Shown here: piece by piece, positions 1 to 64,000 of the stretch
Layout of the letters: the number at the start of each line of letters is the position of its first letter
How positions within the stretch are numbered: position 1 is the first letter of the stretch
NCBI GenBank assembly: GCA_016432465.1
Contig: CP066690.1
Location: 186,702 to 250,701 of the forward strand
DNA from: Candidatus Sungiibacteriota bacterium
Lineage (GTDB): Bacteria; Patescibacteriota; Minisyncoccia; Sungbacterales; HO2-52-23
Reading direction: 5' to 3'
Length of the DNA stretch: 64,000 bases
Program-made: the position numbers and the translations under genes
The notes under the pieces: generated by a model
Databases searched by the model: none
Told to the model about the DNA's origin: nothing
Seen by the model: the letters and a program-made list of their open reading frames with translations, nothing else

Positions 1-504
1 CGCGGATAAAAGATACCAATTCTTGTTTTTCCAGCCCCGTATAAATCCCCAGAGTCCAAAAATCATAGCGGCCGAGAGCGGAACGTCAAGACGCAGCTGC
101 CTTGCGGCCGCGGGAAAAATTCCGGAAAAAAGCAGAATAAACCCTGACAGGACAGCCACTGTAAAATTATTGGTAAGCGTACGGGTCAGAAGATACACGC
201 CGTAGACTGCCGCAACCCCAAAGAGGGCAGAAGGCAGACGCATAGCAAACTCATTCTCGCCGAGAACCTTTACGCTGCCGGCCGTCAGCCAAAAAAGAAG
301 CGGCGGCTTATCAATCCAATCCTCGCCAAACCTTTTAAGAGACCAGAAATCGCCCCCCCGGATGGTATCCTTTACTACAATGGCATATTGCGCCTCGTCA
401 TAATCATAAAGAGGCAACGTACCAAGCTGCCAAAGGTGAAAAAAAAGAGAAAAAGTTATAAGGGCAAGAAGTATACTCTTTTGGCCCCAAGTAGTAGTAG
501 ACAC
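1..504 (-). CDS. Glycosyltransferase family 39 (ArnT/PMT-like) membrane protein, partial; the 5' part is in-window, GTG start near 504, and the gene runs off the window edge
   Basis: Minus-strand translation from ~504 reads VSTTTWGQKSILLALITFSLFFHLWQLGTLPLYDYDEAQYAIVVKDTIRGGDFWSL...DKPPLLFWL, the N-terminal signature of ArnT/PMT_2 glycosyltransferases. No in-frame ATG is present, so a GTG start is assumed. Confidence 0.45.
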   Translation of the reverse strand, partial: MSTTTWGQKSILLALITFSLFFHLWQLGTLPLYDYDEAQYAIVVKDTIRGGDFWSLKRFGEDWIDKPPLLFWLTAGSVKVLGENEFAMRLPSALFGVAAVYGVYLLTRTLTNNFTVAVLSGFILLFSGIFPAAARQLRLDVPLSAAMIFGLWGFIRGWKNKNWYLLSA

Positions 505-570
505 GTTCTTAGTTTACTGCAACCCACCCTACTTGGTCTAGGTTCTTGTTGTAGTTATGAAATGGGGGAA

Positions 571-607
571 AATCTCAAAACCCCGCGTAACGCGGGGTTT
601 TGAGATT
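571..607. terminator. Perfect 17-bp stem hairpin (AATCTCAAAACCCCGCG taa CGCGGGGTTTTGAGATT); likely intrinsic terminator downstream of the 779..1465 gene
   Basis: Palindrome read directly in the sequence, followed by T/C-rich sequence on the minus strand. Confidence 0.5.
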
Positions 608-625
608 CGCAAAATATAAAGTTTA

Positions 626-777
626 CCCCCCCACCTTCCCGAATACTCTGTGGTCGAGTCTGACTCGACTGCGGTCTCTTACCCTCCCACCAAAATTTGG
701 CGGGAGAGTGAACCGCAGGATGAAGGGGGTTTTCAAATCCTTCCGCTGGGTCCAATACCCCGCGGAAGGTGGGGGGG
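626..777. repeat. Long GC-rich inverted-repeat structure (CCCCCCCACCTTCCC ... GGAAGGTGGGGGGG) with ~120 bp of internal palindromes; member of the CCCCCCACCTTCCCAG hairpin family
   Basis: Arms at 626-640 and 763-777; internal hairpins GGTCGAGTCTGACTCGAC and CTCCCACCAAAATTTGGCGGGAG. Confidence 0.5.
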
Positions 778-778
778 T

Positions 779-1465
779 TTATCTCTTTAGCTGCTGAATT
801 TTATCAGTAACGGCTTTAATCTGGGTCTGCAAAAGTTTAAGCTGGGCTTTTTCAATTTGCTCCTTAATTACCTTAAGTTGAACGTCCGTTGGCGTCTGCA
901 CAGCCGCCTCAACTTTTGGTTTGGCTACGGGGCGCGGCAGAAGACGAATTCTCTCCTCCAATCTTAAGACCTGCTCCCGAAGCAAAACGGCTTGGCGCGC
1001 TTTTAATGATTCCTCCAAAAGCTCGCGGGTTTGCGCCTCTACCCTTGCTTGATCCTCCAGAAGCAAAACAAGCTCTTTTTGAAGTTCCTGAAGTCGCCCG
1101 CCTCCTGCCGTGTCTAACTCTGTCCTCATTTCTTTCAATCGTTTATCAATGCGGTTGGCCTCGTCTTCAATTGCTTTGGGACGCAAAGAGGCAACTGCCT
1201 GCTCCAGAAGCTTTTTTTGCTGCTCCAGTGTTTTTAGCATCTCCTCGGGCGGAGGTGTGGGTGCGGGTTTGGGCGCCGGTGCCGGTGGTTGCTCAACCTT
1301 TAACTTCAGGGTTTGCTCCTGAATTAATTTAAGTCTTTCCTTAATTAGTTTTAACTGAATAACCCGAAGCTGATCCTGAATTGCGCTCACACTGGCAAAA
1401 CCAGAACTTGTGCCTAAGAAAAAGGCAAGCAGAAGAACGGCTAAAATAAGCTGGGGACGATTCAT
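779..1465 (-). CDS. Secreted coiled-coil protein (signal peptide, heptad-repeat region, PAPAPKPAPTPPP linker)
   Basis: N-terminal MNRPQLILAVLLLAFFLGTSSGFA signal; extensive IQ..L..E..KL heptads. Confidence 0.6.
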   Translation of the reverse strand: MNRPQLILAVLLLAFFLGTSSGFASVSAIQDQLRVIQLKLIKERLKLIQEQTLKLKVEQPPAPAPKPAPTPPPEEMLKTLEQQKKLLEQAVASLRPKAIEDEANRIDKRLKEMRTELDTAGGGRLQELQKELVLLLEDQARVEAQTRELLEESLKARQAVLLREQVLRLEERIRLLPRPVAKPKVEAAVQTPTDVQLKVIKEQIEKAQLKLLQTQIKAVTDKIQQLKR

Positions 1466-1469
1466 AGAA

Positions 1470-2729
1470 TTATTTCTTCAAGGCGTTTATTTTCTCCTGA
1501 ATAAGCTTAATCTGTTCCTGAATCAGACGCGCTTGAATAGCTTTAATTTGATCCTGAATAGCTTTCATTTGAGCTGCGCTGGCTTGCGGGGTTGGTGCGG
1601 GTGCCGGAGCAGGTGCGGGCGCTGGGGCCGGCACAGGAGTTGACTGACCCTTTTTTAAACCCTCAATTTTGGCCTGAATCTCTTTAATTTTTTCCAAAAT
1701 GGATTGTGGTGTCACAGGAGCCGGAGATGGCGCTGGTGCAGGAACAGCTTGTCCCTTTTTTAACCCCTCAATTTTGGACTGAATCTCTTTAATTTTTTCC
1801 AAAATTGACTGGGCCGTAGGAGCGGCTGGCGCTAAAACAGCTTCCGGCGCCGGCGCAGTTCCAAACAGTTCATTTAGTTTTTTACGCGTTTGGGGACCAA
1901 CGCGGCCCACCTGTGAAATCCCATATTTTGCCTGAAATCTCTTAACCGCTGCTGTAGTTGCCGGACCAAAATAACCCGTAACCAGTCCTTCCGGATAAAT
2001 ACTTTTATCACGCGACAGGAGATCTTGAAGCTGTTTTACGGCATCATCCCGCATTCCCGGGGCAAGATCACGGGCAAAAACCCCAAAAGCCGGCGGCACG
2101 GCCCCAAATTTGGGCGCACCCGGAGTCAGAGCAAGCTTCTGGGCAATCTTGGTTTGGAGTTCAGAAATCTGGGTCTTGAGTTGAGCGACTTTAGAAACGG
2201 TTTCTGTAGTAGGAGTTGGGGGGCCTGATGGAGCGCCGCCTCCTCCGCCACCTCCTCCGCCGCCGCCTCCACCTCCTCCTCCGCCGCCGCTGCCGGTTCC
2301 TGTTCCTCCACCAGAACTGCAGGTACCAGACGGAGTAACTGTTACCGTGGTCTGGCTGTTTGGATCCCGAATAGTTATAGTGGATTCGCTAGAAGTACAA
2401 GTTGTGGTTACGGTTATAGAGGTTGGCGCATCATGAGTGAATTTCTTCCTATCGCCGGATGAGAGCGTTACCCGCCCACCGGAAGACATGGTAAAGGAAA
2501 AGGTCGTGGAGTTAACATTAAAAGAATCAAGCAGGGTATCGCGCATGGTGTACTGCGAACCATCGTCTGGCAACTGTAAGGTTACGTCGCTTTCCAGCGA
2601 AACGTCTGCTGCCCAAACCGCAAAAGGAAAAAGCCACACCGCTAAGAAAAACCATATTGTAAGAACCGCAAGGATTCTTTTCATAAAAAGAGTAAAATTC
2701 TTAAGACCTTTTGCACAATTTGCAGCCAA
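1470..2729 (-). CDS. Secreted protein with a peptidoglycan-binding (PG_binding_1-like) domain, an 18-residue poly-Gly run, (PA)n linkers and a C-terminal coiled coil
   Basis: Signal/TM ILAVLTIWFFLAVWLFPFAVWA; PG-binding-like DDAVKQLQDLLSRDKSIYPEGLVTGYFGPATTAAVKRFQAKYGISQVGRVGPQT; duplicated SILEKIKEIQ(S/A)KIEGLKKGQ. Confidence 0.65.
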   Translation of the reverse strand: MAANCAKGLKNFTLFMKRILAVLTIWFFLAVWLFPFAVWAADVSLESDVTLQLPDDGSQYTMRDTLLDSFNVNSTTFSFTMSSGGRVTLSSGDRKKFTHDAPTSITVTTTCTSSESTITIRDPNSQTTVTVTPSGTCSSGGGTGTGSGGGGGGGGGGGGGGGGGGAPSGPPTPTTETVSKVAQLKTQISELQTKIAQKLALTPGAPKFGAVPPAFGVFARDLAPGMRDDAVKQLQDLLSRDKSIYPEGLVTGYFGPATTAAVKRFQAKYGISQVGRVGPQTRKKLNELFGTAPAPEAVLAPAAPTAQSILEKIKEIQSKIEGLKKGQAVPAPAPSPAPVTPQSILEKIKEIQAKIEGLKKGQSTPVPAPAPAPAPAPAPTPQASAAQMKAIQDQIKAIQARLIQEQIKLIQEKINALKK

Positions 2730-2786
2730 AATTCTGGAATTGCAGTAGTATTGTTATTGTGCAAGAGATCTTTAAGTGCTAATTAC

Positions 2787-3785
2787 CTAGCGGCAAGCCG
2801 CACCCTGCCACACGGCAGGACCATTAGTAGTTGTGGCGACCAGACTGAAAACATTGCCATCCACATCTTCCATTTCAATGCACCCTCCTTTTCCGTTTGC
2901 TCCTGTAGCCGGACTGGACGAGTAAATGCGCAGAGTAGCGGTGGCTGCCTGACTGCTAATAAGGACAAGGCCGTCACCATCTACAGACAATTTTGCTCCC
3001 GGAGTTGAAGTGCCAATACCTATTCGTGCTTGGGAATCAACTACAAAGGTTGAACTCGCGCTTGAGGAACCAATTACCAAAGCATTTAAACCCCCAAAAG
3101 AGTTGACAGCAAACATGGCACTGGGGGTAGAGGTGGCAATACCAACTCTTGCGGGACGACCGGCGCTCTGTGACCCAACAGCCAGAAGAGGAAGACCATA
3201 ACTAGCGGTAGAGGTAGCAAAACTAAAGCCGTTTAATACGTTGGTATTAACAGTGGCCGTGGCGGAGTTGGAAAAAGTAACGGAGTTTGAGGTAACAGTA
3301 AGGGTATCAGCGGCAGCATCTCCTATGGTTACGTTGCCGTAAAATGTTGCGGCCGCGCCCACTAGCAGGGTGCTGGATGCATGCAGTGTTCCGTCAAACC
3401 ACACAATACCGTCAAACTCCGCTTGCCCCTCTACAAAGAAACTATCATCTGCCAAGGACGTGATGTGGCCGGGGTCGGAGTCCGCTCCAATACGGGCGCC
3501 AGATGTTACACTAAGGTCGGCGTTGGCCGAGACATTGCCCGTTGAGGTAAGGGTTCCGCCCACGGATACGTTGTTGCCAATAGTAGTTGCCCAGACGCTT
3601 ACTCCTACAGCAAGAGTTGCGCCTAAAACCAAGGCAAAAATAAATGAAGTCGTACTTTTTAAACGCGGCGTCCTGAAATTTGCGCGGCGAGTCGTCTTTT
3701 TAGATAAGATATGACGAGACGAAGTGTGCTTTCGCATAGTTTTATATAATGAGGCCCCAAAAAGAGGCGCATAGAATTGTCGCAT
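2787..3785 (-). CDS. Secreted Ser/Thr/Gly-rich beta-rich protein with tail-fibre-like RIGIGTSTPGAKLSV motifs
   Basis: Hydrophobic segment FIFALVLGATLAVGVSVWA after a basic N-terminus (true start may be the internal MRKH Met); repeated (V/I)GI(A/G)TSTP motifs. Confidence 0.55.
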   Translation of the reverse strand: MRQFYAPLFGASLYKTMRKHTSSRHILSKKTTRRANFRTPRLKSTTSFIFALVLGATLAVGVSVWATTIGNNVSVGGTLTSTGNVSANADLSVTSGARIGADSDPGHITSLADDSFFVEGQAEFDGIVWFDGTLHASSTLLVGAAATFYGNVTIGDAAADTLTVTSNSVTFSNSATATVNTNVLNGFSFATSTASYGLPLLAVGSQSAGRPARVGIATSTPSAMFAVNSFGGLNALVIGSSSASSTFVVDSQARIGIGTSTPGAKLSVDGDGLVLISSQAATATLRIYSSSPATGANGKGGCIEMEDVDGNVFSLVATTTNGPAVWQGAACR

Positions 3786-3894
3786 CTTTGCGGGACAAAA
3801 AATTAAATTAATAAATCCACGAGTTTTAATAATTTGACCTACTTTTCTTATTTTACCCCCTACATATAGGGTGTAAATAGCAAAACCTGTGGAT

Positions 3895-3928
3895 AACTCA
3901 AAGCCCGCTTTTAGGCGGGCTTTGAGTT
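3895..3928. terminator. 14-bp stem hairpin AACTCAAAGCCCGC ttttag GCGGGCTTTGAGTT between two surface-protein genes
   Basis: Perfect palindrome read in sequence. Confidence 0.4.
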
Positions 3929-3954
3929 ATTTAAGTGGTGGTGCAGACAAAAAA

Positions 3955-4024
3955 CCCCGTTAGAGATAAGTCCCGACGTGACGTCGGGACTGCCGATACC
4001 CAAGGCATCGGATCTCTAACGGGG
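3955..4024. mobile_element. MITE-like element (~70 bp) with 13-bp terminal inverted repeats CCCCGTTAGAGAT / ATCTCTAACGGGG and the internal hairpin GTCCCGACGTGACGTCGGGAC
   Basis: Terminal inverted repeats read directly; the same core recurs at 33032-33133, 56867-56968 and 58365-58554. Confidence 0.55.
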
Positions 4025-4045
4025 CAAGCAAGATTCCGTAAAAGT

Positions 4046-4069
4046 AAAGACCCCTTTGAGGGGGTCTTT
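4046..4069 (-). terminator. Intrinsic terminator hairpin AAAGACCCC tttgag GGGGTCTTT, 40 bp downstream of the 1221-aa gene stop
   Basis: 9-bp GC stem followed by ACTTTTAC on the minus strand. Confidence 0.5.
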
Positions 4070-4110
4070 ACCGCTAGCACAAGGATCTAGCTTAGGAAGT
4101 CAAACTTCCC

Positions 4111-7100
4111 TTAGTTTGAGAAGACGTTGGAAGACAGGTTGGTAGATGGAAGTCCTGGTACAAGGAAGCCGTTAGTCCAGTCAGTGGTTGAGGTTGCGGT
4201 TGAAATCGTGGTAGAGGTTGACATCGCTGACCACACAAAGTCGTTGTGAATGGCTGCGTTGCCCGAATCAATACCAAGCGCAACCGTAGCTGCTGTACAA
4301 AGCTTACCTCGCCCGGAATCGTGACAGCCTGTATTACCAAGCGCTTGGTCAGCCGTTGTGCTGGGGTTGGCTACGTGAGCAGGACGAGCGGCATCACCTT
4401 CAAGTTGTACGGTAATGGAGTTACCAGTTCCGGATCCGGGGTTAGTAATGTCTCCACGAAGCTCAAAGTATCGGGTTGCTCCGGCAGGAACAACGATTGC
4501 TTCGGTTGTGGAGGCAAGATTAGCCACCGGGCCAAAGAACCATACTACTTCACCAGTACCGCCACCTGCGGTTGAAGGAGCTGCCGGTGTGTTGGACGCA
4601 GTTGAGGTTACAGCCGTAGTAGCTACGTTACAACCGTTGGTGTCATTGTCTAAGTTAGACGAACCAGCACAATCAACATTGGAGCTATGAAGCGGGTTAT
4701 TGTCATACGCCTTAACCGAGAATCCAGAGTCAGTGTAGCCGTAAACGTTGAAGTTAGAAGATGTTGCCGAAACCGTAGAAGACGATACCAAGAAGGTGAA
4801 TTTGTAGAGCGCAATTGGTCCTGCCGCATCTGCCGTTACCTTAAAGCGATACATTACGGCAGCGGTTTGCGGAAGCGTAGTTGAAGGAACGGCAATTTTC
4901 TCAATTGTGGGTATAGATTTCATGATCTGCATGCCATTTCCCTGAACGCTGGGGCCGCTGGCCTGACCCAATCTCGCGCCTGACGACACACCAGTACCGG
5001 TTGAAGAACTGTTGGTGTCGTAGTTAATTGAGAGAATCCGACCGGCAGTGGTAGATGCTGTTACGCTGATGGTTCCTACGTCCGCCTTAACAGTAAGTAT
5101 CTTATCTCCATCTTTTGGCACTACGAAAGGAGCAGAAAGGGTGGAGGTTGCAAACTGCGCAGTTCCTGCCCAAACCGCTTCACCAATCTTAGTGGCGCCG
5201 TCCCACAACGAAACTTTCGTAAAGTCAGAGCTGGATGCTGTGGTGGAGGCGAAAGTAAGGGTGACATCCGTAATATTTACCGCTTCATCAACCGCCGAGT
5301 ACTTCAAGGCAAGCATAGGAACATCGGTCTTTCCTGAAAGAACCAGCGCTGCGGAAGGAGTGGCTCCATCCTTGGTTACGCTGAAAGAACCGGCAGATTT
5401 AATGGTCATAAGCGATCCGGTTCCCGTAGTAATGCTCTCGGTGATGCTTACACCTGTCTTTGCTCCGGAAGAACCAATGTTGGATGCGCCGGCATTAGTG
5501 CCCCAAGAATGGGTGCTATTGGCCGTTGCCGAGGAAGAAATGTTGCACTTAAGGTCAACTTTCTTAATGGTTCCTTTGGGAACAACAAGGTTGGTGGTAA
5601 GCGTGAAGGTGGTGTCATCAGTGGTTCCGGTTGAAGGATCGTCCGGGTTAACTACGTCGGATCCGCTGTTCAATTGCGTTGCGCCGTCATAGAGAATACA
5701 GCTATTCAACTCATCAAAAACACCGTTGGCTGATGCTGTATCTCGCAACTGGATGGAAGTAACCCGTACATCTTCACCTGATGCTACCGCATCAAAGATG
5801 TAGGTTGCGAAGTGGTATCCGTTAACTCCTTTTACTACGTTTTGCGCAAACGGCGTGTCGTTCACTGAAACTTTCAGCGCCGCCGGCTTTACGGTCTGAC
5901 CATTGGCTTGCACCAAGGTGCTAGCCGGAGTTGCGCTAATCGTAAGCCCGGTTATCGTGCCTTTGGCAGTGGTGTTGGACGGGTTAACACCGACTCTAAT
6001 AGTGTCATCCGCAACAAAGGAGGAATCAAGTTTGGCTTTTACAATATAAACATTGGCTCCTACTGGTGCGGTCCAGGTGTCTGTCCAAGCTACCTTACCA
6101 CTGGCTGGGTCTTTAGGACCAGCAACAATTCCGCCCTTGCTATCATACAGGGATACGCTCGTAACATCAGTTGATGTTCCGTTACCGGTAAAGGTGAAGT
6201 TTAAATCTATGGCCGTGAACTGAATGGGCTCGCCTTTTACGTCAAAAGTAAGGGCGCCAATCTCAATGTCAGACACCTCAACCGGAATGTTTCCGGAAGC
6301 AATCTTGTTAGAGCTTGAGAGAAGCACTGATCCTTTATCAATTGTTCCGGCATAAGCGTTGAAGAATGGCTCCTGATTAGAGGAGAATGCTCCCGCGCCA
6401 GCCGTACCGGATGATCCGCCGCCTACCACAATGTGGTAGCCGTAAAGTCTGCCTTGTACCACAATGTCTGCCTTCTTAAGAATGTCAAAGTCAAAGGTTC
6501 TGCCCGAACCGTCAACAACATCAATTTTTACAGATAAATCAATGTTGCCTCCCTTAATAACTTTTATGGGTTCGGTAAATTTGACAATGTAGTATTTGCC
6601 GTCAGAAGAAAGCTCTGTTGGGTACTCTTTATCTCCGGCTTTTACCACTACGTTCTTAAGGTCGGATTTGGCTGCAGATCCGGCTTGGTTGAAGCGAATC
6701 TGCCTAAAGTCAACATCTTCTGCCGAACCAACCGATGCTTTAACAGATGCCGCGTAGTAACCAACTGTTCCTACGTTTTTGGTGTTGGCAGCACCGGGAT
6801 CAAGCGAACCAATAGTCATGGTTACGCTTCCAATAGTCAGGGTGTTGTTGAAGGTCATTCCATTTCCGTCAATGGGGAACGTGCCGTTTACTTTAGAAGT
6901 ACCGGCGTCTATGGAAAGAACAGTCAACCGTCCTACCTGACCGGTTTGGTTGGTTAGGGAAGAAGCCGAGTTTACTGCAATAGTAACTGTCTTGGAAGTA
7001 CCTGCCTTAACCACCAAGCCATCCGTAAGGGTTGCTTTATGCTCCGAAGTTAAGGTCTTGGAGTTCCCAATCTGCGTTCCGTCCTCATCAAGGAGGAGAA

Positions 7101-7776
7101 TCCCGTCAAAAGCTGCGTCGTCGGCAAGTCCGCGGCGCTCAACAACAACGTTTTTCACTGTTACGTCGCCGTCGGCGCTCGCCGTAAGAATCATTTTGAC
7201 AAAAGGAACGCGTGAAGCAGACTGCGGAACCAATGTTGCCACTGGTTGTTCAGCCGGCGAAGTTACCGTAAGTCCGGAACCAACTGCTACTGAAACAGCT
7301 GGCGCTGCCGGAGCTCCGGGCGCTGCAGGAACTGCAGGCGCTGCCGCTACCACAGAATCATATTTGGCTCGTGAAATTGGACCAAAGTATCCTACGGCAG
7401 GCGATACGCCATTGGCTGCCTGCCATGCGGCTACTGCCGCTTTAGTTACACCACCGAAGTATCCGGTCGCGCCGCCAGAATAGGTGAAGTGGCCAGTACC
7501 GGTGAGATAGTTCTGTAGACATGTCACATCATCACCACGGGACCCCACCGTAAGGGCTCTGGTGAAAGAACACTTTGCTCCCGCACCTGCGGCTGGCGCT
7601 GCTGGCGCGCCGGAAAGTGCAAGAAGTTGTGCTTGGAGAGCTGCAATTTGCGCTGATAATTGCTCAATGGTGTGGGCCGTGGTGTGGTCCGCCACTGCGG
7701 CAATTGGCACTAAAACAGCTGCTCCGGAAATGGCAATAGTGCTTAGCACTGTTACCACTCTAAATTTTATACTCAT
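4111..7776 (-). CDS. Giant (1221 aa) cell-surface protein: signal peptide, coiled coil, PG-binding-like domain, long Ig-like/beta-sandwich repeat region
   Basis: MSIKFRVVTVLSTIAISGAAVLVPIAAVA signal; IEQLSAQIAALQAQLLAL coiled coil; CSFTRALTVGSRGDDVTCLQNYL...GYFGGVTKAAVAAWQAANGV (PG_binding_1-like); Thr/Ser/Val/Gly-rich beta repeats. Confidence 0.75.
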   Translation of the reverse strand: MSIKFRVVTVLSTIAISGAAVLVPIAAVADHTTAHTIEQLSAQIAALQAQLLALSGAPAAPAAGAGAKCSFTRALTVGSRGDDVTCLQNYLTGTGHFTYSGGATGYFGGVTKAAVAAWQAANGVSPAVGYFGPISRAKYDSVVAAAPAVPAAPGAPAAPAVSVAVGSGLTVTSPAEQPVATLVPQSASRVPFVKMILTASADGDVTVKNVVVERRGLADDAAFDGILLLDEDGTQIGNSKTLTSEHKATLTDGLVVKAGTSKTVTIAVNSASSLTNQTGQVGRLTVLSIDAGTSKVNGTFPIDGNGMTFNNTLTIGSVTMTIGSLDPGAANTKNVGTVGYYAASVKASVGSAEDVDFRQIRFNQAGSAAKSDLKNVVVKAGDKEYPTELSSDGKYYIVKFTEPIKVIKGGNIDLSVKIDVVDGSGRTFDFDILKKADIVVQGRLYGYHIVVGGGSSGTAGAGAFSSNQEPFFNAYAGTIDKGSVLLSSSNKIASGNIPVEVSDIEIGALTFDVKGEPIQFTAIDLNFTFTGNGTSTDVTSVSLYDSKGGIVAGPKDPASGKVAWTDTWTAPVGANVYIVKAKLDSSFVADDTIRVGVNPSNTTAKGTITGLTISATPASTLVQANGQTVKPAALKVSVNDTPFAQNVVKGVNGYHFATYIFDAVASGEDVRVTSIQLRDTASANGVFDELNSCILYDGATQLNSGSDVVNPDDPSTGTTDDTTFTLTTNLVVPKGTIKKVDLKCNISSSATANSTHSWGTNAGASNIGSSGAKTGVSITESITTGTGSLMTIKSAGSFSVTKDGATPSAALVLSGKTDVPMLALKYSAVDEAVNITDVTLTFASTTASSSDFTKVSLWDGATKIGEAVWAGTAQFATSTLSAPFVVPKDGDKILTVKADVGTISVTASTTAGRILSINYDTNSSSTGTGVSSGARLGQASGPSVQGNGMQIMKSIPTIEKIAVPSTTLPQTAAVMYRFKVTADAAGPIALYKFTFLVSSSTVSATSSNFNVYGYTDSGFSVKAYDNNPLHSSNVDCAGSSNLDNDTNGCNVATTAVTSTASNTPAAPSTAGGGTGEVVWFFGPVANLASTTEAIVVPAGATRYFELRGDITNPGSGTGNSITVQLEGDAARPAHVANPSTTADQALGNTGCHDSGRGKLCTAATVALGIDSGNAAIHNDFVWSAMSTSTTISTATSTTDWTNGFLVPGLPSTNLSSNVFSN

Positions 7777-8359
7777 AGGTTTATAAGTTCTATTTAATCT
7801 GGAAACCTATTCCTGCCTTCTGTAGTTACAGATTGCAGGAGGGCTTCCTGTGGACGAAGCGCTCATTTTTTATGTGTCGACGAATTGCACATAAACTAGG
7901 GGCGCTTTTTAATTTATTAATTGATAAACAAATAAATGTGGAGTCAAGCCTGCACCCGCGCTTCTTGCGAAGCACGAGATCGACCGGACCTTGAATCTCC
8001 AGACGATCAAATTTCTAAGTTATAAGATTTTTGCCTTTTAAGTTGTCAAGGTTCCCTCCGTTCAACCGTAAATCATTCTTGCAAGCCACATATCAAGCAA
8101 GTCTATCTTTTTAAGTATACCGGCCTGATATATGATTTGCAAACAAGCCCCTGTGGATATTGTAAACCAGCCCAAAAATGGCTTTCTTGCCGAAAATTAT
8201 GAAAGGTAAAACATGCTAGTAACTTAATTATAAGTCCGGTGGGGAACCGCGCAAGCTGCATTTATCCACAGGCTTTTTTGATGATTTATATAAGCTATTA
8301 CAGCAGTCAAAATCCGTCAATATTGTCAGATTTAAAGATTTGTTGTCTAGAGTATCAAG

Positions 8360-9226
8360 TTATCTGACAGTCTTTAAATACCTCCTAAACTCTTTGCCAA
8401 CTTCGGAGTGTTTAAGCCCAAAATCTATTACTGCCCGTAGATAACCAAGCTTATCGCCGCAATCATACCACTCCCCTTTTACCTCGTAGGCGTAAAAACG
8501 GCCACCATCCTTTATATATTTATCAAGGGCTGGTGGGATGTAGATTTCTCCATTTGAGGCTGGTTTAACCTTGGCTAGGTACTCAAAAATCTCGGGGGTA
8601 AAAATATATTTAACAAATATGGCGAGGTTTGAGGGCGCTGTGCCCGGTTTTGGCTTCTCAATGGTGCCGGTAACCCGCCAAGTACGGGGCGCTATCTTTT
8701 TTCCTGCGATAACTCCGTATTTATGTATTTCGCTGTCAGATACTCTGGCTACTCCGACTACCGGCGCCCGATATTTTTTAAAAATACGTACTAGTTGTTT
8801 TAAGGCAGGGGGCTTGGCATCAATAATATCATCCCCTGACATAATCGCGACCGGCTCTTTACCCAGAAGAGGACGCGCCTGTAAAACCGCATCCCCAATA
8901 CCGCGTGGCTCTTTTTGGCGCACAAAAGAAAAAAAGGCCATTGAGGATATTTTTCTAACGGTCCGGGCAAGCTCTGATTTGCCCTTTGCCTCAAGATATG
9001 ATTCAAGCTCTGACGCATGGTCAAAGTGATCCTCAATCGCGCGTTTACCGCGCCCGGTAATTAAAATAACCTCTTTCATGCCTGAAGCCACTGCTTCTTC
9101 AACAAGGTACTGGATCACTGGCTTATCCACAATAGGCAACATTTCTTTGGGTTGGGCTTTAGTAGCGGGAAGAAATCTAGTCCCAAAGCCGCCCACCGGA
9201 ATAATAACCTTTTTTATATCGGTCAT
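8360..9226 (-). CDS. galU: UTP--glucose-1-phosphate uridylyltransferase
   Basis: KVIIPVGGFGTRFLPATKAQPKEMLPIVDKPVIQYLVEEA... is the canonical GalU N-terminus; length 288 aa. Confidence 0.9.
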   Translation of the reverse strand: MTDIKKVIIPVGGFGTRFLPATKAQPKEMLPIVDKPVIQYLVEEAVASGMKEVILITGRGKRAIEDHFDHASELESYLEAKGKSELARTVRKISSMAFFSFVRQKEPRGIGDAVLQARPLLGKEPVAIMSGDDIIDAKPPALKQLVRIFKKYRAPVVGVARVSDSEIHKYGVIAGKKIAPRTWRVTGTIEKPKPGTAPSNLAIFVKYIFTPEIFEYLAKVKPASNGEIYIPPALDKYIKDGGRFYAYEVKGEWYDCGDKLGYLRAVIDFGLKHSEVGKEFRRYLKTVR

Positions 9227-9254
9227 TGGCTTGATGTCCTATAGTCCTTTGGTG

Positions 9255-9980
9255 CTATTGGACATTTTTATTAATTGAGTAGGTGGTCCAGCGTTTTTCT
9301 CCTTCTTTCCGGAGGATATCTTTTATAACCAAGTCCTGCAAGTCGCGCTGGATTGTTTTAGTGCTTATCCCAGCGAAATGCGGCACAAAATCGCTGATTT
9401 TTGCTTGTTGGGATTGCTTAAGATGCTCAAGAATCTTATGCTGCCGTTCGTTAATTGATTCGGAGATTGGTGTAAGTCCTTTGTCTTCTTTTGTTGCAAA
9501 TTCCTCCCATGTAGGGAGTTCTTCTTTTTCTGATTCTCGGACAGGTTGCGATTCATTATTAGTAGTCTGGGTTGGGGTTATGATTTCTTCTTGTTTATTT
9601 TCGGTTGCCTTTTTTACCACATCCAGCTCACGATTAAAAAAATCAGCGAGAAAATCATATTCTCGCTCCAAAACCGTAATGTTTATAGGCTTCACAAAAC
9701 GCAGGGAACGCGCAAGGCCTAGATATCCTTTTATGGTATGGATTTTAGCAATTATTGATGTTGCTTCTCGCTCAAAATCAGGCGAATAACCATATTCTGT
9801 GACGCCCCCAAAAATCTCGTTTGCTTTCTCCCGCAGGTTTTTTCGCAATACTTCCCCTTGCGGGAAAAAATCAGTAACGCGATAAAGAGCGAGAGTGAGT
9901 TCAAAAATTCTTCTGTGTAATTCTTTGGTTATTTTGGACTCCAACATACTTTTCAAGTCTACCTGTAAGCCAGAAAACAT
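9255..9980 (-). CDS. Four-helix-bundle (23S rRNA intervening-sequence protein-like) domain fused to a C-terminal DeoR-type winged HTH
   Basis: ELTLALYRVTDFFPQGE...L.RA motif; C-terminal ERQHKILEHLKQSQQAKISDFVPHFAGISTKTIQRDLQDL HTH. Confidence 0.55.
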   Translation of the reverse strand: MFSGLQVDLKSMLESKITKELHRRIFELTLALYRVTDFFPQGEVLRKNLREKANEIFGGVTEYGYSPDFEREATSIIAKIHTIKGYLGLARSLRFVKPINITVLEREYDFLADFFNRELDVVKKATENKQEEIITPTQTTNNESQPVRESEKEELPTWEEFATKEDKGLTPISESINERQHKILEHLKQSQQAKISDFVPHFAGISTKTIQRDLQDLVIKDILRKEGEKRWTTYSINKNVQ

Positions 9981-9997
9981 GTCAAATCACCACTTGA

Positions 9998-10020
9998 CTA
10001 TAGAGGTCGGACCTCTATAG
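9998..10020. repeat. REP palindrome CTATAGAGGTCgGACCTCTATAG (copy 1, 10 bp upstream of the RAYT start)
   Basis: 23-bp unit with perfect 11-bp arms; four copies in the window. Confidence 0.8.
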
Positions 10021-10030
10021 AGTAAAAGAT

Positions 10031-10711
10031 ATGCACAACCAACAGGTACCAGAAGACAAATACTATCATGTTTATAACAGGGGCGTAGAGAAGAGAGATG
10101 TTTTTCTGAATAACTCAGATTACCATAGATTCTTATATCTTCTTTTTGCGTGCAATGATACTGCCCAACTTCTAAATTCCCAATTTCACTATAGAGGTCC
10201 GACCTCTATAGTAAATAAAGAACGAGATCAGCTTGTTGATATTATTTGTTTTTGTCTTATGCCGAATCACTATCATTTAATACTAAAACCAAGAAAAGAG
10301 AACGGTATGCCATTATTTATGCAAAAAATTGGCACCGGTTACACGATGTATTTTAATACAAAAAGGCAAAGAAGCGGTGTCTTATTTCAAGGCGGCTACA
10401 AATCTATATTAATTGATAATGAAGGCTATCTTTCCCATCTGACTCGCTACATCCATCTCAATCCAGCCGAGCTTATTGAACCAAAATGGAAAAAAGTAGG
10501 TATACTTAAAGCCAAAGAAACACACAAATTTGTAAAAGAGTATAAGTGGTCAAGTTACCGTGACTATCTGAATACACCACATTTTCCTCATTTGCTAAAC
10601 GTGGAACTTATCAAAGAACTATTCCTGCCAAAACAAGAATACGAGTCTTTTGTCCACGAGTGGTTAGTTGATAATATAAATCTGTTGGGGCGATATACCC
10701 TTGAAGATTAA
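10031..10711 (+). CDS. REP-associated tyrosine transposase (RAYT, IS200/Y1 transposase family)
   Basis: YHVYNRG, HuH motif MPNHYHLIL, catalytic Tyr motif RYIHLNP, and the RAYT-specific KWSSYRDY (W.WSS) motif; flanked by REP copies. Confidence 0.8.
   Translation: MHNQQVPEDKYYHVYNRGVEKRDVFLNNSDYHRFLYLLFACNDTAQLLNSQFHYRGPTSIVNKERDQLVDIICFCLMPNHYHLILKPRKENGMPLFMQKIGTGYTMYFNTKRQRSGVLFQGGYKSILIDNEGYLSHLTRYIHLNPAELIEPKWKKVGILKAKETHKFVKEYKWSSYRDYLNTPHFPHLLNVELIKELFLPKQEYESFVHEWLVDNINLLGRYTLED
10189..10211. repeat. REP palindrome copy 2 (centre base inverted), in-frame inside the RAYT CDS, encoding HYRGPTSIV
   Basis: CTATAGAGGTCcGACCTCTATAG inside the 10031..10711 ORF. Confidence 0.75.
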
Positions 10712-10734
10712 CTATAGAGGTCGGACCTCTATAG
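10712..10734. repeat. REP palindrome copy 3, immediately after the RAYT stop
   Basis: CTATAGAGGTCgGACCTCTATAG. Confidence 0.8.
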
Positions 10735-10780
10735 AGATGGGGGACTTGACGTACGAAGGTCCTACTGATAGCATGCGGGT

Positions 10781-11248
10781 ATGTTTAAAAGCCTCTTAAG
10801 ATTTCTGGTGCCTGTGTTGGGAATTATTTTGATTGGGGGCGGGGTTTGGTACGGAATTCAGTACTGGCGGTATATAAATAGCGAGGAGTATCAGGCGATT
10901 AAATATACAAAGGAAATTACGAAAAAATATGCCGAAGATACTTTTGGCGGTGATACGCCGGAAGAAACTCTTCGGCTTTTTATTGATGCTTTGAAAAAGG
11001 GAGATACTGACCTTGCGGCTCGGTATTTTATTTTGGATAAACAGGAGGAGTGGAAAGAGGATTTGGCAAAGATTAAGGAGAAAGGGTTGCTAAAGGATAT
11101 GATAAGAGATTTGGAGAGATTAGAAAAATCAAAAGAAGAGCCAGAAGAGGTCTTCTATGTTACAACCAACGAGGCAAATGTTGTCTCTGTTCAGTTGATA
11201 GTCGGTAAAAATCCGTATAGTAAGAAATGGAAAATTTACGAACTTTAA
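10781..11248 (+). CDS. Membrane-anchored hypothetical protein (N-terminal TM segment, charged C-terminal domain)
   Basis: FLVPVLGIILIGGGVWYGIQYW TM segment; no recognisable domain. Confidence 0.45.
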   Translation: MFKSLLRFLVPVLGIILIGGGVWYGIQYWRYINSEEYQAIKYTKEITKKYAEDTFGGDTPEETLRLFIDALKKGDTDLAARYFILDKQEEWKEDLAKIKEKGLLKDMIRDLERLEKSKEEPEEVFYVTTNEANVVSVQLIVGKNPYSKKWKIYEL

Positions 11249-14200
11249 AATTGATAATGTATTACCTATTGGGAGGGACACTTTTTGTGCTCCCTCTTTT
11301 TGGATTTGCCTATGATGAAAAAACAACGCATCCAGCGCTTACTCAAGAAATAGTCAAGTTCTTTAATTTAAAATCTAAAGATTTAAAGATTTCGGATGAG
11401 GACACGGAATATATTATTCAGGGAAGTATTGACGAGGACGCCGGAGCAAGATGGATGTATCACTTTTATGACCCCGTTTATAATCGCGGTTTATCGCTAG
11501 TACGACAATGGCGAAGCTCAAAAGATTGGGGACAGAATACGCTCGCGCAAGCAAAATATGATGTGGGTTTTGAGGCAAAAAGTCTTGGTGGAACACTTGG
11601 GCCACTTTTTGGTTCAAAAACCGATTATTCTTGGGAACGAGGGATTTATGAATATGCATGGGGAAATAAAAAATGGGGTCTTCTTTCGCTTGGACATATC
11701 CTGCATCTGATTGAAGATGCAACTGTGCCGGATCACTCCAGAAATGATCCGCATCCACCGATTTTAGACTGGGGAAGCCCCTATGAGAACTGGACTAAAA
11801 AATTTGATAGACAAACAATAAATCCTGGAGAGATAGCCGACGAAAAACTTATTATTCTGAATAGTCTAGACGACTATTTTAATAAGTCAGCTTCCTATTC
11901 AAATAACTATTTTTTCAGTAAAGACACAATATTTTCAAAAGAGTACATTTCCCCTACTGTTATTGAAAAAGGAATAGAGAAATTAAGTGACGGCAGAAAC
12001 TACTCATTTGGTTATGGGGAAGATTCGAAAGGCAATAAATTTAGACTCATACAAATCAAGGAAAGTCCCTGGCAAGATCCTGAATATTCGTTAAAGGATC
12101 CGGACCTTAAAATCCTCTCCGACTACTGGTCCCTTCTCTCCAAACAAGCCGTGCTGAACGGCGCCGGAGTGGTAAAACTTTTCTTTGATGAGGTGGAGAA
12201 AGAAAAACAAACGCGGGCCCTATACAATAAAAATCGCTCGTGGCTGGGAAAACAAATTGACAAATTTAAGCGAGACTCGTTTAAAACCGCTAACGTACTT
12301 TACGGGATAACCCCCAAGCTGGAGGATTTGGAGGAAAAAGTAACTACCGAGGTCTCGCCTCCAAAAGGAGGAGAAACCTCAACCACCATTATAGAAACAC
12401 CATCAGTTCTTGAACCACCGAAAGTTAAACCCGCTGAGGTCTCGCCTCCTACAGTGACAGCAGTAGAAACCTCAAAACAAACACCCCCACCCGCAGAAAC
12501 TAAACAACCGCCGCTATCCCCTACTCAACCCAAGCCATCAGCAAACACCTCTTCCTTTCTTCCTATTGCCGGCGCCGGTGGAGGAAGAAAAGACGACGAA
12601 CCGCCGAGTCCCCCTCACATCATTACCGAACCCTCCCAAGATAACCTTATTTTTGCCACAACCACCATTACTTTCCGCGGCCGAGCAGAAAGAAAGACAA
12701 CCGTCATCAACAGCTTCTCTGCAAACACCGTCAAGGTGGCTGATGACGAAAACTGGTCATTAACTCTGGGTCCTCTGCCGCAGGGAACTACTACTATAGA
12801 CTTTTCTGCAAAGGACGAGGCGGGAAATAAATCCCAAAGCAAGTCGCGGACCGTATTTATAGACACCACCGGTCCCCAAATATCCCTTACTATAAATGAA
12901 TGCGGCCAGTCCCTCTCATCGTCATCCTGCCTCACCCCTAAAACAACCCTGAACCTGGAGTGGTCCTCCACCGACCCGGAGTTGAGTCACTTTTTACTGG
13001 AATGCGAAGCCAACGGCTCCGCATGCCAAAACTTCAATATCTCGCAAACCAACGCCACCACCACGACCTACAGCGTGCCCGGCGATAATACTATCTATAC
13101 GTTCAAGGCCCGCGCCGTGGATATACGAGGAAACGTAAGCCCAACCGAAACTAAAACCGTAGAAATAATCTCGCGGCCGTTGATTATTAACGAAATCGCC
13201 TGGATGGGAACATCAGCCACCCGATCTAGCGACGAATGGTTGGAGATCCACAACACAACGGATAAAACAATAAATCTTGCCAATTGGGTGCTGCGCTCCG
13301 AAACTGATCAGACACCCTATATACAACTCTCCGGCAGCATTGGCGCAAAAAGTTTCCTTATCCTTGAAAGAACCGACGATAACACCATCTCCGATATAAC
13401 TGCGCACCAAACCTACACCGGCGCCCTGGAAAATAGCGGCGAGGTAGTGGAGCTTCTTTATGCCTCAACCACTATTGATAAAACTCCGGAAATTTCAACC
13501 TGCGGCGGCTGGTGCGCGGGTGTGGCTGGCGGACAATACCTGACCATGGAGCGCTACGAACCCCTATCTTCCGGAACTGACGCGTCAAATTGGAATTCGT
13601 GGGGAGGATTTTTAGCCAATGGGAAAAACGCGGATAACGCGGCTATAAACGGCACGCCGGGCAAGCGCAACAGCATAAATTATTTAATTACCAAAGACGG
13701 CTCAACGCTCGCGCAAAATAAAACCCTCAAAAAATCCGGCGGCCCGTATCTTGTTACTACCGATTATATAGTTAATAGCGGCATAACCCTCACTATAGAT
13801 CCGGGCGTGGTCGTAAAATTTTATAACGGCGCATCGGCTCTTATTATAAACGGAACCCTAAAAGCCGAAGGAACCTCTACCGATAAAATTGTCTTTACTT
13901 CTTTCAAAGATGATAGCTACGGCGGCGACATGAATCAGGACGCCGCCGCGACCACGCCGCAATACGGAGACTGGGGAACAATAAAAATCGCGGGAAGCGG
14001 ATCATTTGATCAAACCCTTGTCCGCTACGGCGGCGTAAAAGACTCCTCCTCAAATTTCTGGGCCAATATAAGATCCAGCGCCGGATCAGTAGTGATTAAA
14101 AACTCAACTATTGAAGAGGCTGGAGTTTATGGCTTGTGGTTCAACAATGCTTCGGCCAGCATCCAATCAAGCACTATTAAAAATAATACGCATGATAATC

Positions 14201-14520
14201 AGGCATCCGGAATTGTGGTGGGCGGCGGCTCGCTCACAGAAATTAAAAACTCTGTTGTTGAAAATAATCTTTCGGCGGGCATCCTCCTTACCAACTCCAC
14301 CACCACAACCATCAGCGACTCTCTTGTCCAAAACCATCAAAGCTCGGCAAGTTCGCGGGGACTTTCTCTTGTCTCCTCCTCGCCATCTATTAAAAATACA
14401 ACTTTTAAAAACAATACCGTCGCTATTGAGGCAGACGGCAGCTCTTCAGTTTCCAACGGCGGAGGAATTATTTTTGAAGGCAATACCACCAATACCGTAC
14501 CAGCAAACCTGATTCCATAA
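11227..14520 (+). CDS. Large secreted protein: zinc-dependent phospholipase C-like domain, Pro/Thr linker, Ig-like domains, lamin-tail domain (LTD), right-handed beta-helix repeats
   Basis: HFYDP and LGHILHLIEDATVPDHS (PLC_Zn-like); LTD IINEIAWMGTSATRSSDEWLEIHNTTDKTINLANWVL; NSGITLTIDPGVVVKF beta-helix repeats. Confidence 0.75.
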   Translation: MENLRTLKLIMYYLLGGTLFVLPLFGFAYDEKTTHPALTQEIVKFFNLKSKDLKISDEDTEYIIQGSIDEDAGARWMYHFYDPVYNRGLSLVRQWRSSKDWGQNTLAQAKYDVGFEAKSLGGTLGPLFGSKTDYSWERGIYEYAWGNKKWGLLSLGHILHLIEDATVPDHSRNDPHPPILDWGSPYENWTKKFDRQTINPGEIADEKLIILNSLDDYFNKSASYSNNYFFSKDTIFSKEYISPTVIEKGIEKLSDGRNYSFGYGEDSKGNKFRLIQIKESPWQDPEYSLKDPDLKILSDYWSLLSKQAVLNGAGVVKLFFDEVEKEKQTRALYNKNRSWLGKQIDKFKRDSFKTANVLYGITPKLEDLEEKVTTEVSPPKGGETSTTIIETPSVLEPPKVKPAEVSPPTVTAVETSKQTPPPAETKQPPLSPTQPKPSANTSSFLPIAGAGGGRKDDEPPSPPHIITEPSQDNLIFATTTITFRGRAERKTTVINSFSANTVKVADDENWSLTLGPLPQGTTTIDFSAKDEAGNKSQSKSRTVFIDTTGPQISLTINECGQSLSSSSCLTPKTTLNLEWSSTDPELSHFLLECEANGSACQNFNISQTNATTTTYSVPGDNTIYTFKARAVDIRGNVSPTETKTVEIISRPLIINEIAWMGTSATRSSDEWLEIHNTTDKTINLANWVLRSETDQTPYIQLSGSIGAKSFLILERTDDNTISDITAHQTYTGALENSGEVVELLYASTTIDKTPEISTCGGWCAGVAGGQYLTMERYEPLSSGTDASNWNSWGGFLANGKNADNAAINGTPGKRNSINYLITKDGSTLAQNKTLKKSGGPYLVTTDYIVNSGITLTIDPGVVVKFYNGASALIINGTLKAEGTSTDKIVFTSFKDDSYGGDMNQDAAATTPQYGDWGTIKIAGSGSFDQTLVRYGGVKDSSSNFWANIRSSAGSVVIKNSTIEEAGVYGLWFNNASASIQSSTIKNNTHDNQASGIVVGGGSLTEIKNSVVENNLSAGILLTNSTTTTISDSLVQNHQSSASSRGLSLVSSSPSIKNTTFKNNTVAIEADGSSSVSNGGGIIFEGNTTNTVPANLIP

Positions 14521-14571
14521 AAATCCATTTATGGTATTATTAAGTATCTATTTAAAAATAAGTAAAAATAT

Positions 14572-15738
14572 ATGGCCAACTATAAAGCAATAACAAATTT
14601 TGAGTTTTTTAACAGCTGTCCCGATACCCCACCATGTCGTTGCCAACTCATCCCCACAAAAATTAAGCTGAGGTATAAAATTGCGGGCCAACCACCGGTT
14701 GACGTTGACAGGACCAGCGGCAGTGACGCAATCACCGATCTAACTGCCGAAGGCTGGACCTTTGTGCCTCCACCAACTATTGCCGAGCCGGAATCGGCCG
14801 CCAAAAGCGGCGACTTTGAATCGCTGGAACTGACCTATAGAGTATTCGCGTCTTGCACTTGTGAAATTACAGGTGAATGCCGTTCTAAAACCTTAGAACT
14901 TTCTGTTCACTACCAAAAGGGCAAGAGCACGCCCGATCCCACAATAACCGCCCACGAGGGCGCGCTTTTTGACTGTTCCGGGGACCTTAACCAACCAACG
15001 CCCACGCCACTTACCCCTTCAGCTTCTTCTGATAACGGAAGCCGCGCCGAAATAACTTTTAGTGTTTCTCTTCCCTGCGTAGGTTGCGGAGGCGGAGGGT
15101 GCGTTGTCAGATTTGGTGTAAAATACGACTACACCATGGAAAGCGATTGTTTTATTACTACCGCGGTGTATGGGACAGCTCTGCACCCTGAAGTCAAAAT
15201 GCTTCAGGGCCTACGAGACAATATCTTAAGAAAAACCCGCTGGGGTAACATGTTTTTTACGGAATACTTCAGGGCCTATGACAAATTTAGTCCGGAAATA
15301 GCCGAGAAAATAAAAACAAATCCTGATATTAAAGAGGCAGTGCTTTGGGGTATTGTCCAGCCTTGGGTAAATTACCTGAAACTGGCCTTGCGAAGACCAC
15401 AAAAATGGAATCTTGATAACTTAGACCATGAACTAAAAGAGTACCTTGAGACTATGAGACGGGAAATGGAAGAATGGCTTAGTGTTATCAAACCACCGGA
15501 GGACTTTTATAACATGAGTAACGCGGACATTGTCGACGAATTAAGTATTGCGCTTCTTGTTTTAAGAGGGGAGACAGACGCCTACCTTGAACGTCTAAGA
15601 AAACTGGGGGCCCTTCCGCTTTCTTTGTCAGCAGACCAACATAAAAACTTGTCGAAAAAGCTTATTAGTGGAGGATATAAACTTCCGCAGATAAACAAAA
15701 TAATCAGTTTAGCAACCCAACACCCCGAGTCGCCTTGA
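14572..15738 (+). CDS. Cys-rich hypothetical protein; the C-terminal half contains a CFITTAVYG...PEV..L..LRD motif
   Basis: Multiple CxC/CxxC motifs; DCFITTAVYGTALHPEVKMLQGLRDNIL resembles the CFIATAAYGS-type domain signature (family name not certain). Confidence 0.5.
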   Translation: MANYKAITNFEFFNSCPDTPPCRCQLIPTKIKLRYKIAGQPPVDVDRTSGSDAITDLTAEGWTFVPPPTIAEPESAAKSGDFESLELTYRVFASCTCEITGECRSKTLELSVHYQKGKSTPDPTITAHEGALFDCSGDLNQPTPTPLTPSASSDNGSRAEITFSVSLPCVGCGGGGCVVRFGVKYDYTMESDCFITTAVYGTALHPEVKMLQGLRDNILRKTRWGNMFFTEYFRAYDKFSPEIAEKIKTNPDIKEAVLWGIVQPWVNYLKLALRRPQKWNLDNLDHELKEYLETMRREMEEWLSVIKPPEDFYNMSNADIVDELSIALLVLRGETDAYLERLRKLGALPLSLSADQHKNLSKKLISGGYKLPQINKIISLATQHPESP

Positions 15739-15900
15739 TTTTTCGTCCAAAAGTTGTACTATTTGGAAAGATAGCAGTGGCTACACGGAGCCCTGAATCC
15801 GAACACTCACAGGAGTTGATAATTGTTTTTCCGTGCTTGAATTCGCGGCCATTTTAAAATATAATATAGTAGAGAGTCACCCCGACAAAGGATCAGTGCA

Positions 15901-16077
15901 GTGCGAAAATTTATAGTAAGACTGGCGCTGCTTATCTTACTTCTGGGCTATGTGGTATATGCTCTTGGCCTTTTTTCAACGGCAGTAGGATTTTTGGGAG
16001 GGATTAGCAATTTTGCGGAAAGAGACAACAAGGCCATACAGCGCTACAATCAAGAAAAATTTTATAAAAAAAGATAG
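15901..16077 (+). CDS. Possible small (58 aa, GTG start) membrane protein
   Basis: VRKFIVRLALLILLLGYVVYALGLFSTAVGFLGGISNF; AAAGGA 9 nt upstream; below the ORF-track cutoff. Confidence 0.25.
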   Translation: MRKFIVRLALLILLLGYVVYALGLFSTAVGFLGGISNFAERDNKAIQRYNQEKFYKKR

Positions 16078-16110
16078 CGACCCGTGGGGCCGCTATTACT
16101 TATTACTCCC

Positions 16111-16341
16111 TCAAAAGGGCTGCTCTTTTTTACCCCTTTTCTCCAAAATCCTACAGGCCAGTTCCCAACAGTCATACGAGCAGACCCATCTTTTGATGCC
16201 GGACAACTGACCAACGTCAGGATGCGCAGGACAACTATAATCATAACCATATTTAGGCCTCTTACGCTCACACGTCTTGGTGGGTTTGAGGCAAATCCAG
16301 CACTTGACCCATGGCGCTTTGGGGGCGACGCAACGCGGCAT
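16111..16341 (-). CDS. Small Cys-rich (zinc-ribbon-like) protein
   Basis: CWIC...C...CPAH...CSYDC...C pattern; AAGGAGA 4 nt upstream of the ATG. Confidence 0.4.
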   Translation of the reverse strand: MPRCVAPKAPWVKCWICLKPTKTCERKRPKYGYDYSCPAHPDVGQLSGIKRWVCSYDCWELACRILEKRGKKEQPF

Positions 16342-16408
16342 CTTTCTCCTTTATTCCTAAGCCGGACTTTACTTAATTTTAACTAGGTTACAAAAAAAGT
16401 CAAGGTGG

Positions 16409-16437
16409 TTGACTTTCTAATATACTAATTGTAGAAT
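16409..16437 (+). promoter_or_regulatory. Sigma70-like promoter (TTGACT - 17 nt - TAGAAT) overlapped by the palindrome GTCAAggtggTTGAC; GAGGAGG Shine-Dalgarno 6 nt before the ATG at 16464
   Basis: Hexamers and spacing read directly from the sequence. Confidence 0.45.
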
Positions 16438-16463
16438 TAAATTGTACTGTGAGGAGGCTGTAA

Positions 16464-17699
16464 ATGAACCTTGAAAAAGCACGAAAACGAGCTACACATC
16501 AACCCCCTGAATGGACCAACACTTTTTGGTTTAAGGGCCTGAAGGAATTTGAGGATACGCAAAAAGGCAAACCCCAGCTTCCTAACTATACCCGCGTTCC
16601 GCACTCGCATCCGGACAACGCGGAGCTGGAACGCGCGTTAACTCAACTTGAGGACGGTTCACACACTCTTGTTTTTTCTTCTGGTATGGCCGCCATCACC
16701 ACTACCCTTGACGCCTTGCTTCGCCCGGGCGACTCCCTAATCGCCGCCGAACCCTGTTATACCAGCACTTATCACAAACTGGAACAGCTAAAAAAAATAG
16801 GCATTGACGTACGATACCTTAATCTGCATAAACTGGGGGCATACTCGGATCGTCAGCTTCTGACTGCGGTTGAGGCTCTCACTGATAAAACCACGAAAAT
16901 TTTTATTGGGGAAACGCCTGCTAACCCCCAAGTTCCGGTTATTTTTCTTGCGCCCTTGGTCTTCCTTGCTCAAAAACTGGGCATAATCCTTGCCATTGAT
17001 AATACCTTTGCCTCGCCTTATAACCAAAGACCGCTGGAATGGGGCTGTGATATTTCGTTTGAATCTCTTACCAAATATTTTGATCGCGGACTTTTCTTGG
17101 GCGGTTCCACTAGTTGGCGTGAAGAAATTATTCAGCCCAAACTGCGCCGCTGGAAAGAATTCCGGGGACTTACCTTTGATATGCTCATTGGTTCTTATTA
17201 CATGACTTGCGGCGGAACTTTTTCGCCTCCACTGGCCAAACGAGCTCTGGCCAACATGGAAACTCTGGAAAAAGAGGTGCGTAAACAAAACCTAAATGCT
17301 CTTGCTCTGGCCCACCTTCTGGAAGATATGGGATTTACGACCCACTATCCGGGACTAATTTCACACCCCCAAAACCTTATTTCATATTTTCAAATGAAAA
17401 TGCGTGACGGCACTAATGGTTTTGGCTGCGTGGTGTCCTTTGACATCGGCAGTCTTGAGGCCGCCTTCCGCTTTTCTGAAGACATGGCCAAAGAGATTGC
17501 TCTGGCGGTAAGTCTGGGGTCAGCCAATACCACTTTTCAGCACCCGGCAGTAATGACGCACTCCACTATTCCCAGAAAAAAGCGTCTGGAGATGGGTATT
17601 ACTGACGGCCTGATCCGTGTGTCCTGCGGCATAGAAGACACAGACTGGATTCTTTCACTTTTTGAAAAAAAACTAAAATCATTTTGCTGCATTCGCTAG
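16464..17699 (+). CDS. PLP-dependent Cys/Met-metabolism enzyme (cystathionine gamma-synthase / beta-lyase / methionine gamma-lyase family)
   Basis: FSSGMAAITT...; PLP-lysine motif FESLTKYFDRG; ~410 aa. Confidence 0.75.
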   Translation: MNLEKARKRATHQPPEWTNTFWFKGLKEFEDTQKGKPQLPNYTRVPHSHPDNAELERALTQLEDGSHTLVFSSGMAAITTTLDALLRPGDSLIAAEPCYTSTYHKLEQLKKIGIDVRYLNLHKLGAYSDRQLLTAVEALTDKTTKIFIGETPANPQVPVIFLAPLVFLAQKLGIILAIDNTFASPYNQRPLEWGCDISFESLTKYFDRGLFLGGSTSWREEIIQPKLRRWKEFRGLTFDMLIGSYYMTCGGTFSPPLAKRALANMETLEKEVRKQNLNALALAHLLEDMGFTTHYPGLISHPQNLISYFQMKMRDGTNGFGCVVSFDIGSLEAAFRFSEDMAKEIALAVSLGSANTTFQHPAVMTHSTIPRKKRLEMGITDGLIRVSCGIEDTDWILSLFEKKLKSFCCIR

Positions 17700-17723
17700 C
17701 CCTATCGGGCTAGTATTTATATA

Positions 17724-18446
17724 ATGAAGTCGTCTATGGAAACTAATTTCAAAAAAGAGTCAGCAGAACGTAAAAAGAAACGTACTCAAGTAGTTATCCG
17801 GCGTCTTAAGAAAAAGTACCCTGACGCCAAAATAATTTTAAATTTTTCCAGCCCGTGGGAACTTTTGGTGGCCGTGATTTTATCTGCCCAGTGCACCGAT
17901 AAAAAGGTAAATGAAGTTACCGCGCGTCTTTTCAAGAAGTACCGGACACCGAACGACTATGTGAAGTCTAATTCGCGCGAATTAGAGAAGATAATCCGTC
18001 CTACGGGATTCTATCGCGCCAAGGCAAGAAACATTTTAGCCACCGCTAAAATCATTAAAGAAAAATTTAACGGAAAAGTTCCGCGCACGATGGCTGAAAT
18101 GTTAACGTTAAAAGGCGTGGCGCGAAAAACCGCTAATGTAGTTTTGGGCAATGCTTACGGAGTGGTGGAAGGAGTTGCGGTAGATACGCATGTGCGAAGA
18201 TTGGCGCAACGTCTCGGGCTTTCAGCAACAGACGATCCGGTAAAAATTGAGCAGGACTTAATGGCCCTCATTCCCAAAAAGGATTGGTTTAAAATCACTT
18301 ATCTTTTAATTGATCATGGCCGCGCAATTTGCACCGCCAAAGATCCGCGATGCGACTTATGCCCGTTAAATGATCGTTGCCCATCCGCATTTCAGTTTCC
18401 AAGATTCAAGAAAAATAAATCCCCACACCTTCCTACGAGATATTAA
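17724..18446 (+). CDS. nth: Endonuclease III (HhH-GPD DNA glycosylase with 4Fe-4S cluster)
   Basis: LVAVILSAQCTDKKVN, GVARKTANVV, C-x6-C-x2-C-x5-C (CTAKDPRCDLCPLNDRC). Confidence 0.85.
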   Translation: MKSSMETNFKKESAERKKKRTQVVIRRLKKKYPDAKIILNFSSPWELLVAVILSAQCTDKKVNEVTARLFKKYRTPNDYVKSNSRELEKIIRPTGFYRAKARNILATAKIIKEKFNGKVPRTMAEMLTLKGVARKTANVVLGNAYGVVEGVAVDTHVRRLAQRLGLSATDDPVKIEQDLMALIPKKDWFKITYLLIDHGRAICTAKDPRCDLCPLNDRCPSAFQFPRFKKNKSPHLPTRY

Positions 18447-18666
18447 ACCCGCCCCCACCACCTATTATATGGGTGTGGATAACCCCCTTTGACAAAACTT
18501 GCGTCGTTTGAAAAAATAAACAACGTGGGGATTGGCGCGAGTGTCTGACCACAACTCTAAAGGCCCGGCGACCTAATCGCCTCTGGTCCACACCGACGTC
18601 AATCTCCCCCCACTTAGTTCGTTAAAACAAAAAATAGCGCACCAAGCGCACATCATCATCACCTTC

Positions 18667-18690
18667 GCGGCTATCCTTCTGGATAGCCGC
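18667..18690 (-). terminator. Hairpin GCGGCTATCC ttct GGATAGCCGC immediately 3' of the clpB stop
   Basis: Palindrome read in sequence; no strong T tract. Confidence 0.3.
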
Positions 18691-18693
18691 CTA

Positions 18694-21375
18694 TTATTTT
18701 GCCCCTGCCGCAATTCGCGTGCGGTTGTTAGTTTTTTTAACGTTTTTTGAGAATGTAACCCCTCCATCTCTCACATCAACCAGCACAGAGTCGCCGCCGC
18801 TAATTTTCCCGCCGATAATCTCCTGCGCCATAGGATCAAGAATAAAAGTTTGGATGGCGCGTTTAAGCGGCCGTGCGCCATACTGAGGGTCGTATCCCTT
18901 ATCGGATACGAATTTTTTAAGCTCCGGGGTGAAAGAAACCGTAATTTCACGCATTCCCATCCTGTTTTTAACCCGCTCCAGCTGTATCTCCACAATTTTC
19001 TGAATTACAGCCGGAGTGAGCGAAGAGAAAATAATAATCTCGTCCAGCCGGTTCAGAAACTCCGGCCGGAAATGGCGCTCCAGGGCCTTACGGATTTTCT
19101 CCTTCATATCTCCTTCTTCTCTCTCCCGCGTGTCTTCGTCAGCCCCCATAAATCCGATTCGTCCAAGTTCCTGCGCATACTCGCCGCCAATGTTGGAAGT
19201 CATTATAATAATCGTATTTTTGAAGTTTATGGTGCGGCCCTTGGCATCAGTCAGACGGCCATTGTCCAGAATCTGCAGCAGGATATTGAAAACATCCGGA
19301 TGTGCTTTTTCAATTTCATCAAAAAGCACAACCGCATAAGGCCGATGTTTAATAAGTTCAGTCAGTTGTCCGCCCTCTTCATACCCAACGTAACCCGGGG
19401 GAGAACCAATAAATTTAGAAACAGTGTGGCGCTCCATATATTCGGACATATCCACGCGGATTAAAGACTTCTCATCCGAAAAAAGAGATTCGGCCAAGGC
19501 CTTGGCTAGTTCAGTTTTCCCTACGCCCGTAGGACCGAGAAATATAAAGGAACCGATCGGACGATTTTCCTCGGCAATCCCCGCGCGGGAGCGCCGGACG
19601 GCATTGGCAATTTTTTGTATGGCCTCATTCTGACCAATGACGCGTCTTTTGAGCTCTTCTTCAATTTTAAGAAGCCTAGATGCTTCAGATTCCAAAATTT
19701 TAGTAACCGGAATCCCGGTCCAGCGAGCCACAATTGTACCGATATCATCCTCCACCACCTCCCCACGCAAGAGGTGACGCGAATTCTGCAGTTTTATCAG
19801 TTGTTTTTCTGTATCATGAAGTTTTTTCTCAAGCTGAGGGATTTTACCATAACGAAGCTCGGCCACCTTTCCAAACTCTCCTGCACGCTCCGCAATATCA
19901 GATTCCTGACGTGTAGAGTCAAGGTCTTTTTTAAAAACGCGGACATTGGCAATGGTTTCTTTTTCTTCTTTCCATGATTTTTCAAAATCCTCGGTGCTCT
20001 TTTGAAGTCCGGTAATATCCGACTCAATTTTTTTAAGGCGCTCGCGGGATTTTTTATCGTGCTCTTTTTTTAAGGCTTCCTTTTCAATCTCCAGTTTCAT
20101 TATTTTGCGGCGGGAGTCATCAAGTTCTTTAGGAAGACTATCCATTTCCAGCCTCAAAGAAGAAGCCGCCTCATCCATCAGATCAACGGCCTTATCCGGC
20201 AAAAACCTATCCGTGATGTAGCGGGATGAAAGCTGGGCCGCGGCCACCAGTGCCCCATCTGTAATTTTTACTCCGTGGTGCGCCTCGTACTTTGGTTTTA
20301 GCCCACGCAAAATCGCAACGGTATCGTCCACGCTCGGCTCATCCACATAAACCGGCTGGAAACGCCGCGCCAGGGCCGGATCCCGCTCAATATGGCGCTG
20401 ATATTCTTTAAGGGTGGTTGCGCCAATAGCATGCAGTTCACCCCGCGCCAGAGCCGGTTTTAGCATATTGGAAGCATCAATCGCGCCCTCGGCTGCTCCT
20501 GCGCCAACCAAAGTATGCAGCTCGTCAATAAAAATTATGTATTTGCCCTGACTGCGCTCAATTTCGCGCAGAATTGCTTTTAGTCTGTCCTCAAATTCTC
20601 CGCGATATTTTGTTCCGGCAATTATGGCCGCAAGATCAATGGCTATCAACTCTTTATCTTTCAGTGTCTCTGGCACGTCTCCGGAAACAATGCGCTCGGC
20701 CAAACCCTCGGCAATCGCGGTTTTCCCCACTCCGGCCTCGCCAATTAACACCGGATTATTTTTGGTGCGGCGCGACAAGACCTGCATCACGCGCCTGATT
20801 TCTTCATCCCGGCCAATTACCGGATCAAGTTTTTCCTGACGAGCAAGACGGGTCAAGTTGCGCGCGTATTTTTCCACTACATTATATTTAGTCTCCGGTT
20901 CCATATCCGTAATCCTCTGCCCGCCTCTTAACTCGGCTAAGGCGCGCAAAACAATTTCTTTATTCAAACCCTCGCGATCCAAAATTTCTTTGGCGCGGGA
21001 AGGAACTTCAAGCAGGGAGAGAAAAAGATGCTCGGTGGAAATAAATTCGTCTTTTAACTGCGCGGCCTCACGATGAGCCTGCTCAATTATTTTGGCAAGG
21101 TCCTGCGTCAAATAAACCTGTCCCAAGGGGGTGGCAATCATGGCCCCTCGCGGCATGGCATCCAGCGTCTCCAAAAGCCTGTCAATAAAAGACGGTATAT
21201 CAATTTCAAGTTTTTCCAAAATGGCATCCACCGTGCCTTCTTCCTGAAGCACAAGCGCGGCAAACAAATGCAGCACATCAATTTGCTGATGTGATCTTTC
21301 CAGGGCCAAATCATGCGCTTTTTTAAGCGCCTCTTGGGCTTTAATGGTAAATTGTTGAAAAGGCGGCATATACAA
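18694..21375 (-). CDS. clpB: ATP-dependent chaperone ClpB
   Basis: Clp N-domain, two AAA+ modules ([15 protein letters not shown]; [15 protein letters not shown]), middle coiled coil; 893 aa. Confidence 0.95.
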
Positions 21376-21457
21376 GCTTTTAGCTTCCTAGCTTATAGGA
21401 AACTAGCGTAATTTAGCATTCATTGAATTTAACCTAGAAAGCTACAAGCTAAAAGCT
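21375..21457. repeat. Inverted repeat built from AGCTTTTAGCT-type motifs (AGCTTTTAGCTTCCTAGCTTATAGG ... CCTAGAAAGCTACAAGCTAAAAGCT) upstream of clpB
   Basis: Arms at 21375-21399 and 21433-21457; the same AGCTTTTAGCT motif is tandemly repeated at 41986-42013. Confidence 0.4.
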
Positions 21458-21499
21458 AAGAAGCTAGACATAGTATATCAAATTTTTTGTCAAAATCAA

Positions 21500-21518
21500 T
21501 AGCGGCCGGGGGCCGCTA
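21500..21518 (-). terminator. Hairpin TAGCGGCC ggg GGCCGCTA downstream of the DHH phosphoesterase gene
   Basis: GC stem followed by T-rich sequence on the minus strand. Confidence 0.4.
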
Positions 21519-21523
21519 AAATA

Positions 21524-22399
21524 CTACTTGTAACGGGGCGCGATCATGGTAAAGGGCAGAGGCGAGCCAGGGGGAAGCCGGAAACCTGCAGCATCTTTAT
21601 GCCCTCCGCCGCCAAAACGCTGGGCAAGTTCAGCCACATCAGCGGTTCCGTCGGAACGCAGACTAAACACCATTACATCTTTATTCCAATACCAAACTAT
21701 AGCCAGGGGCGGCAGCTTCTTAACCAAAAAGGACCCTAGACTTGAAGCCCAAATTGCAGAATTGACGGCAAGACACCGATATCCGCAAAACTCAACAAGT
21801 TGAGCATGGGCCGCGGTCTGCTCCACCAACATATTCCTATAACGAAGCAGGACTTCGCCCTCCTGAACGTATTGGGCAAGACCCGCCTCGGTTTGGGTAT
21901 CCTGTAGAAAACGCATCCAGCGCTCAAAATCTCTTGGGTAAGAATCAAGAAAAATCCCCAAGGCGCGTGTTTGCGGGAAACGAAATCGCCAGAGATCATA
22001 ATCTTCAATGTGCTGAAAGAGTCTGGGAAGCGGCTTTTCCGGGTGGAAATACATCCAAGCCAATACCGCTCCGGAGTGTTCAAGGTCAAAAAGATGCTGT
22101 GTAGCAAGTTCTACCGTTTCCTGATTAGTTTTATGGTGATCAACAATTGTTAAAGAACGGACCTGACCCAAAAGCTCCTGCACAATATCTTTGGGGTAAC
22201 TATAATCAAGGGTAAAAACATCCTTACCTGCAAGTCCCGCCGGAGGCGGAGTCTGATGATAAACCGGTATATATTCTGCGCTCTCCCCAAACTTTTTCCA
22301 AGCGGCAAAAGCAGCGCCAAAACCGTCATTACATTCGGCATGATAAAGTACTGCGATTTTTTTAGGTTCTTTTTCGGCCATAAAACCCTCTACGAGCAT
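21524..22399 (-). CDS. DHH/DHHA1-family phosphoesterase (NrnA-like oligoribonuclease / pAp phosphatase)
   Basis: IAVLYHAECNDGFGAAFAAW; DHH motif TIVDHHKTN; DHHA1 GGGGHKDAAGF. Confidence 0.7.
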   Translation of the reverse strand: MLVEGFMAEKEPKKIAVLYHAECNDGFGAAFAAWKKFGESAEYIPVYHQTPPPAGLAGKDVFTLDYSYPKDIVQELLGQVRSLTIVDHHKTNQETVELATQHLFDLEHSGAVLAWMYFHPEKPLPRLFQHIEDYDLWRFRFPQTRALGIFLDSYPRDFERWMRFLQDTQTEAGLAQYVQEGEVLLRYRNMLVEQTAAHAQLVEFCGYRCLAVNSAIWASSLGSFLVKKLPPLAIVWYWNKDVMVFSLRSDGTADVAELAQRFGGGGHKDAAGFRLPPGSPLPFTMIAPRYK

Positions 22400-22423
22400 T
22401 ATATCCTAATTTTAGCATAAATC

Positions 22424-22461
22424 CCCCCACCTTTCCAGCGGGGTATTCTGGGAAGGTGGGG
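22424..22461. repeat. GC-rich hairpin-family copy CCCCCCACCTTTCCAGcggggtattCTGGGAAGGTGGGGG between pgk and the DHH gene
   Basis: Same unit as 40119-40159 and 39171-39348. Confidence 0.6.
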
Positions 22462-22480
22462 GATAAAATATAAAGCAGCG

Positions 22481-23578
22481 CTAGTGAGCGCCGCTTTCTC
22501 TTACTGCTTCAATCCCGGGCAAAGTACCCTCAGCCAAAAATTCAAGCATGGCCCCTCCGCCCGTGGAAATAAAATTAAAATTCCCTTCAAGGCGGGACTT
22601 ATGGATCGCGGCAACCGTGTCACCCCCTCCGGCGATACGGTATGCTTGTACCCAACCCAGTCCTGCCATTAAGGCTAGCGTTCCCGCGTCGTAACCACCC
22701 TCGCACCAGCCCAAGGTTCCATTCCATAAAATAAAACTGCTGGTTTTAGCGACGGCAAGAAGCGCCTCTACGGTTTGCGGACCCACGTCATATATAATGT
22801 CGTTATCGGTTACTTCTTCCGGTTTGAGTACTTTTTTCTCCCGTTCCACTACCACGTCTTCGGACAATACTATTTTTTTACCCCAAAGAATCTCTTTGGG
22901 TAAGGAGATCGGCTCAACTCGGGAGCGACCCACCCTTAGGCCGCGTGCGGCCATAAAAGAATTGCCAATCGAGCCGCCGATAAACACAACGTCTGCTGTT
23001 TTGATTAAATTTTCCAGAAGCGGCGTTTTAGTATCAAACTTTTTCCCCCCTAGGATGAGAAGGAATGGATGCAGGGGGTCAAATGCCTTAGACAAATTAT
23101 TAACTTCGCGCTGAAACAAAGATCCAAATCCCGATGGCAAAAAACGCGGCACGCTCACAATAGAGGCGTGGGGACGATGTGACACCGAGAAAGCTTCGTT
23201 AATATAAAGTTCACCCCAAGAAGCAAGAAGTCTTGCAAATTCCAAGTCGTTTGCTTTTTCTCCCGGGTTAAGACGTAAATTGTCAAAGAGAACAACTCGT
23301 TCCTCCAAGTCATACGGCTCGCCAACCAAACCCGGTAAAAACCGCACCGGCTCCCCAAGCAAATCTTCAACCACTTTATGTACCGCTTCCAGATGTGGAA
23401 TTTCTTTATCTTGTTCCAGGTGTGTTGCTAAAAGCAACTGCGCTCCGCCTGCCAGAAACCCCTTAATGGTCGGGAGCGTAACCGCAATCCGAAAATCATC
23501 AACAACTCTGCCGCCTTCAAGGGGCACGTTAAAATCAACACGCATCAACACCCGTTTTCCATTAACATCGTTGGTCAT
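22481..23578 (-). CDS. pgk: Phosphoglycerate kinase
   Basis: RVDFNVPL signature; C-terminal ISTGGGAMLEFLAEG. Confidence 0.9.
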   Translation of the reverse strand: MTNDVNGKRVLMRVDFNVPLEGGRVVDDFRIAVTLPTIKGFLAGGAQLLLATHLEQDKEIPHLEAVHKVVEDLLGEPVRFLPGLVGEPYDLEERVVLFDNLRLNPGEKANDLEFARLLASWGELYINEAFSVSHRPHASIVSVPRFLPSGFGSLFQREVNNLSKAFDPLHPFLLILGGKKFDTKTPLLENLIKTADVVFIGGSIGNSFMAARGLRVGRSRVEPISLPKEILWGKKIVLSEDVVVEREKKVLKPEEVTDNDIIYDVGPQTVEALLAVAKTSSFILWNGTLGWCEGGYDAGTLALMAGLGWVQAYRIAGGGDTVAAIHKSRLEGNFNFISTGGGAMLEFLAEGTLPGIEAVRESGAH

Positions 23579-23639
23579 GGCTGAACCTAACTAAAGGAGT
23601 CAACCATAAGATAACATAATTACGGAAAAAGTGAAATGC

Positions 23640-23664
23640 AAACCCCGCCTTTGGGGCGGGGTTT
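23640..23664 (-). terminator. Intrinsic terminator AAACCCCGCC tttgg GGCGGGGTTT just after the htrA-like stop
   Basis: 10-bp GC stem plus T-rich tail on the minus strand. Confidence 0.55.
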
Positions 23665-23668
23665 TGAG

Positions 23669-24946
23669 TTATTTCCTCTCTTCCAACTTTATTTTTACCT
23701 CAAACTCTTTTCCTTCGCGAAAAACCTTAAGGGTGATCTCTGCTCCAACCTGATATTTTTGTATAAGAGAAGCCAGAGTTTGTTCTTGATCAATCCGCTC
23801 GCCATTTAACTCCAAAATAATGTCGCCGGCGCGTAATCCCGCGCGACCCGCAGGACTACCAGGTATAACCGCGTATTCGGTCTCGCTCCCCTTAAGAAGC
23901 GCGCCGTAGTCTCTACCCAGTTTTTCTTTTTCGGCCAAAGTCTTGGTGACCGCAATATAGCGCACTCCCAGAAACGGATAAATAATTTTTCCGTGCGTTC
24001 GGACATTTTCCAGCGCGCGTTTTACTTTATTGACCGGGATGGCAAAGCCGATGTTTTCCGCACCGCGGGCCACGGCCGTATTTATGCCGATAACCTCGCC
24101 CCTTAGGTTTAAAAGCGGACCGCCGGAATTTCCTGGATTTATAGCGGCATCCGTTTGGATTAACTCCTGGAGCATCTCGGGACCAGTGGGCGCGCCGGAT
24201 GCAACCACCGAGCGCTGCAAGCCAGATACAATTCCTACTGATACCGTGTTCCTAAACTCTCCCAAGGCGTTGCCGATCGCAATAACGCTTTGCCCAATTT
24301 TCACGCGTGACGAATCTCCAAATTTAAGCAAGGGGTGGTCGGTCCCATCAATTTTTAATACCGCTAGATCCTGCAGGGGATCCCGCGCCAGAACTTTGGC
24401 CGGAACCTTGCGTCCGTCATTCATCAAAGCGGTGTAGTCCGCATCTTTATCCGCAACAACATGTTTATTAGTGACTATAAATCCATCCGAAGACACGATA
24501 AAGCCGGTTCCGGAGGACACCTCTTCTCTTTTTGTCCCCTTTTGTCTGAACTGCGGAATACTAAAACCCGAACCGTCTCCAAAAAACTGACGGAAAAACG
24601 GATCATCGCCAAAAGGATCAATAAAAAATTGTTCTACCACCGGAACGTCTTTGGAGGCAACCACGCTAACCACGGCCGGGGATGATTCTTCCACCACCCG
24701 CACCACCAGCTCGTCTTGCCGCAAAATTTTTTCCTGAATCTCGGTATTGTTGCTTATTTTTTCTGTTATTTTTTCAAGAATTTTTTGCGGCCGGTTAAAA
24801 AAGAAAGGCTCCCCGCCGGGCATTTCCTGACTAAAAAGCGGCCCCACCGTACCTAAAGTGAGAATTGTACCTATAACAGCCACGATAAAACTTAAAACAA
24901 CGGTAAAAATTACAATTTGTCTGGTGGTAGGTTGATTTTCATCCAT
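23669..24946 (-). CDS. Trypsin-like serine protease with a PDZ domain (HtrA/DegP family)
   Basis: TNKHVV (His), GNSGGPLLN (Ser) catalytic motifs; C-terminal PDZ; N-terminal TM. Confidence 0.9.
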   Translation of the reverse strand: MDENQPTTRQIVIFTVVLSFIVAVIGTILTLGTVGPLFSQEMPGGEPFFFNRPQKILEKITEKISNNTEIQEKILRQDELVVRVVEESSPAVVSVVASKDVPVVEQFFIDPFGDDPFFRQFFGDGSGFSIPQFRQKGTKREEVSSGTGFIVSSDGFIVTNKHVVADKDADYTALMNDGRKVPAKVLARDPLQDLAVLKIDGTDHPLLKFGDSSRVKIGQSVIAIGNALGEFRNTVSVGIVSGLQRSVVASGAPTGPEMLQELIQTDAAINPGNSGGPLLNLRGEVIGINTAVARGAENIGFAIPVNKVKRALENVRTHGKIIYPFLGVRYIAVTKTLAEKEKLGRDYGALLKGSETEYAVIPGSPAGRAGLRAGDIILELNGERIDQEQTLASLIQKYQVGAEITLKVFREGKEFEVKIKLEERK

Positions 24947-25027
24947 ATGACAAATAATAACATATCATAACACTTATGTTAAATAGTACGGTGTCGTTTC
25001 CGGCACAAAAGAAACAAAGAACCCCGC

Positions 25028-26827
25028 CTAAGCGGAGTCTCTCATGAGCACCTGAACACGTGCCCCGTCTATTTCTTCTTTTTCCAGAAGTTCGCTGGCA
25101 ATACGTTTTAGGGCCGCTTTTTTTTCAACCAAAATACTGCTGACTCTTTCTCTCTGCTCTTTAAGCAACACGTCTATTCCCTCGTCAACTTTCTGCCACA
25201 GGGCTTCCGAAGCTTCAACTGTTTGCGACTGGGCAACCGGAAGGAATTTGGGCTGCTCCTCGGAAACCAATGTTCGCAACCCCAAAGAACCCATGCCAAA
25301 TTCTGTCACCATACGCCGCGCAAGATCAGTGGCCCTCTTGAGATCATCACTCGCGCCGGTTGATATCTCACTAAAAATAAGTTCCTCGGCCAAGCGTCCG
25401 CCCAAAAGCACAGCCAGCCGCGCCTTAAGTTCTTTTTCAGAAGCTATATAACGATCTGCCTCCGGCAACTGATGCGTGCTGCCAAGGGACATACCGCGCG
25501 GGACAATGGTTACTTTATGAATCGGGTCTGCGCCCTCTTCTTTTAGAAAAGCCGCTACCACAGTATGTCCTGCTTCGTGGTGCGCCACGACTTCTTTTTC
25601 TCTTCCCGATATTACCCGGTTTTTTAAAGCTGCGCCCATTATCAGCCTATCCTTGGCCTGCTCAAAATCAGCCATGGAAACCCGGTCTCTGTCGTTTCTT
25701 ACGGCAACAATAACAGCTTCATTAACCAAGTTAGCAAGGTCTGCTCCCACCCAGAGCGGCGTGCCGCGGGCAATGGTAACTAAGTCAACATCTTGGGCAA
25801 GGGTTACTTTCTGCGTATGAATTTTAAGAATTGCTTCTCGTCCTCTTAGGTCCGGAACCGGAATCTCTATTTTCCGATCAAACCTTCCGGGACGAAGAAG
25901 CGCAGGATCCAGTATTTCCGGCCGATTGGTTGCGGCCACAACGATAACGCCGCTATTGGGTTCAAAACCGTCCATCTCTACCAAAAGCTGGTTTAAAGTC
26001 TGTTCGCGCTCTTCGTGTCCTCCCATGATTCCAAAACTGCGCGCCTTTCCCACCGCATCCAGCTCATCAATAAATACAATACAAGGGGCAAGCTTTAAAG
26101 ACTCACTAAACAGATCCCGTACCCGTGCTGCCCCAAGTCCCACAAACATCTCAACAAAGTCAGACCCGGCTATGGAGATAAAAGGAACGCTGGCTTCGCC
26201 AGCCACGGCCTTGGCAAGAAGCGTCTTGCCGGTTCCGGGACGACCCACCAACAACACTCCTTTGGGAATTTTTGCTCCCAAGCGCTGGAATTTCTGGGGA
26301 TTGCGCAAAAACTCAATAACCTCCTCCAGTTCTTCCTTAGATTCGTCCACTCCAGCCACGTCGGCAAAACTAACTCCGGGACGTTTATCAATATAAATTT
26401 TAGCCCTGCTTTTACCTAAAGATGCCAATCCTCCACCCGGCTGCCCCAGCTTGCGCATCAGAAATTGCCATAGGATAAATAATGCCGCCATCGGCAGAAT
26501 CCATGCGAATAAAAGTCCTGTCAACCAAGAAGTTTCTTCCGACTGTATCCTTATATTTTTACTTTTGATTAGAGGAAAGAAATCTTTATCCTGCGCAGGC
26601 ACCACCACTGATTCCCATTGGCCGTCTTTGGTATAGGCCCTTACGCTTGGACTGTCTGCTTTTATCCTGATTTCAACAATCCCACCTGTCTCTATTTGTT
26701 TTAGAAAGTCGGTGTAAGAAATGCTCGGAGTTGTACCCTTGAAACTCTGTATAGCCATAAACATAAAAAGTGCGACCGCAACCCAAACGAGCCATGATGC
26801 GAAGTTGAAGGGAGGTTTTTTCTCCAC
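25028..26827 (-). CDS. ftsH: ATP-dependent zinc metalloprotease FtsH
   Basis: Two N-terminal TM segments; Walker [19 protein letters not shown]; HEAGH zinc site. Confidence 0.95.
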
Positions 26828-26932
26828 TGCGCCTACCCGCTTGCGTCAAAGAACTTATGGTCTATGATACTCTGTTTTGTCAAAAAAACAAGCCCGCGAG
26901 ATAGATATCTCACGGGTAAATATTGTTAAAAG

Positions 26933-27991
26933 TCAGAAAATCTTAACCAGATATTTATCTGGGACATCGGGCCAAGTTTGCAAAATTTCAACAAGATAAG
27001 GGAAAGAGGCGTTTATCAAAGACCTGCTGGATTCTTCCGGTCTGATAATGCCGGGGATATCAGGCAGATTGCATACGGTAATGCGTCTGGGCTTGGACCA
27101 AAGTAAACCGGTTATCCCGCGCACAACCGTATAAATGGGTTTATGTCCAAAGGTCAGCTGACAAAACTCCTCATCGTCAATGTTTCCACCCTCGTCAATG
27201 GACACCTGAAGAATAAATGCGTCATTGGGTAGAAACTCTAGGTGCGATCTTTTCAAAAATTTTGGAGCACCAAAACCCTTGGTAACTGCCGCGAGCACCA
27301 GTATCCCGCATTTTTTCAATGCCTTTTCAAGGGCCCCACTGTCTTCTGTACTTAAAGTCTCGTAAGTCGCCCCGCTTTCCGGATCCTTGAAAAGACCGGA
27401 AACAATATCAAAAGCGTGGATCTTGCTTGTGGGAACTCCAGCCTCAAGAGCCGCGGCAATCGCATGCCTGCACACGACGCCCCGTGCTCCTCCAAAAAAT
27501 ATGTGAGTATTGCGCCAAGTCCTGCCTTGGTGTTCGTTGAGAAGATCTACTATCCTGTGCCCCGCTTCCCTGCTCATTGTTGAAAGTATGTGCGGATCGT
27601 GACGAGTAGGATAGTACTCATAGGGCAGTATTTTAACTCCCTTTGCCAGAAGTTTACCTACAGTTTCTTTGTTGGCGTGAACATGAGGAAAACAAATTAG
27701 TCCTTGGCCTTCCCGATAAAACTCTATTTCTTCAGGAAATGGCTGCTTGACTTTAAGCACTATGTCGGCCGCGCGATACAAAATATCTTTATCCCTTGCT
27801 ACCATGGCCTCCGGTCGCCAGTATTGATATTTAATACCCAAAGACCTGCCAAGACCCTCCTCCACAACAAACTTGATCCTGCGTTCAGTAACTGCTTTTT
27901 TAAGCAGGGGGATGGTGTCTGGAAAAATAGGCACGCGTCCCTCGCAGGGCATAATTTCGCGAGGAACAGCAACAATAAGGGGTTCCGGCAT
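26933..27991 (-). CDS. Alanine dehydrogenase / PNT-family dehydrogenase (divergent)
   Basis: VAVPREI...GRVPIFP and IVLKVKQPFPEEIEFYREGQGLICF align with the AlaDH N-terminal motifs (IGVPKEI; MVMKVKEPLPEE); degenerate Rossmann motif FFGGARGVV. Confidence 0.6.
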   Translation of the reverse strand: MPEPLIVAVPREIMPCEGRVPIFPDTIPLLKKAVTERRIKFVVEEGLGRSLGIKYQYWRPEAMVARDKDILYRAADIVLKVKQPFPEEIEFYREGQGLICFPHVHANKETVGKLLAKGVKILPYEYYPTRHDPHILSTMSREAGHRIVDLLNEHQGRTWRNTHIFFGGARGVVCRHAIAAALEAGVPTSKIHAFDIVSGLFKDPESGATYETLSTEDSGALEKALKKCGILVLAAVTKGFGAPKFLKRSHLEFLPNDAFILQVSIDEGGNIDDEEFCQLTFGHKPIYTVVRGITGLLWSKPRRITVCNLPDIPGIIRPEESSRSLINASFPYLVEILQTWPDVPDKYLVKIF

Positions 27992-28057
27992 TTTCTAACC
28001 TTTTTGTTAAGGGCCTAATCCAATGTAATTTTACATCAAATTGTACTGTACGTCAAG

Positions 28058-28279
28058 CTATAATACTGCCTCTACCTTTCTTACCTCTTTAATCTTTGAT
28101 TTCAGAAGTTCTTCTACGCCGCCTTTCAGGGTAAGCTGCGATAAAGGACAGCCCTGACAAGTTCCAAGGAGACGCACATAAACCACTCCGTCTTCAAACT
28201 TTACAAATTCAATATCGCCGCGGTGCCACGCGAGCATGGGACGAATTTCATTAAGTACTGCTTCAATTTTTTGATCCAT
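28058..28279 (-). CDS. NifU-like (Nfu C-terminal domain) Fe-S cluster carrier protein
   Basis: IRPMLAWHRGDIEFVKFEDGVVYVRLLGTCQGCPLSQLTL. Confidence 0.75.
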   Translation of the reverse strand: MDQKIEAVLNEIRPMLAWHRGDIEFVKFEDGVVYVRLLGTCQGCPLSQLTLKGGVEELLKSKIKEVRKVEAVL

Positions 28280-28296
28280 AATAATTAATTTTCTTT

Positions 28297-28977
28297 TTAT
28301 AAAAATTGCGACACAAAAGAATCCGGGTCCTCAACGCTTAAAGAAAGTTCTGGAATTTTTTCAACGTATTCCGGCGCGCCAACGACAAAGTCCGGGCTGC
28401 CAAGTATTAAACCAAGTTTTTTAACTTCTTTATCTACACACTCCTCAAAGTACTCACCAAAACAACTAATCGGGGTGCGGGGCGGAATTTCAATTGATTT
28501 AGCTTCCAAGATTTTTTTCAATCTTTCTCTTTGCTTATCAAACCACGGGTCGTTTCTTTGGTCCTGTGTAAAAAGAAGGATTAACCGCCGACCCAGTTTT
28601 TTCTTGGCTTCTAGTATACGCGTAAGGTCACGCTCAACATCCTTGATAAATACGGCCCACTTCTCTGCTGCACCCGCGATAACCTCACCCCTTTTTACTT
28701 TGGCGCGCACTTGAAAAGCTTCAATCGGAAAGGCAGAAACATAAAAAAGTATAGAGTCTGGTTCTCGTACAATTTGATTGATTTTCTCCTCCCAAAGACT
28801 GCGTAAATTTTTGTGACGGGGGTTACTTGCACCCTGACCGTAATAGCCCACATCGAAATCGGGGTGGATAAGCTGATAGATTTTGCTTACAACTAACTTT
28901 TCCCGGGTTTCTTTTGAACCTTTTGAGCCATCCCCTGTTTCCGGCGTCAACTCCATTTTTCCTGCTTCTCTCAACAT
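28297..28977 (-). CDS. Hypothetical protein
   Basis: Co-oriented ORF between nfu and sod; no recognisable motif. Confidence 0.4.
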   Translation of the reverse strand: MLREAGKMELTPETGDGSKGSKETREKLVVSKIYQLIHPDFDVGYYGQGASNPRHKNLRSLWEEKINQIVREPDSILFYVSAFPIEAFQVRAKVKRGEVIAGAAEKWAVFIKDVERDLTRILEAKKKLGRRLILLFTQDQRNDPWFDKQRERLKKILEAKSIEIPPRTPISCFGEYFEECVDKEVKKLGLILGSPDFVVGAPEYVEKIPELSLSVEDPDSFVSQFL

Positions 28978-28984
28978 ACGGAAA

Positions 28985-29566
28985 CTACCTAAATCTCTCC
29001 ATAGTTACCTTCCAGTCAATCGCCTTAAAAAATGCCTCGATGTAGTCAGTTTTCTTAAGACCGTAATCCAGCATATAGGCGTGCTCAAAAACGTCTAAAA
29101 TTAGAAGGGGTTTTGCCCCTACAAGGTGTCCGAAATCATGCTCATTAACCCAGACGTTAAACATGCGGTTAGCCTCCGAGTCGTAGTAAAGAATTGTCCA
29201 GCCAATACCGCGCATGGTACCAGTTCCCTTAAAATCTTTTTCCCAGTTCTCGTAACTTCCGAAGTCTTCAACGAGCCTTTTATAAAAATCGGAGCTCTGG
29301 TCAGCGGTGCCGCCGCCTTTGGTCATATTTCCAAAATATAATTCATGCAGCCGCATACCGTTAAACTCCCAGCCAAAACGTCGTTTGAGTTCCGCATATG
29401 CCGGCGTACCGGTCTTGCCGGATGCTGTTAATTCGCTTAGTTCCTCAAGCAGTTTATTGGTATTGGCAACATACCCTTGATAAAGAGTGAAGTGATTTTT
29501 CAATAATTGGTCGCTAAAGCCGGCCGTGCCGAGAAGGTGATCGTAATTTTTTGGTTCGTAAGACAT
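28985..29566 (-). CDS. Fe/Mn superoxide dismutase
   Basis: HHTLYQ-like N-terminus; DVFEHAYMLDY; W.VNEHDFG metal-ligand motifs. Confidence 0.9.
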   Translation of the reverse strand: MSYEPKNYDHLLGTAGFSDQLLKNHFTLYQGYVANTNKLLEELSELTASGKTGTPAYAELKRRFGWEFNGMRLHELYFGNMTKGGGTADQSSDFYKRLVEDFGSYENWEKDFKGTGTMRGIGWTILYYDSEANRMFNVWVNEHDFGHLVGAKPLLILDVFEHAYMLDYGLKKTDYIEAFFKAIDWKVTMERFR

Positions 29567-29769
29567 AGCTTTGGTTTGATTATGTTGACAATTTCACGAT
29601 GAACAGATTATGCCCACGCACTAATTTCGACCTGAGTACTTCTTTATTGCTGCAACACTCGCGGGTACGCCTTCGGCTCGATTATCTATCTTGTGGGCAT
29701 GTATTCAAATTAGTGCGGGGCGTAGGTTTTGTAACCAAAATTTTGATTCTCAAAATTTTGGACAAAGCC

Positions 29770-30036
29770 CTACGGAAAAATCTGGTTTCCCTCCTCGTCA
29801 AAAATTAAAATCGCCTGCGTGGGACAAGATTTGGCCGCCAAAAGTATGGTTTCATCGTCCGCTCCTTTATCATTATAAACCACCGCTTTATTTTCGGAAT
29901 CCAATTCAAAAACTCCCGGCGCAACCGCAATACAAGATGCCGCCCCAATACAAAGATTGCGATCAACGACGATCTTGCCGATTTTGAGAAGTTTCTTTTC
30001 TGGCGCTGACTGATTTTTTACAGAGTCTTGACTCAT
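29770..30036 (-). CDS. Single-cluster ferredoxin
   Basis: CIGAASCIAVAP ... CPTQAI pattern. Confidence 0.65.
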   Translation of the reverse strand: MSQDSVKNQSAPEKKLLKIGKIVVDRNLCIGAASCIAVAPGVFELDSENKAVVYNDKGADDETILLAAKSCPTQAILIFDEEGNQIFP

Positions 30037-30038
30037 TA

Positions 30039-30302
30039 TTGATTTTTGTTATACTTTCTTTAGTACTGAAGCGGGGTGCAGAGATGGAAAAATACCCCTT
30101 TATAATGCTTCTTTGCATACTACTTGCCTCGTTGCCGTTTTATATTGACCTACACGGCGTCCATCCCTATTTTTTGGTAGTTTGGTACTCTCTTCTTGGA
30201 TTAGCAATAACGTGGGCGAGCATAGCGTGGGCAATCAAAGCTTTCCAAAGGTATACACTGAGAAAAAATAACCAAAGTGGTTCCGCTACAGACGACCGTT
30301 GA
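30039..30302 (+). CDS. Small membrane protein (hypothetical)
   Basis: Two hydrophobic segments. Confidence 0.3.
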   Translation: MIFVILSLVLKRGAEMEKYPFIMLLCILLASLPFYIDLHGVHPYFLVVWYSLLGLAITWASIAWAIKAFQRYTLRKNNQSGSATDDR

Positions 30303-30460
30303 AAACGTAGATGAACCACCAGTTAGGTGACAAATCATGGCCCTTCGGTAACTAATGCCGGAGGGTCTTTAAATTGCAAATCACCATAAATTATAAATAC
30401 TGACCGAGGTGAGACCAATCTTCTTGGGGGTACTTTTTTCAGGAGTTGATTTATCCATTA

Positions 30461-30652
30461 TTATAAATATCCCGCTGCGCCGCCTGGTTCTGCTTTCTTT
30501 TGTGTTTTCAACTGCCCTATTAATTCCTTAAGCCGTGAAGATTCGGAAGGAGAAAGTGCCTTACCCCTAGACGCCTTTTCTTGCAGTTGTTTAAGCTCCT
30601 CATCAAAAGAAACCCACCCCTCGCCCGGTTTAAAAGTTTCTCTAAGTCCCAT
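30461..30652 (-). CDS. Small hypothetical protein immediately downstream of nifU
   Basis: 3-nt gap to the upstream gene; charged and helical. Confidence 0.3.
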   Translation of the reverse strand: MGLRETFKPGEGWVSFDEELKQLQEKASRGKALSPSESSRLKELIGQLKTQKKAEPGGAAGYL

Positions 30653-30655
30653 AAA

Positions 30656-31321
30656 CTATCCGTAATATTTTTCTTTATAGAAACGAATTAGCTGTTCGAC
30701 CTCGGTGATGATTTCCGGCGAACCAACACCTACTTTTAATTTTTTCTGCACGCCGTCAAGATCCACCGCCCCTTCCAGCACCGCCTCCTCAATGTCTTTA
30801 TCGGTAATATTTAACTTGGGGTCAATCACGCGCGCTCCTTCTATTATAATACGCTTATGCTGCCCTGTCCTGCGGAAGTAATCGTTGACAGCTTTGCGGA
30901 AGGCCTTATCAGCAAGGACCGAGCAGTGGATTTTTCTATTCGGCAATCCGCCGAGCCGCTCCATAATATGCTGGGGCTTGATTTTCAACGCTTCATCCAT
31001 TGGCACCCCCCCTTTTTCAGTCACCATCACGGAAAACATAGAGGTTGCGGCAATGGCCGAGCCGCACCCAAACGTACGCCATTTCATTTCTTTTATTTTT
31101 TCAGTTTCCGGTTCAATTTTCAACCACATCTTCATCAGATCTCCGCATGCTGGGCTTCCCACCATTCCCACCGCATCATACTGCGACTCATCCGGGTCCT
31201 CCAGCATCAAATTCCGGGGATTGAAAAAGTGATCCTTGACAATGTCGGTGTAGTACCATTTTTCTCCGGTGAACTGATTCACAACATCGGCGCTGGTATC
31301 AACTTTAGGTTTTGATTCCAT
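30656..31321 (-). CDS. nifU: NifU/IscU-type Fe-S cluster assembly scaffold with a C-terminal extension
   Basis: GSPACGD...FGCGSAIA...HCSVLA three-Cys IscU motif. Confidence 0.85.
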   Translation of the reverse strand: MESKPKVDTSADVVNQFTGEKWYYTDIVKDHFFNPRNLMLEDPDESQYDAVGMVGSPACGDLMKMWLKIEPETEKIKEMKWRTFGCGSAIAATSMFSVMVTEKGGVPMDEALKIKPQHIMERLGGLPNRKIHCSVLADKAFRKAVNDYFRRTGQHKRIIIEGARVIDPKLNITDKDIEEAVLEGAVDLDGVQKKLKVGVGSPEIITEVEQLIRFYKEKYYG

Positions 31322-32655
31322 TATTTATAATTTTTACCGCCGACTTTGATTTTTGATCCTTGTCCCGCAAAGGCCTCCGGATGACTTACGGTTTTTTGCC
31401 CGATTTCCAGCCGCACTGGAGAAATTTTTCGCAGTTTCTCCACTATTCCCGGGAAAACTTCCAAAACATAATCCAAATCTTCTTTGGTGGTTCGCCTGCC
31501 TAAAGTAAACCGCAACGAGCCATGTGCGTATTCGTATGGCCGACCTATGGCCAAAATCACATGTGAGGGGTCAAGCGTAGTTGAGGTGCAGGCAGATCCG
31601 GTGGAAATATAAATTCCTTTAGCGTCAAGATATAAAATCACGGCTTCACCCTCAATATCCAGAACCGAAATATTTATATTATTGGGGAGACGTTTTTTCG
31701 GGTGCCCGTTCAAAACAATTTTGGGAACGCGCTTCATAACTTCGCTGATAAAATAATCGCGAAGTTTTAGGAGCCGAGCGTTTTCTTTTTCGCGCTCTTC
31801 TTGCGCCAGCTCAAACGCCTTGGCAAACCCTATAATTCCCGGGATATTTTCCGTGCCGGAGCGCAGATTATTTTCCTGCCCTCCGCCATAAATCAAGGGC
31901 CTTAAACGGATGCCGCGCCGGATATATAGACACCCAACTCCTTTGGGCCCGTAAATTTTTGACCCGTTCATGGCCAGTAAATCAACTCCTAGTTTTTGAA
32001 CATCCATATCCAATGCACCGGCCGCCTGACAGGCATCGGTATGGAAAAAGATCGGAGTCGGATTACCTGCGACTTTTCGTTCCTCGCGTATCTCTTTTAT
32101 TATTTTCCCAATTTCCTCAATCGGCTCAATGGTCCCAATTTCGTTATTAGCATACATTATTGAAACCAAAATCGTATACGGGCGAATAGCTTTTTTTATT
32201 TCTTCCTGACGAACAAGACCGTATTCGTCCACATCAAGATAAGTTACTTCCCAGCCAGAGGCTGGTCCGCCCCCGGCGGAAAATCCTTCTTTTTCCAACG
32301 CTTCCAGAGAATGCAATACGGCATGATGTTCAATTTTGGAAGTAATTATGTGCCTCCCTTGATCCTTATACATTCGGGCAACCCCAAAAATGGCAAGATT
32401 TATTGCTTCTGTGCCTCCTCCGGTAAACACAAGCTCTTCGGATTTGCAATTCAAAAGCCGCGCGACGACTGAACGCGCACTATCCAACGACTCTTTAGCT
32501 CGGCGCCCGGGACGATATAAACTTGAAGGATTACCATATTCTTCTTCCCAATACGGTTCCATTGCCTCGGCGACCCGAGGATCAAGATACGTTGTTGCCG
32601 CGTGATCAAGATATACCCCGTTAGAGATATATTTTGGAGCTTCCTTTTCAGTCAT
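31321..32655 (-). CDS. nifS: Cysteine desulfurase (NifS/IscS), start taken at the internal Met MTEKEAP
   Basis: YLDHAATT; PLP-Lys region SGSKIYGPKG; active-site loop STGSACTS. Confidence 0.85.
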   Translation of the reverse strand: MTEKEAPKYISNGVYLDHAATTYLDPRVAEAMEPYWEEEYGNPSSLYRPGRRAKESLDSARSVVARLLNCKSEELVFTGGGTEAINLAIFGVARMYKDQGRHIITSKIEHHAVLHSLEALEKEGFSAGGGPASGWEVTYLDVDEYGLVRQEEIKKAIRPYTILVSIMYANNEIGTIEPIEEIGKIIKEIREERKVAGNPTPIFFHTDACQAAGALDMDVQKLGVDLLAMNGSKIYGPKGVGCLYIRRGIRLRPLIYGGGQENNLRSGTENIPGIIGFAKAFELAQEEREKENARLLKLRDYFISEVMKRVPKIVLNGHPKKRLPNNINISVLDIEGEAVILYLDAKGIYISTGSACTSTTLDPSHVILAIGRPYEYAHGSLRFTLGRRTTKEDLDYVLEVFPGIVEKLRKISPVRLEIGQKTVSHPEAFAGQGSKIKVGGKNYK

Positions 32656-32703
32656 GTTCTTAACTGTGGAGAATATCACCCCCTTAGATGATTTGTTGAA
32701 CAA

Positions 32704-32716
32704 ATCTCTAACGGGG
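32704..32716. mobile_element. Solo MITE terminal-repeat remnant ATCTCTAACGGGG between the Rrf2 gene and nifS
   Basis: Matches the right-hand terminal repeat of the MITE family; imperfect partner CCCCTTAGATGA 20 bp upstream. Confidence 0.4.
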
Positions 32717-32726
32717 TAAACTTCCC

Positions 32727-33017
32727 TCATAATTTTTTAATAGTCCTTAACACCGGACAAAGTGAATAAATCGGCGCGTAAAAATCAATCAGGTTTCCAA
32801 CGGAAGCCGCCCGGCGACTTTCTGCAAGTCTATAACCACCACCCGCGCCCCTGCGAGACTCTAACCAACCGGCGTGTTTAAGTTCCTGCGCAACCTTCTC
32901 AAGATACGCTCGGGGGAGATGGAACTCCCCGGCTACGGTCCGTACGTCCGCGAACGTTTCTTTCTTCTGCTTCAAGTATTCAATTAATATTAATGCGTAA
33001 TCAAAACGCTTTTTCAT
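32727..33017 (-). CDS. Rrf2-family transcriptional regulator (IscR-like), apparently C-terminally truncated
   Basis: HTH region plus RRGAGGGYRL signature; only 96 aa; lacks the Cys-ligand region of IscR. Confidence 0.6.
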   Translation of the reverse strand: MKKRFDYALILIEYLKQKKETFADVRTVAGEFHLPRAYLEKVAQELKHAGWLESRRGAGGGYRLAESRRAASVGNLIDFYAPIYSLCPVLRTIKKL

Positions 33018-33018
33018 C

Positions 33019-33227
33019 CCGATAGTGATTTATCCCGTTAGAGATTTATTACGTATGGAAACATGCAGTAAGACGCGTTCCGCATACATTGATATCCTAC
33101 AAACCGCATTTAGTTCCATATCTCTAACGGGATTTACGGTTAGACTTGATAAATAACTTACTCCCATAGTAATTATACATATTATAACCCCGGCAGGTAT
33201 GAACTTTATCACTATCGGGATTCATAA
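33019..33227. mobile_element. Nested MITE-like element: outer inverted repeat TCCCGATAGTGAT / ATCACTATCGGGA enclosing an inner element (33032-33133) with ATCCCGTTAGAGAT / ATCTCTAACGGGAT terminal repeats
   Basis: Both inverted-repeat pairs read directly. Confidence 0.5.
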
Positions 33228-33275
33228 TTTCGGATACTTTTAGTCCGATTATATCTAAAAATATATAAGCCTTTT

Positions 33276-33298
33276 CTATAGAGGTCGGACCTCTATAG
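33276..33298. repeat. REP palindrome copy 4 (CTATAGAGGTCgGACCTCTATAG) just downstream of the peroxiredoxin gene
   Basis: Identical to the REPs flanking the RAYT. Confidence 0.8.
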
Positions 33299-33302
33299 AA
33301 AC

Positions 33303-33887
33303 TTACCTTAACTCTTGATAAACCCTACCGGCTTTTTTGATAGAGGGTTTAATCGTTGCCTCCCCTTCTTCCCAACTGGCGGGACAAACATTGCCGGGAT
33401 GACTCTTAACATATTGCAAAGCTTTTAGTTTTCTAAGAATCTCGGCAGTATTGCGTCCAATGACGTCAGTCACAATTTCTACGGCCCGCAAAGCTCCCTC
33501 TGGGTCAACTATAAACACAGCGCGCTGCGCCATGCCTTTTTCCTCATTGTAAATCCCAAGCTCGCGGGAAAATTTACCATTGTGATCCGCGGCCATAAGA
33601 AATGGCAGACCCTTCAGAAGCCCCTCGGTTTCAACCCAGGCCTTGTGAGTATAAACCGTATCCGTGCTTGCTACCACCACCTCGGTCTTTAATTTTTTAA
33701 ACTCGGACTGAAATTTTTTAAGATCACGCAATTCCGTGGGGCAGACAAAAGTAAAATCCGCCGGATAGAAAAATAAAATGAGCCAGCGCTTGGCAAAATT
33801 TTTATTGTCAATACGCTCAATCGCCTCTTTCTCCGGATTATAAACCTCAAGGGAAAAATGAGGGAATTTTTTATCTACTGTAAACAT
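33303..33887 (-). CDS. Peroxiredoxin (AhpC/TSA family)
   Basis: FFYPADFTFVCPTEL peroxidatic-Cys motif. Confidence 0.9.
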   Translation of the reverse strand: MFTVDKKFPHFSLEVYNPEKEAIERIDNKNFAKRWLILFFYPADFTFVCPTELRDLKKFQSEFKKLKTEVVVASTDTVYTHKAWVETEGLLKGLPFLMAADHNGKFSRELGIYNEEKGMAQRAVFIVDPEGALRAVEIVTDVIGRNTAEILRKLKALQYVKSHPGNVCPASWEEGEATIKPSIKKAGRVYQELR

Positions 33888-33898
33888 AATAATTAATC

Positions 33899-35122
33899 TT
33901 AAACGCTCTCTTGGCGAGTGTCAACGCCCTCGTGATGACTATTTTTCATACGTAAAAACAGAAAAATTATAAAAGCCACAACGCCTAATATCGCGCCGTA
34001 TTGAAACGACACGGCGGGGCCAAACTTGTCCCAAAGAAATCCAAAAACTAAACTCGCGGGAAGAAGGGCAAAGCCGGTGAAGGCATTATACATTCCGTAG
34101 GCGGTCGCGCGCCATTTCTCTTCCACTAAGTCCGCCACAATCGCGCGCCCCACGCCCTCTATAAAAGCAGCAGCCAGTCCATACATCGCAAAAAGCAGCC
34201 AAACGGTAGAGACCGAGGATACGCCGGCAAAAAGAAAATAAGTTGCGGCAAAAATCAGCATCCCGATCATAAAAGTATTGCGGTGGCCGATTTTATCGGA
34301 AAGCATGCCGGCCGGCGTGGAAAAAATTGCCAGCGTAATATTATAGACAAAATAAATAATGGGGAGAAGTGCCAAAGCGACTCCCACGTTTTGCGCACGC
34401 AGAAGTAAAAACGCCTCCGAGGCTCTTCCCAAAGAAAAAATCGTTGCGGCAATAAGAAATACAACAAAAGGCAGTCCCAAGTATTTAAACTCAAATTTGG
34501 GCCGCTCAGTTTGCTCCACGTGGTTGCCGACTTCCCGTACCGTAAGCTTTAGTATCAGCACCGCAAAAAAACTTGCCACAAAAGATAACAAAAAGAGCGT
34601 TCTTAGATTATTGCCAATAAGGGGTAAGAGCAAAAAGGCTAAAAGCGGCCCGGCCGCAGCGCCCAGCGTATCCGCGGTCCGGTGAAATCCAAAGGCGCGG
34701 CCAACATCTTTTTTATCCGTTGAAAAACTCAAGAGCGCGTCGCGCGGCGCATCGCGTGTACCCTTGCCTACGCGGTCCAAAAAGCGGACCGCCAATACAT
34801 GCCACGGAGCAACGGCCACAGCCAGAATGGGCTTGGCCAAAGCAGAAAGACTGTAGCCAAACACCACAAAAGGCTTGCGTCTGCGTACTTTATCAGACAA
34901 GCGGCCTGATATAATTTTCAGGATACTGGCCGTTGCGTCGGCCACACCCTCCACTAATCCCACAAAAGTGGCTGTCGCTCCAAGAACAGAAGTAAGAAAA
35001 ATCGGGATAAACGGAAAAACCATATCCGAAGATAAATCATTCAGGAAACTAACAACACCCATAGAAACTACGTTTCTGGAAAGGCCGAATATTTTGGTTG
35101 GCTTTTGAACGTTTTGTTCCAT
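33899..35122 (-). CDS. MFS transporter
   Basis: 12 predicted TM segments; GRLSDKVRRRKP MFS motif. Confidence 0.85.
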   Translation of the reverse strand: MEQNVQKPTKIFGLSRNVVSMGVVSFLNDLSSDMVFPFIPIFLTSVLGATATFVGLVEGVADATASILKIISGRLSDKVRRRKPFVVFGYSLSALAKPILAVAVAPWHVLAVRFLDRVGKGTRDAPRDALLSFSTDKKDVGRAFGFHRTADTLGAAAGPLLAFLLLPLIGNNLRTLFLLSFVASFFAVLILKLTVREVGNHVEQTERPKFEFKYLGLPFVVFLIAATIFSLGRASEAFLLLRAQNVGVALALLPIIYFVYNITLAIFSTPAGMLSDKIGHRNTFMIGMLIFAATYFLFAGVSSVSTVWLLFAMYGLAAAFIEGVGRAIVADLVEEKWRATAYGMYNAFTGFALLPASLVFGFLWDKFGPAVSFQYGAILGVVAFIIFLFLRMKNSHHEGVDTRQESV

Positions 35123-35731
35123 TTACAACGTGGGGCGCTCACCCCGAACAAGATGGATAATAGCGGGTAATACAGATAAAAAGACAATAAATCCAATAAT
35201 GGGTAATAAATATCTGTCCACTTCCGGCATAACACTCCCCAGATAAAAACCAAGAAGCGTAAGTCCAACAGCCCAGAAGAAACCTCCTATTATATTGTAG
35301 AAGAGAAAAGTTCTATAACGCATCTCGCCAACTCCGGCCAGAATCGGCGCAAAAGTTCTAACCAGGGGCATAAAACGAGCTAAAATAATGGCCGCCCCCC
35401 CATATCTTTCATAAAATCTCCGGGCTCGTTCCAGGTGGGCCCTGCGAAAGAGGAATGACTCTTCTTTGACAAAAATTTTTGGACCGACTTTTTTACCGAA
35501 AGCATAACCAAAACTATCCCCCAAAACCGCTCCGGCAAAACAAATTATTATCAAGGTAAAAATATTTAAAAATCCCTGTGAGGCCAAAAGTCCGGCGGTG
35601 AAAAGAAGCGAATCCCCGGGCAAAAAAAAGCCAAGCAAAAGCCCGGATTCGGCAAAAACAATCCCAAAAAGCCCGAGATAGCCGACCGTTCGAATCAATA
35701 AAGCAAGGTCAAATCCCACTAAAAAGTCCAT
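35123..35731 (-). CDS. DedA/VTT-family membrane protein
   Basis: FLPGDSLLFTAG and FMPLVRTFAPILAG motifs. Confidence 0.85.
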   Translation of the reverse strand: MDFLVGFDLALLIRTVGYLGLFGIVFAESGLLLGFFLPGDSLLFTAGLLASQGFLNIFTLIIICFAGAVLGDSFGYAFGKKVGPKIFVKEESFLFRRAHLERARRFYERYGGAAIILARFMPLVRTFAPILAGVGEMRYRTFLFYNIIGGFFWAVGLTLLGFYLGSVMPEVDRYLLPIIGFIVFLSVLPAIIHLVRGERPTL

Positions 35732-35947
35732 GACAGATATATTATCATGGTTTGAAAATAAGGGGAAGAAACCGACTAAAAATTAGAAAACCGAAGCGTA
35801 AAAACCGTCCCTCTGCCATTGGCAGAGGGACGGTTTTATTATTTCTGGCAGAATACACCGCGGGCTCTGCGATCAAGACGCGAGAGCTTCCTGCGAAACG
35901 GAAGCTCTCGTCTCCGGGGTCGGTTACTCAAAGAACACCGCTTGCAT

Positions 35948-38900
35948 CTACTTCAAACCTTTCAGCAAACTTCTTAACCTTTCCAGAATCGCGTTTAGCG
36001 ACTCGGTAATGGAGGCGATGAGTTTATTGGTTGAAACCGCGGGTAATTCTGCAACCGCAAGATTCCCGGTGCTGGAATCAAGTTTGGCTAAAAAGATATC
36101 TGTTGCCCCGCCAAAACTTAAGTTATTCAAAGAGCCCTCCACATATCCGGTTATAAAAGGATTTCCCGAATTGTCCAAAGCTATCGCGCTACCCGTGTCT
36201 AACTGCGAAGTACCCAGAAGGTACGACCATAATTTATTGCCGCTCGCATCATATCTTAGTGTAAAGATGTCGCGACTGCCGCTATTGGTTTTGCCGTCCA
36301 GCGGCCCATCAGTGCCCCCGACAATAAAGGAACCGCCTGATCCCGAAACCGCAAGACCATTCGGCCAGTCATTGCCGTAACTTCCAAACTGTCGAAGCCA
36401 GACTAGAGTCCCTGAACTATTGTATTTTGCAAGAAAAACGTCAACGGCTCCGGCAGAAGTCTGACCTGTTAACGCACTAGCGGTCTCACCAGCAACATAA
36501 ATGTTACCGGAGGAATCCGTACCCACCCCGTTCCCCGCGTCAGTCCCCGAAGCCCCCAAGAGTCTTGTCCAAATACGATTGCCGTTAGCGTCATACTTCG
36601 TAAGAAACATGTCATTACCACCCGCAAAAGTTTGTCCATCAATTGCGCTGCCAGTATTACCGGTAACATAGACATTGCCGGAACTATCAGAATTAACTGC
36701 TCTGGCTCGCTCGGCTGTAGAGCCACCCCAAAGCCGTGACCAAAGTTTGGTTCCGTTACTGTCGTATTTCACCAGCAGAATATCCAAATCCCCTCCAAAG
36801 GATTGTCCATCTATGGATCCCGAAGCATCACCAGCGGCATAAATGCTTCCATCAACGGGGCTTACAGAAACGCCCCAGAAGCGGTCTAGCCCCGACGTAC
36901 CTATCAGACGAGTCCATAATCTTGTCCCGTTGCCGTCATATTTTACAAGCAACGCATCACTGCTTCCAACATAAGTTTGCCCATCTATGGATCCTGCCGC
37001 ATGGCCTGCCGCATAGATATTCCCCTGACCGTCTGATTTAACGCTGGTAAAATTGTCTCCGCCGGTTGATGATCCTACCAGACGGACCCAGATTTTATTC
37101 CCGCTACTGTCGTATTTAGCTACTAAAGCATCGTAGTCAAATGCGACTGAGCCTACCGGCGCTTGTCCATCTATGGCCCCATCAGTGGTACCGGCAATAT
37201 AAATAGCTCCGCTAGAGTTATCAGCCGTCACCCCTGCGGCTGAATCAAAACCCGAGCCCCCTAAAAGTTTCAACCAAGAAGCCGCTGCGGATAAAGTGAC
37301 AAAAGTAAAATCATCAGACGTGGCGCTTATACCCAACGAGCCTTTGGATAATACACGGTAGTGGTACGTTGTACCGGCCTGCAGGCCGGGAATCGTAACC
37401 GAGTGAGAAGTGACAAGTTCTGAATAAGAAACCGAGTAGCCATAGATAGCGGTTTGTCCGTGTTCCACCTTACTGTCTGACGCCCCATCCGTAGTCCAGG
37501 TTACGGTGACGGAATTTTGAGTGATGTTTGTTGCCTGAACGTTAGAAATTTGGGGCGGCGCCGGATCGGTAGTAAACAAACCGGTGGAGGTGGCCATATT
37601 GCCAGCCGCATCTTTAGATTTAACGCGGAAATAATAAGTGGTGCTTGGCTGCAATTGTGAAAGCGTAACCGCATGTGAATTTACCATGCTAGTATTCAGG
37701 GACGTATTACTGCCGTAAGAAGTTGTAAGGCCGTACTCAGCTTGTGAATCAGCTACTTCATTCGTGAACCAAATTATAGATACGCTCGTGGAAGCGGAAT
37801 CAGTACTTCCCGTGGTGTAGAGATTTGAAATCGTTGGCGGCGTGACATCAGAAGGAGCAGTAGTGGAGGAACCGTAGATCACTGAATTTGACTCTGTGCC
37901 CGTAGCACCCGCGCACGTATAATTACCGCTACACCCAAAGACCTTGTATTTGTAGGAATAGCCGCTGACAAAAGCCTCATCCCCAACTGAACCCCAGACA
38001 TGCGTATCATTATAGGTATATGTAGAGCCGCTCCTTAACGTAGAACCGATCCAAACACCGCAGGCGCCGGTTGGAAAAGAGCCCCCATTGACACTTCTGT
38101 AAACACAGTATAATGGCGCCCCAGAATCTGGCCAGCTTAAGGTGATTTTTCCAGCGCCCGGAGTGGCGGTTACCGAAGTGGGTGGAGTATAAGCGGCAGT
38201 TGTTGTAGTGGTAGTGGTCGTGGTCGTAGATACGAATGTGGTTGCCGGCGTTGCAGAAGTTGCCGGCGTTGCTGAAGTAGTAATACCACCACCGCTTACG
38301 GGCTGGGCGGGTAAGGCCGGAGTTGCAGGGACTGCGGGAATTGTCCCGGATGTGGTAGTGGTTGTCGCTGAAGTTGATGGCGGAAGAGCAATCAAGGTAG
38401 TTGTTGCAGAAAGAGTTGGGGTGGTCGTGGCAAGTTTCTTCTCAATTCCGGGAGCAGTCAGAAGTCCCGGAGGAATAACACCTGATGCTCCGGCTCCCCG
38501 TTCTAAAAGTCCTTGGATAACTCCCCTGCCTAGTTCTTGGAATTTGGCAATGGTCCTGGGTCCCACAATCCCCACTGATTCAATCCCTTGTTTTTCCTGC
38601 CATTTTTTTACTGCAGTTTCGGTGAGGGGGCCGAAAAAGCCGGTAATTAGGCCTTCCGGATAAATTTCTTTGTCTTTGGCTAGAAATTCCTGGAGGCGAC
38701 GAACATCGTCTCCGGATGATCCCCGAGATAAGGAGCGGGTGAGTTCCGGAGGAGCGGTTTCTGGTTGAGACAATGGTATTTCTGCTGCAGAAGACGGAGC
38801 GGGTTCGGCTACGCTTGTTGCCGGAACAACAGGGGGTTCCGGAGTTTTACCCAGTTCCTGCTGAAGGGTTCTTACTTGCGCTTGGAGTGTTTGGATTTGG

Positions 38901-39022
38901 GCTTGAAGTTCACGAATTAAAGCTTGGAGGTCGGAGGATGGAGGGTTTTGAGCAAATACAAAATTGGCGGCAAGAAGCGCCGCAAAAAGAGTTAAAACAA
39001 ACAAGCAGTATTTAAAACCCAT
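35948..39022 (-). CDS. Giant (1024 aa) surface protein: signal, coiled coil, PG-binding-like domain, Thr-rich linker, FN3-like domains, ~8 SBBP beta-propeller repeats
   Basis: LQALIRELQAQIQTLQAQVRTLQQEL; SRGSSGDDVRRLQEFLAKDKEIYPEGLITGFFGPLTETAVKKWQ; repeated SGN.Y.AG...G..D.FL.KYD.SG..LW. Confidence 0.8.
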   Translation of the reverse strand: MGFKYCLFVLTLFAALLAANFVFAQNPPSSDLQALIRELQAQIQTLQAQVRTLQQELGKTPEPPVVPATSVAEPAPSSAAEIPLSQPETAPPELTRSLSRGSSGDDVRRLQEFLAKDKEIYPEGLITGFFGPLTETAVKKWQEKQGIESVGIVGPRTIAKFQELGRGVIQGLLERGAGASGVIPPGLLTAPGIEKKLATTTPTLSATTTLIALPPSTSATTTTTSGTIPAVPATPALPAQPVSGGGITTSATPATSATPATTFVSTTTTTTTTTTAAYTPPTSVTATPGAGKITLSWPDSGAPLYCVYRSVNGGSFPTGACGVWIGSTLRSGSTYTYNDTHVWGSVGDEAFVSGYSYKYKVFGCSGNYTCAGATGTESNSVIYGSSTTAPSDVTPPTISNLYTTGSTDSASTSVSIIWFTNEVADSQAEYGLTTSYGSNTSLNTSMVNSHAVTLSQLQPSTTYYFRVKSKDAAGNMATSTGLFTTDPAPPQISNVQATNITQNSVTVTWTTDGASDSKVEHGQTAIYGYSVSYSELVTSHSVTIPGLQAGTTYHYRVLSKGSLGISATSDDFTFVTLSAAASWLKLLGGSGFDSAAGVTADNSSGAIYIAGTTDGAIDGQAPVGSVAFDYDALVAKYDSSGNKIWVRLVGSSTGGDNFTSVKSDGQGNIYAAGHAAGSIDGQTYVGSSDALLVKYDGNGTRLWTRLIGTSGLDRFWGVSVSPVDGSIYAAGDASGSIDGQSFGGDLDILLVKYDSNGTKLWSRLWGGSTAERARAVNSDSSGNVYVTGNTGSAIDGQTFAGGNDMFLTKYDANGNRIWTRLLGASGTDAGNGVGTDSSGNIYVAGETASALTGQTSAGAVDVFLAKYNSSGTLVWLRQFGSYGNDWPNGLAVSGSGGSFIVGGTDGPLDGKTNSGSRDIFTLRYDASGNKLWSYLLGTSQLDTGSAIALDNSGNPFITGYVEGSLNNLSFGGATDIFLAKLDSSTGNLAVAELPAVSTNKLIASITESLNAILERLRSLLKGLK

Positions 39023-39170
39023 ACCCTAAACGTAAAACAATGCTAAATCTGCAACAAGTGTACTTTTCCACACGATACTTCTCCGGTGCACACCCACATT
39101 AAAATTTGGTTTGGAGACGAGCGTCCATGACTTTCTAGGTGTGGGGTGATAAAAAAAGAAATCCATAAAT

Positions 39171-39348
39171 CCCCCCACCTTCCCAGCGGGGTATTGGACC
39201 CCGCGGGAAGGATTTCTACGGCACCCATTCATCCCCGCAGTCCAGCCTTCGTCCCGCTTCTAGCGGGACTACGGTCGCACGCCGCTATAGCTTTGGCGAC
39301 GGCGCGCGGAGTAGGCCAAGCTGCGGGGTATTCTGGGAAGGTGGGGGG
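39171..39348. repeat. Composite copy of the GC-rich hairpin family: the CCCCCCACCTTCCCAGCGGGGTATT hairpin interrupted by ~110 bp carrying the sub-hairpin GTCCCGCttctaGCGGGAC
   Basis: Half-sites at 39171-39211 and 39321-39348. Confidence 0.5.
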
Positions 39349-39602
39349 ATAAAAGATACTACACCACGTTTCGCTGTGTTATAATAAGAAGAGACGATGC
39401 AAAAATTGCACGCCTATAAGGTTTTTATCACTGGGGCACCTGAAAAACCTGGATCATAAAAAAGCTGTCAAGCACTTTGACAACCCCCACTTACTCACAA
39501 GTGGGGGTTGGTTGTTTACAAGGTGTGGGTAACTGCTGGAAATAGTATGGATAAGATCGGGACACCGCGCTGTACTTTGGCTGGTTTGGAGGCGGCCAAG
39601 GT

Positions 39603-40085
39603 ATGGCTTGGTGGGCACACTTACTATTTTTAGAAGATACTACTGACAGTAACGAACTTCCTCAAAAACGGGAACCGCTTCTCGCTACTTTATATCGTGT
39701 CACAAAAGACTATGTACGCGAAAATATTATTGGCATTCTTTCGTCCCTACTCACTCTCGTTACTTATCTTTATCTTGGCACAACAGCCGCAGTTTTCTTC
39801 CTAGAAAAAAATGTGCCGGATGTTCTGCCGCATATCATTGAAGCTCTCTCCGAGCCCTATCTTGGAATACTTGGTATTTATATAGTAGTAAAAGAAATTG
39901 AGCGACGCCGCGGAAATACAGCGCCCAAACGCTGGCGAGACGCATTTGCTTTTCTTTGGCTAATTCTTCTGGTGGTCACAACCGTATTTACGATCGCCGA
40001 ACATCAATTTACTCCTCTTTATAAAACTGTGGTTACCAATGCTCTGGCCGCACTCATAATTCGCATCGGCACAATGCTGCGATAA
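39603..40085 (+). CDS. Hypothetical membrane protein (4 TM segments)
   Basis: Hydrophobic segments; no motif recognised. Confidence 0.45.
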   Translation: MAWWAHLLFLEDTTDSNELPQKREPLLATLYRVTKDYVRENIIGILSSLLTLVTYLYLGTTAAVFFLEKNVPDVLPHIIEALSEPYLGILGIYIVVKEIERRRGNTAPKRWRDAFAFLWLILLVVTTVFTIAEHQFTPLYKTVVTNALAALIIRIGTMLR

Positions 40086-40118
40086 GATTGACGTTGGTAA
40101 ACCCCCACACTCATAAAT

Positions 40119-40159
40119 CCCCCCACCTTCCCAGCGGGGTATTCTGGGAAGGTGGGGGG
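40119..40159. repeat. Canonical GC-rich hairpin CCCCCCACCTTCCCAG cggggtatt CTGGGAAGGTGGGGGG (perfect 16-bp stem), 9 nt 3' of tRNA-Gln
   Basis: Perfect palindrome; family recurs at 626-777, 22424-22461 and 39171-39348. Confidence 0.7.
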
Positions 40160-40167
40160 ATAAATTT

Positions 40168-40238
40168 CTCGGGGACAGGGAATCGAACCCCAATTTCGAG
40201 GTTCAGAGCCTCGCGTCCTACCTTTAGACGACCCCCGA
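40168..40238 (-). tRNA. tRNA-Gln (anticodon CTG)
   Basis: Hand-folded cloverleaf: acceptor UCGGGGG/UCCCCGA with the U1-A72 pair typical of bacterial tRNA-Gln; anticodon stem CGAGG/CCTCG, loop CTCTGAA; T-loop TTCGATT. Confidence 0.7.
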
Positions 40239-40248
40239 ACGTTTGAGT

Positions 40249-40310
40249 GTGGGGGCGGGCCAAGATAACATGCTTCAGAGGCATGTGGCCTACCATTAGC
40301 CGACCCCGCA
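40249..40310 (-). pseudogene. tRNA-Gln-like fragment (acceptor 5' strand, D-arm and CTG anticodon arm intact; T-arm and 3' acceptor missing)
   Basis: TGCGGGGTCGGCTAATGGTAGGCCACATGCCTCTGAAGCATG folds like the 5' two-thirds of a tRNA-Gln; no TTCGA T-loop follows. Confidence 0.35.
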
Positions 40311-40385
40311 GTGTTGGAAAGAAATTTTTTAAAACGCCTATCAAGGCGTTTTAAATTATAACGCAAAATGTGTAAATCTCAAAAT

Positions 40386-41294
40386 TTAGATCTGAAGGTA
40401 GCGCCGTATTGCAATGAAACTTGAGGTGACACCCAATAGAATTCCCGCAAAAAGCATAATCAGGAAAAACTCAAAAAAGTTGGAAAGAAAATACTGAAAG
40501 AGGTCAAAACTAGGAACAAGCAGAGAAATCTTGGGCGATGCCAACCATATCAAAGGGAAAAAAACAAGCGTGGTGGCGGCAGCGGCGACTACGCCGTATA
40601 AAACTCCACCCACCAAAAACGGCCCTCGGATAAACCATTGGGTTGCGCCAACCAAGCGCATAATGCCGATCTCTTCACGCATGGTGTAAATCGCAAGACG
40701 AACGGTATTGAAAGCAACGAGCACCGCCACAAAAGCAAGAAAAATCGCAAGCATAGCCCCTCCTCCCCGCACGGTCCCCAAAATTGCGCCGAGCCTCTCA
40801 ATCACTTTTTGGTTTTCAAAATAATTCACCTTGTCTACGGTGGGATAATTTTTTTTCAGGAGAAAATCGCTCACCAATACGTAGTTGGAGGGGTCGCGGG
40901 CTTTTATGTTCAAGCTCGCCTGCAAAGGATTGTCGCCAAGCTCATCCAATGCTCCGGCAATAAGGGCGTTATTTTTGTGTCTTTCACGAAATTCCTCAAG
41001 GGCCCTGTCACGCGACACATAGGATACTTCGGAGACATCGGACAACGACTCAATATCGCGCTTTACTGCCAGAATATTTTGTTCCGGAGCATCGGTCGTA
41101 AAATAAACGCTGATGTCTATCTTGGACTCAAGCGACGACAACACGGTATTGGCAAGGGCACCCACAAAAATCAGATTGCCCAAGACAAACAAAACAAGCG
41201 ACAACACCAAAACTGTTGCCGTAGAAAGCCAACCGTTGCGTCGGAAACTCAAGTACCCGGATCTAAAAATGCGCCGCAGTGTCACTTTAAACAT
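40386..41294 (-). CDS. ftsX: Cell-division ABC transporter permease FtsX
   Basis: 4-TM FtsX topology with a large periplasmic loop, downstream of ftsE. Confidence 0.85.
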   Translation of the reverse strand: MFKVTLRRIFRSGYLSFRRNGWLSTATVLVLSLVLFVLGNLIFVGALANTVLSSLESKIDISVYFTTDAPEQNILAVKRDIESLSDVSEVSYVSRDRALEEFRERHKNNALIAGALDELGDNPLQASLNIKARDPSNYVLVSDFLLKKNYPTVDKVNYFENQKVIERLGAILGTVRGGGAMLAIFLAFVAVLVAFNTVRLAIYTMREEIGIMRLVGATQWFIRGPFLVGGVLYGVVAAAATTLVFFPLIWLASPKISLLVPSFDLFQYFLSNFFEFFLIMLFAGILLGVTSSFIAIRRYLQI

Positions 41295-41297
41295 AAT

Positions 41298-41978
41298 TTA
41301 TACCAGATATTTACCCTTTTCCTGATCGCTAATAACTTCCCCCTTATCTAATACTATCACTCTTTTATCAATGGCGTTAATTATTTCTTTATCGTGCGAG
41401 GCCAAAATTACCGTAGTGCCAAGGTCGTTGATTTTTTGTAAAAGTTTTATGATCTCCCAAGTATTTATGGGATCAAGGTTGCCGGTGGGCTCGTCTGCCA
41501 GTAAAACTTCGGGCCGGTTAATAAGCGCGCGGGCAATGGCCACCCGCTGTTTCTCACCGCCCGAAAGCTGATAGGGGAAATTATTCATTTTATCTTTTAA
41601 GCCTACAAGTTCCAGCACCTGCGGCACGTCTTCATCAATTTCCTCGTCATGCTTGGCCGCTGCCTCCATGGCAAAAGCCACGTTCTCGTGGGCAGTCTTG
41701 GATGTCAGAAGTTTATAATCCTGAAACACGGTGCCGATGCGCCGACGCACGTGATGCAGATCTTCTCTGGGCACCGAAGTAACTTCAAGGCCGTCCAGAA
41801 AAATTTTCCCCTCGGTCGGCTCTTCTTCGCGTATCAAAAGCTTAAGAAGCGTGGTCTTTCCGGCGCCGGAGGATCCGACAATAGAAATAAATTCTTTGGG
41901 CTGAATCCGAAGAGTTACGTTTTTCAACGCAACGGAGTTGTGATTATAGATTTTGGAGATGTTGTCAAAAAAAATCAA
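41298..41978 (-). CDS. ftsE: Cell-division ATP-binding protein FtsE
   Basis: Walker [13 protein letters not shown] signature LSGGEKQR, Walker [13 protein letters not shown]. Confidence 0.9.
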
Positions 41979-41985
41979 TATTAAC

Positions 41986-42052
41986 AGCTTTTAGCTGCTA
42001 GCTTTTAGCTGCTAGGAATTCCCTATAAGCTATAAGCTATAAGCTATAAGCT
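41986..42052. repeat. Tandem repeats: 2x AGCTTTTAGCTGCT followed by 4x ATAAGCT; the heptamer tract overlaps the prfB stop codon
   Basis: Direct repeats read in sequence. Confidence 0.8.
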
Positions 42053-43130
42053 ACTCACTTCTGCTTCAATAAATTCACCCAACCCACCGTCCAATACCGC
42101 ATCAATGTTTGAAGTCTCAACCCCTGTCCTGTGGTCCTTCACCATCTGATACGGATGCATAACATAAGAACGGATCTGGCTACCCCATTCCACTGCTACC
42201 TTTTCCTGACGAATTCCTTGCCGTTCTTTTTCCTGACGCTGCAGCTCAAATTGATACAGCCGCGAACGCAAAAGCCCAAGCGCCAGCTCCCGGTTTCGTT
42301 CCTGCGTTCGCTCAACTTGCGAAGCAACTTGTATTCCGGTTGGCAAATGCGTGACCCGCACCGCAGTCTCTCTTTTATTTACATTCTGCCCGCCCGGTCC
42401 GGAGGAACGGAAAAAATCAATTTTCAAATCTTCCGGTTTAATTTCAACTTCTTCCGGGGCGACAAATTCCGGCATAACGTCAGCCAAGGCAAAAGAAGTG
42501 TGGCGGAGCGATTGCGCCGAAAAAGGCGAAATACGCACCAGCCGATGCACTCCGGACTCCTTTTTCAGATACCCGTAAGCGTGGGGAGCTACTATTAATA
42601 TAGTAGCATTTTTTATGCCCCAGCCCCCAGGCCCTTGATTCTCACCCCAATGCTCATGTATGGTCTTTGTTTTCCAGCCGCGTTTCTCACCAAAACGCCG
42701 GTACATCCGTAAAAGCAAAGCTGCCCAGTCTTCGGCGTCCTTACCTCCTGCTCCGGAATAAATTGACAGTACGGCATTGCCCTTATCATACTTCCCGGAA
42801 AAATAAAGCTCTGTTTCCGCTTCTTTTACTTTCTTATCAAGAGCTGCAACCTCTTCCGCTAATTTTGCCTCTCCTTCGCCAACTTCCAGGAGCTCTTTGA
42901 GCATAGCGGCTTCGGCTGCCATCTTTTCAATCCGTTCAGACTCGCGCTTTAATGCCGCCAATTCCTGACTTTGCTCTGCTGCCCGTTTTTTGTCTGCCCA
43001 GAAGTCTGGGCGCTGCATCTCCTGTTCAATTTTCAAAATTTCCTCTTGTTTTCCGGCAATGTCAAAGCCGGTCCGCCAATTGGCGGATCTTAACTTCCAG
43101 TTCGTTAACTTTTTCTTTCTGGTCTTCCAT
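42044..43130 (-). CDS. prfB: Peptide chain release factor 2 with a programmed +1 ribosomal frameshift
   Basis: Frame 0 MEDQKEKVNELEVKIRQLADRL then CTT TGA C at 43062-43067; the +1 frame continues DIAGKQEEILKIEQEM...SGPGGQNVNKRETAVRVTHLPTG (GGQ motif). Confidence 0.9.
43062..43067 (-). other. prfB autoregulatory +1 frameshift site CTT TGA C
   Basis: Identical to the canonical RF2 recoding heptamer; the in-frame TGA follows Leu22. Confidence 0.85.
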
Positions 43131-43179
43131 AACATACAGTATACCATAATCCCAAAATTTAAAAAGCGCGACCGACGGG

Positions 43180-43836
43180 TCACGCCTCTTTTGCTTGGGG
43201 TACAGTACTTGATTTACCCTCCTCCCAAAAACCAAAAATGATGCCTCCGATTTCAAGTTGATATACCATAACAAAGTGCGGGTCACCAGCAAAACGTTCC
43301 TCTGCTTTATACACGTCACTCACAAAGAAATGTATACGATCCTCACTTTGATCAGAAAAGTTTTTCTTAAGACTTGCTATAGTTCTAAGATCAATTAGCG
43401 GTATTTCTCTCGCATAAGGATTAAAACTACTATAAAAACCACCATACTGATAGGAGAAAGATTCCCCGCCAAACTTAAACCCATCAATCTTATCTCTGGG
43501 CCGTAATGCTTTCCAAACCCACTCACGATAAATAGACGCGTCTTCTGGTGAATCATCCGGAATCACTTTGTCGGGTACTTCTTTGCGCGGCCTAAGGTTA
43601 AGAAAACCAAAAACCTCTTGCGGATTATAAATGAGGATCTTTTGTGTCTTCAGAAAGAACAATATCGCTCTCCGCAAAACCGTAGGCAAGTGACACCCAA
43701 CAGCTTGTATAAGTTGGGTGTATTCCTCTAGCTCCTCCGGGCTCATTCCAATATCAGCATCGGTTACCTCACGCGGCTCCGGCTTTTTAATTGCCGGTCT
43801 TGGCAGCGATAGTTGCCTGCGCTTTTCCCAGAACAT
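43180..43836 (-). CDS. Hypothetical protein, paralogue A of a tandem pair
   Basis: Shares KKPEPREV / VIPDD / W.ALRP.D / FFVS / IIFG.W blocks with the next gene. Confidence 0.55.
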   Translation of the reverse strand: MFWEKRRQLSLPRPAIKKPEPREVTDADIGMSPEELEEYTQLIQAVGCHLPTVLRRAILFFLKTQKILIYNPQEVFGFLNLRPRKEVPDKVIPDDSPEDASIYREWVWKALRPRDKIDGFKFGGESFSYQYGGFYSSFNPYAREIPLIDLRTIASLKKNFSDQSEDRIHFFVSDVYKAEERFAGDPHFVMVYQLEIGGIIFGFWEEGKSSTVPQAKEA

Positions 43837-43861
43837 TGGTGCTCCTTTCCTGGTCTTGGTT

Positions 43862-44566
43862 TTAGGCTACTTCTTCCGACGGAATTTCAGCAAAATCCGG
43901 TCCGTTCCAGTGGCCGAAAATTATCGGCTGCATATTGTCACCACGGACTATAATAAACGCCGGGTCATCAATGGTTCTACGGCTGATATACAGGCTAACA
44001 AAGAAGTTTATTCTGATATCAAATTTTTTAGCAAGAAGCACTGCCGTCTCCAGCACCTTACGGGGGACAATATCAGAATAGTGTGGGGAGCCAGCACCAG
44101 AAAAGTAACCATGCGAATATGTTCTATTATGTGTGTGCTCATCTGGAAAAGAAAAGGTGCGTGCGTTTAGGTCTTTTGGGCGTAGCGCCATCCAACCCCA
44201 ACCTCTCCAAGAAACAGGTTGTTTCTTTTGGACTCCGTCGTCAGGAATAATTTTCCTTGGCTCGGGTTGAGAAACCAAAAAGTCACAGGCCTGAAGGTAT
44301 AAAAACACAGCTTCTTTTTCGTAGATTTTAATGCCCGAACTTTTAAGCAGTAGCAGCAATTCTGCCCTCAATGCCGCCGCGGGCTGAAAATCAATGCTGG
44401 CGCCAAGCCGGCAATACTCTAACCACGTTTTCTCGTCAAAATCACCGTAAAGTTCTGGTATTTCTTGGGGTTCTGGCCTTTTGACCATTATTAATTTTGA
44501 AGGTGCAGGAGTAATTCCATCTGCTTTTTTAACCGGGAGTTTGCTTCTTGATGTAAAAAGAGACAT
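43862..44566 (-). CDS. Hypothetical protein, paralogue B of the tandem pair
   Basis: KRPEPQEI, IIPDD, WMALRPKD, FFVS, IIFGHW. Confidence 0.55.
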   Translation of the reverse strand: MSLFTSRSKLPVKKADGITPAPSKLIMVKRPEPQEIPELYGDFDEKTWLEYCRLGASIDFQPAAALRAELLLLLKSSGIKIYEKEAVFLYLQACDFLVSQPEPRKIIPDDGVQKKQPVSWRGWGWMALRPKDLNARTFSFPDEHTHNRTYSHGYFSGAGSPHYSDIVPRKVLETAVLLAKKFDIRINFFVSLYISRRTIDDPAFIIVRGDNMQPIIFGHWNGPDFAEIPSEEVA

Positions 44567-44656
44567 CCTTTAATCCCCCATCAAGCTAGCATCTAGTATT
44601 GCATAACTATATAACTTTGTCAAGTGACAGCAAAAAAACGGCGTTGAACGCCGTCT

Positions 44657-45322
44657 TCAGCCATGAAACCGATCAACCCTGTTGGACAGACTGTAGAAAC
44701 TTAATAGCGGGGTTTGGTGAGCTGTAGCTTCCCCTGTACCCGCTTCATGCGGTTGTTCATCCAGAATTTCTTTGGTTTTGCTAAGCTTTGTAAACCGTCT
44801 TTGCAGGAACAAAAATTTTATTCTCTTGAAAAGCCCAAAGTCAAAAATTCCCCGAATTCCCATAATAATCTCTTCAAGGGTTATCGTAACAGTTCCGGCT
44901 AATAGGAAGGTGGCGACAGAACGAGCCACTGGTTCTACTGTATTATCCATAACTCCCCAATAAGAAGTTGCGGCCGAAATTATCAAAGTAAGAAAGCCGA
45001 CTGCGGCAATATTGCGTTTGACCGAGCGCACAACTATTTTTTCCAATTCCTTCCTTTCGTGATCAGGCAACCCGCACAGCTCAAGCGTATCATCAAACAT
45101 GTATCTTCTGACGTATCGCTCCAGAAGCCTATGGTACTCTAACGAGTCCCTAGTCAGTCTTTGTTTACGAAACTCCAAGGCTTCTTTTCTGGCTGTCTCT
45201 TGGGCCTCAACCCTCTGCTTTTGAGCAAGACGCTCAAGCTCATGATGCCGTTCTATGCGCCTTGTCTGAATACGTTCACGTGCATTTTGCATGATCACCG
45301 GATCCATTTTTTCACCTCGCAC
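44657..45322 (-). CDS. Hypothetical protein with a central TM segment
   Basis: Charged N-terminal coiled region; AAVGFLTLIISAATSYWGV TM. Confidence 0.45.
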   Translation of the reverse strand: MRGEKMDPVIMQNARERIQTRRIERHHELERLAQKQRVEAQETARKEALEFRKQRLTRDSLEYHRLLERYVRRYMFDDTLELCGLPDHERKELEKIVVRSVKRNIAAVGFLTLIISAATSYWGVMDNTVEPVARSVATFLLAGTVTITLEEIIMGIRGIFDFGLFKRIKFLFLQRRFTKLSKTKEILDEQPHEAGTGEATAHQTPLLSFYSLSNRVDRFHG

Positions 45323-46149
45323 TGGTTCTCTTCCAAAACGACAAGTAACTCCTTATGAAATAAGGTACGGGCAAACTCTTCCTCCTCGTCTGCGCCCTCA
45401 TTTCTTACCAAAGTTAGGTTGAAAATACCCCCATTCAGCGTCAGCACGACATCTGTAAAAGACACGGCAACCATATTTTTATTAATTTTTTCTGTTTTTC
45501 CGCTGCCCTCGTAGTGCGCCAAGTGACCAAGACGGTCACAATAAACTGCCGCAGCACCCCGAAAAAGTAAGGTTTGGTCGCTAGCTAGTCCGAGATTGTG
45601 ACGCACCAAAATAGAATTTGTGTCTTCCTTAAGTTCTTTTTCCCCCGCGTCATCCCTTCTAAACTTTCTAATTCTTCTGCAGTCACACCTAACTTTTTCC
45701 TCTCTCCAAAAACTCCAGTTACCAAAAGATTGTAAAAGGGCGCTAATCTTCCCCTGCTTTGTTCCACCCAGCCATGCGGCGTCCGCAAGCAAAGTTCCTT
45801 CTGAAGGAAACCCTGTTTTTTCGTTCCACACCACACTGCATATTTGTGGCGCGTCTTTCTGATGTTCCAGAACCTCGGCGTGAGCCGCAAGAGCAAGGAG
45901 AAACATTTTGTGCAAGACGGCCATCGCATAGAAGTCGGGGCCAGACTTTTTTATTTCAAATTTAGAGACCGTATCCAGCCGTTCTTGAATACGCGCCAGT
46001 GATTCCTCGGGCGTAAGGATGTTTGCCCATGGCTCTTTCTGTATAGAAGAAGCCTGTTCCTGCTGTCCAAAGACAAAATCTCCAGAAAGTTCGCCCAAGG
46101 GAACAGAAAGTAACCCACCACCGTCAACAGCTCCCATAAGTCTCCCCAA
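45295..46149 (-). CDS. Hypothetical protein
   Basis: Co-oriented ORF; no motif recognised. Confidence 0.45.
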   Translation of the reverse strand: MGRLMGAVDGGGLLSVPLGELSGDFVFGQQEQASSIQKEPWANILTPEESLARIQERLDTVSKFEIKKSGPDFYAMAVLHKMFLLALAAHAEVLEHQKDAPQICSVVWNEKTGFPSEGTLLADAAWLGGTKQGKISALLQSFGNWSFWREEKVRCDCRRIRKFRRDDAGEKELKEDTNSILVRHNLGLASDQTLLFRGAAAVYCDRLGHLAHYEGSGKTEKINKNMVAVSFTDVVLTLNGGIFNLTLVRNEGADEEEEFARTLFHKELLVVLEENQCEVKKWIR

Positions 46150-46283
46150 ACAAGTAGTAAAAAGCTGTATCTATTATAATCATGAAACGACCCATGAGTC
46201 AAGTCCTTCGTAATGGTTCAATAGCTTGTAACCACCCCGTATAAATTAAAAACAGGTTCCCCTATGGAAACCCGTTCTTCTTT

Positions 46284-46538
46284 CTATTTTTTATCTGCTG
46301 CCTTCTTGCGTCCGGAGCGTTCCTGTTTTTTTGCGTCAGCCCTACCCTTTTCAAACTGACCCACAATGGTTCCTGCACCGTAAACAGTCCTTTTGGTCAA
46401 TTCTCCTGCTGCTTCGGCGGCATTTCCCATCAGTCTTTTTCCGCGCTCCCAAAGATAACTTCCCACTACTCTAGTCTGCCCCTTCAGGAACTCAAGCTCT
46501 GGACTAAACTTCCGGTGGTCGTTTTTGTCTTTAGCCAC
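46284..46538 (-). CDS. Small hypothetical protein (84 aa)
   Basis: Co-oriented ORF; basic C-terminus. Confidence 0.4.
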   Translation of the reverse strand: MAKDKNDHRKFSPELEFLKGQTRVVGSYLWERGKRLMGNAAEAAGELTKRTVYGAGTIVGQFEKGRADAKKQERSGRKKAADKK

Positions 46539-46543
46539 GACTA

Positions 46544-46765
46544 CTACTCCCTATCCCTATTTTCTCTTCGTCTTGCTTTAGAAACAAGCCAAACTAACCC
46601 CAACACACCCGCAACTGGCACCGCTAATGCCGTTACAGTAGTAATCGCCATACTGCCAACCCCGAGTGAAAAACCAAGCACTTTCCATAAAGCCGCTCCT
46701 CCTGCTCCAGCAACTACTATCGGTCCTACCAAATTCCCCACACTGCGTGCACTACTCCTTGCCAT
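46544..46765 (-). CDS. Small glycine-zipper membrane protein (start probably at the internal Met MARSSARS)
   Basis: GPIVVAGAGGAALWKVLGFSLGVGSMAITTVTALAVPVAGVLGLVWLV. Confidence 0.45.
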   Translation of the reverse strand: MARSSARSVGNLVGPIVVAGAGGAALWKVLGFSLGVGSMAITTVTALAVPVAGVLGLVWLVSKARRRENRDRE

Positions 46766-47789
46766 CGGCCGCCTCCCCTTGCTGAACGGCACCTTCTGCC
46801 GTCTGTTCCCCACCAGCTTTTGCTGCGGGACCAACCGCCCTGCTTCTTACCCGCGCCTCAAGTTGCAGGCGCCCGGAAGACGCGGGCCCCAAGACGCGGG
46901 CACATTTTTCACGCAACTCTGTATCCGCCAACTCAAGACGTTCTACAAGTTCACGACCTGCTACAGGACGCTTATTTAAAACCTCCATCACGTCAACTGC
47001 GGCCATCAGGGATTGATGCGAACTCTCAACCGTCTTTATCAGCAACTCACCCGCAACAAAAACGCCTCTACCTGCCCCAAGCGCGGCCCTAGCAGCCTCG
47101 CGATGCGCGGTGATACTTGGCTTCAAGGTGGCAAACTCAACGTACATCGCTATCACCATATGTATGATGCCTAGAATCTCATTGCTTACCGAACTTAATT
47201 TCCGGCTTGCCTTCTCCAGAGCGGTTTTTCTTCTTTGCAGACTAGCAAGAATCATTTGAGCAAAGATGTCTTTTTCTTCTTGGTCCATGTTTTCGCCGCG
47301 AAGTCTAAGAAGTTCAACCACTTCCGGATCAATTGCCAAACCCATTTTATTTGATTCATCAAGACTGTACTTAAAAAGCTCTTCCTCGTCCCAACCACCT
47401 TCTGTGGCATCTTGAATGACTCCAGCAAGACGTTCCTTTTCTTCTGCATTATTCATTTCTACATACTTAATATCCAAGGCGCTCTCCTGAAGACTGTTGG
47501 CCCACTCTCTTATCACCTGCTCTGCCCCCACCAGCGGATCAAATCTGTTATCCATAAAACCAAACAACAATTTTTGAACCTTTTTGATGGGTATCAAAGC
47601 CACCACACCTTCCATCACGCCCCTTAAAAAGTCCTCGGCCGAAGACGGCTCTGATTCCATCATCTCTTCCAGACGCTCTGGCAACTTCTCTCTTTGTTCG
47701 TTAGCTGCTCTTACCTTCCTAATTATTGCTTCAATGCTGCGTCCGCCTTCTAAACGATCTCGTGTTTCAACAACTCCGCTGACTGCCAT
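46752..47789 (-). CDS. Coiled-coil hypothetical protein (345 aa) in a GC-richer segment
   Basis: Long helical/charged regions; a TelA-like assignment was considered but not supported. Confidence 0.5.
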   Translation of the reverse strand: MAVSGVVETRDRLEGGRSIEAIIRKVRAANEQREKLPERLEEMMESEPSSAEDFLRGVMEGVVALIPIKKVQKLLFGFMDNRFDPLVGAEQVIREWANSLQESALDIKYVEMNNAEEKERLAGVIQDATEGGWDEEELFKYSLDESNKMGLAIDPEVVELLRLRGENMDQEEKDIFAQMILASLQRRKTALEKASRKLSSVSNEILGIIHMVIAMYVEFATLKPSITAHREAARAALGAGRGVFVAGELLIKTVESSHQSLMAAVDVMEVLNKRPVAGRELVERLELADTELREKCARVLGPASSGRLQLEARVRSRAVGPAAKAGGEQTAEGAVQQGEAADGKE

Positions 47790-47979
47790 CTTTGCCTCCG
47801 TACGGCTTGAAGCCAGTGTAGACTATGCTGTTTAGAGTATACAACCTCTACAAATCTATGTCAAGTTTAGCGTGGGGGTTTATCAAAAATTCCGCCACGC
47901 CCTCGCTTGCCTGCCCGTCCGAATCCGTCAGCTGGCAGAGAAGGCTGGACGGCAAATCCTTTGAAAAGTTAAAAATGGA

Positions 47980-48005
47980 AACGGAGCACCATAGGGTGCT
48001 CCGTT
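47980..48005 (-). terminator. Intrinsic terminator AACGGAGCACC atag GGTGCTCCGTT downstream of the GC-rich secreted-protein gene
   Basis: 11-bp stem followed by TTCCATTTTTAACTTTT on the minus strand. Confidence 0.55.
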
Positions 48006-48018
48006 GGAACTGCTCCGT

Positions 48019-48450
48019 CTAATAACTGCAGTAACGCTTCTCGCCGAAGCGTTCCTGCGGATAACTCCGCAGGCACTTCAGGGTCATCAGGTTCCTCTGG
48101 AAGACTGCCAGCACCGCCGACACGGAGTCCACGTCTTCGAAGTTGAAAACGAGGTCCGTGTCATCAAGACAGGCACCAGTGATGCGACGCCCGGTCGTGC
48201 CTGCCTGCCGGGACATCTCGAGCGCCCGCTTGAGCGCCCGAATCCCGACCCTGTTTTCGGCGATCAGCTTGGAGAGGGGCTGATCGCCATTCGGGACGAC
48301 GTACCCGAAGGCATTCCGCCCTCTCTTCACGTCCCTGCAAAGCGAGTCGGCGGTCGCCGCCTCGCTCGGGTGGTGGGCGAAAACCGGGGTGGCGAGGGCC
48401 ATCACGGCGAGGAACACCACAGCGAGAACGACGATGAACTTCAACCTCAT
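48019..48450 (-). CDS. Secreted Cys-containing small protein encoded in a GC-rich islet
   Basis: Signal peptide MRLKFIVVLAVVFLAVMALATPVFAHHP; AGAGGAGG Shine-Dalgarno 7 nt upstream; local GC content visibly higher than the flanking sequence. Confidence 0.6.
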   Translation of the reverse strand: MRLKFIVVLAVVFLAVMALATPVFAHHPSEAATADSLCRDVKRGRNAFGYVVPNGDQPLSKLIAENRVGIRALKRALEMSRQAGTTGRRITGACLDDTDLVFNFEDVDSVSAVLAVFQRNLMTLKCLRSYPQERFGEKRYCSY

Positions 48451-48612
48451 GGGAACCTCCTCTCGTTTGATTGCCGCAGCGGTATGCTACGGCAACAAAG
48501 AAAAAACTAACCTCTTAACTCCCTCTTTGTTGCCGTAGAATATAGCCTATTTTAAGATACTTAGTAGCTAACTCAATAGTAACATAAATGTAGAAAAAAG
48601 TCAAATAAATTA

Positions 48613-48777
48613 GCCTACCCCGGGACTTGAACCCGAAACCCATTTACCCCGTTAGATGTGCCAATGAGCCGGTGGTCGGATTTGAACCGACGACCCACGC
48701 TTTACGAAAGCGTTGCTCTACCACTGAGCTACACCGGCACATCTAACGGGGTTGCTCTGCCATTGAGCTAGGTCGGC
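48613..48777 (-). other. Split tRNA-like sequence whose 5' half (acceptor and D-arm) and 3' half (T-arm and acceptor) are separated by an insertion bounded by a perfect 16-bp inverted repeat (CCCCGTTAGATGTGCC) that contains tRNA-Thr
   Basis: 5' half GCCGACCTAGCTCAATGGCAGAGCAACCCC; 3' half GGGGTAAATGGGTTTCGGGTTCAAGTCCCGGGGTAGGCT; inverted repeats at 48647-48662 and 48736-48751. Confidence 0.35.
48667..48738 (-). tRNA. tRNA-Thr (anticodon CGT)
   Basis: GCCGGTGTAGCTCAGTGGTAGAGCAACGCTTTCGTAAAGCGTGGGTCGTCGGTTCAAATCCGACCACCGGCT; anticodon stem ACGCT/AGCGT, loop TTCGTAA. Confidence 0.75.
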
Positions 48778-48840
48778 ATTTCTAACGTTCCTGCTAAACT
48801 GTCAAACATCGAACATGTCAAACATTGAATGTCTGACATA

Positions 48841-50172
48841 TCAATTGTGATTAAGGGCTCCTTCAGTATAAATATTAGCGGCGTTCCAAAGGAGCCACCC
48901 GTGCGGCTCTGCTTTTTCTGCGGCTTCAACTTGTTTACGAATTTTCTCAACGCCCCATGGCCTACCAGCGACCCTATCTTCTTCATGGAAAAAATCTTCA
49001 AGCCACGGACGGAGACGCGCCCGGGAACGGGGAGTAGAACTTGCGGCTAGAGTTATTGCGGAAGTGGCCGGAGAAAAACCGTTAAAGGTGCTCGTGCTGA
49101 TTTTTCCATCAAGAAAATCTCTGGCAAACTGCAGCGAACGATATACCACAACGTCGGGATTTTTGCGGGCCTGCGACACACTAAAATTAACGACCGGTAA
49201 ATTCTTGTCCGGGTCGGCCTGAAGATAAAGTCCGCTGTAGTAGTGTGAAGGGTAAACCATAAATGATACGTAGTCAAAATTGTCGCCGATGTCATCTAGC
49301 CGCTGACCAATGCCCACGTCTCCGGCCCGAATCGCGGCGTACCCAAAAAGATCTGCCGAAAGTATTATATCCGGTTTGTGGGCCTTAAGATTTTTATTTA
49401 AATACTCAAAAAAACTTTTCATAACCGAGTACTTGGGGGCTTTTCCGTCCCAAGCAGGATAAATAGCATTCTCTACATCGCCGTCCGAAGGAAACCTTAA
49501 ATAGTCAAACTGCAATTCATCAAAACCCAAATCAATTATTTTTTTAGAAAAGTCCGCAATATACTCGCGCGCGCCCTGATGAGCAGGATCCAACCAATAG
49601 CCCCCGCGTTTATCGCGCCAAAAAACCACATCCGGTTTTTTACCCTCCGGACTTTTAGCGCGGAGATATTTTTTTCTGCCGCACTCATCGCCAACCGCTT
49701 TAGGACTTTTTCTGGTCAGGTACCAGTCGGGGTGCGTTTCAATCTGCGAGGCATCTTTGAAAGCAACAATCCGCGCAATAACCCAAATCTTTTTTTGATG
49801 AAGCTCCGCAATCAATTTTTTTAAACTTTCGGCGTTATAGTCAGGCCCGCAGACTTCTTTAACGTCAATCACAAGACCGTTGATCTCTGTCTCGTCAGCA
49901 AGCTCAATAATTTTCTTGCGAAGCCGTGTACCCGCAACACCCTGATCATTGGCCACGTCTGCTGTCATATAAAGTCCCTTGACGGTTTGGGACTTTTTAA
50001 GGGCTTCGGCCAGTAATTCTGCGGAGGTTTTTTCTTTAGCGGGCTGCATACCGGACGTCAAAATCCCACCAGCCAAATTGCCTATAAATATTTTTGGTGC
50101 GGCCCAGTAAATAGTTAAGGCGGCGGCACCAACTATGATTCCCGTGCCAAGACCCATCAAAAACCTATTCAT
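48841..50172 (-). CDS. Membrane-anchored putative glycoside-hydrolase-like TIM-barrel protein (GHL10/DUF4015-like)
   Basis: N-terminal TM; GYWLDPAHQGAREYI and FDELQFDYLRFP motifs. Confidence 0.55.
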   Translation of the reverse strand: MNRFLMGLGTGIIVGAAALTIYWAAPKIFIGNLAGGILTSGMQPAKEKTSAELLAEALKKSQTVKGLYMTADVANDQGVAGTRLRKKIIELADETEINGLVIDVKEVCGPDYNAESLKKLIAELHQKKIWVIARIVAFKDASQIETHPDWYLTRKSPKAVGDECGRKKYLRAKSPEGKKPDVVFWRDKRGGYWLDPAHQGAREYIADFSKKIIDLGFDELQFDYLRFPSDGDVENAIYPAWDGKAPKYSVMKSFFEYLNKNLKAHKPDIILSADLFGYAAIRAGDVGIGQRLDDIGDNFDYVSFMVYPSHYYSGLYLQADPDKNLPVVNFSVSQARKNPDVVVYRSLQFARDFLDGKISTSTFNGFSPATSAITLAASSTPRSRARLRPWLEDFFHEEDRVAGRPWGVEKIRKQVEAAEKAEPHGWLLWNAANIYTEGALNHN

Positions 50173-50207
50173 GGCTTAAGTATACTTAAAGGAAACAAAT
50201 TTAAAAA

Positions 50208-50232
50208 CAGCCCCGACGTTACGTCGGGGCTG
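50208..50232 (-). terminator. Intrinsic terminator CAGCCCCGACGT t ACGTCGGGGCTG 22 nt after the pafA-like stop
   Basis: 12-bp stem followed by TTTTTAAATTTGTTTCC on the minus strand; shares its core with the 3970-3990 hairpin. Confidence 0.6.
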
Positions 50233-50253
50233 TTGATCATATCAAACGTCGGG

Positions 50254-51732
50254 TCAACCAAGATCGCCCTGCAGTCTTTTTAACCTCTTGATGTCTCTTG
50301 CTACGAGCTTATGGCTGCCCCGCAAAGAACTGGACACCGGTATGCTCCTACCTTTTACGCTAAATAAACCCCAATCATAGTAACCAGAGAGTCCGCTTCT
50401 GACCAAGGCCGTAATGTGACGTTTACGAAGCTCGGCTCTCGGAGCAGCCCTGTGCTCCCATAACACTTCACGCATCTCCTCATCCGAGAAAGGATCACGG
50501 CCGCCCAGACGCGCCTGCCACATATTATAAATACCGACCGGACTTATATCATGGTAGGCAAAATCAAACATACGCGCCCGGAAATCTGAATAATCAGACC
50601 TTTCCTTGCGACAATAATTATCCAGTAGCAGACGCTTTAAAGACCAGTCAGTATCATTAGCATACGCCTCCGGGTCGGTTCCTGTCCTAATAAGGTTGTG
50701 GGCATGTCTAAGAGTTCCCCTGATCTTATCGGACGTGTCTGTCGTTTCTCCTTCATAAAATTTGCGTAAAATCTCCAGCCACTCCAAAAGAACTTCCCGC
50801 ATACACCACTGGCCGCGTCCTTTAACAACTGTTTTTGCTCCAAGTGACGGGTCTAAAGAAAACGTCCGCAGGGCGTCATAAGGATCCTCTAAAAGCGGCA
50901 GGCTTGATCCTACGGGTCCTTTTTCAAAAAGAGAAAGAAAGACGTGCATAAGTGTCACCCGTAAACGAAGCGCTTGAGGCAACATGTTAGGGTCCCCAAG
51001 AGAAAGATGCAAACGCGTCCTGCCTTGAGGACAGTCTTCCCTTTCATTTTTAAAGTCAATAGATGGATGTCCACTCATCTCACCGTGCCAATAAACAAAT
51101 GGCTGGCGCATAAGTGCACGGGGAGAGATAACGTACTGCCACCCCAATCCGTCAAGATTCACTAAACCCCCTCCTCCAGCTAACAGCTGTCTTGAAACCA
51201 GAAGAGAAATCAAGGCTTCAAAAAATAATGGATGTTTCTGGTGGATCGTCAAATCATATCTGGTTTCGTAATTCTCATGCGAGCCGCGGAAATGGATTTT
51301 TTTGGACTTACCCCTGACAGCGTCAGAGTTATTCTTTGCAATAACCAGTGTTTTAAATTGCGGATTTTGTGAACGGAGGACTGGTTCTATGGCCTCACGC
51401 AGCAGATTAATAACCCGCTCGCCGCCCTTATCTGCCCGTACAAGCTGCTCCACGCTGCAGCACTCCGGCGTAGCGTACTCAACGTTGCCGGCATCAAGAT
51501 AAAGCGCGCCGCCGGTTGAACCTAACCAAAAGTCTTTTCCGGCGTCCCCCATCAAAAAAAGTTTCTTGACTGCGGGTGGACAGCCATCGTCTGCAAGAGA
51601 GATAATCTGATGTACTGGTTTAAAAAAATACATGTCCACCTTTACCATACTTGAAAACCTGTTCTTGTTGTTTTTTGTACGTACTGCGGTCAGGCTATAC
51701 TCGGTCTCAATACCCATGGGGCGACGTTTCAT
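50254..51732 (-). CDS. PafA/Dop-family carboxylate-amine ligase (Pup--protein ligase / depupylase homologue)
   Basis: MKRRPMGIETEYS, GGALYLDAGNVEYATPEC, KNNSDAVRGKS...GSHENY and DFAYHDI match PafA MQRRIMGIETEF, ARLYLDVGSHPEYATAEC, KNNTDSAG..GCHENY, DLAYHDI. Confidence 0.8.
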   Translation of the reverse strand: MKRRPMGIETEYSLTAVRTKNNKNRFSSMVKVDMYFFKPVHQIISLADDGCPPAVKKLFLMGDAGKDFWLGSTGGALYLDAGNVEYATPECCSVEQLVRADKGGERVINLLREAIEPVLRSQNPQFKTLVIAKNNSDAVRGKSKKIHFRGSHENYETRYDLTIHQKHPLFFEALISLLVSRQLLAGGGGLVNLDGLGWQYVISPRALMRQPFVYWHGEMSGHPSIDFKNEREDCPQGRTRLHLSLGDPNMLPQALRLRVTLMHVFLSLFEKGPVGSSLPLLEDPYDALRTFSLDPSLGAKTVVKGRGQWCMREVLLEWLEILRKFYEGETTDTSDKIRGTLRHAHNLIRTGTDPEAYANDTDWSLKRLLLDNYCRKERSDYSDFRARMFDFAYHDISPVGIYNMWQARLGGRDPFSDEEMREVLWEHRAAPRAELRKRHITALVRSGLSGYYDWGLFSVKGRSIPVSSSLRGSHKLVARDIKRLKRLQGDLG

Positions 51733-51862
51733 CCATAACCCTAACTTAAAGATCTACGACAACTATAACAGGTCTATGCAGAAAATTAACGTTGACTTGG
51801 GAGAGAAAACGGGTTATGCTGATTTCAAACCAGCTCTTTAAATTTAGACGGACGGAGGTCGT

Positions 51863-54049
51863 GTGGCTCGGTGGCTAAAAAAAATATTTCTGGGGATAGG
51901 CGGTATAACTATTCTGTTTTTTCTGGGCTTAGGTGTGATCACACTGCTTCTTTATCTAAAGGGGTTTTTTGAATCGCCTAACCTCTCACGCCTTCAAGAT
52001 ACGCGTGGCGCCAGCATTGTTTATGACTCGGAGGGCAACGCTCTAAAAGAATTTTGCTTGTATTGTCGCGAAGTAATACCGCTGGAGGATATGGGGCTTT
52101 TTCCAAAACTTGCGGTGGCGGTTGAGGACCGACATTTTTGGAGTTTCTGGAGAGAAATTTCGCCCTTTGATTTTTTGGCGGTCCTGCGCGCGTTTTGGCA
52201 TAACCTGAAAGAGGGCGGCATAACCCAAGGCGGATCTACTATTACCCAACAACTGGCACGCATTCTTTTTGCAGAAGAGGAGCTGGAACGTGAATGGGAG
52301 AGCGGAAAGTTATCCGACAAACTTTGGCGCAAGGCCCGCGAAGCGTATCTTGCCACCATTCTGCAGTGGCGCATAGACAGGAAAAAAATTCTTGAGACCT
52401 ACCTGAACACCGTATATTGCGGCAACAGCAGATACGGCGTAAAGTCATGCAGCCGGTTTTATTTTGATAAAGACCCCAAAGATTTACAACTCATTGAGGC
52501 CTTAACCGTTGCCGGTCTTTGGAGGAATCCCAACGCGTCGCCATTCCACGATGAAGAAAAAGCACTTAAACTTAGAAACCGCGCGCTGCAGCAAATCGCT
52601 AACCAAGACCTCATCAGCGAAGAAGAAAAACTAAGACTGGAGCGGGAGAAACTTCCTACTAAAAAAACCAAAGATCCGTGCTGGAGCGCTCCGCACTTCA
52701 CGGAATTTATCAGACGCCAGATTATAGAAGAACAAAAATTTGTTGATCAGGGAATAAGGGTTTACTCTACTCTGGAAAACGGATGGCAAAAAGCGGCTTG
52801 CGAGGCGTTGGAAGCGTCGCTGGAGGCCATGAAGCAAAGAAACCCGGAATTAAAAAACGATCTCTGGGGATCCGCCTTTCTTATAGATGTGAGAACGGGG
52901 GCAATTGAAGTCTGGGCACAATATCCTACGTTCAAAGAAAATGAATTTCTACTGAACCAAAGTGCACGGCAAACCGGTTCTGCTTTCAAGCCCTTTTTTT
53001 ATGCCGCCTGGATTGCGCTGCGAGGAGGAAGACTTAGCCATCAAGATGAGGGGGAAGGACCGGCAGAGTTGGATGACTCCTATATGTCTCACGACGGAAA
53101 ATCAGCTATTTATATACCAATGGGCAGGAAAAAACCTCCGCATTTTCTGCAAAACTTCCCCTATGAGGGTCTTCCGCGTTATATAGGCATTACCGAACCA
53201 ATAAACTGTATTGCCCAATCCCGAAACGTATGCACCTTGAGCGGCATACGGGGTGTCCGGGGCTCAAGAGTTTTGTTTCGGCATCGCATCACCAAGGAAG
53301 AGTTAATAGAATTTTCTTTGGGGTTGGGAATAAATTTCCCGGTGATATCACCAGAGACAGCTATTCAGCAAGGGATAGCAACCGTTGATCCGGAACTGAC
53401 CAAACATCTTGGAATCTCCCCCTACACCATTGACCCGGGTCTTACTCTGCCCATTGGGTCAGTAGAGGTATCGCTTTGGGATATGGTTAAGGCCATGGCG
53501 GCTCTTGGTGGAAACATGGTTGAACCCTATGCAGTTGGAAGCGCTTACGACGCCTCCGGCAAACTTATTTTTGAGAAAGAACTGGAAGCGCCGTATCAAC
53601 CACTGGACGATGAGACAACTTATGCCATAATACGGGGCTTACGTTCCACTGTTGAACTTCCTCACGGGACCGGAAAAAAGGCCAAGGAAGAACTTAATTT
53701 TCAGATAATGGGAAAAACAGGAACGGCTAACCGCGTAAATCCCGAAACCGGTGAGGTGGAAACAACAGATAACTGGTTTATCGGCTGCACTCCTCAAAAG
53801 TGTATGGGGATCTGGATCGGCCGTGAAAAAAAGTTGCCCCTGAAAACTACTTTTCAGAACGGCCAGAAAATTCAGGAGACTGGCGGACGCAATGCTCTAC
53901 CCATATTCATCAAAACGATGGGGACTGTGTACGAGACAGAACCTATAGAGAATTTCCCGGAAGCAACCGATCCGCTTAAACCGTTTCGTCCTTCGGAATA
54001 TAAATACACTTATGAAAATGGGGCTATGCCCGAAAACAATGATTATTAA
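51863..54049 (+). CDS. Class A penicillin-binding protein (glycosyltransferase + transpeptidase)
   Basis: GT51 motifs EDRHFW and QGGSTITQQ; transpeptidase SAFKPF (SxxK) and KTGTA. Confidence 0.9.
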   Translation: MARWLKKIFLGIGGITILFFLGLGVITLLLYLKGFFESPNLSRLQDTRGASIVYDSEGNALKEFCLYCREVIPLEDMGLFPKLAVAVEDRHFWSFWREISPFDFLAVLRAFWHNLKEGGITQGGSTITQQLARILFAEEELEREWESGKLSDKLWRKAREAYLATILQWRIDRKKILETYLNTVYCGNSRYGVKSCSRFYFDKDPKDLQLIEALTVAGLWRNPNASPFHDEEKALKLRNRALQQIANQDLISEEEKLRLEREKLPTKKTKDPCWSAPHFTEFIRRQIIEEQKFVDQGIRVYSTLENGWQKAACEALEASLEAMKQRNPELKNDLWGSAFLIDVRTGAIEVWAQYPTFKENEFLLNQSARQTGSAFKPFFYAAWIALRGGRLSHQDEGEGPAELDDSYMSHDGKSAIYIPMGRKKPPHFLQNFPYEGLPRYIGITEPINCIAQSRNVCTLSGIRGVRGSRVLFRHRITKEELIEFSLGLGINFPVISPETAIQQGIATVDPELTKHLGISPYTIDPGLTLPIGSVEVSLWDMVKAMAALGGNMVEPYAVGSAYDASGKLIFEKELEAPYQPLDDETTYAIIRGLRSTVELPHGTGKKAKEELNFQIMGKTGTANRVNPETGEVETTDNWFIGCTPQKCMGIWIGREKKLPLKTTFQNGQKIQETGGRNALPIFIKTMGTVYETEPIENFPEATDPLKPFRPSEYKYTYENGAMPENNDY

Positions 54050-54106
54050 AAGGTCTGGGTTGCCAGACCTTTTTATACTGATATAGTATATGGAAAGCTT
54101 GAGAAC

Positions 54107-55378
54107 TTGGGGTGGCCAAAGATGTTCGGAGCACTATGGGTAAAACTTCTTCTGTCGCTCGTTTTTGTTTTGTCCGTGGCCACCGATTTACAGGCCTCAA
54201 CTTATTCGGTCCTTGAAAAAGTTAAAGAAGCCAAGAACGTGCTCGCTCCCTATCAACCGAGATTTAAACTTTTATATACCAACGCCCCAAAAACAAAAAA
54301 GAAACGTACCCAAAAGAAAATTCCTTATGCGCTGGAAAGAGAAGTTGCCCTGATTGGTCTTAATATGAAAGACGGAACTCTGCGTAGATTTGATTTTAGC
54401 GAAACCGTAACGCTTGACCCCAAAAAACGACCAAAAGTGACACCGCCGCAAGTCATTGCCAGCAACGACGAGTGCGCAGTTATCTGGCGCGGGGGTTCAC
54501 GGTGGGGATACAAAAGAAATCTACTGCTTGACTGCCAAGGCCAATATTTTGTGGTTCTCCGTATAATGATGCCTTCTTACCGCTCCGAGCCAACAATAAT
54601 AACTGGTCAAAAAAGCGGAAAAAGGAAATGCGTTTCTGGCCCAAAGCAAATTATAACTGGCGCCTACAGTCCTTATGCGCCAGAACTTTATCAAAAAGAT
54701 CTGGTTCGTGAAGGACGGCTATACCTTGAATCAGTTATTCTGAAAGCCCTGCAACAGCTTTCTGCGGCATACGTTCGTTCCAAAACACCGCAGGAAGAAT
54801 ACTTGAGTGAAACCGCATCGTTAGAACTTCTGCAAGCCCTGTTAATCAACGAGCATATGGACAGTGAAGAATTTTTAGCGGCCCTAAGCGTGAAGCCGCT
54901 GGTAGAAAGTTATTGGGTGGAAATCGCACTTAATAAAGAAGGAACGCATGGCTTAAGCGTCTCGCCTGCTGACGCTGTAGGCATTGCACAGTTTATTTGC
55001 CCAAGCTATGCGGAAGACCTTACCGCTTTCCCCGAAGCAAAACTTGATGCCGCATTTCTTCGGGGGATGCGCGATCACGTAAACGCAATAAAGGCCATGG
55101 TGGTGCATATGGACTTGGACGCGGCACTGCGCTGGAGCCTCAAAACAAGATCTTTTTGCGGCATGCTGGCGGAACGCATGGAAGAATGCAAGGCGGTTTC
55201 TTATTTTGCCGGCCCCAAAAAACTTCATGCAGTGGTGGATGCGCGGAGCCAACTCTGGGATACGCGTGGAGTAATAACAAAGGGTAAACGTAAATTTTTC
55301 CCCCCGCAACTTGGGGAACAAGCCCTTATTTATCTTCAAAAATTCCGCAAAATCAGAGAATATCTTTTAGAGACTTAA
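54107..55378 (+). CDS. Secreted hypothetical protein; the C-terminal region weakly resembles a lytic transglycosylase (SLT) fold
   Basis: Signal peptide; GIAQFICPSYAE resembles the GLMQ..P.TA SLT motif (weak). Confidence 0.45.
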   Translation: MGWPKMFGALWVKLLLSLVFVLSVATDLQASTYSVLEKVKEAKNVLAPYQPRFKLLYTNAPKTKKKRTQKKIPYALEREVALIGLNMKDGTLRRFDFSETVTLDPKKRPKVTPPQVIASNDECAVIWRGGSRWGYKRNLLLDCQGQYFVVLRIMMPSYRSEPTIITGQKSGKRKCVSGPKQIITGAYSPYAPELYQKDLVREGRLYLESVILKALQQLSAAYVRSKTPQEEYLSETASLELLQALLINEHMDSEEFLAALSVKPLVESYWVEIALNKEGTHGLSVSPADAVGIAQFICPSYAEDLTAFPEAKLDAAFLRGMRDHVNAIKAMVVHMDLDAALRWSLKTRSFCGMLAERMEECKAVSYFAGPKKLHAVVDARSQLWDTRGVITKGKRKFFPPQLGEQALIYLQKFRKIREYLLET

Positions 55379-55390
55379 CACAAAAAGCCC

Positions 55391-56389
55391 TTAACGACGG
55401 GGCTTTTTCTTTTTGATTTTCTTCTTGGAAATTTTTGGAACCTGTTTCTTGTTAGAATTTTTATCTAAAGACACCAACTCTATTGTCCACGCTTCAGCGT
55501 TGTACCACGGAAATACCATAATATGGAAGGCGTTATTTAACATCTCTTCCGTGGCTTCAATCACTCCCAGTTCTTCTTCAAGCGCAACCAGAACGCGCCG
55601 CAGCCATCTGACTTCCCCCTCGCTCATGGGAAGTTTGGAGATGTCGAAAGCAGCGCCGGTGGTATGAACCGAGCGCCGTTCCGGCGTTTTACCGTCAGCA
55701 TCTGATATTTTACGCCGCAGGAGGCGTACCTGATCCTTCTCAGTTCTGACGATAGACGTTATTTTCAGCGACTTGCCGGAAGATTCAGCAAAAAAGCGTC
55801 CTGCTAAATCGTCCATAAAAGCCTTGGTAAAAGGCAGCGCAAACGGCCGCAGCGTCTTTCCTTCAAGGTAAAAACCGCGGTCCCACAACGGTATGCGTAT
55901 AAAGACGCCTTTTTGCACAAGAGCAGCAAGCATTTTAAGATCTTTAACCCGCGGCAGTTCATAAAAATCAGCAACCTCGTTCTGCCAAGCCAGCGATTTG
56001 TCTGATCCGCAAAGTATCTGCGGCTGCCCTCTGCATTCTTCTTTAGCATGTAGTACTCCTAAAAACAGGCTGAATAGCGCTAAAACGGCAAGGGCGACAA
56101 TGCTTATAAACGGCGCGGCGCCGTCCCTTTTCCCCAACTGCAGGAAAAATTTTTTTATGCGCGGCCACAGAGTGGACTGCTCGTTGTCTTTTTGTTTGGT
56201 GCCCGTTTTTAACCTTATCATTCTCCCCACCTCGTTGTCTCCCCGGCAGTGTTTGCAATAAGCGCGGCTCGCATACGGGTAGTGACATACGCAATAACAC
56301 CCCCATTCGGTCTTACTGCGTTTTTTGGTTAAATATCTCAGGGCGGCATAAGCAATCAGGGATGAAACCAGCAACGCCAGCCATCTCAA
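55391..56389 (-). CDS. Membrane protein with a peptidase M15 (VanY / D,D- or L,D-carboxypeptidase-like) domain; start set at the TTG after AAAGGAGG (the ORF track extends to 56458 through the upstream hairpin)
   Basis: SIVRTEKDQVRLL...SVHTTGAAFDIS fits the S.R....Q..L...S.H..G.A.D M15 pattern; N-terminal TM. Confidence 0.5.
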   Translation of the reverse strand: MRWLALLVSSLIAYAALRYLTKKRSKTEWGCYCVCHYPYASRAYCKHCRGDNEVGRMIRLKTGTKQKDNEQSTLWPRIKKFFLQLGKRDGAAPFISIVALAVLALFSLFLGVLHAKEECRGQPQILCGSDKSLAWQNEVADFYELPRVKDLKMLAALVQKGVFIRIPLWDRGFYLEGKTLRPFALPFTKAFMDDLAGRFFAESSGKSLKITSIVRTEKDQVRLLRRKISDADGKTPERRSVHTTGAAFDISKLPMSEGEVRWLRRVLVALEEELGVIEATEEMLNNAFHIMVFPWYNAEAWTIELVSLDKNSNKKQVPKISKKKIKKKKPRR

Positions 56390-56427
56390 TATACCCACCC
56401 TCCTTTCTTCGCCGCATGGAACTGAAA

Positions 56428-56450
56428 TAAAAAATAGCACACTAGTGCTA
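56428..56450 (-). terminator. Hairpin AAAATAGCACA cta GTGCTATTTT (terminator/operator-like); a near-identical copy lies at 57739-57761
   Basis: Palindrome followed by TTTATTTCAGTT on the minus strand. Confidence 0.4.
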
Positions 56451-56464
56451 TTTTGCAATATGGT

Positions 56465-56701
56465 TTATGTTTCGTCTCGGGGGTAATAATCTTTCAGCTT
56501 TAACTTGTACTGATCACATTTTCTTTGCCATGCGCCAGCCAGTTTTCCAAGAGCCGAAACATTTATCAGCAGCACCTTGCCTAGTTTAGGAACGTGAACC
56601 TTAACGTAACTTGGGCAAACGTTGATAATAACTATGTCTTCCTCCGTAAGATTTTCGTAGGGGAGTTCGTCAAAATCGGGCTGTTTCGGCCTTTCCGGCA
56701 T
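56465..56701 (-). CDS. Small hypothetical protein (78 aa from the internal Met MPERPKQ)
   Basis: GGAGAAGGA Shine-Dalgarno 4 nt upstream of that Met. Confidence 0.4.
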   Translation of the reverse strand: MPERPKQPDFDELPYENLTEEDIVIINVCPSYVKVHVPKLGKVLLINVSALGKLAGAWQRKCDQYKLKLKDYYPRDET

Positions 56702-56866
56702 ATTCCTTCTCCTCTCGTGAGCTAAAATAGACGTAGCACACCCGTGCGACTTTTGCAAATTTCGGTTTTCTTTCTTCTGACAAGCGGGCCGCCCGCCCAT
56801 CTTTGATGGGCGGGGCGAGCCTCGCTCAACTTGCAAAGTAAATTGAGCGGGCCGAGTTTTGGATAA

Positions 56867-56968
56867 ATCCCGTTAGAGATGCGGAACGTAATGTTCTTTG
56901 TGACATCAATAAGAATGGCGGAGTGCTTGTATCAACCGTTTCAGTACTGCATAAATCTCTAACGGGAT
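56867..56968. mobile_element. MITE-like element copy (102 bp), terminal repeats ATCCCGTTAGAGAT / ATCTCTAACGGGAT
   Basis: Terminal repeats read directly; internal sequence is the reverse complement of unit 2 of the 58365-58554 copy. Confidence 0.6.
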
Positions 56969-57004
56969 AAATAAATACCGCTGGCAGAGCCAGGCGGCAC
57001 AAAT

Positions 57005-57715
57005 TTAGTACATGACCCACGAACTGGCATAGTCCTTAATGTATTTTTCTTGCGCTGGTGTCCATGGTATGATCTCTGCCGTGCCCAGAGGAGTTTGAGG
57101 ATTTTTTTGGAAGGCTGCATGATAAAGATGCCAATCGTCACTATTGATTAGTCTACCGCATTGCTTTATTAACTTTAGCCGACCTTCTGCGATGAGTTCC
57201 TTTTCAATTCGCTCCATTATGCTCAATGCATAACATGGAGTTAGCTGGATGATGACGATAAGCACTCCTCTATTTTTCAAAACTCGGAATGCTTCTTTGG
57301 TTATCTCCCACTTTGTTAGTTCACTTATACAAATTTCTTGTGGATACGGCTCACTACGCGGAGTAGTACCGGGGGGTGGAGCAGAAAAAACACCAGAAAT
57401 GATTACAATATCAACGGACTGATTGGGAAGACACAATTTTCTACCATCGCCAAGGACGAAGTTGATACAGACCGACTTGGGGGTCGAGCCGATTTCGGTC
57501 AACTGTTTTAGCCGTTCAATGGCCCTCTGGATTGAGTCTGCATTTTTGTCCAAACAGATAAATCGATTCTCTGACGACAAATCCACATATTCGTCTATAA
57601 TTGGGGTTATAACTGGAGCATACTTATCCGGGTTGGAAAGGCAAAATGAACGGACGATTGGCCAGGGATTGGCACCACAGCCTATATCGAGAATAAGCTT
57701 TTTTTGTTGAGTCAT
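57005..57715 (-). CDS. Class I SAM-dependent methyltransferase
   Basis: Motif I LILDIGCGANPWP; acidic loop; motif IV region. Confidence 0.8.
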   Translation of the reverse strand: MTQQKKLILDIGCGANPWPIVRSFCLSNPDKYAPVITPIIDEYVDLSSENRFICLDKNADSIQRAIERLKQLTEIGSTPKSVCINFVLGDGRKLCLPNQSVDIVIISGVFSAPPPGTTPRSEPYPQEICISELTKWEITKEAFRVLKNRGVLIVIIQLTPCYALSIMERIEKELIAEGRLKLIKQCGRLINSDDWHLYHAAFQKNPQTPLGTAEIIPWTPAQEKYIKDYASSWVMY

Positions 57716-57738
57716 ATCCCCACCTATAAATGATACTC

Positions 57739-57761
57739 AAACTAAAATAGCACAGATGTGC
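57739..57761 (-). terminator. Hairpin AAAATAGCACA gat GTGCTATTTA between hicA and the methyltransferase gene
   Basis: Second copy of the 56428-56450 palindrome. Confidence 0.4.
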
Positions 57762-57826
57762 TATTTAGTCAAACGGCACAAGCGGGAACCTGTTTTGCAG
57801 AAACAAATGGTTGGTTGGTGCCGAGT

Positions 57827-58045
57827 TTATAGGAAATCTAGGAACTGTTTTAACTCCAAACCCGATTGTGTAATGATATGTTTTAATGTCTTCCGTTTCA
57901 AATCTTTGTTATGATACGGAACTGTCACGCCGACCCTACCTTTAATGTAAATCCGATGGCTCCCTTTTTGACGCTCAAATACAAAACCCGCTCTTTCCAG
58001 AGCGACTATAACCTCTCTTGGTTTAAGAACGGGCGATTTAGGCAT
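57827..58045 (-). CDS. hicA: HicA-family toxin (mRNA interferase)
   Basis: ALERAGFVFERQKGSHRIY...VPYHNKDLKRKTLKHIITQSGL. Confidence 0.8.
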   Translation of the reverse strand: MPKSPVLKPREVIVALERAGFVFERQKGSHRIYIKGRVGVTVPYHNKDLKRKTLKHIITQSGLELKQFLDFL

Positions 58046-58306
58046 CTATACCTTAACTTCAATCGGAGCAATAACCGCGCCTCTGGTTTCTAGCGGAATT
58101 TCTGTGTTCTTTTTCTCCATAACTTCAATGTATAAACTGGCAGCCTCTTTTATATTTTCTGCCGCTTCCTCAAAAGTATCCCCTTCCGAAATGCAACCAG
58201 GTAATGCGGGAATGGTTGCAGTAAAACCGCCAGCTTTTTCGTCCGGCTCAAAAACGGCTGTATATTGATATACTTTTTTAATTATTTTTCGCTTCATTAA
58301 ATTCAT
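58046..58306 (-). CDS. hicB: HicB-family antitoxin (UPF0150)
   Basis: YTAVFEPDEKAGGFTATIPALPGCISEGDTFEEAAENIKEA; abuts hicA. Confidence 0.75.
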   Translation of the reverse strand: MNLMKRKIIKKVYQYTAVFEPDEKAGGFTATIPALPGCISEGDTFEEAAENIKEAASLYIEVMEKKNTEIPLETRGAVIAPIEVKV

Positions 58307-58364
58307 TATACCCGGATTTGGTGTGGTGTCAACAACTTATTTTTTTGTACCGAGTTTTGGATTT

Positions 58365-58554
58365 ATCCCGTTAGAGATGCAGGTCATATCCTTAATGCGA
58401 GCTTAGCGTGAAAAGCTATTTACCACTTGGTAATTTTCGGATTTGCACTTAATTCTCTAACGGGATTTATGCAGTACTGAAACGATTGATACACACACTC
58501 CGCCATTCTTACTGATGTCGCAAAAAACACTGCATTCCGCGTCTCTAACGGGAC
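58365..58554. mobile_element. Composite MITE-like element: terminal repeat - unit 1 - terminal repeat - unit 2 (inverted copy of the 56867-56968 core) - terminal repeat
   Basis: ATCCCGTTAGAGAT at 58365-58378; ATTCTCTAACGGGAT at 58452-58466; GTCTCTAACGGGAC at 58541-58554. Confidence 0.6.
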
Positions 58555-58579
58555 AATAAAAAAGACCCCCCAAAGGAGG

Positions 58580-58852
58580 TCATTGACAATTGATGATTAT
58601 TACAGGTATGGGGGGCGGGTTTTTCGCTATTTCTTCCCGTATCTCTCTACAAAGTTGTTTCCTTTCCTCTGGAGTCATTTGTTTCATCAAGTCATTCAGT
58701 TGGTTCATCATAATATGCAATGTCGCCAACCTATTCGCCAAGTCTTCAACAAATGCCTCATAATTTTTATCTTGATCCGCAAAAGGATATACATATGCAG
58801 GACCCAGAAGAATTGTCGACAAAAGTAGTATGGCTAATAGTTTTCTGAACAT
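58580..58852 (-). CDS. Small secreted hypothetical protein
   Basis: Signal peptide MFRKLLAILLLSTILLGPAYVYP. Confidence 0.4.
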   Translation of the reverse strand: MFRKLLAILLLSTILLGPAYVYPFADQDKNYEAFVEDLANRLATLHIMMNQLNDLMKQMTPEERKQLCREIREEIAKNPPPIPVIIINCQ

Positions 58853-59042
58853 TTTTCCTGCCTCCGTAGGAACACGCGTTAATTATTGCATATCCATGAA
58901 TTTATGTCAAGCGGTTCCGCACATTGACCGCCTATAAATAGAAACACCGCATCTATGCAGTGTTTCTCACTTTCTATATTCATTCTGTTTTCTTTCTAAT
59001 AATAATGTAGCTTTTCGTTTCCGTTTATATACTTTAATGAAA

Positions 59043-59093
59043 GGGAAGTCAGACTTCCCCTCGTCTTCACTCGGTGAACCGAGTTTGACTCGG
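59043..59093 (-). terminator. Cluster of three small hairpins (GGGAAGTC a GACTTCCC; ACTCGG tgaa CCGAGT) downstream of tRNA-Gly
   Basis: Palindromes read directly; GGGAAGTCAGACTTCCC recurs at 63105-63121. Confidence 0.4.
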
Positions 59094-59164
59094 AGCGGGA
59101 TACCAGAATCGAACTGGCGCCCTTTCCTTGGGAAGGAAATGTACTACCACTATACCAATCCCGC
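59094..59164 (-). tRNA. tRNA-Gly (anticodon CCC)
   Basis: GCGGGATTGGTATAGTGGTAGTACATTTCCTTCCCAAGGAAAGGGCGCCAGTTCGATTCTGGTATCCCGCT; anticodon stem TTTCC/GGAAA, loop TTCCCAA. Confidence 0.75.
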
Positions 59165-59764
59165 ATTTTTGTTGTTTTTGATAAACCGTATGACAGCGTA
59201 AAAAATTATTATAAGACCAATAATTGCAAAAACCGCATGCTTTATCTCGCGAACTTCGGTAATCAAATCAAGGCCCGAGCCCAAGAAGTAACTCACGGAA
59301 ACAACTGCGCCCACCCATACAATTGAAATCAGTACGTCATAAAACAAAAACTTGGCGAGATTCATGCGAAAGTGTCCGGCCATCATGGGAACTATCATCC
59401 GGATAGAAAGCAGGGGCCGGCTGAAAAGCACCACCCGTTCTCCGTAGCGATCAAAATAGTGTTTTGCTTTTCCCAGAAGATGCGCCGCAAAGGGGACACG
59501 ATTTATAATATTTTGCGAGAGCCAGTCGCCAAAATACCGGCCCAAAAAATACCCCACTATATCGCCCGCTATAACTCCCAAAAACATAACCACCAGCACG
59601 GCCCAAAAATTTACAAAACCAAGATAGGCAAGATATCCGGCAATAAGCAAGGCCACCTCCTCCGGAACCGGCAAAAAAACAGATGATAAAACCGGCAGCA
59701 AAAAAAGCACCACATAAAGCGCGGAGATGGACTCCAAAGGCAAAAATGCAAGCGCAAAATTCAT
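59150..59764 (-). CDS. DedA/VTT-family membrane protein (the 3' end overlaps tRNA-Gly by ~13 nt)
   Basis: DedA motifs; GVIAGDIVGYFLGRYFG. Confidence 0.8.
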   Translation of the reverse strand: MNFALAFLPLESISALYVVLFLLPVLSSVFLPVPEEVALLIAGYLAYLGFVNFWAVLVVMFLGVIAGDIVGYFLGRYFGDWLSQNIINRVPFAAHLLGKAKHYFDRYGERVVLFSRPLLSIRMIVPMMAGHFRMNLAKFLFYDVLISIVWVGAVVSVSYFLGSGLDLITEVREIKHAVFAIIGLIIIFYAVIRFIKNNKNAGLV

Positions 59765-61233
59765 AAAAGTTTTTTCAGAACTTCCTGAACTATTTTAGGA
59801 TTTGCTTTTCCGCGCGATTCCCGCATTACCTGTCCTACCAGAAACTGAAGCGAGGCCCCTGTTCCTTTTTTATAATCTTCCACTGCTTGGGGATTTTCTT
59901 CAAGAATATGACGCGCGATATCTTCAAGATCGGATACGGCCGAGAGCTGCCAAAGGCCTAATTTTTCAATAATATCCGAGGGATCTTCACCCGAACTAAA
60001 CATCTCTTCCAAAACTTGCTTAGCCGCAAGATTGGAAATTTTATCTTCGGCAACATAACTAACAAGTTCAGCAAAATTTTCCGGACTTATTCTTGTATCA
60101 AAAACCGAGGCCGCGCTCTTCCGCAATATCCGCAAAAAATCGCCGGTTAGAAAAGCGGCCGCCAGCTTCTCCAAATTTTTCCTTGGTTTCTCCGGGGTTT
60201 CAACGTCGTGCTGCCGCAATTCGCTAATCACCTCTTCAAGGTAGTCGGCAAACGCCTTGTCGCGCGTCAAAATCTCTATCATGTCTCTCTCCAAACCATA
60301 TTCTTTGGCAAAACGCTCTCGCCTAGCCGCGGGAAGTTCAGGAAGCAATAAGCGCAGCTTTTCTATTTCCCCTGATGATATTTTAAGAGGCGGGAGGTCC
60401 GGCTCCGGGAAATAGCGATAATCGTGCGCTTCTTCTTTGGAGCGCTGGGGAAAAGTCTCATGCTTATTTTCATTCCACCCCCGAGTTTCCTGTTTTATTT
60501 TTTCTCCTTTTTCCAAAAATTCGGTCTGCCGTTCTATTTCATAATCAACCGCATCGGCCGCAAATTTAAAAGAGTTTATATTTTTAATTTCAACTTTGAT
60601 CCCGAGTTCGGCATCTTGCTGATGCATGGAGATATTTACCTCAACCCGCATCTGCCCTTTTTCCATATCTGCGTCCGATACGCCAAGATAGCGCAAAATT
60701 CTTTGCAGTTCCTCGCCAAATTTCCTGACCTCCTCACCCGAACGAAAATCGGGCTCTGTGACCAACTCCATAAGCGGCACCCCAGCGCGATTAAAATCAA
60801 CAAGCGACGAGCCGGTTTTTGTGTCATGGATTAAACGGCCCGTGTCTTCTTCAAGATGTACGCGACGAATCCGAAACTTTTTTCCATCAATTTCAAGATG
60901 CCCCCCGGTCACCAACGGATATTGGTATTGGCTGATTTGATAGCCCTTGGGTAAATCCGGATAAAAGTAATTTTTACGGTCAAACTGGGAAAACTCCGGA
61001 GTATCTCCGCCCAAAGCCAAGCCAACCGTACGTACTTTCTTTACCGCCTCCTCGTTTATCACCGGCAGAGTCCCCGGATGCCCCATACAAATCGGGCATA
61101 TATTTATATTGGGGTGTTTCTCGTTCGGGTCATTCAGCGAATAACAAAACATCTTGGTTTTGGTCTTCAACTCCGCATGGATTTCCAGACCGATTACCGC
61201 TTCATATTTCATATACTTAAAGTTATCACACAC
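59761..61233 (-). CDS. gatB: Asp-tRNA(Asn)/Glu-tRNA(Gln) amidotransferase subunit B
   Basis: YEAVIGLEIHAEL..., GatB/YqeY C-terminal domain. Confidence 0.95.
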   Translation of the reverse strand: MCDNFKYMKYEAVIGLEIHAELKTKTKMFCYSLNDPNEKHPNINICPICMGHPGTLPVINEEAVKKVRTVGLALGGDTPEFSQFDRKNYFYPDLPKGYQISQYQYPLVTGGHLEIDGKKFRIRRVHLEEDTGRLIHDTKTGSSLVDFNRAGVPLMELVTEPDFRSGEEVRKFGEELQRILRYLGVSDADMEKGQMRVEVNISMHQQDAELGIKVEIKNINSFKFAADAVDYEIERQTEFLEKGEKIKQETRGWNENKHETFPQRSKEEAHDYRYFPEPDLPPLKISSGEIEKLRLLLPELPAARRERFAKEYGLERDMIEILTRDKAFADYLEEVISELRQHDVETPEKPRKNLEKLAAAFLTGDFLRILRKSAASVFDTRISPENFAELVSYVAEDKISNLAAKQVLEEMFSSGEDPSDIIEKLGLWQLSAVSDLEDIARHILEENPQAVEDYKKGTGASLQFLVGQVMRESRGKANPKIVQEVLKKLL

Positions 61234-61272
61234 TTGCGGTTTGAAAAAGACCGCTGAGCGGTCTTTAAAATT

Positions 61273-62592
61273 CTAATGCTTACCCAGTTCTTCACGCAGA
61301 TATTCCAAGGCCTTCTCAAAAACAAGGTCTGGTTTCTTGACTCCCTTAACCGCCGCCCCGCTGGCTGTCTCTTCCCGCACCACTTCTACGTCTGGCCCAA
61401 TTCCTACTCCTTCTGGTGTTTCGCCGTCTTCAAAATAATAATGCGCAATAGTAAAATGTAGAGCTCCACCATCTGATAAGGACTGAACTGTCTGTACACT
61501 TCCCTTACCATAAGTTTCTGTGCCAAAAACCATGGCGCCCCAACGCTGAAGTACGCCGGCCACAATTTCAGAGGCCGATGCGGATCGCTCATCAACCAAA
61601 ATCGCAATTTTCCAATCAGCATATTTTCCATATCCATCTGCACCGTATCTGAAAATTACTTTATCATCGCGATCTCGTCCTTCCAACAGGAAACTGAAAG
61701 ATAAAGGAGAGAAAAGTTCTAAAAACTGAAACGTTACTCCTAGATTGCCGCCCGGATTACGGCGGAGATCAACGATAATGGCCCCAATGTTGCGGCGCGC
61801 AAATTCCTCAAGAACCGGCACAACCTCTTTAGTTACTAGCGGCACGCTTTGAAAAGAAGTAATTTTAATATAGCCTATACCAGATTCTACTTCACGCGAC
61901 TCAACTTCTTTTGTCACCACTTCTCCTCGTACTATAACAACGGGCGGCAGTTTTTTATTGCCCCGGATCACCTGCAGCGTCACTGGCGTATCTTTTTTGC
62001 CGCGAATAAGGTTAACTATTTCCTGAGTGGATTTGCCCGAAAGCGGCTCTAGAGCATTGATGTTCTCCCCCACTGCCACAATTATGTCGCCCTCTTCCAA
62101 GACGCCGCTTTTCTCCGCCGGACCCCCAGGAATTATGTCGTTCACAAAAACACCACTTCCGTCTTGGGTCAAAGAAAACTGAATTCCTATTCCGTAAAAA
62201 GGATCTCCGCGCATTTGTCTTATGCTTTCTTTATACTCGCTGGGGGTTTCATAACGCGCGTGTCGGTCAAACTTAAAACAGCTCTCAACCACAAAGTTCT
62301 CTTTTAGTCCCGTACCCTTTGGAATTTCATAACGTTCAAAGGCCTTCTTTAACACACATTCGCGGAACTCCTTTAAATCCTCCGCACTCGGTTTATAAAA
62401 TGATTGCGTTCTAATCAGGTCAGTAATTTCTCCCAGAAGTCCTCCCCCGATTTTTTCAGGTGCCTCTTGAGCAAAAGTGCTGCGATATCTGGGGGAGAGA
62501 GATAACCCAGAAACTAAAGTCGCATAAAGGAGAAAAATTACGCCAACCAGCAAAACTTTCATTACCAAATGTCTAGGCTTGCTTATTAACAT
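61273..62592 (-). CDS. Carboxyl-terminal processing protease (peptidase S41) with a PDZ domain
   Basis: PDZ GGPAEKSGVLEEGDIIVAV; S41 catalytic region RSASASEIVAGVLQ. Confidence 0.9.
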   Translation of the reverse strand: MLISKPRHLVMKVLLVGVIFLLYATLVSGLSLSPRYRSTFAQEAPEKIGGGLLGEITDLIRTQSFYKPSAEDLKEFRECVLKKAFERYEIPKGTGLKENFVVESCFKFDRHARYETPSEYKESIRQMRGDPFYGIGIQFSLTQDGSGVFVNDIIPGGPAEKSGVLEEGDIIVAVGENINALEPLSGKSTQEIVNLIRGKKDTPVTLQVIRGNKKLPPVVIVRGEVVTKEVESREVESGIGYIKITSFQSVPLVTKEVVPVLEEFARRNIGAIIVDLRRNPGGNLGVTFQFLELFSPLSFSFLLEGRDRDDKVIFRYGADGYGKYADWKIAILVDERSASASEIVAGVLQRWGAMVFGTETYGKGSVQTVQSLSDGGALHFTIAHYYFEDGETPEGVGIGPDVEVVREETASGAAVKGVKKPDLVFEKALEYLREELGKH

Positions 62593-62959
62593 CGGGGCAC
62601 CTTTCGCGTTTCAAACATCCGTTTCTACCTTATTATTTTCAGTCCCATTATGTCAACTGTTTACGGGGGTCTTCAATCTGTGGTATAAATTTCTTGTGTC
62701 TTACTTGCCCGGAAGCGACCAGTGCCACGGGAAGAGATCAAAGCAATCGTAGCCATGGTTGCCGACGACTTAGCCAGAGTCACTAAAAACTTCACGCAAT
62801 CAGGAACCATAACTCTTTCGTTTTCCCAAAGACAGACGCTTCAAATAAACAGGGAAGGGTTTTGGGCCATACTGCGAAGTGAAATCCGCCAACGAAACTC
62901 TCGTTTACATAAGACACTCCAACTACGTTATCGCTGCGGAAAAATATTATTTTTGGGCA

Positions 62960-63180
62960 GTAAAGACACATGAGCCGCCGTCTTCGGCGGTTTTTAGATA
63001 CATGAAGCTTCACGGGCAAGCCCGTGGTATCCACGATGTCACGGTCAAGCCTGCGAGCTTGCCCGTGAAGCGAAATCCCGCACCGAAGACCACCATTCAT
63101 CCACGGGAAGTCAGACTTCCCACGGGTAAGTCCGTGGTCTTCTGGTGCGTGGATAAAAATCTTAGAAGCGCTTTTTGTTA
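62960..63180. repeat. Dense cluster of GC-rich hairpins (GCCGCCGtcttCGGCGGT; CACGGGCaaGCCCGTG; CAAGCctgcgaGCTTG; GAAGACCAC...GGGAAGTCAGACTTCCC...GTGGTCTTC) upstream of tRNA-Glu; possible structured RNA or REP cluster
   Basis: Palindromes read directly; no convincing ORF. Confidence 0.35.
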
Positions 63181-63231
63181 AGATCAGGGTTGGGTTGAAA
63201 TTTCTGCTCAAATAAGTAAAATTAGCCTGTA

Positions 63232-63306
63232 GGCCTCATCGTCTAGCTTGGTTTAGGACACGGGCTTTTCAAGCCCGGTACCCGGGTTCAAATCCCGGTG
63301 AGGCCG
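63232..63306 (+). tRNA. tRNA-Glu (anticodon TTC)
   Basis: GGCCTCATCGTCTAGCTTGGTTTAGGACACGGGCTTTTCAAGCCCGGTACCCGGGTTCAAATCCCGGTGAGGCCG; anticodon stem CGGGC/GCCCG, loop TTTTCAA. Confidence 0.8.
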
Positions 63307-63307
63307 T

Positions 63308-63616
63308 ATGAAAAAGGAAATTCCATCGGGTGAGAAATTGTATGAAAAGTATATAGAACACCAAAAATGGGCGCGCCAACGGGCCGCCGAATTGGACGTG
63401 AATTTAGACGACACAAACGCACCGCAACATTTTGTAGTTATCATCAGAGATGCGCAGGGAAAAGAAATTCAAAAAGTATTCTTGCCGCTCCGGGAAAATA
63501 TTACTATAGAAAAAGAACCGGCTCCTGTGCCGCTAGAAAAAGTAGTTGAGGCTATCAAAAAATATCCTAATCTTCCACTAAAAGAAGCGGTGCAAAAAAT
63601 CAAGGCGGACAAATAG
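63308..63616 (+). CDS. Hypothetical protein (102 aa)
   Basis: ORF begins 2 nt after tRNA-Glu; no motif. Confidence 0.35.
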   Translation: MKKEIPSGEKLYEKYIEHQKWARQRAAELDVNLDDTNAPQHFVVIIRDAQGKEIQKVFLPLRENITIEKEPAPVPLEKVVEAIKKYPNLPLKEAVQKIKADK

Positions 63617-63775
63617 CTGAAGGTGGGGGGATTTTGGGCGCATAGCTCAATGGCATAATTTTTTCCTTGACATAGATATAATAATGTATTAAAATGTAAA
63701 CATGCTGTGCAGGGGGTAACTTCATGAAGCTCATTTTTTGCTTGGTCTGTTCCGATACGGAAGGGTAATGGCAAA

Positions 63776-64000
63776 TGAAAATTCTCCGGATCTGCTGGGG
63801 GTTGATGTTAACATTGATAGGAATTTTGGGATGGGTAGCCCCGGGACTTCCCGGATGGCCTTTTGTCATCATGGGTCTTTCCACGCTTTCGCGCGAAGTG
63901 CCGCTAGTGCGCCGACTCATGCGAAGAAGTATTGTCTTTTTTGGACGCAATTTCCCCGGGCTTTACAAATTCGGCCAGAACGCAAAATCCAAAATAATAA
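63776..64000 (+). CDS. YbaN/DUF454-like inner-membrane protein, partial (runs off the window end)
   Basis: MKILRICWGLMLTLIGILGWVAPGLPGWPFVIMGLSTLSREVP resembles the YbaN G..G..LPG.P...F motif. Confidence 0.3.

Follow-up and report, generated by a model that had tools for sequence, protein, structure and literature searches.

A G+C-rich single-gene islet encoding a predicted exported four-cysteine protein lies beside a tRNA-Thr locus in a Candidatus Sungiibacteriota genome

The minus strand at positions 48019-48450 of the window, by which we mean the whole 64,000-nucleotide stretch of DNA analyzed here, carries a small gene for a 143-residue precursor protein whose silent codon positions are unusually rich in G+C. 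We consider it an even call that this islet is a moron-like mobile cassette for an exported, disulfide-stabilised helical protein, that its silent-site G+C, ribosome-binding site and mRNA fold are properties of the cassette and probably selected, and that its product works outside the cell, with no conserved partner gene. The window comes from the 923-kb genome of a groundwater ultra-small Candidatus Sungiibacteriota bacterium, and the ORF corresponds, with identical sequence, to the hypothetical protein QQG45524.1 / HYW89_01125 of NCBI.

The islet coding sequence, which ends in a TAG stop codon at 48019-48021, has a G+C content of 0.618 and a third-position G+C content (GC3) of 0.819. The first-pass annotation had described 48000-48500 as conspicuously G+C-rich, and this region is indeed the strongest peak of the window: with a 432-nt sliding window the top of the 64 kb lies at 47994-48425 (0.63, z 4.18), the second-highest peak reaches z 3.07, and the whole interval that had been singled out (47975-48510) stands at 0.599 versus 0.465 for the window. 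One run quoted there as GGCGACGACGTACCC... actually reads GGGACGACGTACCCGAAGGCATTCCGCCC, a trivial slip. By codon position the islet has G+C contents of 0.60/0.43/0.82 versus 0.54/0.39/0.45 (sd 0.042/0.060/0.044) in the 46 other long ORFs of the window, corresponding to z values of 1.5, 0.7 and 8.4; the excess sits wholly at the third position and is synonymous. The highest GC3 among these 46 ORFs is 0.55, and no other credible ORF within the window has an anomaly like that of the islet. TTC, AAG, ATC and CAG are used almost exclusively in the islet, while the resident genes use TTT, AAA and ATT; its codon usage is that of a genome of about 62% G+C, with 14 Arg versus 6 Lys. Base composition and codon usage, two of the checks that had been proposed, thus both set the islet clearly apart, with a GC3 far outside the resident range and foreign-looking codons. 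The step in G+C coincides with the coding sequence: the promoter and leader are A+T-rich (G+C 0.39), and the non-coding 3' flank (47866-47979) is somewhat G+C-rich (0.52).

Two simple readings of this composition were considered and rejected. Classical translational selection fails as an explanation, because putatively highly expressed residents (including AhpC, SOD, IscU, ClpB, Pgk and FtsH) keep the ordinary codon preference and do not share that of the islet; nor is the preference of the islet, or of the mini-genes described below, which also use TTC, AAG and ATC almost exclusively, an exaggerated version of the resident one. An antisense gene was suggested by a 168-aa plus-strand ORF and its counterpart beside the islet homolog, both in the codon-aligned antisense frame, and was dismissed as a by-product, since the rarity of codons ending in A is enough to keep this frame open.

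The predicted product has the features of an exported protein. Read by eye, residues 1-25 (MRLKFIVVLAVVFLAVMALATPVFA, followed by HH; 48376-48450, minus strand) have the layout of a signal peptide of the signal-peptidase-I type, consisting of a positively charged start (MRLK), the 17-residue hydrophobic core FIVVLAVVFLAVMALAT and PVFA, with small residues at -3 and -1, ahead of the predicted cleavage site before HH. We infer from this layout that the protein is exported via Sec. The cysteines of the precursor are residues 38, 94, 126 and 141. The first of them lies 13 residues past the predicted cleavage site and there is no lipobox, so the signal-peptide and lipobox check that had been proposed returns a predicted Sec signal peptide alone, and the lipoprotein that had been offered as one identity of the product is rejected for want of any Cys ahead of residue 38. 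The mature part comprises 118 residues (13.2 kDa, pI 9.05), in which two disulfides are probable. An AlphaFold2 (AF2) model of the mature domain (pLDDT 80.7, pTM 0.79) contains three long helices and a tiny beta hairpin; the full-length model is poor (pLDDT 64.5) and its Foldseek matches are meaningless. The mature-domain model has no fold match in PDB or BFVD, where the best Foldseek E-values are 0.24 to 0.54 with TM-scores of at most about 0.5 to generic helical bundles. Likewise, the protein has no family match in Pfam, NCBIfam, PHROGs or PADLOC and no match in a PDB sequence search.

One true homolog emerged when 1.84 billion representatives of about 15 billion proteins were searched exhaustively with phmmer: P0002, a 139-aa protein with 44% identity to the window protein (P0001). 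The sequence and profile-HMM searches that had been proposed for the islet therefore lead to this homolog and to no known family; profile and word-index searches (by sequence and by profile) yielded no member beyond these two, and the family was not found in IMG/VR, phage or plasmid collections. The two proteins have in common the signal peptide, all four Cys and the motifs GR.AFGYVVPNGD.PL..LIA and TLKCL...P.ERF, so the description of a 143-aa protein with a signal peptide and 4 Cys is correct in every part and extends to its sole relative. At the aligned place P0002 has the cleavage context AIAPA/HP (A-x-A/HP), and its pI is 6.5, acidic to neutral. Nucleotide identity between the two genes is 0.62/0.67/0.43 by codon position, a pattern indicative of a protein under purifying selection. 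Together with the conserved signal peptide and cysteines, this pattern identifies the islet ORF, as judged by comparison, as a real protein-coding gene.

The P0002 gene occupies positions 2933-3352 of L001, a 5.2-kb contig of 46.4% G+C, between genes for an MraY-type transferase and an amidohydrolase. It has a G+C content of 0.63 and a GC3 of 0.80 between flanks of 0.41-0.48 (GC3 0.34-0.47), and it is equipped with TTGACA-17-TATAAC, AGGAGG and a terminator. In relatives of L001 whose MraY is about 90% or more identical, the slot after mraY is filled otherwise, in L002 by a beta-eliminating lyase gene and in L004 by a PaaX-like gene. At four-fold sites of identical amino acids in P0001 and P0002, the third base is the same in 16 of 37 cases (0.43 versus 0.35 at saturation), and G<->C swaps dominate the silent differences. 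The two genes have diverged to silent-site saturation while both held about 80% GC3.

The expression signals of the islet form a compact unit on the minus strand. A consensus scan located a candidate promoter at 48576-48604 (TTGACT-17 nt-TACTAT, with TG ahead of the -10 element) and a second candidate at 48549-48576 (TTGAGT-16-TAAAAT); the scan returned 4 sites versus 1.1 expected in 1.5 kb, all of them consensus matches only. Between the tRNA locus and the coding sequence lies a strong hairpin (48483-48542, with 19-nt arms, 95% complementary, and a 22-nt loop), which falls in the predicted 5' leader under either candidate promoter. The Shine-Dalgarno sequence AGAGGAGG (48456-48463) stands 5 nt ahead of the ATG. 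The first-pass annotation had called this element strong and rare elsewhere in the window, which agrees with the counts: AGAGGAGG occurs once in the window, and GGAGG stands 4-20 nt ahead of the start in 4 of the 46 other ORFs. The clean intrinsic terminator that it had placed at 47980-48005 is equally apparent, as AACGGAGCACC-CTAT-GGTGCTCCGTT followed by TCCATTTTTA (47970-48005 in all); the stem-loop at 48005-47980 has an 11-bp stem with 7 G-C pairs, a 4-nt loop and the T-rich tail TCCATTTTTA. The next gene, which encodes 345 aa (46752-47789), has a near-consensus promoter-like site of its own at 47836-47864 on the minus strand (TTGACA-17-TATACT, 11 of 12 matches), and the islet thus appears to be a separate transcription unit.

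Within a block of 5.4 kb, the islet is the gene nearest to the tRNA locus. On the minus strand the order is a DUF4015 gene, the tRNA-Thr locus, the islet, seven ORFs and prfB-ftsE-ftsX, and the islet with the seven ORFs fills the slot between tRNA-Thr and prfB-ftsEX. The upstream border at 48615-48779 (minus strand) consists of tRNA-Thr(CGU), at 48666-48738, nested in a second, tRNA-Thr-derived cloverleaf, which matches the earlier description of a gene abutting a tRNA-Thr / split-tRNA locus. The anticodon arm of the outer cloverleaf is a 17-bp perfect helix, and ARAGORN in intron mode rejected the reading of the outer tRNA as one that contains an intron. tRNA fragments also occur near the islet. 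The seven remaining ORFs of this lineage-specific block (43180-47789, minus strand) encode proteins of 345, 96, 84, 284, 221, 234 and 218 aa, the last two being paralogs; their composition is ordinary (GC3 0.39-0.47) and none has a family match. The sequence of 45423-48543, in which the islet is joined to resident-type genes, is matched at every base by an independent Logan contig, L013; this contig ends at the outer edge of the leader hairpin (48543), 93 nt upstream of the islet ATG.

Comparison with related genomes indicates how this site varies. The DUF4015 gene, tRNA-Thr(CGU) and prfB-ftsE-ftsX are contiguous in L008 (RF2 73% and FtsE 81% identical), and tRNA-Thr is directly followed by prfB in L008, L043, L046 and L056. 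In L040, L045 and L042/L052, unrelated cargo of 0.9-2 kb stands between the two. From these loci the tRNA-Thr to prfB-ftsEX site can be demonstrated to be a variable slot across Patescibacteria, and none of the nearest available relatives has the islet gene. The "integration hotspot" of the first-pass annotation thus stands as far as variability is concerned and lacks the machinery that the term implies: none of the eight block ORFs has an integrase or recombinase domain, there are no att-type direct repeats (tRNA 3' part at the far border), and the only direct repeats in 42900-49000 are short and at chance level. No phage gene family was found in the block, where a single match had an E-value of 0.013. 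A tRNA-targeted integrative island was rejected, given the missing integrase and att repeats and the fact that only one of eight genes is compositionally deviant. The term "horizontally acquired" is plausible for the islet. Foreign-looking codons, absence in relatives and the variable slot speak for it; against it, the search of about 15 billion proteins revealed no donor, both family members reside in genomes of about 46% G+C, and the other seven genes of the block are ordinary.

Both coding sequences of the islet family are predicted to fold unusually well as mRNAs. Versus dinucleotide shuffles, their folding z values are -5.3 and -5.1. Versus 300 synonymous-codon permutations per coding sequence, which keep both protein and codon usage, they are -4.85 and -3.78, and in neither case did any of the 300 reach the native energy. 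Twelve 432-nt control segments from high-G+C patescibacterial genes have a mean z of -0.74 (sd 1.1, minimum -2.55), and resident genes scatter around 0. The antisense strands of both homologs fold equally well, so the signal could lie at the DNA level. Moreover, the minimum-free-energy (MFE) structures of the two mRNAs are mostly unshared (RNAalifold consensus of the two sequences -68.8 versus about -200 kcal/mol). Taken with the antisense result, this suggests that the signal is an excess of silent-site self-complementarity rather than a conserved RNA fold. The exception is the hairpin GCCUUCGGG/CCCGAAUGGC within the codons of the invariant motif AFGYVVPNGD (48283-48312, minus strand, as defined by comparison with the homolog), where 30 of 31 nt are identical to the homolog despite saturated silent sites elsewhere. 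Rfam gave only chance-level matches within 48019-48450 (E >= 2.4).

The combination of high GC3 and a perfect Shine-Dalgarno sequence recurs in other small genes. A family of 90-96-aa mini-genes in L002, L003 and L004 has GC3 values of 0.92, 0.88 and 0.86, and a 144-aa membrane-protein mini-gene in L003 has 0.82. Each of these other mini-genes of the L001 lineage has TTGA(C/T)T-17-TATAAT, GGAGG and a strong terminator. GGAGG precedes 6 of 6 GC3-rich mini-genes versus 5 of 81 resident genes (hypergeometric p of about 1e-6, or about 6e-5 with orthologs counted once). The 90-aa family has three members in the whole database and no relatives; it is without folding excess (z -0.7 to -2.1). Its members are syntenic in three genomes, between scpB and a peptidase-S11 gene, and only L005, which is sister to L002, is missing it. 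The genes on either side agree at 36-49% of their four-fold sites, where saturation would give 25%, corresponding to about 1.1 substitutions per site per pair; the mini-gene itself, with a normalised silent similarity of 0.26-0.38, resembles these flanks (about 0.23).

Since the 90-aa mini-gene keeps a GC3 of 0.86-0.92 across these syntenic orthologs, despite a divergence expected to wear such an excess down, high GC3 alone is not evidence of recent import here, and it is not safe to equate G+C richness with recent import. We further infer that its GC3 excess is actively maintained, because under neutral amelioration, with about half of the excess lost per lineage, the ancestral GC3 would have to exceed 1; this maintenance argument belongs to another family in another lineage, the islet family itself being two non-syntenic members. 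Among other loci of <= 50% G+C, 262 kb in total, GC3-rich ORFs were found in L001-L004 only, and the class is thus not ubiquitous. Relatives with higher G+C exist, such as L006 (0.59) and L008 (0.54).

We then propose a model for the islet. A self-contained cassette, consisting of a sigma-70-type promoter, a GGAGG ribosome-binding site, a 432-nt coding sequence and an intrinsic terminator, would give rise to a Sec-exported three-helix domain of about 13 kDa, probably with two disulfides. Since its two members sit in different variable slots, the family has evidently been mobile among patescibacterial genomes. Selection would keep a G+C-rich, structured, probably long-lived and well-translated mRNA, and the composition would then be more than un-ameliorated donor DNA. 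The protein would most likely act extracellularly, either on the surface of the cell or on the organism with which the episymbiont is associated, without a dedicated partner gene.

The main competitor of this model is plain recent import from an unsampled donor of about 60-65% G+C, in which the islet has not yet ameliorated, the Shine-Dalgarno sequence is simply the habit of the donor and nothing is maintained. Such an origin is a real possibility, which we nevertheless doubt. It would account for the foreign codon table with its slightly raised GC1 and more Arg than Lys, for a gene missing from the nearest relatives in a variable slot beside a tRNA and for the somewhat G+C-rich 3' flank, and Patescibacteria of higher G+C do exist. 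However, no donor homolog appeared among about 15 billion proteins, and two independent recent imports, of versions only 44% identical and into two different lineages of 46% G+C, would be needed. Recent import also fits poorly with a G+C step that coincides with the coding sequence and leaves promoter and leader A+T-rich, and with a sister class of GC3-rich genes that persists without amelioration, and it leaves the silent-site excess of mRNA structure unexplained. An assembly artefact, with a contaminating fragment stitched into the genome, would explain the sharp compositional step and the break of the Logan contig 93 nt upstream of the ATG, but can be practically dismissed: the independent assembly agrees base for base, the homolog has resident-type genes to its left and right within a single contig, and the promoter and leader are resident-like.

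The other two alternatives concern what the islet does. A Sec-dependent bacteriocin or toxin against competitors or the host bacterium appears improbable. The product is small, predicted to be exported, Cys-stabilised and, in the window copy, basic, and it is a singleton with a patchy distribution; on the other hand, searches of Pfam, NCBIfam, PHROGs, PADLOC and PDB revealed no similarity to such families, the two copies share no conserved neighbour for immunity or transport, the homolog is acidic to neutral, and 118 residues are large for class II peptides. For the secreted effector that the first-pass annotation had also suggested, the searches likewise gave neither a homologous family nor a matching fold, and no partner gene is conserved. 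It is very improbable, in our view, that the islet functions first of all as structured RNA or DNA, or as a dual-function RNA, with the G+C and self-complementarity serving the nucleic acid and the ORF being secondary. Folding z values of about -4 to -5 on both strands of both homologs and the near-identical hairpin within the most conserved motif are what such an element would produce, whereas the period-3 composition, the protein-type purifying conservation, the global structure that is not conserved between the two homologs and the lack of an Rfam match argue against it. The mobile exported-protein cassette remains our preferred reading.

The gene itself belongs to a familiar category, that of compositionally deviant genes without relatives in tRNA-adjacent variable slots. 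What is new is the persistence of the GC3 signature and its co-occurrence with the Shine-Dalgarno sequence. It is routine to take compositional outliers for recent horizontal transfers, and the signature of the islet recurs in unrelated mini-genes. It is tempting to speculate, although we consider it unlikely, that stand-alone mini-genes form a class of their own in some Patescibacteria and encode small proteins of exported, membrane or unknown type. In such genes a gene-specific force would keep 80-90% G+C at silent sites, a perfect Shine-Dalgarno sequence that the residents lack would be present and, in the islet family, the mRNA would be folded far more tightly than coding demands; the signature would mark an unrecognised expression or selective regime instead of a foreign origin. 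Candidate forces could be hyper-stable host-interaction mRNAs, escape from an A+T-directed RNase or silencer, or biased gene conversion in a mobile pool. If the signature holds genome-wide, a gene-specific force on silent sites would operate in ultra-small episymbiotic bacteria, and the signature would flag small exported proteins that are probably strongly expressed, as candidates for molecules of host attachment or exploitation. Should it fail, the islet is no more than an imported gene of the ordinary kind, in a variable slot next to a tRNA.

The islet resembles several known systems in part. Morons, a concept reportedly put forward by Juhala and colleagues in 2000 for lambdoid prophages, are said to be autonomous promoter-gene-terminator units of deviant composition. 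Like them, the islet is a single small gene with a factor-independent terminator and deviant composition, inserted between genes that are adjacent in relatives, except that in the window the slot is taken up by all 5.4 kb of the block and not by the islet alone; candidate sigma-70-type promoters lie upstream of it. Unlike them, it resides in a patescibacterial chromosome with no recognisable prophage and no PHROG or phage-collection match, and its deviant composition appears to persist and not to fade. With tRNA-adjacent islands it shares a lineage-specific block directly downstream of tRNA-Thr, variable cargo and nearby tRNA fragments, but the block is without integrase or att-type direct repeats and only one of its eight genes is deviant. 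In common with integron gene cassettes it is a single short, putatively movable ORF with a composition unrelated to that of the host and a hairpin-forming 3' end; by contrast, it has its own promoter-like site, and no attC-type site (RYYYAAC...GTTRRRY order), intI or cassette array was seen by eye. GTTAGAT and ATCTAAC flank the inner tRNA in the wrong order for attC; we judged these motifs to be a coincidence and rejected the integron reading.

A further resemblance came from an additional phmmer match, a 1238-aa ankyrin-repeat protein whose E-value was inflated by five weak repeat matches. Although the likeness covers one repeat at most, with weak scores (30 bits), no match to the Pfam Ank models and part of the motif placed in a long helix by the AF2 model, residues 42-72 of the islet protein (K.G.NAF.Y...NGD..L.KLI.E) do match successive repeats of that protein in the manner of an ankyrin-type helix-turn-helix, which we regard as only a weak local lead.

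The locus next to the islet gene contains a tRNA-Thr(CGU) nested in a second tRNA-like gene (window 48615-48779, minus strand; inner tRNA 48666-48738). The acceptor, D and T arms of the outer gene form a cloverleaf. A perfect helix of 17 bp (ACCCCGTTAGATGTGCC / GGCACATCTAACGGGGT) makes up the anticodon arm of that gene and carries the entire inner tRNA as its cap. The fold predicted for the nested locus has a dG of -83.5 and a z-score of -7.4. The 5' half of the outer tRNA exactly matches the 5' halves of ordinary tRNA-Thr genes on 66 metagenome contigs. ARAGORN, including its intron mode, and Rfam did not detect the outer tRNA, both reporting the inner one only.

The same tRNA-Thr theme was found on six comparison contigs, at 4150-4296 of L006, 8690-8930 of L007 and roughly 8040-8300 of L036, and also on L037, L032 and L045. 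In these related loci a complete tRNA-Thr is bordered by CCCGTTAGA / TCTAACGGG; one or two 3' halves of tRNAs lie downstream of it or, alternatively, a 5' half and a hairpin lie upstream. The arrangement could be the leftovers of serial integrations at tRNA-Thr, or it could be a true nested or split tRNA.

The interval from the tRNA locus to the islet gene holds an inverted repeat (window 48483-48542) with 19-nt arms that are 95% complementary and a 22-nt loop, prolonged into a hairpin of ~24 bp within the putative islet leader. An independent Logan contig, L013, ends at 48543, exactly at the outer edge of this repeat. The repeat could serve as a processing signal or a regulatory hairpin, or could mark an insertion border.

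Two more families of small genes with high G+C at codon position 3 (GC3 0.82-0.92) were observed in the lineage that carries the homolog of the islet protein, on contigs of 45-46% G+C. One encodes 90-aa proteins (L002 4418-4690, L003 7594-7884 and L004 3312-3587, all on the minus strand), and the other is found at L003 1721-2155 (minus strand). Both families combine a TTGA(C/T)T-17-TATAAT promoter-like site with GGAGG and a strong terminator. In the protein database the 90-aa family is limited to these three proteins; their genes are syntenic, and their silent sites are nearly saturated, yet GC3 stays high. Most resident genes of the window and of the L001-L005 genomes have no Shine-Dalgarno sequence. 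Among the 35 genes called in L001-L005, 1 has GGAGG before it, as do 4 of 46 window ORFs; the starts of the window ORFs were set by the longest ORF, so that some may be wrongly placed. A milder case was seen on a Saccharibacteria-labelled contig of 37.6% G+C (L009 18764-18970), where a 68-aa signal-peptide protein is encoded as its own unit with a candidate promoter (TTGACA-17-TATTAT) and a terminator. With raised GC3 (0.65) and without a strong Shine-Dalgarno sequence, this gene is a weaker form of the same theme.

Genomic G+C reaches 0.59 in L006 and 0.54 in L008, versus 0.465 in the window. The DUF4015, RF2 and FtsE proteins of those genomes share 57-81% identity with the window proteins across a G+C gap of up to 12 points, and thus large G+C shifts have occurred within this patescibacterial clade.

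Directly upstream of prfB, two neighbouring ORFs that encode 234 and 218 aa (window 43180-44566, minus strand), neither of which matched any family, are paralogs with 31% identity across 213 residues; the second overlaps the prfB start.

Follow-up and report, generated by a model that had tools for sequence, protein, structure and literature searches.

A complete tRNA-Thr(CGT) gene lies inside the two halves of a second tRNA gene in the window (the whole 64,000-nucleotide stretch of the Candidatus Sungiibacteriota bacterium genome that was analysed), and we consider it likely, at a probability of roughly 0.7, that this arrangement arose by insertion and replacement: a cassette mobilised in trans would have destroyed its cognate tRNA gene and taken its place, leaving the outer halves as relics. 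A 103-nt unit carrying tRNA-Thr(CGT) would have landed in the anticodon arm of another tRNA-Thr gene, in the same direction. Nesting of this kind, with a tRNA lodged in a tRNA of its own identity, recurs in more than a hundred cases in the small-genome CPR/Patescibacteria. No description of such an arrangement was found in the searchable literature for the repeat motif, for nested tRNAs or for Patescibacteria tRNAs with inverted repeats.

Results

Anatomy of the nested locus

The original prediction of a complete tRNA-Thr(CGT) within the halves of a second tRNA was borne out by ARAGORN and by Rfam, with the full-length RF00005 model matching 48738-48667 (73.7 bits, E=2.9e-14). The features of the locus are as follows.

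48778-48789, minus strand: AACGTTAGAAAT, probably a decayed left repeat with its AAT leader, from an earlier cassette in which the outer tRNA lay, an assignment on weak evidence
48777-48752, minus strand: 5' part of the outer tRNA, GCCGACC-TA-GCTC-AATGGCA-GAGC-AA (acceptor 5' strand, D-arm, positions 26-27)
48751-48736, minus strand: left inverted-repeat arm CCCCGTTAGATGTGCC, from sequence, core enrichment and match to the family consensus
48738-48666, minus strand: inner tRNA-Thr(CGT), complete, called by ARAGORN
Between the inner tRNA and the right repeat arm, minus strand: trailer CATT, from sequence
48662-48647, minus strand: right inverted-repeat arm GGCACATCTAACGGGG, from sequence and pairing with the left arm in the predicted fold
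48646-48612, minus strand: 3' part of the outer tRNA, TAAAT-GGGTT-TCGGG-TTCAAGT-CCCGG-GGTAGGC-T

The inner tRNA-Thr(CGT), which does not encode CCA, is intact and presumed to be functional. The two arms form the perfect 16-bp inverted repeat that had been described, and A48752 and T48646 lengthen its helix to 17 bp; the left arm consists of the core CCCGTTAGA and then the leader TGT, its final 3 nt (GCC) being nucleotides 1-3 of the inner tRNA, and the repeat-bounded segment measures 103 nt (48750-48648). Outside the repeat, 6/7 positions of the outer acceptor stem are paired (the mismatch being G4 opposite A69), as are 4/4 of the D-arm and 5/5 of the T-arm, one of the latter a G-U pair. This is in agreement with the single acceptor mismatch and normal D- and T-arms first proposed, and the minimum-free-energy fold of the 165-nt region likewise contains the outer acceptor, D and T arms and the long helix.

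If the repeat is discounted, nothing remains of an anticodon stem or loop belonging to the outer gene itself. Its 5' part ends without the anticodon stem strand and loop, and its 3' part begins with TAAA(T), a remnant of anticodon-loop positions 36-39, followed by the variable loop GGGTT, the T-arm, the acceptor 3' strand and discriminator T. The outer anticodon arm has lost about 13 nt at its left side and 3 nt at its right. The repeat had been read as prolonging the outer anticodon stem into a helix of about 17 bp. The length of 17 bp stands, but the ACCCC/GGGGT 'stem' is a feature of the repeat family, because a unit elsewhere in the window (32617-32715) has the same ACCCCGTTAGA...TCTAACGGGGT. 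The window copy is flanked by GCAA to its left and by TAAA to its right, which form no clean target duplication; given this and the missing bases, the insertion event was reconstructed by analogy with loci L157, L171 and L248. The stretch AACGTTAGAAAT at 48778-48789 compares with L171 and L248, where CCCGTTAGAAAT-GCCGA... precedes a cassette-borne tRNA-Thr(TGT), and at L016 TCTAACGGG likewise comes after the outer tRNA. A search of the region upstream of the outer gene in the window gave no sigma-70-like promoter; two TTGACA boxes are there, with poor -10 partners.

The 5' junction, comprising the outer 5' part, the repeat and the start of the inner tRNA, is identical in contigs of three other sequencing runs (L001-L003), which end within the inner tRNA. 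From the opposite side, Logan contig L255 ends about 70 nt before the outer 3' end and gives no independent assembly support for the 3' junction, whose support consists of the window and the same architecture in unrelated metagenomes only. That short-read contigs of related samples break in or beside the locus would fit a mis-assembly of two tRNA-Thr loci, and inverted repeats around a segment of about 100 bp resemble those of invertons, so that an invertible, phase-variable segment might also be envisaged. Both are extremely improbable. The 5' junction was recovered identically from three independent runs, the same architecture occurs in many unrelated assemblies, and among the matches listed from the metagenome scan described below the inner tRNA is inverted relative to the outer in 0/84 orientable cases.

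Identity of the outer gene

Judged from its sequence, the outer gene is a decayed tRNA-Thr, so that the nesting is cognate. Its 5' part is identical at 26/26 positions to the 5' part of a cassette-borne tRNA-Thr(TGT) at the Saccharibacteria locus L086. The same Thr architecture, with an identical right junction, was found at L171, L185 and L248, and these composites share with the window the junction TCTAACGGGGTAAAY-RGGTY and the lack of stem positions 40-42. The inner tRNA shares 89% identity with the tRNA-Thr(TGT) in the cassette of L185, being closer to it than to its own outer gene, and 85% with the plain tRNA-Thr(CGT) that L007 has at the orthologous position.

The outer halves were not called as a tRNA by ARAGORN even when introns of 0-3000 nt were allowed and the thresholds reduced, the sole additional call being a spurious antisense Trp at the 80% threshold, and Rfam at E<=10 over 48540-48860 returned no tRNA match for them. 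Removal of the cassette in silico gave an ARAGORN cloverleaf across the junction, with arbitrary anticodons. Weak, chance-like Rfam matches at the locus were to MtlS (30 bits, through similarity to the repeat stem) and YrlA (13.5 bits).

Comparison with an empty site was usable only for relatives of 69-73% identity (L007, L129, L130 and L131), as synteny downstream of a DUF4015 gene is gone in the 66-68% identical orthologues L004-L006 and L008. A plain tRNA-Thr(CGT) with no repeat occupies the orthologous locus in L007, L129 and L130, and L131 has a nested variant at the D-loop. The plainest account considered at the outset, pseudogenisation by insertion, envisaged that only the inner tRNA would be scored and that relatives would have an intact, different tRNA with no repeat. 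It largely holds, with only the inner tRNA scored and a plain, repeat-less tRNA-Thr(CGT) in the relatives.

A family of repeat-bounded units

It had been suggested that the repeat core recurs at five other loci, and this was confirmed: CCCGTTAGA/TCTAACGGG occurs in 13 copies in the 64-kb window against 0.49 expected, a number reached in 0/100 shuffles. The 13 half-sites make 6-7 units and, besides the tRNA locus, pair as inverted copies at five loci.

3956-4023, no strand: unit without a tRNA, 68 nt, interior of two hairpins
32617-32715, no strand: tRNA-less unit of 99 nt, with a short Rrf2 gene to one side and a cysteine desulfurase gene to the other
33034-33131, no strand: tRNA-less unit of 98 nt, with ATTTA as the direct repeat at its flanks
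56869-56966, no strand: tRNA-less unit of 98 nt, with ATAAAT as the direct repeat at its flanks
58367-58464/58552, no strand: two abutting units with a common middle half-site, from repeat pairs

Flanking repeats of 5-6 nt are present at 3/5 of these tRNA-less units. The interior of 33034-33131 is related to that of the 56869 unit and to L039, and the second unit of the 58367-58552 pair is 89% identical to the 56869 unit, inverted.

The repeat core defines a family of units of 60-120 nt that is common in CPR/Patescibacteria and extends across CPR phyla, with more than 120 repeat stretches in species-representative genomes, mostly of CPR phyla; neither the repeat pattern nor that of the metagenome scan described below was matched in viral contigs. 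The family consensus is YCCCGTTAGA+NNN ... NNN+TCTAACGGGR, each arm comprising 9 invariant and 3 covarying nt, that is, exactly 3 extra complementary bp, and this covariation suggests paired arms or a hairpin. Ordinary, tRNA-less units have identical flanking 4-mers (consensus TNNA) in 83/150 cases (shuffled mean 9.8, maximum 19), which is a mark of insertion. The ordinary units contain no gene and resemble non-autonomous mobile elements in their behaviour. In the flanking repeat the two central bases are seldom palindromic, which suggests a recombinase-type crossover.

It is inferred that a putative enzyme encoded elsewhere moves the units. Pfam and NCBIfam scans of roughly 45 window ORFs revealed no convincing mobilising enzyme and no integrase family. 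Within 1.6 Mb of loci, no repeat pair 700-3000 bp apart enclosed a convincing transposase that might mark a parent element, and no ORF lay beside solitary half-sites. Neighbouring ORFs were also clustered (n=617), which yielded a large serine recombinase family. It is not proposed here as the mobilising enzyme, as it is linked to tRNA genes generally and occurs without the repeat; its genes lie 0-500 nt away in 4/120 loci among the matches listed, and other copies have no repeat. UPF0102/YraN genes adjoin 7 nested loci, which may be mere conserved synteny. The window also contains a RAYT-like gene at 10031-10708, which scores 42 bits where the cutoff is 80 bits; the palindrome on its flanks is a different one, CTATAGAGGTCGGACCTCTATAG.

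tRNA genes nested in tRNA genes of the same identity

A metagenome scan for repeat-bounded units with a T-loop motif gave at least 120 matches. Among the matches listed, 105/120 units contain an intact tRNA, of Ala, Val, Pro, Thr, Gly or Arg identity, and about 80-90% of the tRNA-bearing units are found within a tRNA that has the identity and the direction of the one they carry; the nesting is isoacceptor-matched where readable, and the site is mostly anticodon position 35/36. The sequences on either side of the unit align with the 5' and 3' parts of its tRNA in the forward direction in 84/102 of these listed cases and in reverse in none. An outer tRNA spanning the junction was called for 64/105 tRNA-bearing units among the matches listed, against 0/173 tRNA-less units, and no tRNA gene interrupted by a tRNA-less unit was found among the 173. 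In outer Val genes, the surviving first two anticodon bases match the inner anticodon. These data support the earlier suggestion that an insertion with a tRNA as passenger, kin to the local MITE-like repeats, has split a tRNA. At L157 there is a clean insertion with duplication of GTAAAC in the anticodon loop of a tRNA-Thr(CGT).

A gene interrupted in this manner might alternatively be spliced. The 165 nt would then be transcribed, the inner tRNA cut out, and the outer halves ligated or annealed through the helix into a second functional tRNA. The repeat helix could hold the halves together as do the leaders of split tRNAs in Nanoarchaeum, the outer acceptor, D and T arms remain foldable, covariation of the arms over exactly 3 extra bp indicates that pairing matters, and 45/101 outer genes among the matches listed look intact, with a perfect acceptor stem and T-arm. 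However, the other outer genes in this set, over half, are partly or heavily decayed, and the outer gene of the window has no anticodon stem or loop at all. A single excision never gives a 7-nt loop anywhere in the family, Val composites yielding 9-nt loops; the perfect helix offers no bulge-helix-bulge; the 103-nt segment has no group I core and no Rfam intron match; and tRNA-less units, which splicing would render tolerable, occur in tRNA genes in 0/173 cases. We therefore regard a spliced or split tRNA as highly improbable. The intron-like and permuted arrangements that had been raised at first are not supported for the window either: the inner tRNA alone is reported by ARAGORN run for introns and by Rfam opened to E<=10, no single excision in the family restores a 7-nt loop, the halves are in the normal order, and outer genes across the family span all states from intact to heavily decayed.

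Over 29 related pairs, divergence is 7% in the cassette, 28% in the outer halves and 49% in the DNA beyond, and the 5 nt adjoining the repeat are as conserved as the cassette. In most tRNA-bearing units the junctions are not target duplications but asymmetric 5-nt sequences that are conserved, TTCAC...GCAAG or its reverse complement, and such fixed asymmetric pentamers are not predicted by simple transposition. Reading them as a target duplication, a bulge-helix-bulge or the overlap region of a single event was tried, and none of these fits all tRNA types. Nests of three or more levels exist, L206 and L213 being multi-level with diverged levels. L142 is a six-module stack with six 5' modules and only two 3' modules, an imbalance which shows that unequal recombination also shapes such loci.

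The last observation touches on a further possibility, that the nests formed in place, either by insertion of an empty hairpin into which a copy of the gene was then synthesised or by unequal recombination between tandem, repeat-flanked tRNAs. In its favour, the inner tRNA is always cognate to the outer and runs in the same direction; some pairs have lineage-specific features in common (the A32 anticodon arm of L157; 5' halves identical at 34/34 positions in L248), the junction pentamers are seen either way round with respect to the tRNA pair, and the 5' modules of L142 were expanded by unequal exchange. Such an origin is nonetheless unlikely. The middle tRNA of the three-level nest L206 is strongly unlike both its host and its guest, so the levels are not copies of one another; cassettes only 7% divergent sit in outer genes 28% divergent, in flanking DNA that is unrelated; the inner tRNA of the window is nearer to the L185 cassette than to its own outer gene; and an empty hairpin within a tRNA gene was found for 0/173 tRNA-less units.

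Conservation at the junctions could also be taken to mean that the outer tRNA-like part serves the inner tRNA as a scaffold for processing, for stability or as a decoy. This is in keeping with junction motifs as conserved as the cassette, with an outer part recognisable in about 80-90% of cases among the matches listed, and with a weak YrlA-like match (13.5 bits against a gathering score of 69). Yet the integrity of the outer part ranges from perfect to almost gone, its halves diverge four times faster than the cassette, and plain tRNA-Thr(CGT) genes without any such shell work in close relatives, and we consider a function of this kind very unlikely.

Discussion

In the insertion-replacement reading that we prefer, the older tRNA-Thr would have been ruined by the insertion, its halves persisting without an anticodon arm, with one acceptor mismatch and with decayed flanking repeats of their own, and the cell would now rely on the cassette-borne tRNA. 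CPR genomes are minimal, and their tRNA genes are assumed to be mostly single-copy. The inner tRNA would be transcribed from the region upstream of the old gene and freed by the normal 5' and 3' tRNA-processing enzymes; it is predicted to be expressed and to be the sole functional copy of tRNA-Thr(CGT).

Survival of the host may not account for the specificity of such insertions. C34 isoacceptors make up 67/105 of the carried tRNAs among the matches listed, and because their genes should tolerate non-cognate insertions, cognate specificity appears to extend beyond a survival filter alone. The cognate gene is probably found because structure or homology guides the cassette to the anticodon or D loop, together with selection against insertions that do not restore the tRNA. 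Related cassettes are found in unrelated genomic contexts. A more elaborate proposal, which is tentative and on balance doubtful, is that of a homing-type selfish system, in which a structure- or hairpin-specific recombinase acting in trans would use a fixed site (35/36 or the D loop), recognise the cognate gene through the cassette's own tRNA sequence or fold, and keep the host alive by replacement, repeated rounds giving matryoshka nests and swaps of tRNA alleles between CPR lineages.

The family has much in common with MITEs such as Correia/NEMIS, Nezha and RUP, being short (60-120 nt), non-coding and multi-copy, with terminal inverted repeats and short flanking direct repeats; its units, like MITEs, are mostly intergenic, insert into each other and need an enzyme encoded elsewhere. 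Unlike MITEs, it has a 9-nt terminal core that is invariant over many phyla around unrelated interiors, arms with exactly 3 more variable but complementary bases, and a central dinucleotide that is rarely palindromic. The sub-family described here also carries a complete gene of essential type, a tRNA, within the cognate gene, and no parent insertion sequence was found. REPINs or REP sequences mobilised by a RAYT were rejected, as the arms are not self-complementary and the RAYT-like gene of the window is flanked by the different palindrome already mentioned.

Integrases reportedly prefer an anticodon-loop or T-loop sublocation of tRNA genes. Like the cassette, tRNA-targeting integrative elements (phages, ICEs and those with pNOB8/SSV-type integrases) insert in a tRNA gene, often in the anticodon loop, supply tRNA sequence that preserves function, and leave the displaced fragment as a relic. 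Such elements span kilobases, bring an integrase with them and duplicate no more of the tRNA than lies 3' of the crossover. The cassette, in contrast, measures about 100 nt and encodes a whole tRNA alone, with both halves of the old gene remaining around it; its loop location and the duplicated tRNA sequence were observed, and no integrase lies within it. A model for how tRNA genes become disrupted by integrative elements has been put forward for archaea (PMC3293823).

Disrupted tRNAs of archaea and algae (with bulge-helix-bulge introns, split or permuted) are also broken at or near the anticodon loop, and here too the intervening helix could join the halves. They differ from our locus in that it has no bulge-helix-bulge, splicing-endonuclease context, loop restoration or permutation, that the interrupting sequence is itself a tRNA gene, and that the host is bacterial. 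Assignment to the bulge-helix-bulge intron or split-tRNA class was rejected, since the helix is perfect over 16-17 bp and ARAGORN in intron mode finds no outer tRNA. Group I introns have been described in Patescibacteria tRNA genes, including at the unusual 35/36 site (PMC13011429), and so share with the cassette the phylum, the kind of host gene and the anticodon position. They are, however, at least 200 nt long, with a catalytic core, and splice out, whereas the cassette is about 100 nt long, has no core and replaces the host gene; a group I tRNA intron was rejected because Rfam gives only the tRNA at the gathering threshold and no intron family at E<=10.

The family also resembles integron attC and CTX phage attP(+) sites, in that GTTAGAN/NTCTAAC is similar to GTTRRRY/RYYYAAC, pairing of the arms is needed, and conservation is confined to the ends while the interiors vary. 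Unlike in attC, the order of the boxes is inverted, GTT... coming first on both strands, the helix has neither extrahelical bases nor an unpaired central spacer, and there is no integrase or cassette array in the window. An integron attC cassette was rejected on the order GTTAGAN ... NTCTAAC on both strands and the lack of an integrase among the roughly 45 window ORFs scanned. Two other classes were set aside: invertons, given 84 forward and 0 reverse cases in 102 tRNA-bearing units among the matches listed, and bacterial Y RNA (YrlA), as RF02553 scored far below its gathering score and the inner module is a bona fide tRNA.

If the insertion-replacement reading is correct, it would present a mechanistic puzzle, namely how a 100-nt element locates both its cognate gene and a fixed nucleotide position within it. 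The nests would be a source of tRNA pseudogene halves that standard annotation misses, such that gene callers should seek tRNA halves flanking repeat-bounded tRNAs, and would offer students of decay over 100 dated tRNA relics as a natural collection. For the CPR bacteria, they would represent a mobile element with a tRNA gene as its entire cargo, which persists by destroying and replacing the host copy. This would be a form of addiction, as loss of the element would mean loss of the tRNA. It would also be a route to horizontal replacement of tRNA genes and to anticodon switching; the window cassette has the anticodon CGT, and its nearest relatives TGT.

Anatomy and ancestry of the nested locus

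The nested locus occupies 165 nt of the minus strand (48777 to 48613), its parts in the order that the original prediction had described:

48777-48752, minus strand: outer tRNA 5' part (acceptor GCCGACC, D-arm GCTC-AATGGCA-GAGC, then AA)
48751-48736, minus strand: left repeat arm, 16 nt, CCCCGTTAGATGTGCC, from sequence
48738-48666, minus strand: complete inner tRNA-Thr(CGT), followed by CATT, from ARAGORN and Rfam
48662-48647, minus strand: right repeat arm, complementary to the left, GGCACATCTAACGGGG, from sequence
downstream of the right arm, minus strand: outer tRNA 3' part (TAAAT, variable loop GGGTT, T-arm TCGGG-TTCAAGT-CCCGG, acceptor GGTAGGC, discriminator T)

In the predicted fold the inner tRNA projects from a 17-bp helix, and the outer halves form six of seven acceptor pairs together with a D- and a T-arm, in agreement with the nested layout and the single acceptor mismatch proposed earlier. 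The inner tRNA-Thr was called by ARAGORN and by Rfam (73.7 bits, full-length match); the outer gene was called neither by ARAGORN with intron search and lowered thresholds nor by Rfam at E<=10. The intron-like reading, in which the outer halves are joined or work as a second tRNA, is thus highly improbable: the intron search returned only the inner tRNA, no single deletion restores a 7-nt anticodon loop in any composite (cassette plus outer halves) of the family described below, splice motifs are absent, and many outer genes are decayed. A sub-threshold Rfam match at 48641-48757 to MtlS, an sRNA of Vibrio (RF02268; 30.4 bits, gathering score 80), arises because the repeat stem is similar (CCCCGUUAGAUGU in the window, CCCCGUUUGAUGU in the model).

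The 5' junction is the same in contigs of three other sequencing runs; because contigs from both sides end at the locus, support for the 3' junction comes from the window itself and from parallels elsewhere. With three independent 5' junctions and many such parallels, an assembly artefact is unlikely. Logan short-read contigs from sister samples (L001-L003 at their 3' ends, L255 at its 5' end) all break inside or beside the nested locus, so loci of this kind probably appear too rarely in assemblies.

For the neighbouring DUF4015, Pup-ligase-like and PBP1A proteins, the best homologues come from Parcubacteria and Sungbacteria-type CPR bacteria; the Pup-ligase family protein (50254-51732, Pfam 3.7e-54) adjoins the tRNA locus in this CPR genome. 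In four relatives (DUF4015 protein 69-73% identical) a tRNA-Thr(CGT) follows the DUF4015 gene. Three of these (L007, L129 and L130) carry it as a plain gene without the repeat in the empty-site comparison that the original prediction had proposed. The fourth, L131, is nested, with a tRNA 5' fragment reaching to the D-loop, CTTGC-CCCGTTACA, a tRNA-Thr(CGT) and the contig end. The plain gene in three relatives and the tRNA-Thr(CGT) in all four argue that this tRNA is ancestral at the position and the nest derived.

A family of repeat-bounded units

The window locus belongs to a wider family of units, segments of 60-120 nt between inverted-repeat arms. The window has 13 copies of CCCGTTAGA where 0.49 are expected; at five further loci, most of them intergenic, the copies form inverted pairs spaced by about 98 nt, which bears out the proposed kinship with MITE-like termini. 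A scan of species-representative genomes for CCCGTTAGAG-N54-84-CTCTAACGGG gave more than 120 stretches as a lower bound. The matches listed come from Saccharibacteria, Uhr-, Kaiser-, Kerfeld-, Sung-, Moran- and Jorgensenbacteria and further CPR groups, with some in Omnitrophota, Planctomycetota and a few other taxa. Unit interiors are mostly unrelated between genomes, and inside one genome units can be multi-copy, tandem or nested.

Ordinary units are flanked by direct repeats (xTNNAY / unit / RTNNAx), a mark of insertion; in 83 of 150 units the two flanking 4-mers agree exactly (shuffled mean 9.8, maximum 19). The middle dinucleotide of the flanking repeat is palindromic in 8 of 92 cases against 28.7 expected, and the arms pair exactly three bases past nine invariant ones in 149/278 units, with 28 different triplets (shuffled mean extension 0.77). 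These last two features suggest that each arm pairs with the other or is copied from it, and that the site acts as a crossover point for a recombinase and not as the usual kind of target of a transposase.

In the window, the short ORF of an Rrf2 regulator (96 aa, covering profile positions 1-78 of 132) is separated from a cysteine desulfurase gene by the unit at 32617-32715 (region 32617-33017). The desulfurase ORF is open in frame across this 99-nt unit, so the start called for it at 32730 is probably incorrect. Other short hairpin repeats with related ends lie in or near tRNA fragments of metagenome locus L154 (3850-3900, CCCCGTATAACAGC...GCTGTATACGGGG; 4150-4200, CCCCGCAGAACAGC...GCTGTCTACGGGG), which hints at sister families of the CCCGTTAGA element.

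Cognate nesting of tRNA-bearing units

Among the genome matches listed only three units contain a tRNA, in each case tRNA-Thr: the nested unit of the window and those of two Saccharibacteria loci. In L016 (4950-5130) a CGT unit lies in the D-loop of an outer gene with a tRNA-Thr-like body, its own TCTAACGGG after it, and anticodon CAC, which could reflect drift in a relic or tRNA remoulding. L086 (2600-2950) is the sole non-cognate case seen: the long variable arm of a tRNA-Leu(GAG) contains a tRNA-Thr(TGT) cassette, and the Leu gene is called intact after in silico removal of that cassette. The first 26 nt of the cassette tRNA are identical to the outer 5' part in the window.

A metagenome scan for the repeat pair around a T-loop motif gave at least 120 units (L132-L251), and ARAGORN called a tRNA in 105 of the 120 listed: Ala(CGC) 20, Val(CAC) 18, Pro(CGG) 15, Val(TAC) 14, Pro(TGG) 10, Thr(CGT) 9, Val(GAC) 7, Thr(TGT) 5, Gly(CCC) 3, Arg(CCT) 2, Arg(TCT) 1 and Thr(GGT) 1. 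C34 isoacceptors make up 67/105, and only Ala, Val, Pro, Thr, Gly and Arg types occur among the matches listed, a lower bound since the pattern is limited to class I tRNAs with exact repeats. In some 80-90% of tRNA units each flank, starting 5 nt off the repeat, aligns with the carried tRNA, the upstream one over positions 1-32/35 and the downstream one over 35/37-72; the D-loop is the insertion site in a minority. Where the outer gene retains anticodon bases, these agree with the inner anticodon (TA, GA or CA in the three Val isoacceptors). Nesting is cognate, and it is co-oriented, being forward in 84 of 102 units and reverse in none; an invertible segment is rejected (0 of 84). The ARAGORN junction test was positive for 64/105 tRNA-bearing units vs 0/173 units without a tRNA, so tRNA genes are interrupted by repeat-bounded units only where these supply a replacement.

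Stacks also occur, with three nested Val(TAC) genes in L206 (1340-1640) and L164 (1-260) and three nested Pro levels in L213 (1270-1580), with the same repeat and junction pentamers as the boundaries of every level. Locus L142 (3560-3960) has six Ala 5' modules and only two 3' modules, so unequal recombination between direct repeats also remodels nested loci. Recombination thus clearly contributes, but an origin of the nest by duplication in place is unlikely: the middle Val(TAC) gene of L206 is unlike the other two levels, and divergence across 29 pairs of related composites is 7% in the cassette, 28% in the outer halves and 49% in the DNA beyond.

The cassette is thus conserved across unrelated contexts, and the outer genes range from intact to heavily decayed, the acceptor stem, T stem and T loop all being perfect in 45/101 and the others reduced as far as fragments. 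This varying integrity, and the plain tRNA-Thr(CGT) genes in relatives, make it very improbable that the outer halves serve the inner tRNA as a functional shell. The five bases beside each repeat are as conserved as the cassette, and so are part of it. Val composites read stem-TTNA-TTCAC[unit]GCAAG-N38-stem and Pro composites stem-(TT)-CTTGC[unit]GTGAA-N36-38-stem; in both the break is at 35/36, with 2-4 loop bases gone.

The window cassette aligns with three Thr(TGT) composites (L171, L185 and L248), sharing the position of a 3-nt leader, a trailer CATYGRCA in which the acceptor 3' strand recurs, and a right junction TCTAACGGGGTAAAY-RGGTY without stem positions 40-42. These three retain the outer 5' anticodon strand and TTTG, where the copy in the window has lost about 13 bases more. 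The window inner tRNA is nearest to the cassette tRNA of L185 (64/72), though the latter is TGT, which argues that the wobble base changed within the cassette lineage. Locus L157 illustrates a fresh event: the anticodon loop of a Thr(CGT) gene contains a Thr(CGT) cassette with GTAAAC on both sides. Upstream of the window outer gene, AACGTTAGAAAT resembles a decayed repeat plus leader, a faint suggestion that this gene was itself once cassette-borne.

Neighbouring genes and other repeats

No mobilising enzyme for the units was found in 1.6 Mb of loci examined. A large serine recombinase of about 500 aa, 78-91% identical across many CPR phyla (7817 matches at E<=1e-20 among 8000 candidates scored), adjoins nested tRNAs in 4/120 listed loci and is also found without the repeat:

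L154, 2287-3819: large serine recombinase gene
L156, 2719-4293: large serine recombinase gene
L134, 996-2069: large serine recombinase gene
L200, 254-1804: large serine recombinase gene
L252-L254: further large serine recombinase genes

About 300 nt of conserved non-coding sequence (GCGAAATGCGTTCGGACTAATTCAAGAATAC...) precede the recombinase gene, whose 3' end overlaps antisense tRNA genes of varied identity. Six loci (L132, L172, L177, L191, L219 and L221) have a UPF0102/YraN nuclease-like gene no more than about 600 nt from a nested unit, and L199 has one about 1.7 kb away, across Ala, Pro and Val types; this may be synteny or a functional link.

The window also encodes a Y1/HUH transposase-like protein of 226 aa (10031-10708; Pfam Y1_Tnp 1.5e-9, region 9976-10740), which scores 42 bits against the NCBIfam REP-associated tyrosine transposase model, under its 80-bit cutoff. 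The perfect palindrome CTATAGAGGTCGGACCTCTATAG flanks it (9998-10021 and 10712-10734); of two further copies, one is within the ORF (10189-10211) and the other at 33275-33298 (region 33254-33298). A G/C-rich repeated hairpin, CCCCCCACCTTCCCAGCGGGGTATTCTGGGAAGGTGGGGGG, probably represents a family of terminator-like hairpins, one copy lying directly downstream of tRNA-Gln (40167-40239):

22416-22469: CCCCCCACCTTCCCAGCGGGGTATTCTGGGAAGGTGGGGGG hairpin
39164-39217: CCCCCCACCTTCCCAGCGGGGTATTCTGGGAAGGTGGGGGG hairpin
39323-39353: CCCCCCACCTTCCCAGCGGGGTATTCTGGGAAGGTGGGGGG hairpin
40112-40165: CCCCCCACCTTCCCAGCGGGGTATTCTGGGAAGGTGGGGGG hairpin

Discussion

The repeat-bounded units work like MITEs, and cassette insertion has an outcome similar to that of integrative elements which restore the entered tRNA gene; an archaeal model of tRNA gene disruption also resembles it (PMC3293823). 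The cassettes fall outside these descriptions in their size, whole-tRNA cargo, cognate nesting, fixed 35/36 junction and matryoshka stacks. Our literature search on the motif, nested tRNAs and Patescibacteria tRNA insertions found only a study of group I introns in Patescibacteria tRNAs, which makes no mention of these repeats (PMC13011429).

Co-orientation and the lack of unrescued insertions could be explained by a survival filter. Such a filter fits poorly with dispensable C34 isoacceptor genes (67/105 cases), which are free of non-cognate cassettes, and we therefore suspect that structure or homology guides targeting to the cognate gene. A bolder and less probable reading is that the tRNA-replacement cassettes undergo guided homing. 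The reading that we favour, with a probability of roughly 0.7, is that a cassette mobilised in trans entered a tRNA-Thr gene at the anticodon arm and assumed the function of that gene; we infer the nature of the mobilising enzyme and the way the cognate gene is found as parts of this model. The inner tRNA would be expressed from the old upstream region and released by RNase P and RNase Z, and the outer halves of the interrupted gene would have been left to decay.

What the first reader, a model, noticed from the sequence alone, without database searches (positions are those of the whole stretch)
50254..51732. Lone PafA/Dop-family (Pup-ligase/deamidase-like) enzyme in a CPR-like genome with no pup or proteasome partner in view
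The 492-aa protein carries the diagnostic PafA/Dop blocks (MGIETEY, YLD.G...EYATPEC, KNN.D...G.HENY, D.AYHDI) and the carboxylate-amine ligase fold signature, so it belongs to the family that ligates or removes the prokaryotic ubiquitin-like protein Pup. It is monocistronic: its own terminator lies at 50208-50232, and its upstream region faces the divergent PBP1A gene. Its neighbours are a membrane GH-like protein and cell-wall enzymes; none is a Pup (~64 aa ending GGQ/GGE), Mpa/ARC or 20S proteasome gene. The spacer between GIETEY and the EYATPEC block is ~65 residues, intermediate between PafA (~42) and Dop (~85). A stand-alone PafA/Dop homologue in a reduced-genome lineage suggests either an unrecognised small-protein tagging system or a ligase repurposed for a different substrate.
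Basis: partly seen in the sequence, partly recalled or inferred. Interest (0 to 1): 0.8.

Follow-up and report, generated by a model that had tools for sequence, protein, structure and literature searches.

The report
Stand-alone divergent PafA/Dop-like enzyme, CPR
This is an intact gene for an enzyme of the family that attaches or removes the bacterial ubiquitin-like tag Pup, but it belongs to a rare, fast-evolving third branch found in tiny-genome (CPR) bacteria, where it has no tag, unfoldase or proteasome gene beside it, so its substrate is unknown.

Summary
Window 50254-51732 (-) encodes a 492-aa protein that matches Pfam Pup_ligase end to end (184.8 bits). It folds confidently (pLDDT 90.7) into the PafA/Dop fold (TM 0.78, against 0.45 for YbdK) and keeps the GhExE motif, the catalytic Asp and the C-terminal domain. 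It is neither PafA nor Dop. It scores 134 and 112 bits against equivalog cut-offs of 551 and 492, lacks the Dop-loop signature, and sits in a separate clade (98.5% NJ bootstrap).

That clade is rare: 13 representative clusters among 1.84 billion proteins, and 2 of 185,579 species genomes. Where members are named, they come from Sungbacteria and Saccharibacteria. None of about 10 genomic contexts has a Pup/UBact, Mpa or proteasome gene. By contrast, 134-141 of about 157 loci of the nearest canonical relatives do, including one Patescibacteria MAG with a complete locus.

The gene is under purifying selection (dN/dS 0.24), yet it diverges about twice as fast as its syntenic neighbours.

The most likely function is an ATP-dependent gamma-carboxylate-amine ligase acting on an unlinked, unrecognised partner. 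The rest of the 923-kb genome could not be scanned, so "lone" is shown only for this window. NCBI already labels the protein "PafA2 family protein". I rate it a new variant of a known kind, of moderate interest.

The parts
50254..51732 (-). Gene for the 492-aa Pup_ligase-family (PafA/Dop-like) protein, a member of a third, CPR-associated clade
   Evidence: ORF. PF03136 at 184.8 bits. Below the PafA and Dop equivalog cut-offs. AF2 pLDDT 90.7. Foldseek TM 0.78 to PafA and to Dop. Separate clade in the tree.
51697..51714 (-). Codons for G7-I-E9-T-E11-Y12, the GhExE ATP/Mg-binding motif of the carboxylate-amine ligase superfamily
   Evidence: Motif position. Nearly invariant across 31 homologues. 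Role of the motif from Hecht 2020, PMC7947786.
51523..51672 (-). Codons for aa 21-70, the insert between strand 1 and the Y78-L-D80 strand. It is predicted to be structured (helix 32-45) and lacks the Dop-loop W-DFEEE signature.
   Evidence: Secondary structure and pLDDT 80-94. Alignment with Dop-type and PafA-type sequences. Dop-loop definition from PMC8599861.
51493..51495 (-). Codon for D80, equivalent to the active-site Asp (Acidothermus Dop D94, C. glutamicum PafA D64)
   Evidence: phmmer alignments to 5lrt/4b0r and 4b0t. Invariant in 31 homologues.
51286..51321 (-). Codons for aa 138-149, a clade-specific insertion between KNNSD and GSHENY at the active-site cradle
   Evidence: Alignment against PafA and Dop types. 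Lower pLDDT (61-72) in this stretch.
50257..50499 (-). Codons for roughly aa 412-492, the C-terminal domain typical of pupylation enzymes. It includes APRAELRKR (430-438) and W454, which aligns with Dop W453.
   Evidence: Alignment to Dop extends to residue 477. Invariant R432, A433, R436 and W454. Domain definition from PMC8599861.
50206..50234 (-). Terminator-like hairpin (13 bp, 9 GC pairs) followed by a T-rich tail, 20 nt after the stop codon
   Evidence: Consensus scan. Sequence read directly. A related hairpin occurs at 3969-3991.
51733..51862 (.). 130-nt divergent intergenic region between the ligase gene and the PBP1A gene. It presumably holds both promoters.
   Evidence: ORF coordinates. 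A promoter-like site on the + strand at 51792-51820. No site on the - strand passed the scan threshold.
48841..50172 (-). Context only: downstream gene for a membrane-anchored DUF4015 (putative glycoside-hydrolase-like) protein. It is not conserved next to the ligase in other genomes.
   Evidence: Pfam PF13200. Contexts of relatives.
51863..54049 (+). Context only: divergently transcribed class A penicillin-binding protein (PBP1A-type)
   Evidence: Pfam Transgly + Transpeptidase.

Best explanation
The gene encodes a catalytically competent but highly divergent member of the PafA/Dop (Pup_ligase) family. It represents a third lineage beside PafA and Dop. That lineage is so far seen only in CPR/Patescibacteria (Sungbacteria, Saccharibacteria) and occurs as a stand-alone gene.

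Shown: family membership, the fold, retained active-site residues, purifying selection, a separate phylogenetic position, and the absence of linked pup/UBact, mpa and proteasome genes.

Inferred: like PafA, it binds ATP through GhExE, phosphorylates a gamma-carboxylate (most likely the C-terminal Glu of a protein or peptide bound in the family's groove), and transfers it to an amine, forming an isopeptide or amide bond. It may also run the reverse reaction, as PafA can. It acts on a partner that is encoded elsewhere and is not a recognisable Pup/UBact, and it does not depend on a linked proteasome. Its unusually fast sequence divergence suggests that the partner or target surface also changes quickly.
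For: Family and fold: PF03136 matched full length at 184.8 bits, and it is the only Pfam hit. Best solved relatives are Dop (E 5.5e-33) and PafA (E 4e-21). The AF2 model has pLDDT 90.7 and pTM 0.92. Foldseek gives TM 0.78 to the PafA-Pup complex 4bjr and 0.77-0.78 to Dop, against 0.45 to YbdK.

Active site: G7, E9, E11, Y78, D80, E85, E90, H152, N154, Y155, R181, R205 and R240 are invariant or nearly so across 31 homologues. Dop R227 (PafA R207) corresponds to K228, which is K or R in the clade. Dop H241 corresponds to H242. Dop W453 corresponds to W454.

Not PafA and not Dop: NCBIfam scores are 134 against a cut-off of 551 and 112 against 492. There is no W-DFEEE Dop-loop, there is an insertion after KNNSD, and NTRDEPHAD is replaced. 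In the NJ tree the close clade has 100% bootstrap, and the close clade plus the Sungbacteria sister clade splits from all PafA, Dop and UBact-type paralogues at 98.5%.

Rarity and taxonomy: 13 representative clusters at E<1e-56 among 1.84e9. Two loci in 185,579 species genomes. Named members are Sungbacteria or Saccharibacteria.

Stand-alone: there is no proteasome, Mpa or UBact gene in the window or in any locus of the clade. By contrast 116 loci of the more distant relatives carry Mpa-like genes, 134-141 carry proteasome genes, and most carry UBact.

Functional gene: dN/dS is 0.24 at 76% amino-acid identity. The identical gene occurs on 8 contigs from several runs.

Fast evolution: ligases at syntenic positions are 33-36% identical, while their neighbours are 51-81% identical, in two independent synteny blocks.

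Ligase direction: Hecht 2020 argue that the PafA/Dop ancestor was a ligase with promiscuous reverse activity.
Against: No substrate or partner was identified, so the protein-tagging step is pure inference from family membership.

The NTRDEPHAD nucleotide/phosphate-pocket motif is largely replaced. Some clade members have Q instead of the His equivalent to Dop H241. The chemistry or the nucleotide use may therefore differ.

The alpha-loop region that sets the ligase-versus-hydrolase direction is modelled with low confidence (residues 216-219 have pLDDT below 50), so the direction cannot be read from the model.

The rest of the 923-kb genome was not examined.

The tree is neighbour-joining on 82 sequences, with two partial PDB anchors.
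Confidence: 0.5

Rival explanations
1. This is ordinary pupylation or UBact tagging whose other parts (modifier, Mpa/ARC, 20S, perhaps a second PafA/Dop) are encoded elsewhere in the 923-kb genome. The gene would simply be an unlinked, divergent PafA or Dop.
For: A Patescibacteria MAG (L077) carries a compact locus: Mpa-like ATPase, two Pup_ligase paralogues, two proteasome subunits and a 64-aa ORF ending in KSGE. CPR bacteria can therefore have the full system. The window protein keeps the C-terminal domain specific to pupylation enzymes. Only 64 kb of the genome was visible.
Against: In canonical relatives the parts are tightly linked: 134-141 of about 157 loci have proteasome genes within 10 kb. 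None of about 10 contexts of this clade has any of them. The protein lies outside both the PafA and Dop clades and far below both equivalog cut-offs. L077's own paralogues group with the canonical sequences, not with this clade.
Confidence: 0.2
2. It is a small-molecule carboxylate-amine ligase, like GCS2/YbdK or glutamine synthetase. It would make a gamma-glutamyl amide or peptide, perhaps related to the cell envelope given its neighbours, and would not be a protein tagger.
For: In this genome it lies between PBP1A and a DUF4015 glycoside-hydrolase-like gene. The clade has remodelled active-site segments: an insertion after KNNSD and the loss of NTRDEPHAD. No modifier gene was found. Iyer 2008 describe other carboxylate-amine ligase families without Pup-like ORFs and predict that they make small peptides.
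Against: The cell-wall context is not conserved. Relatives sit beside an exonuclease-WYL protein, RNaseH-like, MazG, Nth, APRT or a histidine kinase. The fold matches PafA and Dop at TM 0.78, including the C-terminal domain, against 0.45 for YbdK. No GCS2 Pfam hit appears.
Confidence: 0.15
3. It is a Dop-like amidase or deamidase: a hydrolase that removes a gamma-glutamyl-linked group or deamidates a C-terminal Gln, rather than a ligase.
For: The best sequence match among solved structures is Dop (E 5.5e-33, against 4e-21 for PafA). The region equivalent to the alpha-loop is predicted as a loop rather than the PafA helix. An insert precedes strand 2, as in Dop.
Against: NCBIfam scores PafA higher than Dop (134 against 112 bits), and the top Foldseek hit is PafA. 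The conserved Dop-loop motif (W47, DFEEE) is absent and the insert is predicted to be structured. A lone hydrolase with no ligase to make its substrate is hard to rationalise unless the ligase is elsewhere.
Confidence: 0.1
4. It is a decaying or function-less remnant of a lost pupylation system.
For: It evolves about twice as fast as its neighbours, and no partner genes are present.
Against: The ORFs are full length in all 13 or more clusters, with invariant catalytic residues. dN/dS is 0.24. The fold is predicted confidently. The gene has its own terminator.
Confidence: 0.03

Closest known systems
Dop (deamidase/depupylase of Pup; Acidothermus cellulolyticus Dop, PDB 4B0R/5LRT/7OXY; TIGR03688)
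   Same: Same Pfam family and same fold (TM 0.77-0.78), and the best sequence match among solved structures (E 5.5e-33). GhExE, the catalytic Asp (D94 corresponds to D80), H241 (H242), W453 (W454) and the C-terminal domain are all retained. An insert precedes strand 2.
   Different: About 28% identity. It scores 112 bits against the cut-off of 492. It lacks the conserved Dop-loop motif W47-DFEEE, and the insert is shorter and predicted to be structured. R227 becomes K228 and the NTRDEPHAD motif is lost. It falls in a separate clade. No pup, mpa or prcBA gene is adjacent.
PafA (Pup ligase; Corynebacterium glutamicum PafA, PDB 4B0T/4BJR; TIGR03686)
   Same: Same family and fold: it is the top Foldseek hit, TM 0.78, in the PafA-Pup complex 4bjr. 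The catalytic Asp (D64 corresponds to D80) is retained, as is EYATxEC with the Cys. The presumed ATP-dependent gamma-glutamyl phosphate chemistry is shared.
   Different: About 24% identity. It scores 134 bits against the cut-off of 551. It has an extra N-terminal insert and an insertion after KNNSD. The alpha-loop region is not modelled as the PafA helix. Substrate-recognition R207 is replaced by K. It lies in a separate clade and has no linked Pup.
UBact-type Pup-proteasome loci of Nitrospirota, Poribacteria, Nitrospinota, Verrucomicrobiota, Armatimonadota, Fraserbacteria and one Patescibacteria MAG (L077)
   Same: These are the nearest relatives outside the CPR clade, at 25-30% identity. 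They are non-actinobacterial Pup_ligase family members.
   Different: Those loci have two paralogues each, a modifier ending in ...YRQRTG[EQ] (KSGE in L077), an Mpa-like ATPase and two proteasome subunits. The window clade has one gene and none of these partners.
[quoted passage not shown] 2008, PMC2588565; Hecht et al. 2020, PMC7947786)
   Same: These set a precedent for a single Pup_ligase-family gene that is neither PafA nor Dop and is not linked to proteasome genes.
   Different: Iyer et al. describe those genes as linked to a Pup gene and a membrane protein, with four transmembrane segments inserted in the ligase. The window protein has no TM insertion and no linked Pup. I did not test the relationship between the two groups directly.
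Tandem Pup_ligase paralogues of Candidatus Sungbacteria (RIFCS MAGs; e.g. OHA07462/OHA07463 and OHA03315/OHA03316; locus L007)
   Same: This is the sister group of the window's clade, with joint 98.5% bootstrap. It comes from the same candidate phylum. It too lacks linked Pup, Mpa and proteasome genes.
   Different: About 29% identity. It occurs as two or three tandem paralogues between an M50 peptidase gene and rpsL-rpsG. The window gene is single and sits in a different context.

Membership tests
Pup_ligase / PafA-Dop family (Pfam PF03136) | Profile match above Pfam's gathering score over the full domain | tested here: met
   184.8 bits against a cut-off of 25, profile positions 2-430 of 441, and the only Pfam family found.
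Pup_ligase / PafA-Dop family (Pfam PF03136) | GhExE ATP-binding motif and the conserved active-site Asp of the beta-sheet cradle | tested here: met
   G7-I-E9-T-E11 and D80, invariant or nearly so in 31 homologues. They align to Dop D94 and PafA D64.
Pup_ligase / PafA-Dop family (Pfam PF03136) | [quoted passage not shown] | tested here: met
   AF2 pLDDT 90.7. TM 0.77-0.78 to PafA and Dop over about 500 columns, against 0.45 for YbdK. The sequence alignment to Dop reaches residue 477 and W454 aligns with W453.
PafA (Pup-protein ligase, TIGR03686 equivalog) | Score at or above the equivalog cut-off | tested here: not met
   134 bits against a cut-off of 551.3.
PafA (Pup-protein ligase, TIGR03686 equivalog) | Groups with bona fide PafA in a phylogeny | tested here: not met
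   The C. glutamicum PafA anchor falls in a different clade. The window clade plus its Sungbacteria sister clade is split from all others at 98.5% NJ bootstrap.
PafA (Pup-protein ligase, TIGR03686 equivalog) | Helical alpha-loop region (C. glutamicum H188-S200) that favours ligation | tested here: inconclusive
   The equivalent residues, about 208-224, are modelled as a loop, with pLDDT below 50 at residues 216-219.
Dop (depupylase/deamidase, TIGR03688 equivalog) | Score at or above the equivalog cut-off | tested here: not met
   112 bits against a cut-off of 492.3.
Dop (depupylase/deamidase, TIGR03688 equivalog) | Dop-loop of 40-65 residues before strand 2, with the conserved W47 and DFEEE | tested here: not met
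   The insert at aa 21-70 has no W-DFEEE. Dop-type sequences in the same alignment show RWDFEEE or RWDY. The insert is predicted helical and structured. The definition comes from PMC8599861.
Pup/UBact-proteasome system (as a gene system) | A small modifier gene ending in G[EQ] (Pup, or UBact ...RTG[EQ]) near the ligase | tested here: not met
   No plausible G[EQ]-ending ORF in the window. The UBact HMM gives a best E of 2.2 on the six-frame translation. None was found in the relatives' loci either.
Pup/UBact-proteasome system (as a gene system) | Mpa/ARC ATPase and 20S alpha and beta subunits in the locus | tested here: not met
   Profiles built from 116-141 canonical loci find only FtsH in the window and nothing in the other loci of the clade.
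Pup/UBact-proteasome system (as a gene system) | The same components anywhere else in the same genome | not testable with these tools
   The 923-kb record holding QQG45526.1 is not in the genome collection that was scanned, and only 64 kb is available.
GCS2 / YbdK carboxylate-amine ligases | Best profile and structural match is to GCS2, with no pupylation-type C-terminal domain | tested here: not met
   No GCS2 Pfam hit at E<=1. YbdK (1r8g, 1tt4) gives TM 0.45 and E about 1e-6, against 1e-25 for PafA.

The most novel reading that the evidence does not exclude
The CPR clade is an ancestral-like, bifunctional tagging and de-tagging enzyme that uses a modifier unrelated in sequence to Pup or UBact, or directly cross-links target proteins. 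It would be independent of any proteasome. Its exceptional divergence rate would reflect co-evolution with a rapidly changing partner, for example proteins at the symbiont-host or phage interface. This would be a previously unrecognised protein-conjugation system in ultra-small bacteria.
Probability: 0.2. Interest if true: 0.8.

Novelty: new variant of a known kind. Interest (0 to 1): 0.55.

Why it matters
Pupylation is understood as a PafA/Dop pair working with Pup and, usually, with Mpa and a proteasome. A separate lineage of the same enzyme fold that persists under selection as a single gene in reduced CPR genomes, with no visible tag or degradation machinery, implies one of two things. Either there is a tag that current models cannot recognise, or the gamma-glutamyl ligase chemistry has been put to a different use.

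It also offers a natural outgroup for the question of how ligase and hydrolase activities diverged. The finding gives a defined set of about 25 sequences and one confident structural model to test biochemically.

If the rest of the genome turns out to hold a normal pup locus, the finding shrinks to a divergent paralogue.

Tried and rejected
- **Whole-genome check for pup, mpa and prcBA.** This was not possible. The window's genome was not among the 185,579 species genomes scanned, and the look-up of encoding contigs returned only short Logan contigs identical to the window.
- **Looking for Sungbacteria proteasome or Mpa proteins by homology to the L077 components.** The beta-subunit search gave only 3 hits. 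The Mpa N-terminal search gave none, not even the protein itself. Both were uninformative.
- **Foldseek against afdb50.** The library was unavailable.
- **Conserved partner by synteny.** tblastn of every recurrent neighbour of the relatives (exonuclease-WYL, RNaseH-like, abhydrolase, M50 peptidase, small ORFs, the L077 Pup-like ORF) against the window found nothing better than E=0.04.
- **Anti-phage defence or phage origin.** No PADLOC hit and no relative in IMG/VR. Rejected for lack of support.
- **dN/dS on the L008/L171 pair.** The two are too similar (99.2% amino-acid identity) for the value to mean anything. I replaced this pair with P0007 against P0010.
- **Literature.** I found no paper on PafA/Dop homologues in CPR in the searchable library. 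The original UBact paper is not held, so UBact's reported presence in some CPR phyla rests on my memory only.
- **Reading ligase versus hydrolase from the model.** The decisive alpha-loop is modelled with low confidence.
Full report
**Observation.** Window 50254..51732 (minus strand) holds an uninterrupted 492-codon ORF with an ATG start and a TGA stop. The important one is that KNNSD and GSHENY are separated by an insertion that PafA and Dop lack. A 13-bp hairpin with 9 GC pairs and a T-rich tail lies at 50234..50206, 20 nt after the stop. A 130-nt divergent spacer separates the gene from a class A PBP gene. Downstream lies a DUF4015 gene, and beyond the PBP gene a DUF5715 gene.

**Family and fold.** Pfam gives a single family, Pup_ligase PF03136, at 184.8 bits over essentially the whole profile. 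The best solved relatives by sequence are Acidothermus Dop (E 5.5e-33) and C. glutamicum PafA (E 4e-21). An AlphaFold2 model built on 31 homologues is confident, with pLDDT 90.7 and pTM 0.92. It superposes equally well on the PafA-Pup complex (4bjr, TM 0.78) and on Dop (0.77-0.78). YbdK/GCS2 reaches only 0.45.

**Active site.** The residues that matter are retained.
- The GhExE ATP motif is present as G7/E9/E11.
- D80 corresponds to Dop D94 and PafA D64.
- E85, E90, H152, N154, Y155, R181, R205 and R240 are invariant or nearly so.
- A basic residue, K228, sits at the position of Dop R227 and PafA R207.
- H242 corresponds to Dop H241.
- W454 corresponds to the C-terminal-domain W453 of Dop.

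**Neither PafA nor Dop.** NCBIfam equivalog scores are 134 bits against a cut-off of 551 for PafA, and 112 against 492 for Dop. The segment before strand 2 (aa 21-70) is longer than in PafA and shorter than in Dop, with 72 residues between GIETEY and EYATPEC against 87 in Acidothermus Dop. It is predicted to be structured (helix 32-45), and it lacks the conserved W-DFEEE of the Dop-loop, which Dop-type sequences in the same alignment do show. The clade also has an insertion after KNNSD and has replaced the NTRDEPHAD segment with SFK/R..C.

I built a neighbour-joining tree of 82 sequences. They comprised the close relatives, a sample of more distant representatives, both paralogues from UBact-type loci, and the PafA and Dop PDB anchors. 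The window's clade is recovered in 100% of 200 bootstraps. Together with a sister clade from Sungbacteria, it is separated from all PafA, Dop and UBact-type sequences in 98.5%.

**Rarity and taxonomy.** Among 1.84 billion representative proteins, 1705 match at E<=1e-3. Only 13 clusters match at E<1e-56, and the sister clade follows after a gap, at 1e-40 to 1e-29. In one genome for each of 185,579 species, only two loci belong to the close clade: a Saccharibacteria MAG and an unclassified 'bacterium' MAG. The metagenome scan added only one more copy of the Saccharibacteria locus. None was found in IMG/VR.

The window protein itself is QQG45526.1 / UniRef100_A0A7T5UQT6, named 'proteasome accessory factor PafA2 family protein', from Candidatus Sungiibacteriota, on a 923,469-bp contig. 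The sister-clade clusters that carry names are all from Candidatus Sungbacteria or Parcubacteria RIFCS MAGs, often with consecutive locus tags.

**Genomic context.** I recovered about ten distinct contexts.
- **Close clade, window:** PBP1A, then the ligase transcribed divergently, then DUF4015.
- **Close clade, three loci:** abhydrolase, ligase, DnaQ-type exonuclease fused to WYL, RNaseH-like.
- **Close clade, two related loci:** MazG, ligase and Nth, or ligase, APRT and Nth.
- **Close clade, two related loci:** MarR, RNase T, histidine kinase, ligase, and a 99-aa membrane protein.
- **Sister clade:** M50 peptidase, then two or three tandem ligase paralogues, then rpsL-rpsG.

None of these loci contains a proteasome subunit, an Mpa-like ATPase, a UBact-like ORF or any plausible ORF ending in G[EQ].

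The next-nearest relatives, at 25-30% identity, are very different. They come from Nitrospirota, Poribacteria, Nitrospinota, Verrucomicrobiota, Armatimonadota, Fraserbacteria and Latescibacterota. Almost all have two paralogues, a modifier ending ...YRQRTG[EQ], an Mpa-like gene (116 loci) and proteasome genes (134-141 loci) within 10 kb. One Patescibacteria MAG (L077) has the whole set in 6.5 kb: an ATPase with proteasomal OB domains, two ligase paralogues, two PF00227 subunits and a 64-aa ORF ending KSGE. The canonical system therefore does exist in CPR, but L077's enzymes group with the canonical sequences, not with the window's clade. In the window, the only hit to Mpa profiles is FtsH (25028-26827). 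The other large AAA protein is ClpB (18694-21375).

**Selection.** The gene is identical at nucleotide level on contigs from four sequencing runs. Between two members at 76% amino-acid identity, dN/dS is 0.24, which indicates purifying selection. The adjacent small ORF gives 0.14.

The ligase nevertheless diverges unusually fast. In the exonuclease-WYL synteny block the three ligases are 33-34% identical, while the flanking proteins are 51-69% identical. In the MazG/Nth block the ligases are 36% identical, while the neighbours are 79-81% identical. Either the gene evolves at roughly twice the rate of its neighbours, or it has been replaced in situ by distant homologues. I could not distinguish these two possibilities.

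**Interpretation.**
- **Shown:** a functional, structurally canonical but phylogenetically separate PafA/Dop-family enzyme, encoded alone.
- **Inferred:** it uses ATP to activate a gamma-carboxylate, most plausibly the C-terminal Glu of a protein or peptide lying in the family's binding groove, and joins it to an amine.

I favour ligase over pure hydrolase for three reasons. A lone hydrolase lacks a source of substrate. The Dop-loop signature is absent. And Hecht et al. argue that the family's ancestor was a ligase with promiscuous reverse activity. The alpha-loop that sets direction is poorly modelled, however.

The main rival is that pup, mpa and prcBA lie elsewhere in the genome. Tight linkage in the canonical relatives, and the separate clade, make this less likely, but it could not be excluded. 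A small-molecule ligase role is suggested only by the cell-wall neighbours in this one genome, and that context is not conserved.

**Relation to what is known.** Proteasome-independent, single-copy Pup_ligase-family genes have been noted before in Plesiocystis and Rhodopirellula, with a linked Pup and a TM insertion (Iyer 2008). They have also been noted as single-copy PafA/Dop-related paralogues in Planctomycetes (Hecht 2020). I found no paper dealing with the CPR clade. The proteins are in public databases under automatic names. I therefore rate this a new variant of a known kind, of moderate interest. Its value depends on the genome-wide partner check that I could not run.

Noticed in passing
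L077:7847-14337 (Patescibacteria group bacterium isolate B5T1B11, JADFMT010000008.1): A compact, complete Pup-proteasome-type locus in a CPR MAG. It holds an AAA ATPase with proteasomal OB domains, two adjacent Pup_ligase paralogues, two PF00227 proteasome subunits, and a 64-aa acidic ORF ending ...RREKSGE that the UBact profile does not recognise.
   Followed up: partly
L007:5347-10253; also L170 and L174 (Candidatus Sungbacteria-type contigs): Two or three tandem Pup_ligase paralogues (512, 486 and 499 aa), the sister clade of the window protein. They lie between a small M50 peptidase gene and rpsL-rpsG-fusA, with no Pup, Mpa or proteasome gene nearby. This may be an independent duplication of the enzyme in Sungbacteria.
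   Followed up: partly
L168:2881-5792, L005:1031-4069, L172:673-3555: In three Saccharibacteria-like loci the ligase is followed by a DnaQ-type exonuclease fused to a WYL domain, and then by an RNaseH-like (PF04308) gene. This recalls the actinobacterial pafA-pafBC (WYL) arrangement. The neighbours are 60-69% identical between loci, but the ligases only 33-34%.
   Followed up: partly
window 43180-47789 (-): A run of consecutive minus-strand ORFs of 218, 234, 221, 284, 84, 96 and 345 aa. The three I scanned against Pfam (84, 284 and 345 aa) have no hit. The 218-aa and 234-aa products have similar C-terminal ends (...IIFGFWEEG... and ...IIFGHWNGP...), which suggests they are paralogues.
   Followed up: no
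window 32614-32628, 32704-32718, 33031-33045, 56955-56969, 58364-58378: A roughly 20-nt motif, TTTAYCCCGTTAGAGATTTAT, occurs five times (0.02 expected by chance) without extended flanking similarity. Three copies cluster around the start of an Rrf2-like/Fe-S assembly gene cluster. It could be a regulator-binding site, but its function is unknown.
   Followed up: partly
window 3969-3991 and 50209-50231: The ligase gene's terminator hairpin (AGCCCCGACGTAACGTCGGGGCT) has a near-copy (AGTCCCGACGTGACGTCGGGACT) after the 1221-aa gene at 4111-7776. No such matches are expected by chance.
   Followed up: partly
window 57827-58306 (-): A HicB-like antitoxin (86 aa, 58046-58306) and HicA toxin (72 aa, 57827-58045) pair.
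   Followed up: no
window 4111-7776 (-), 11227-14520 (+), 35948-39022 (-); GC dip at 8001-12000: Three very large ORFs (1221, 1097 and 1024 aa) with N-terminal hydrophobic segments, probably surface proteins. A region of lower GC (0.38-0.42, against about 0.47 elsewhere) lies at 8-12 kb.
   Followed up: no
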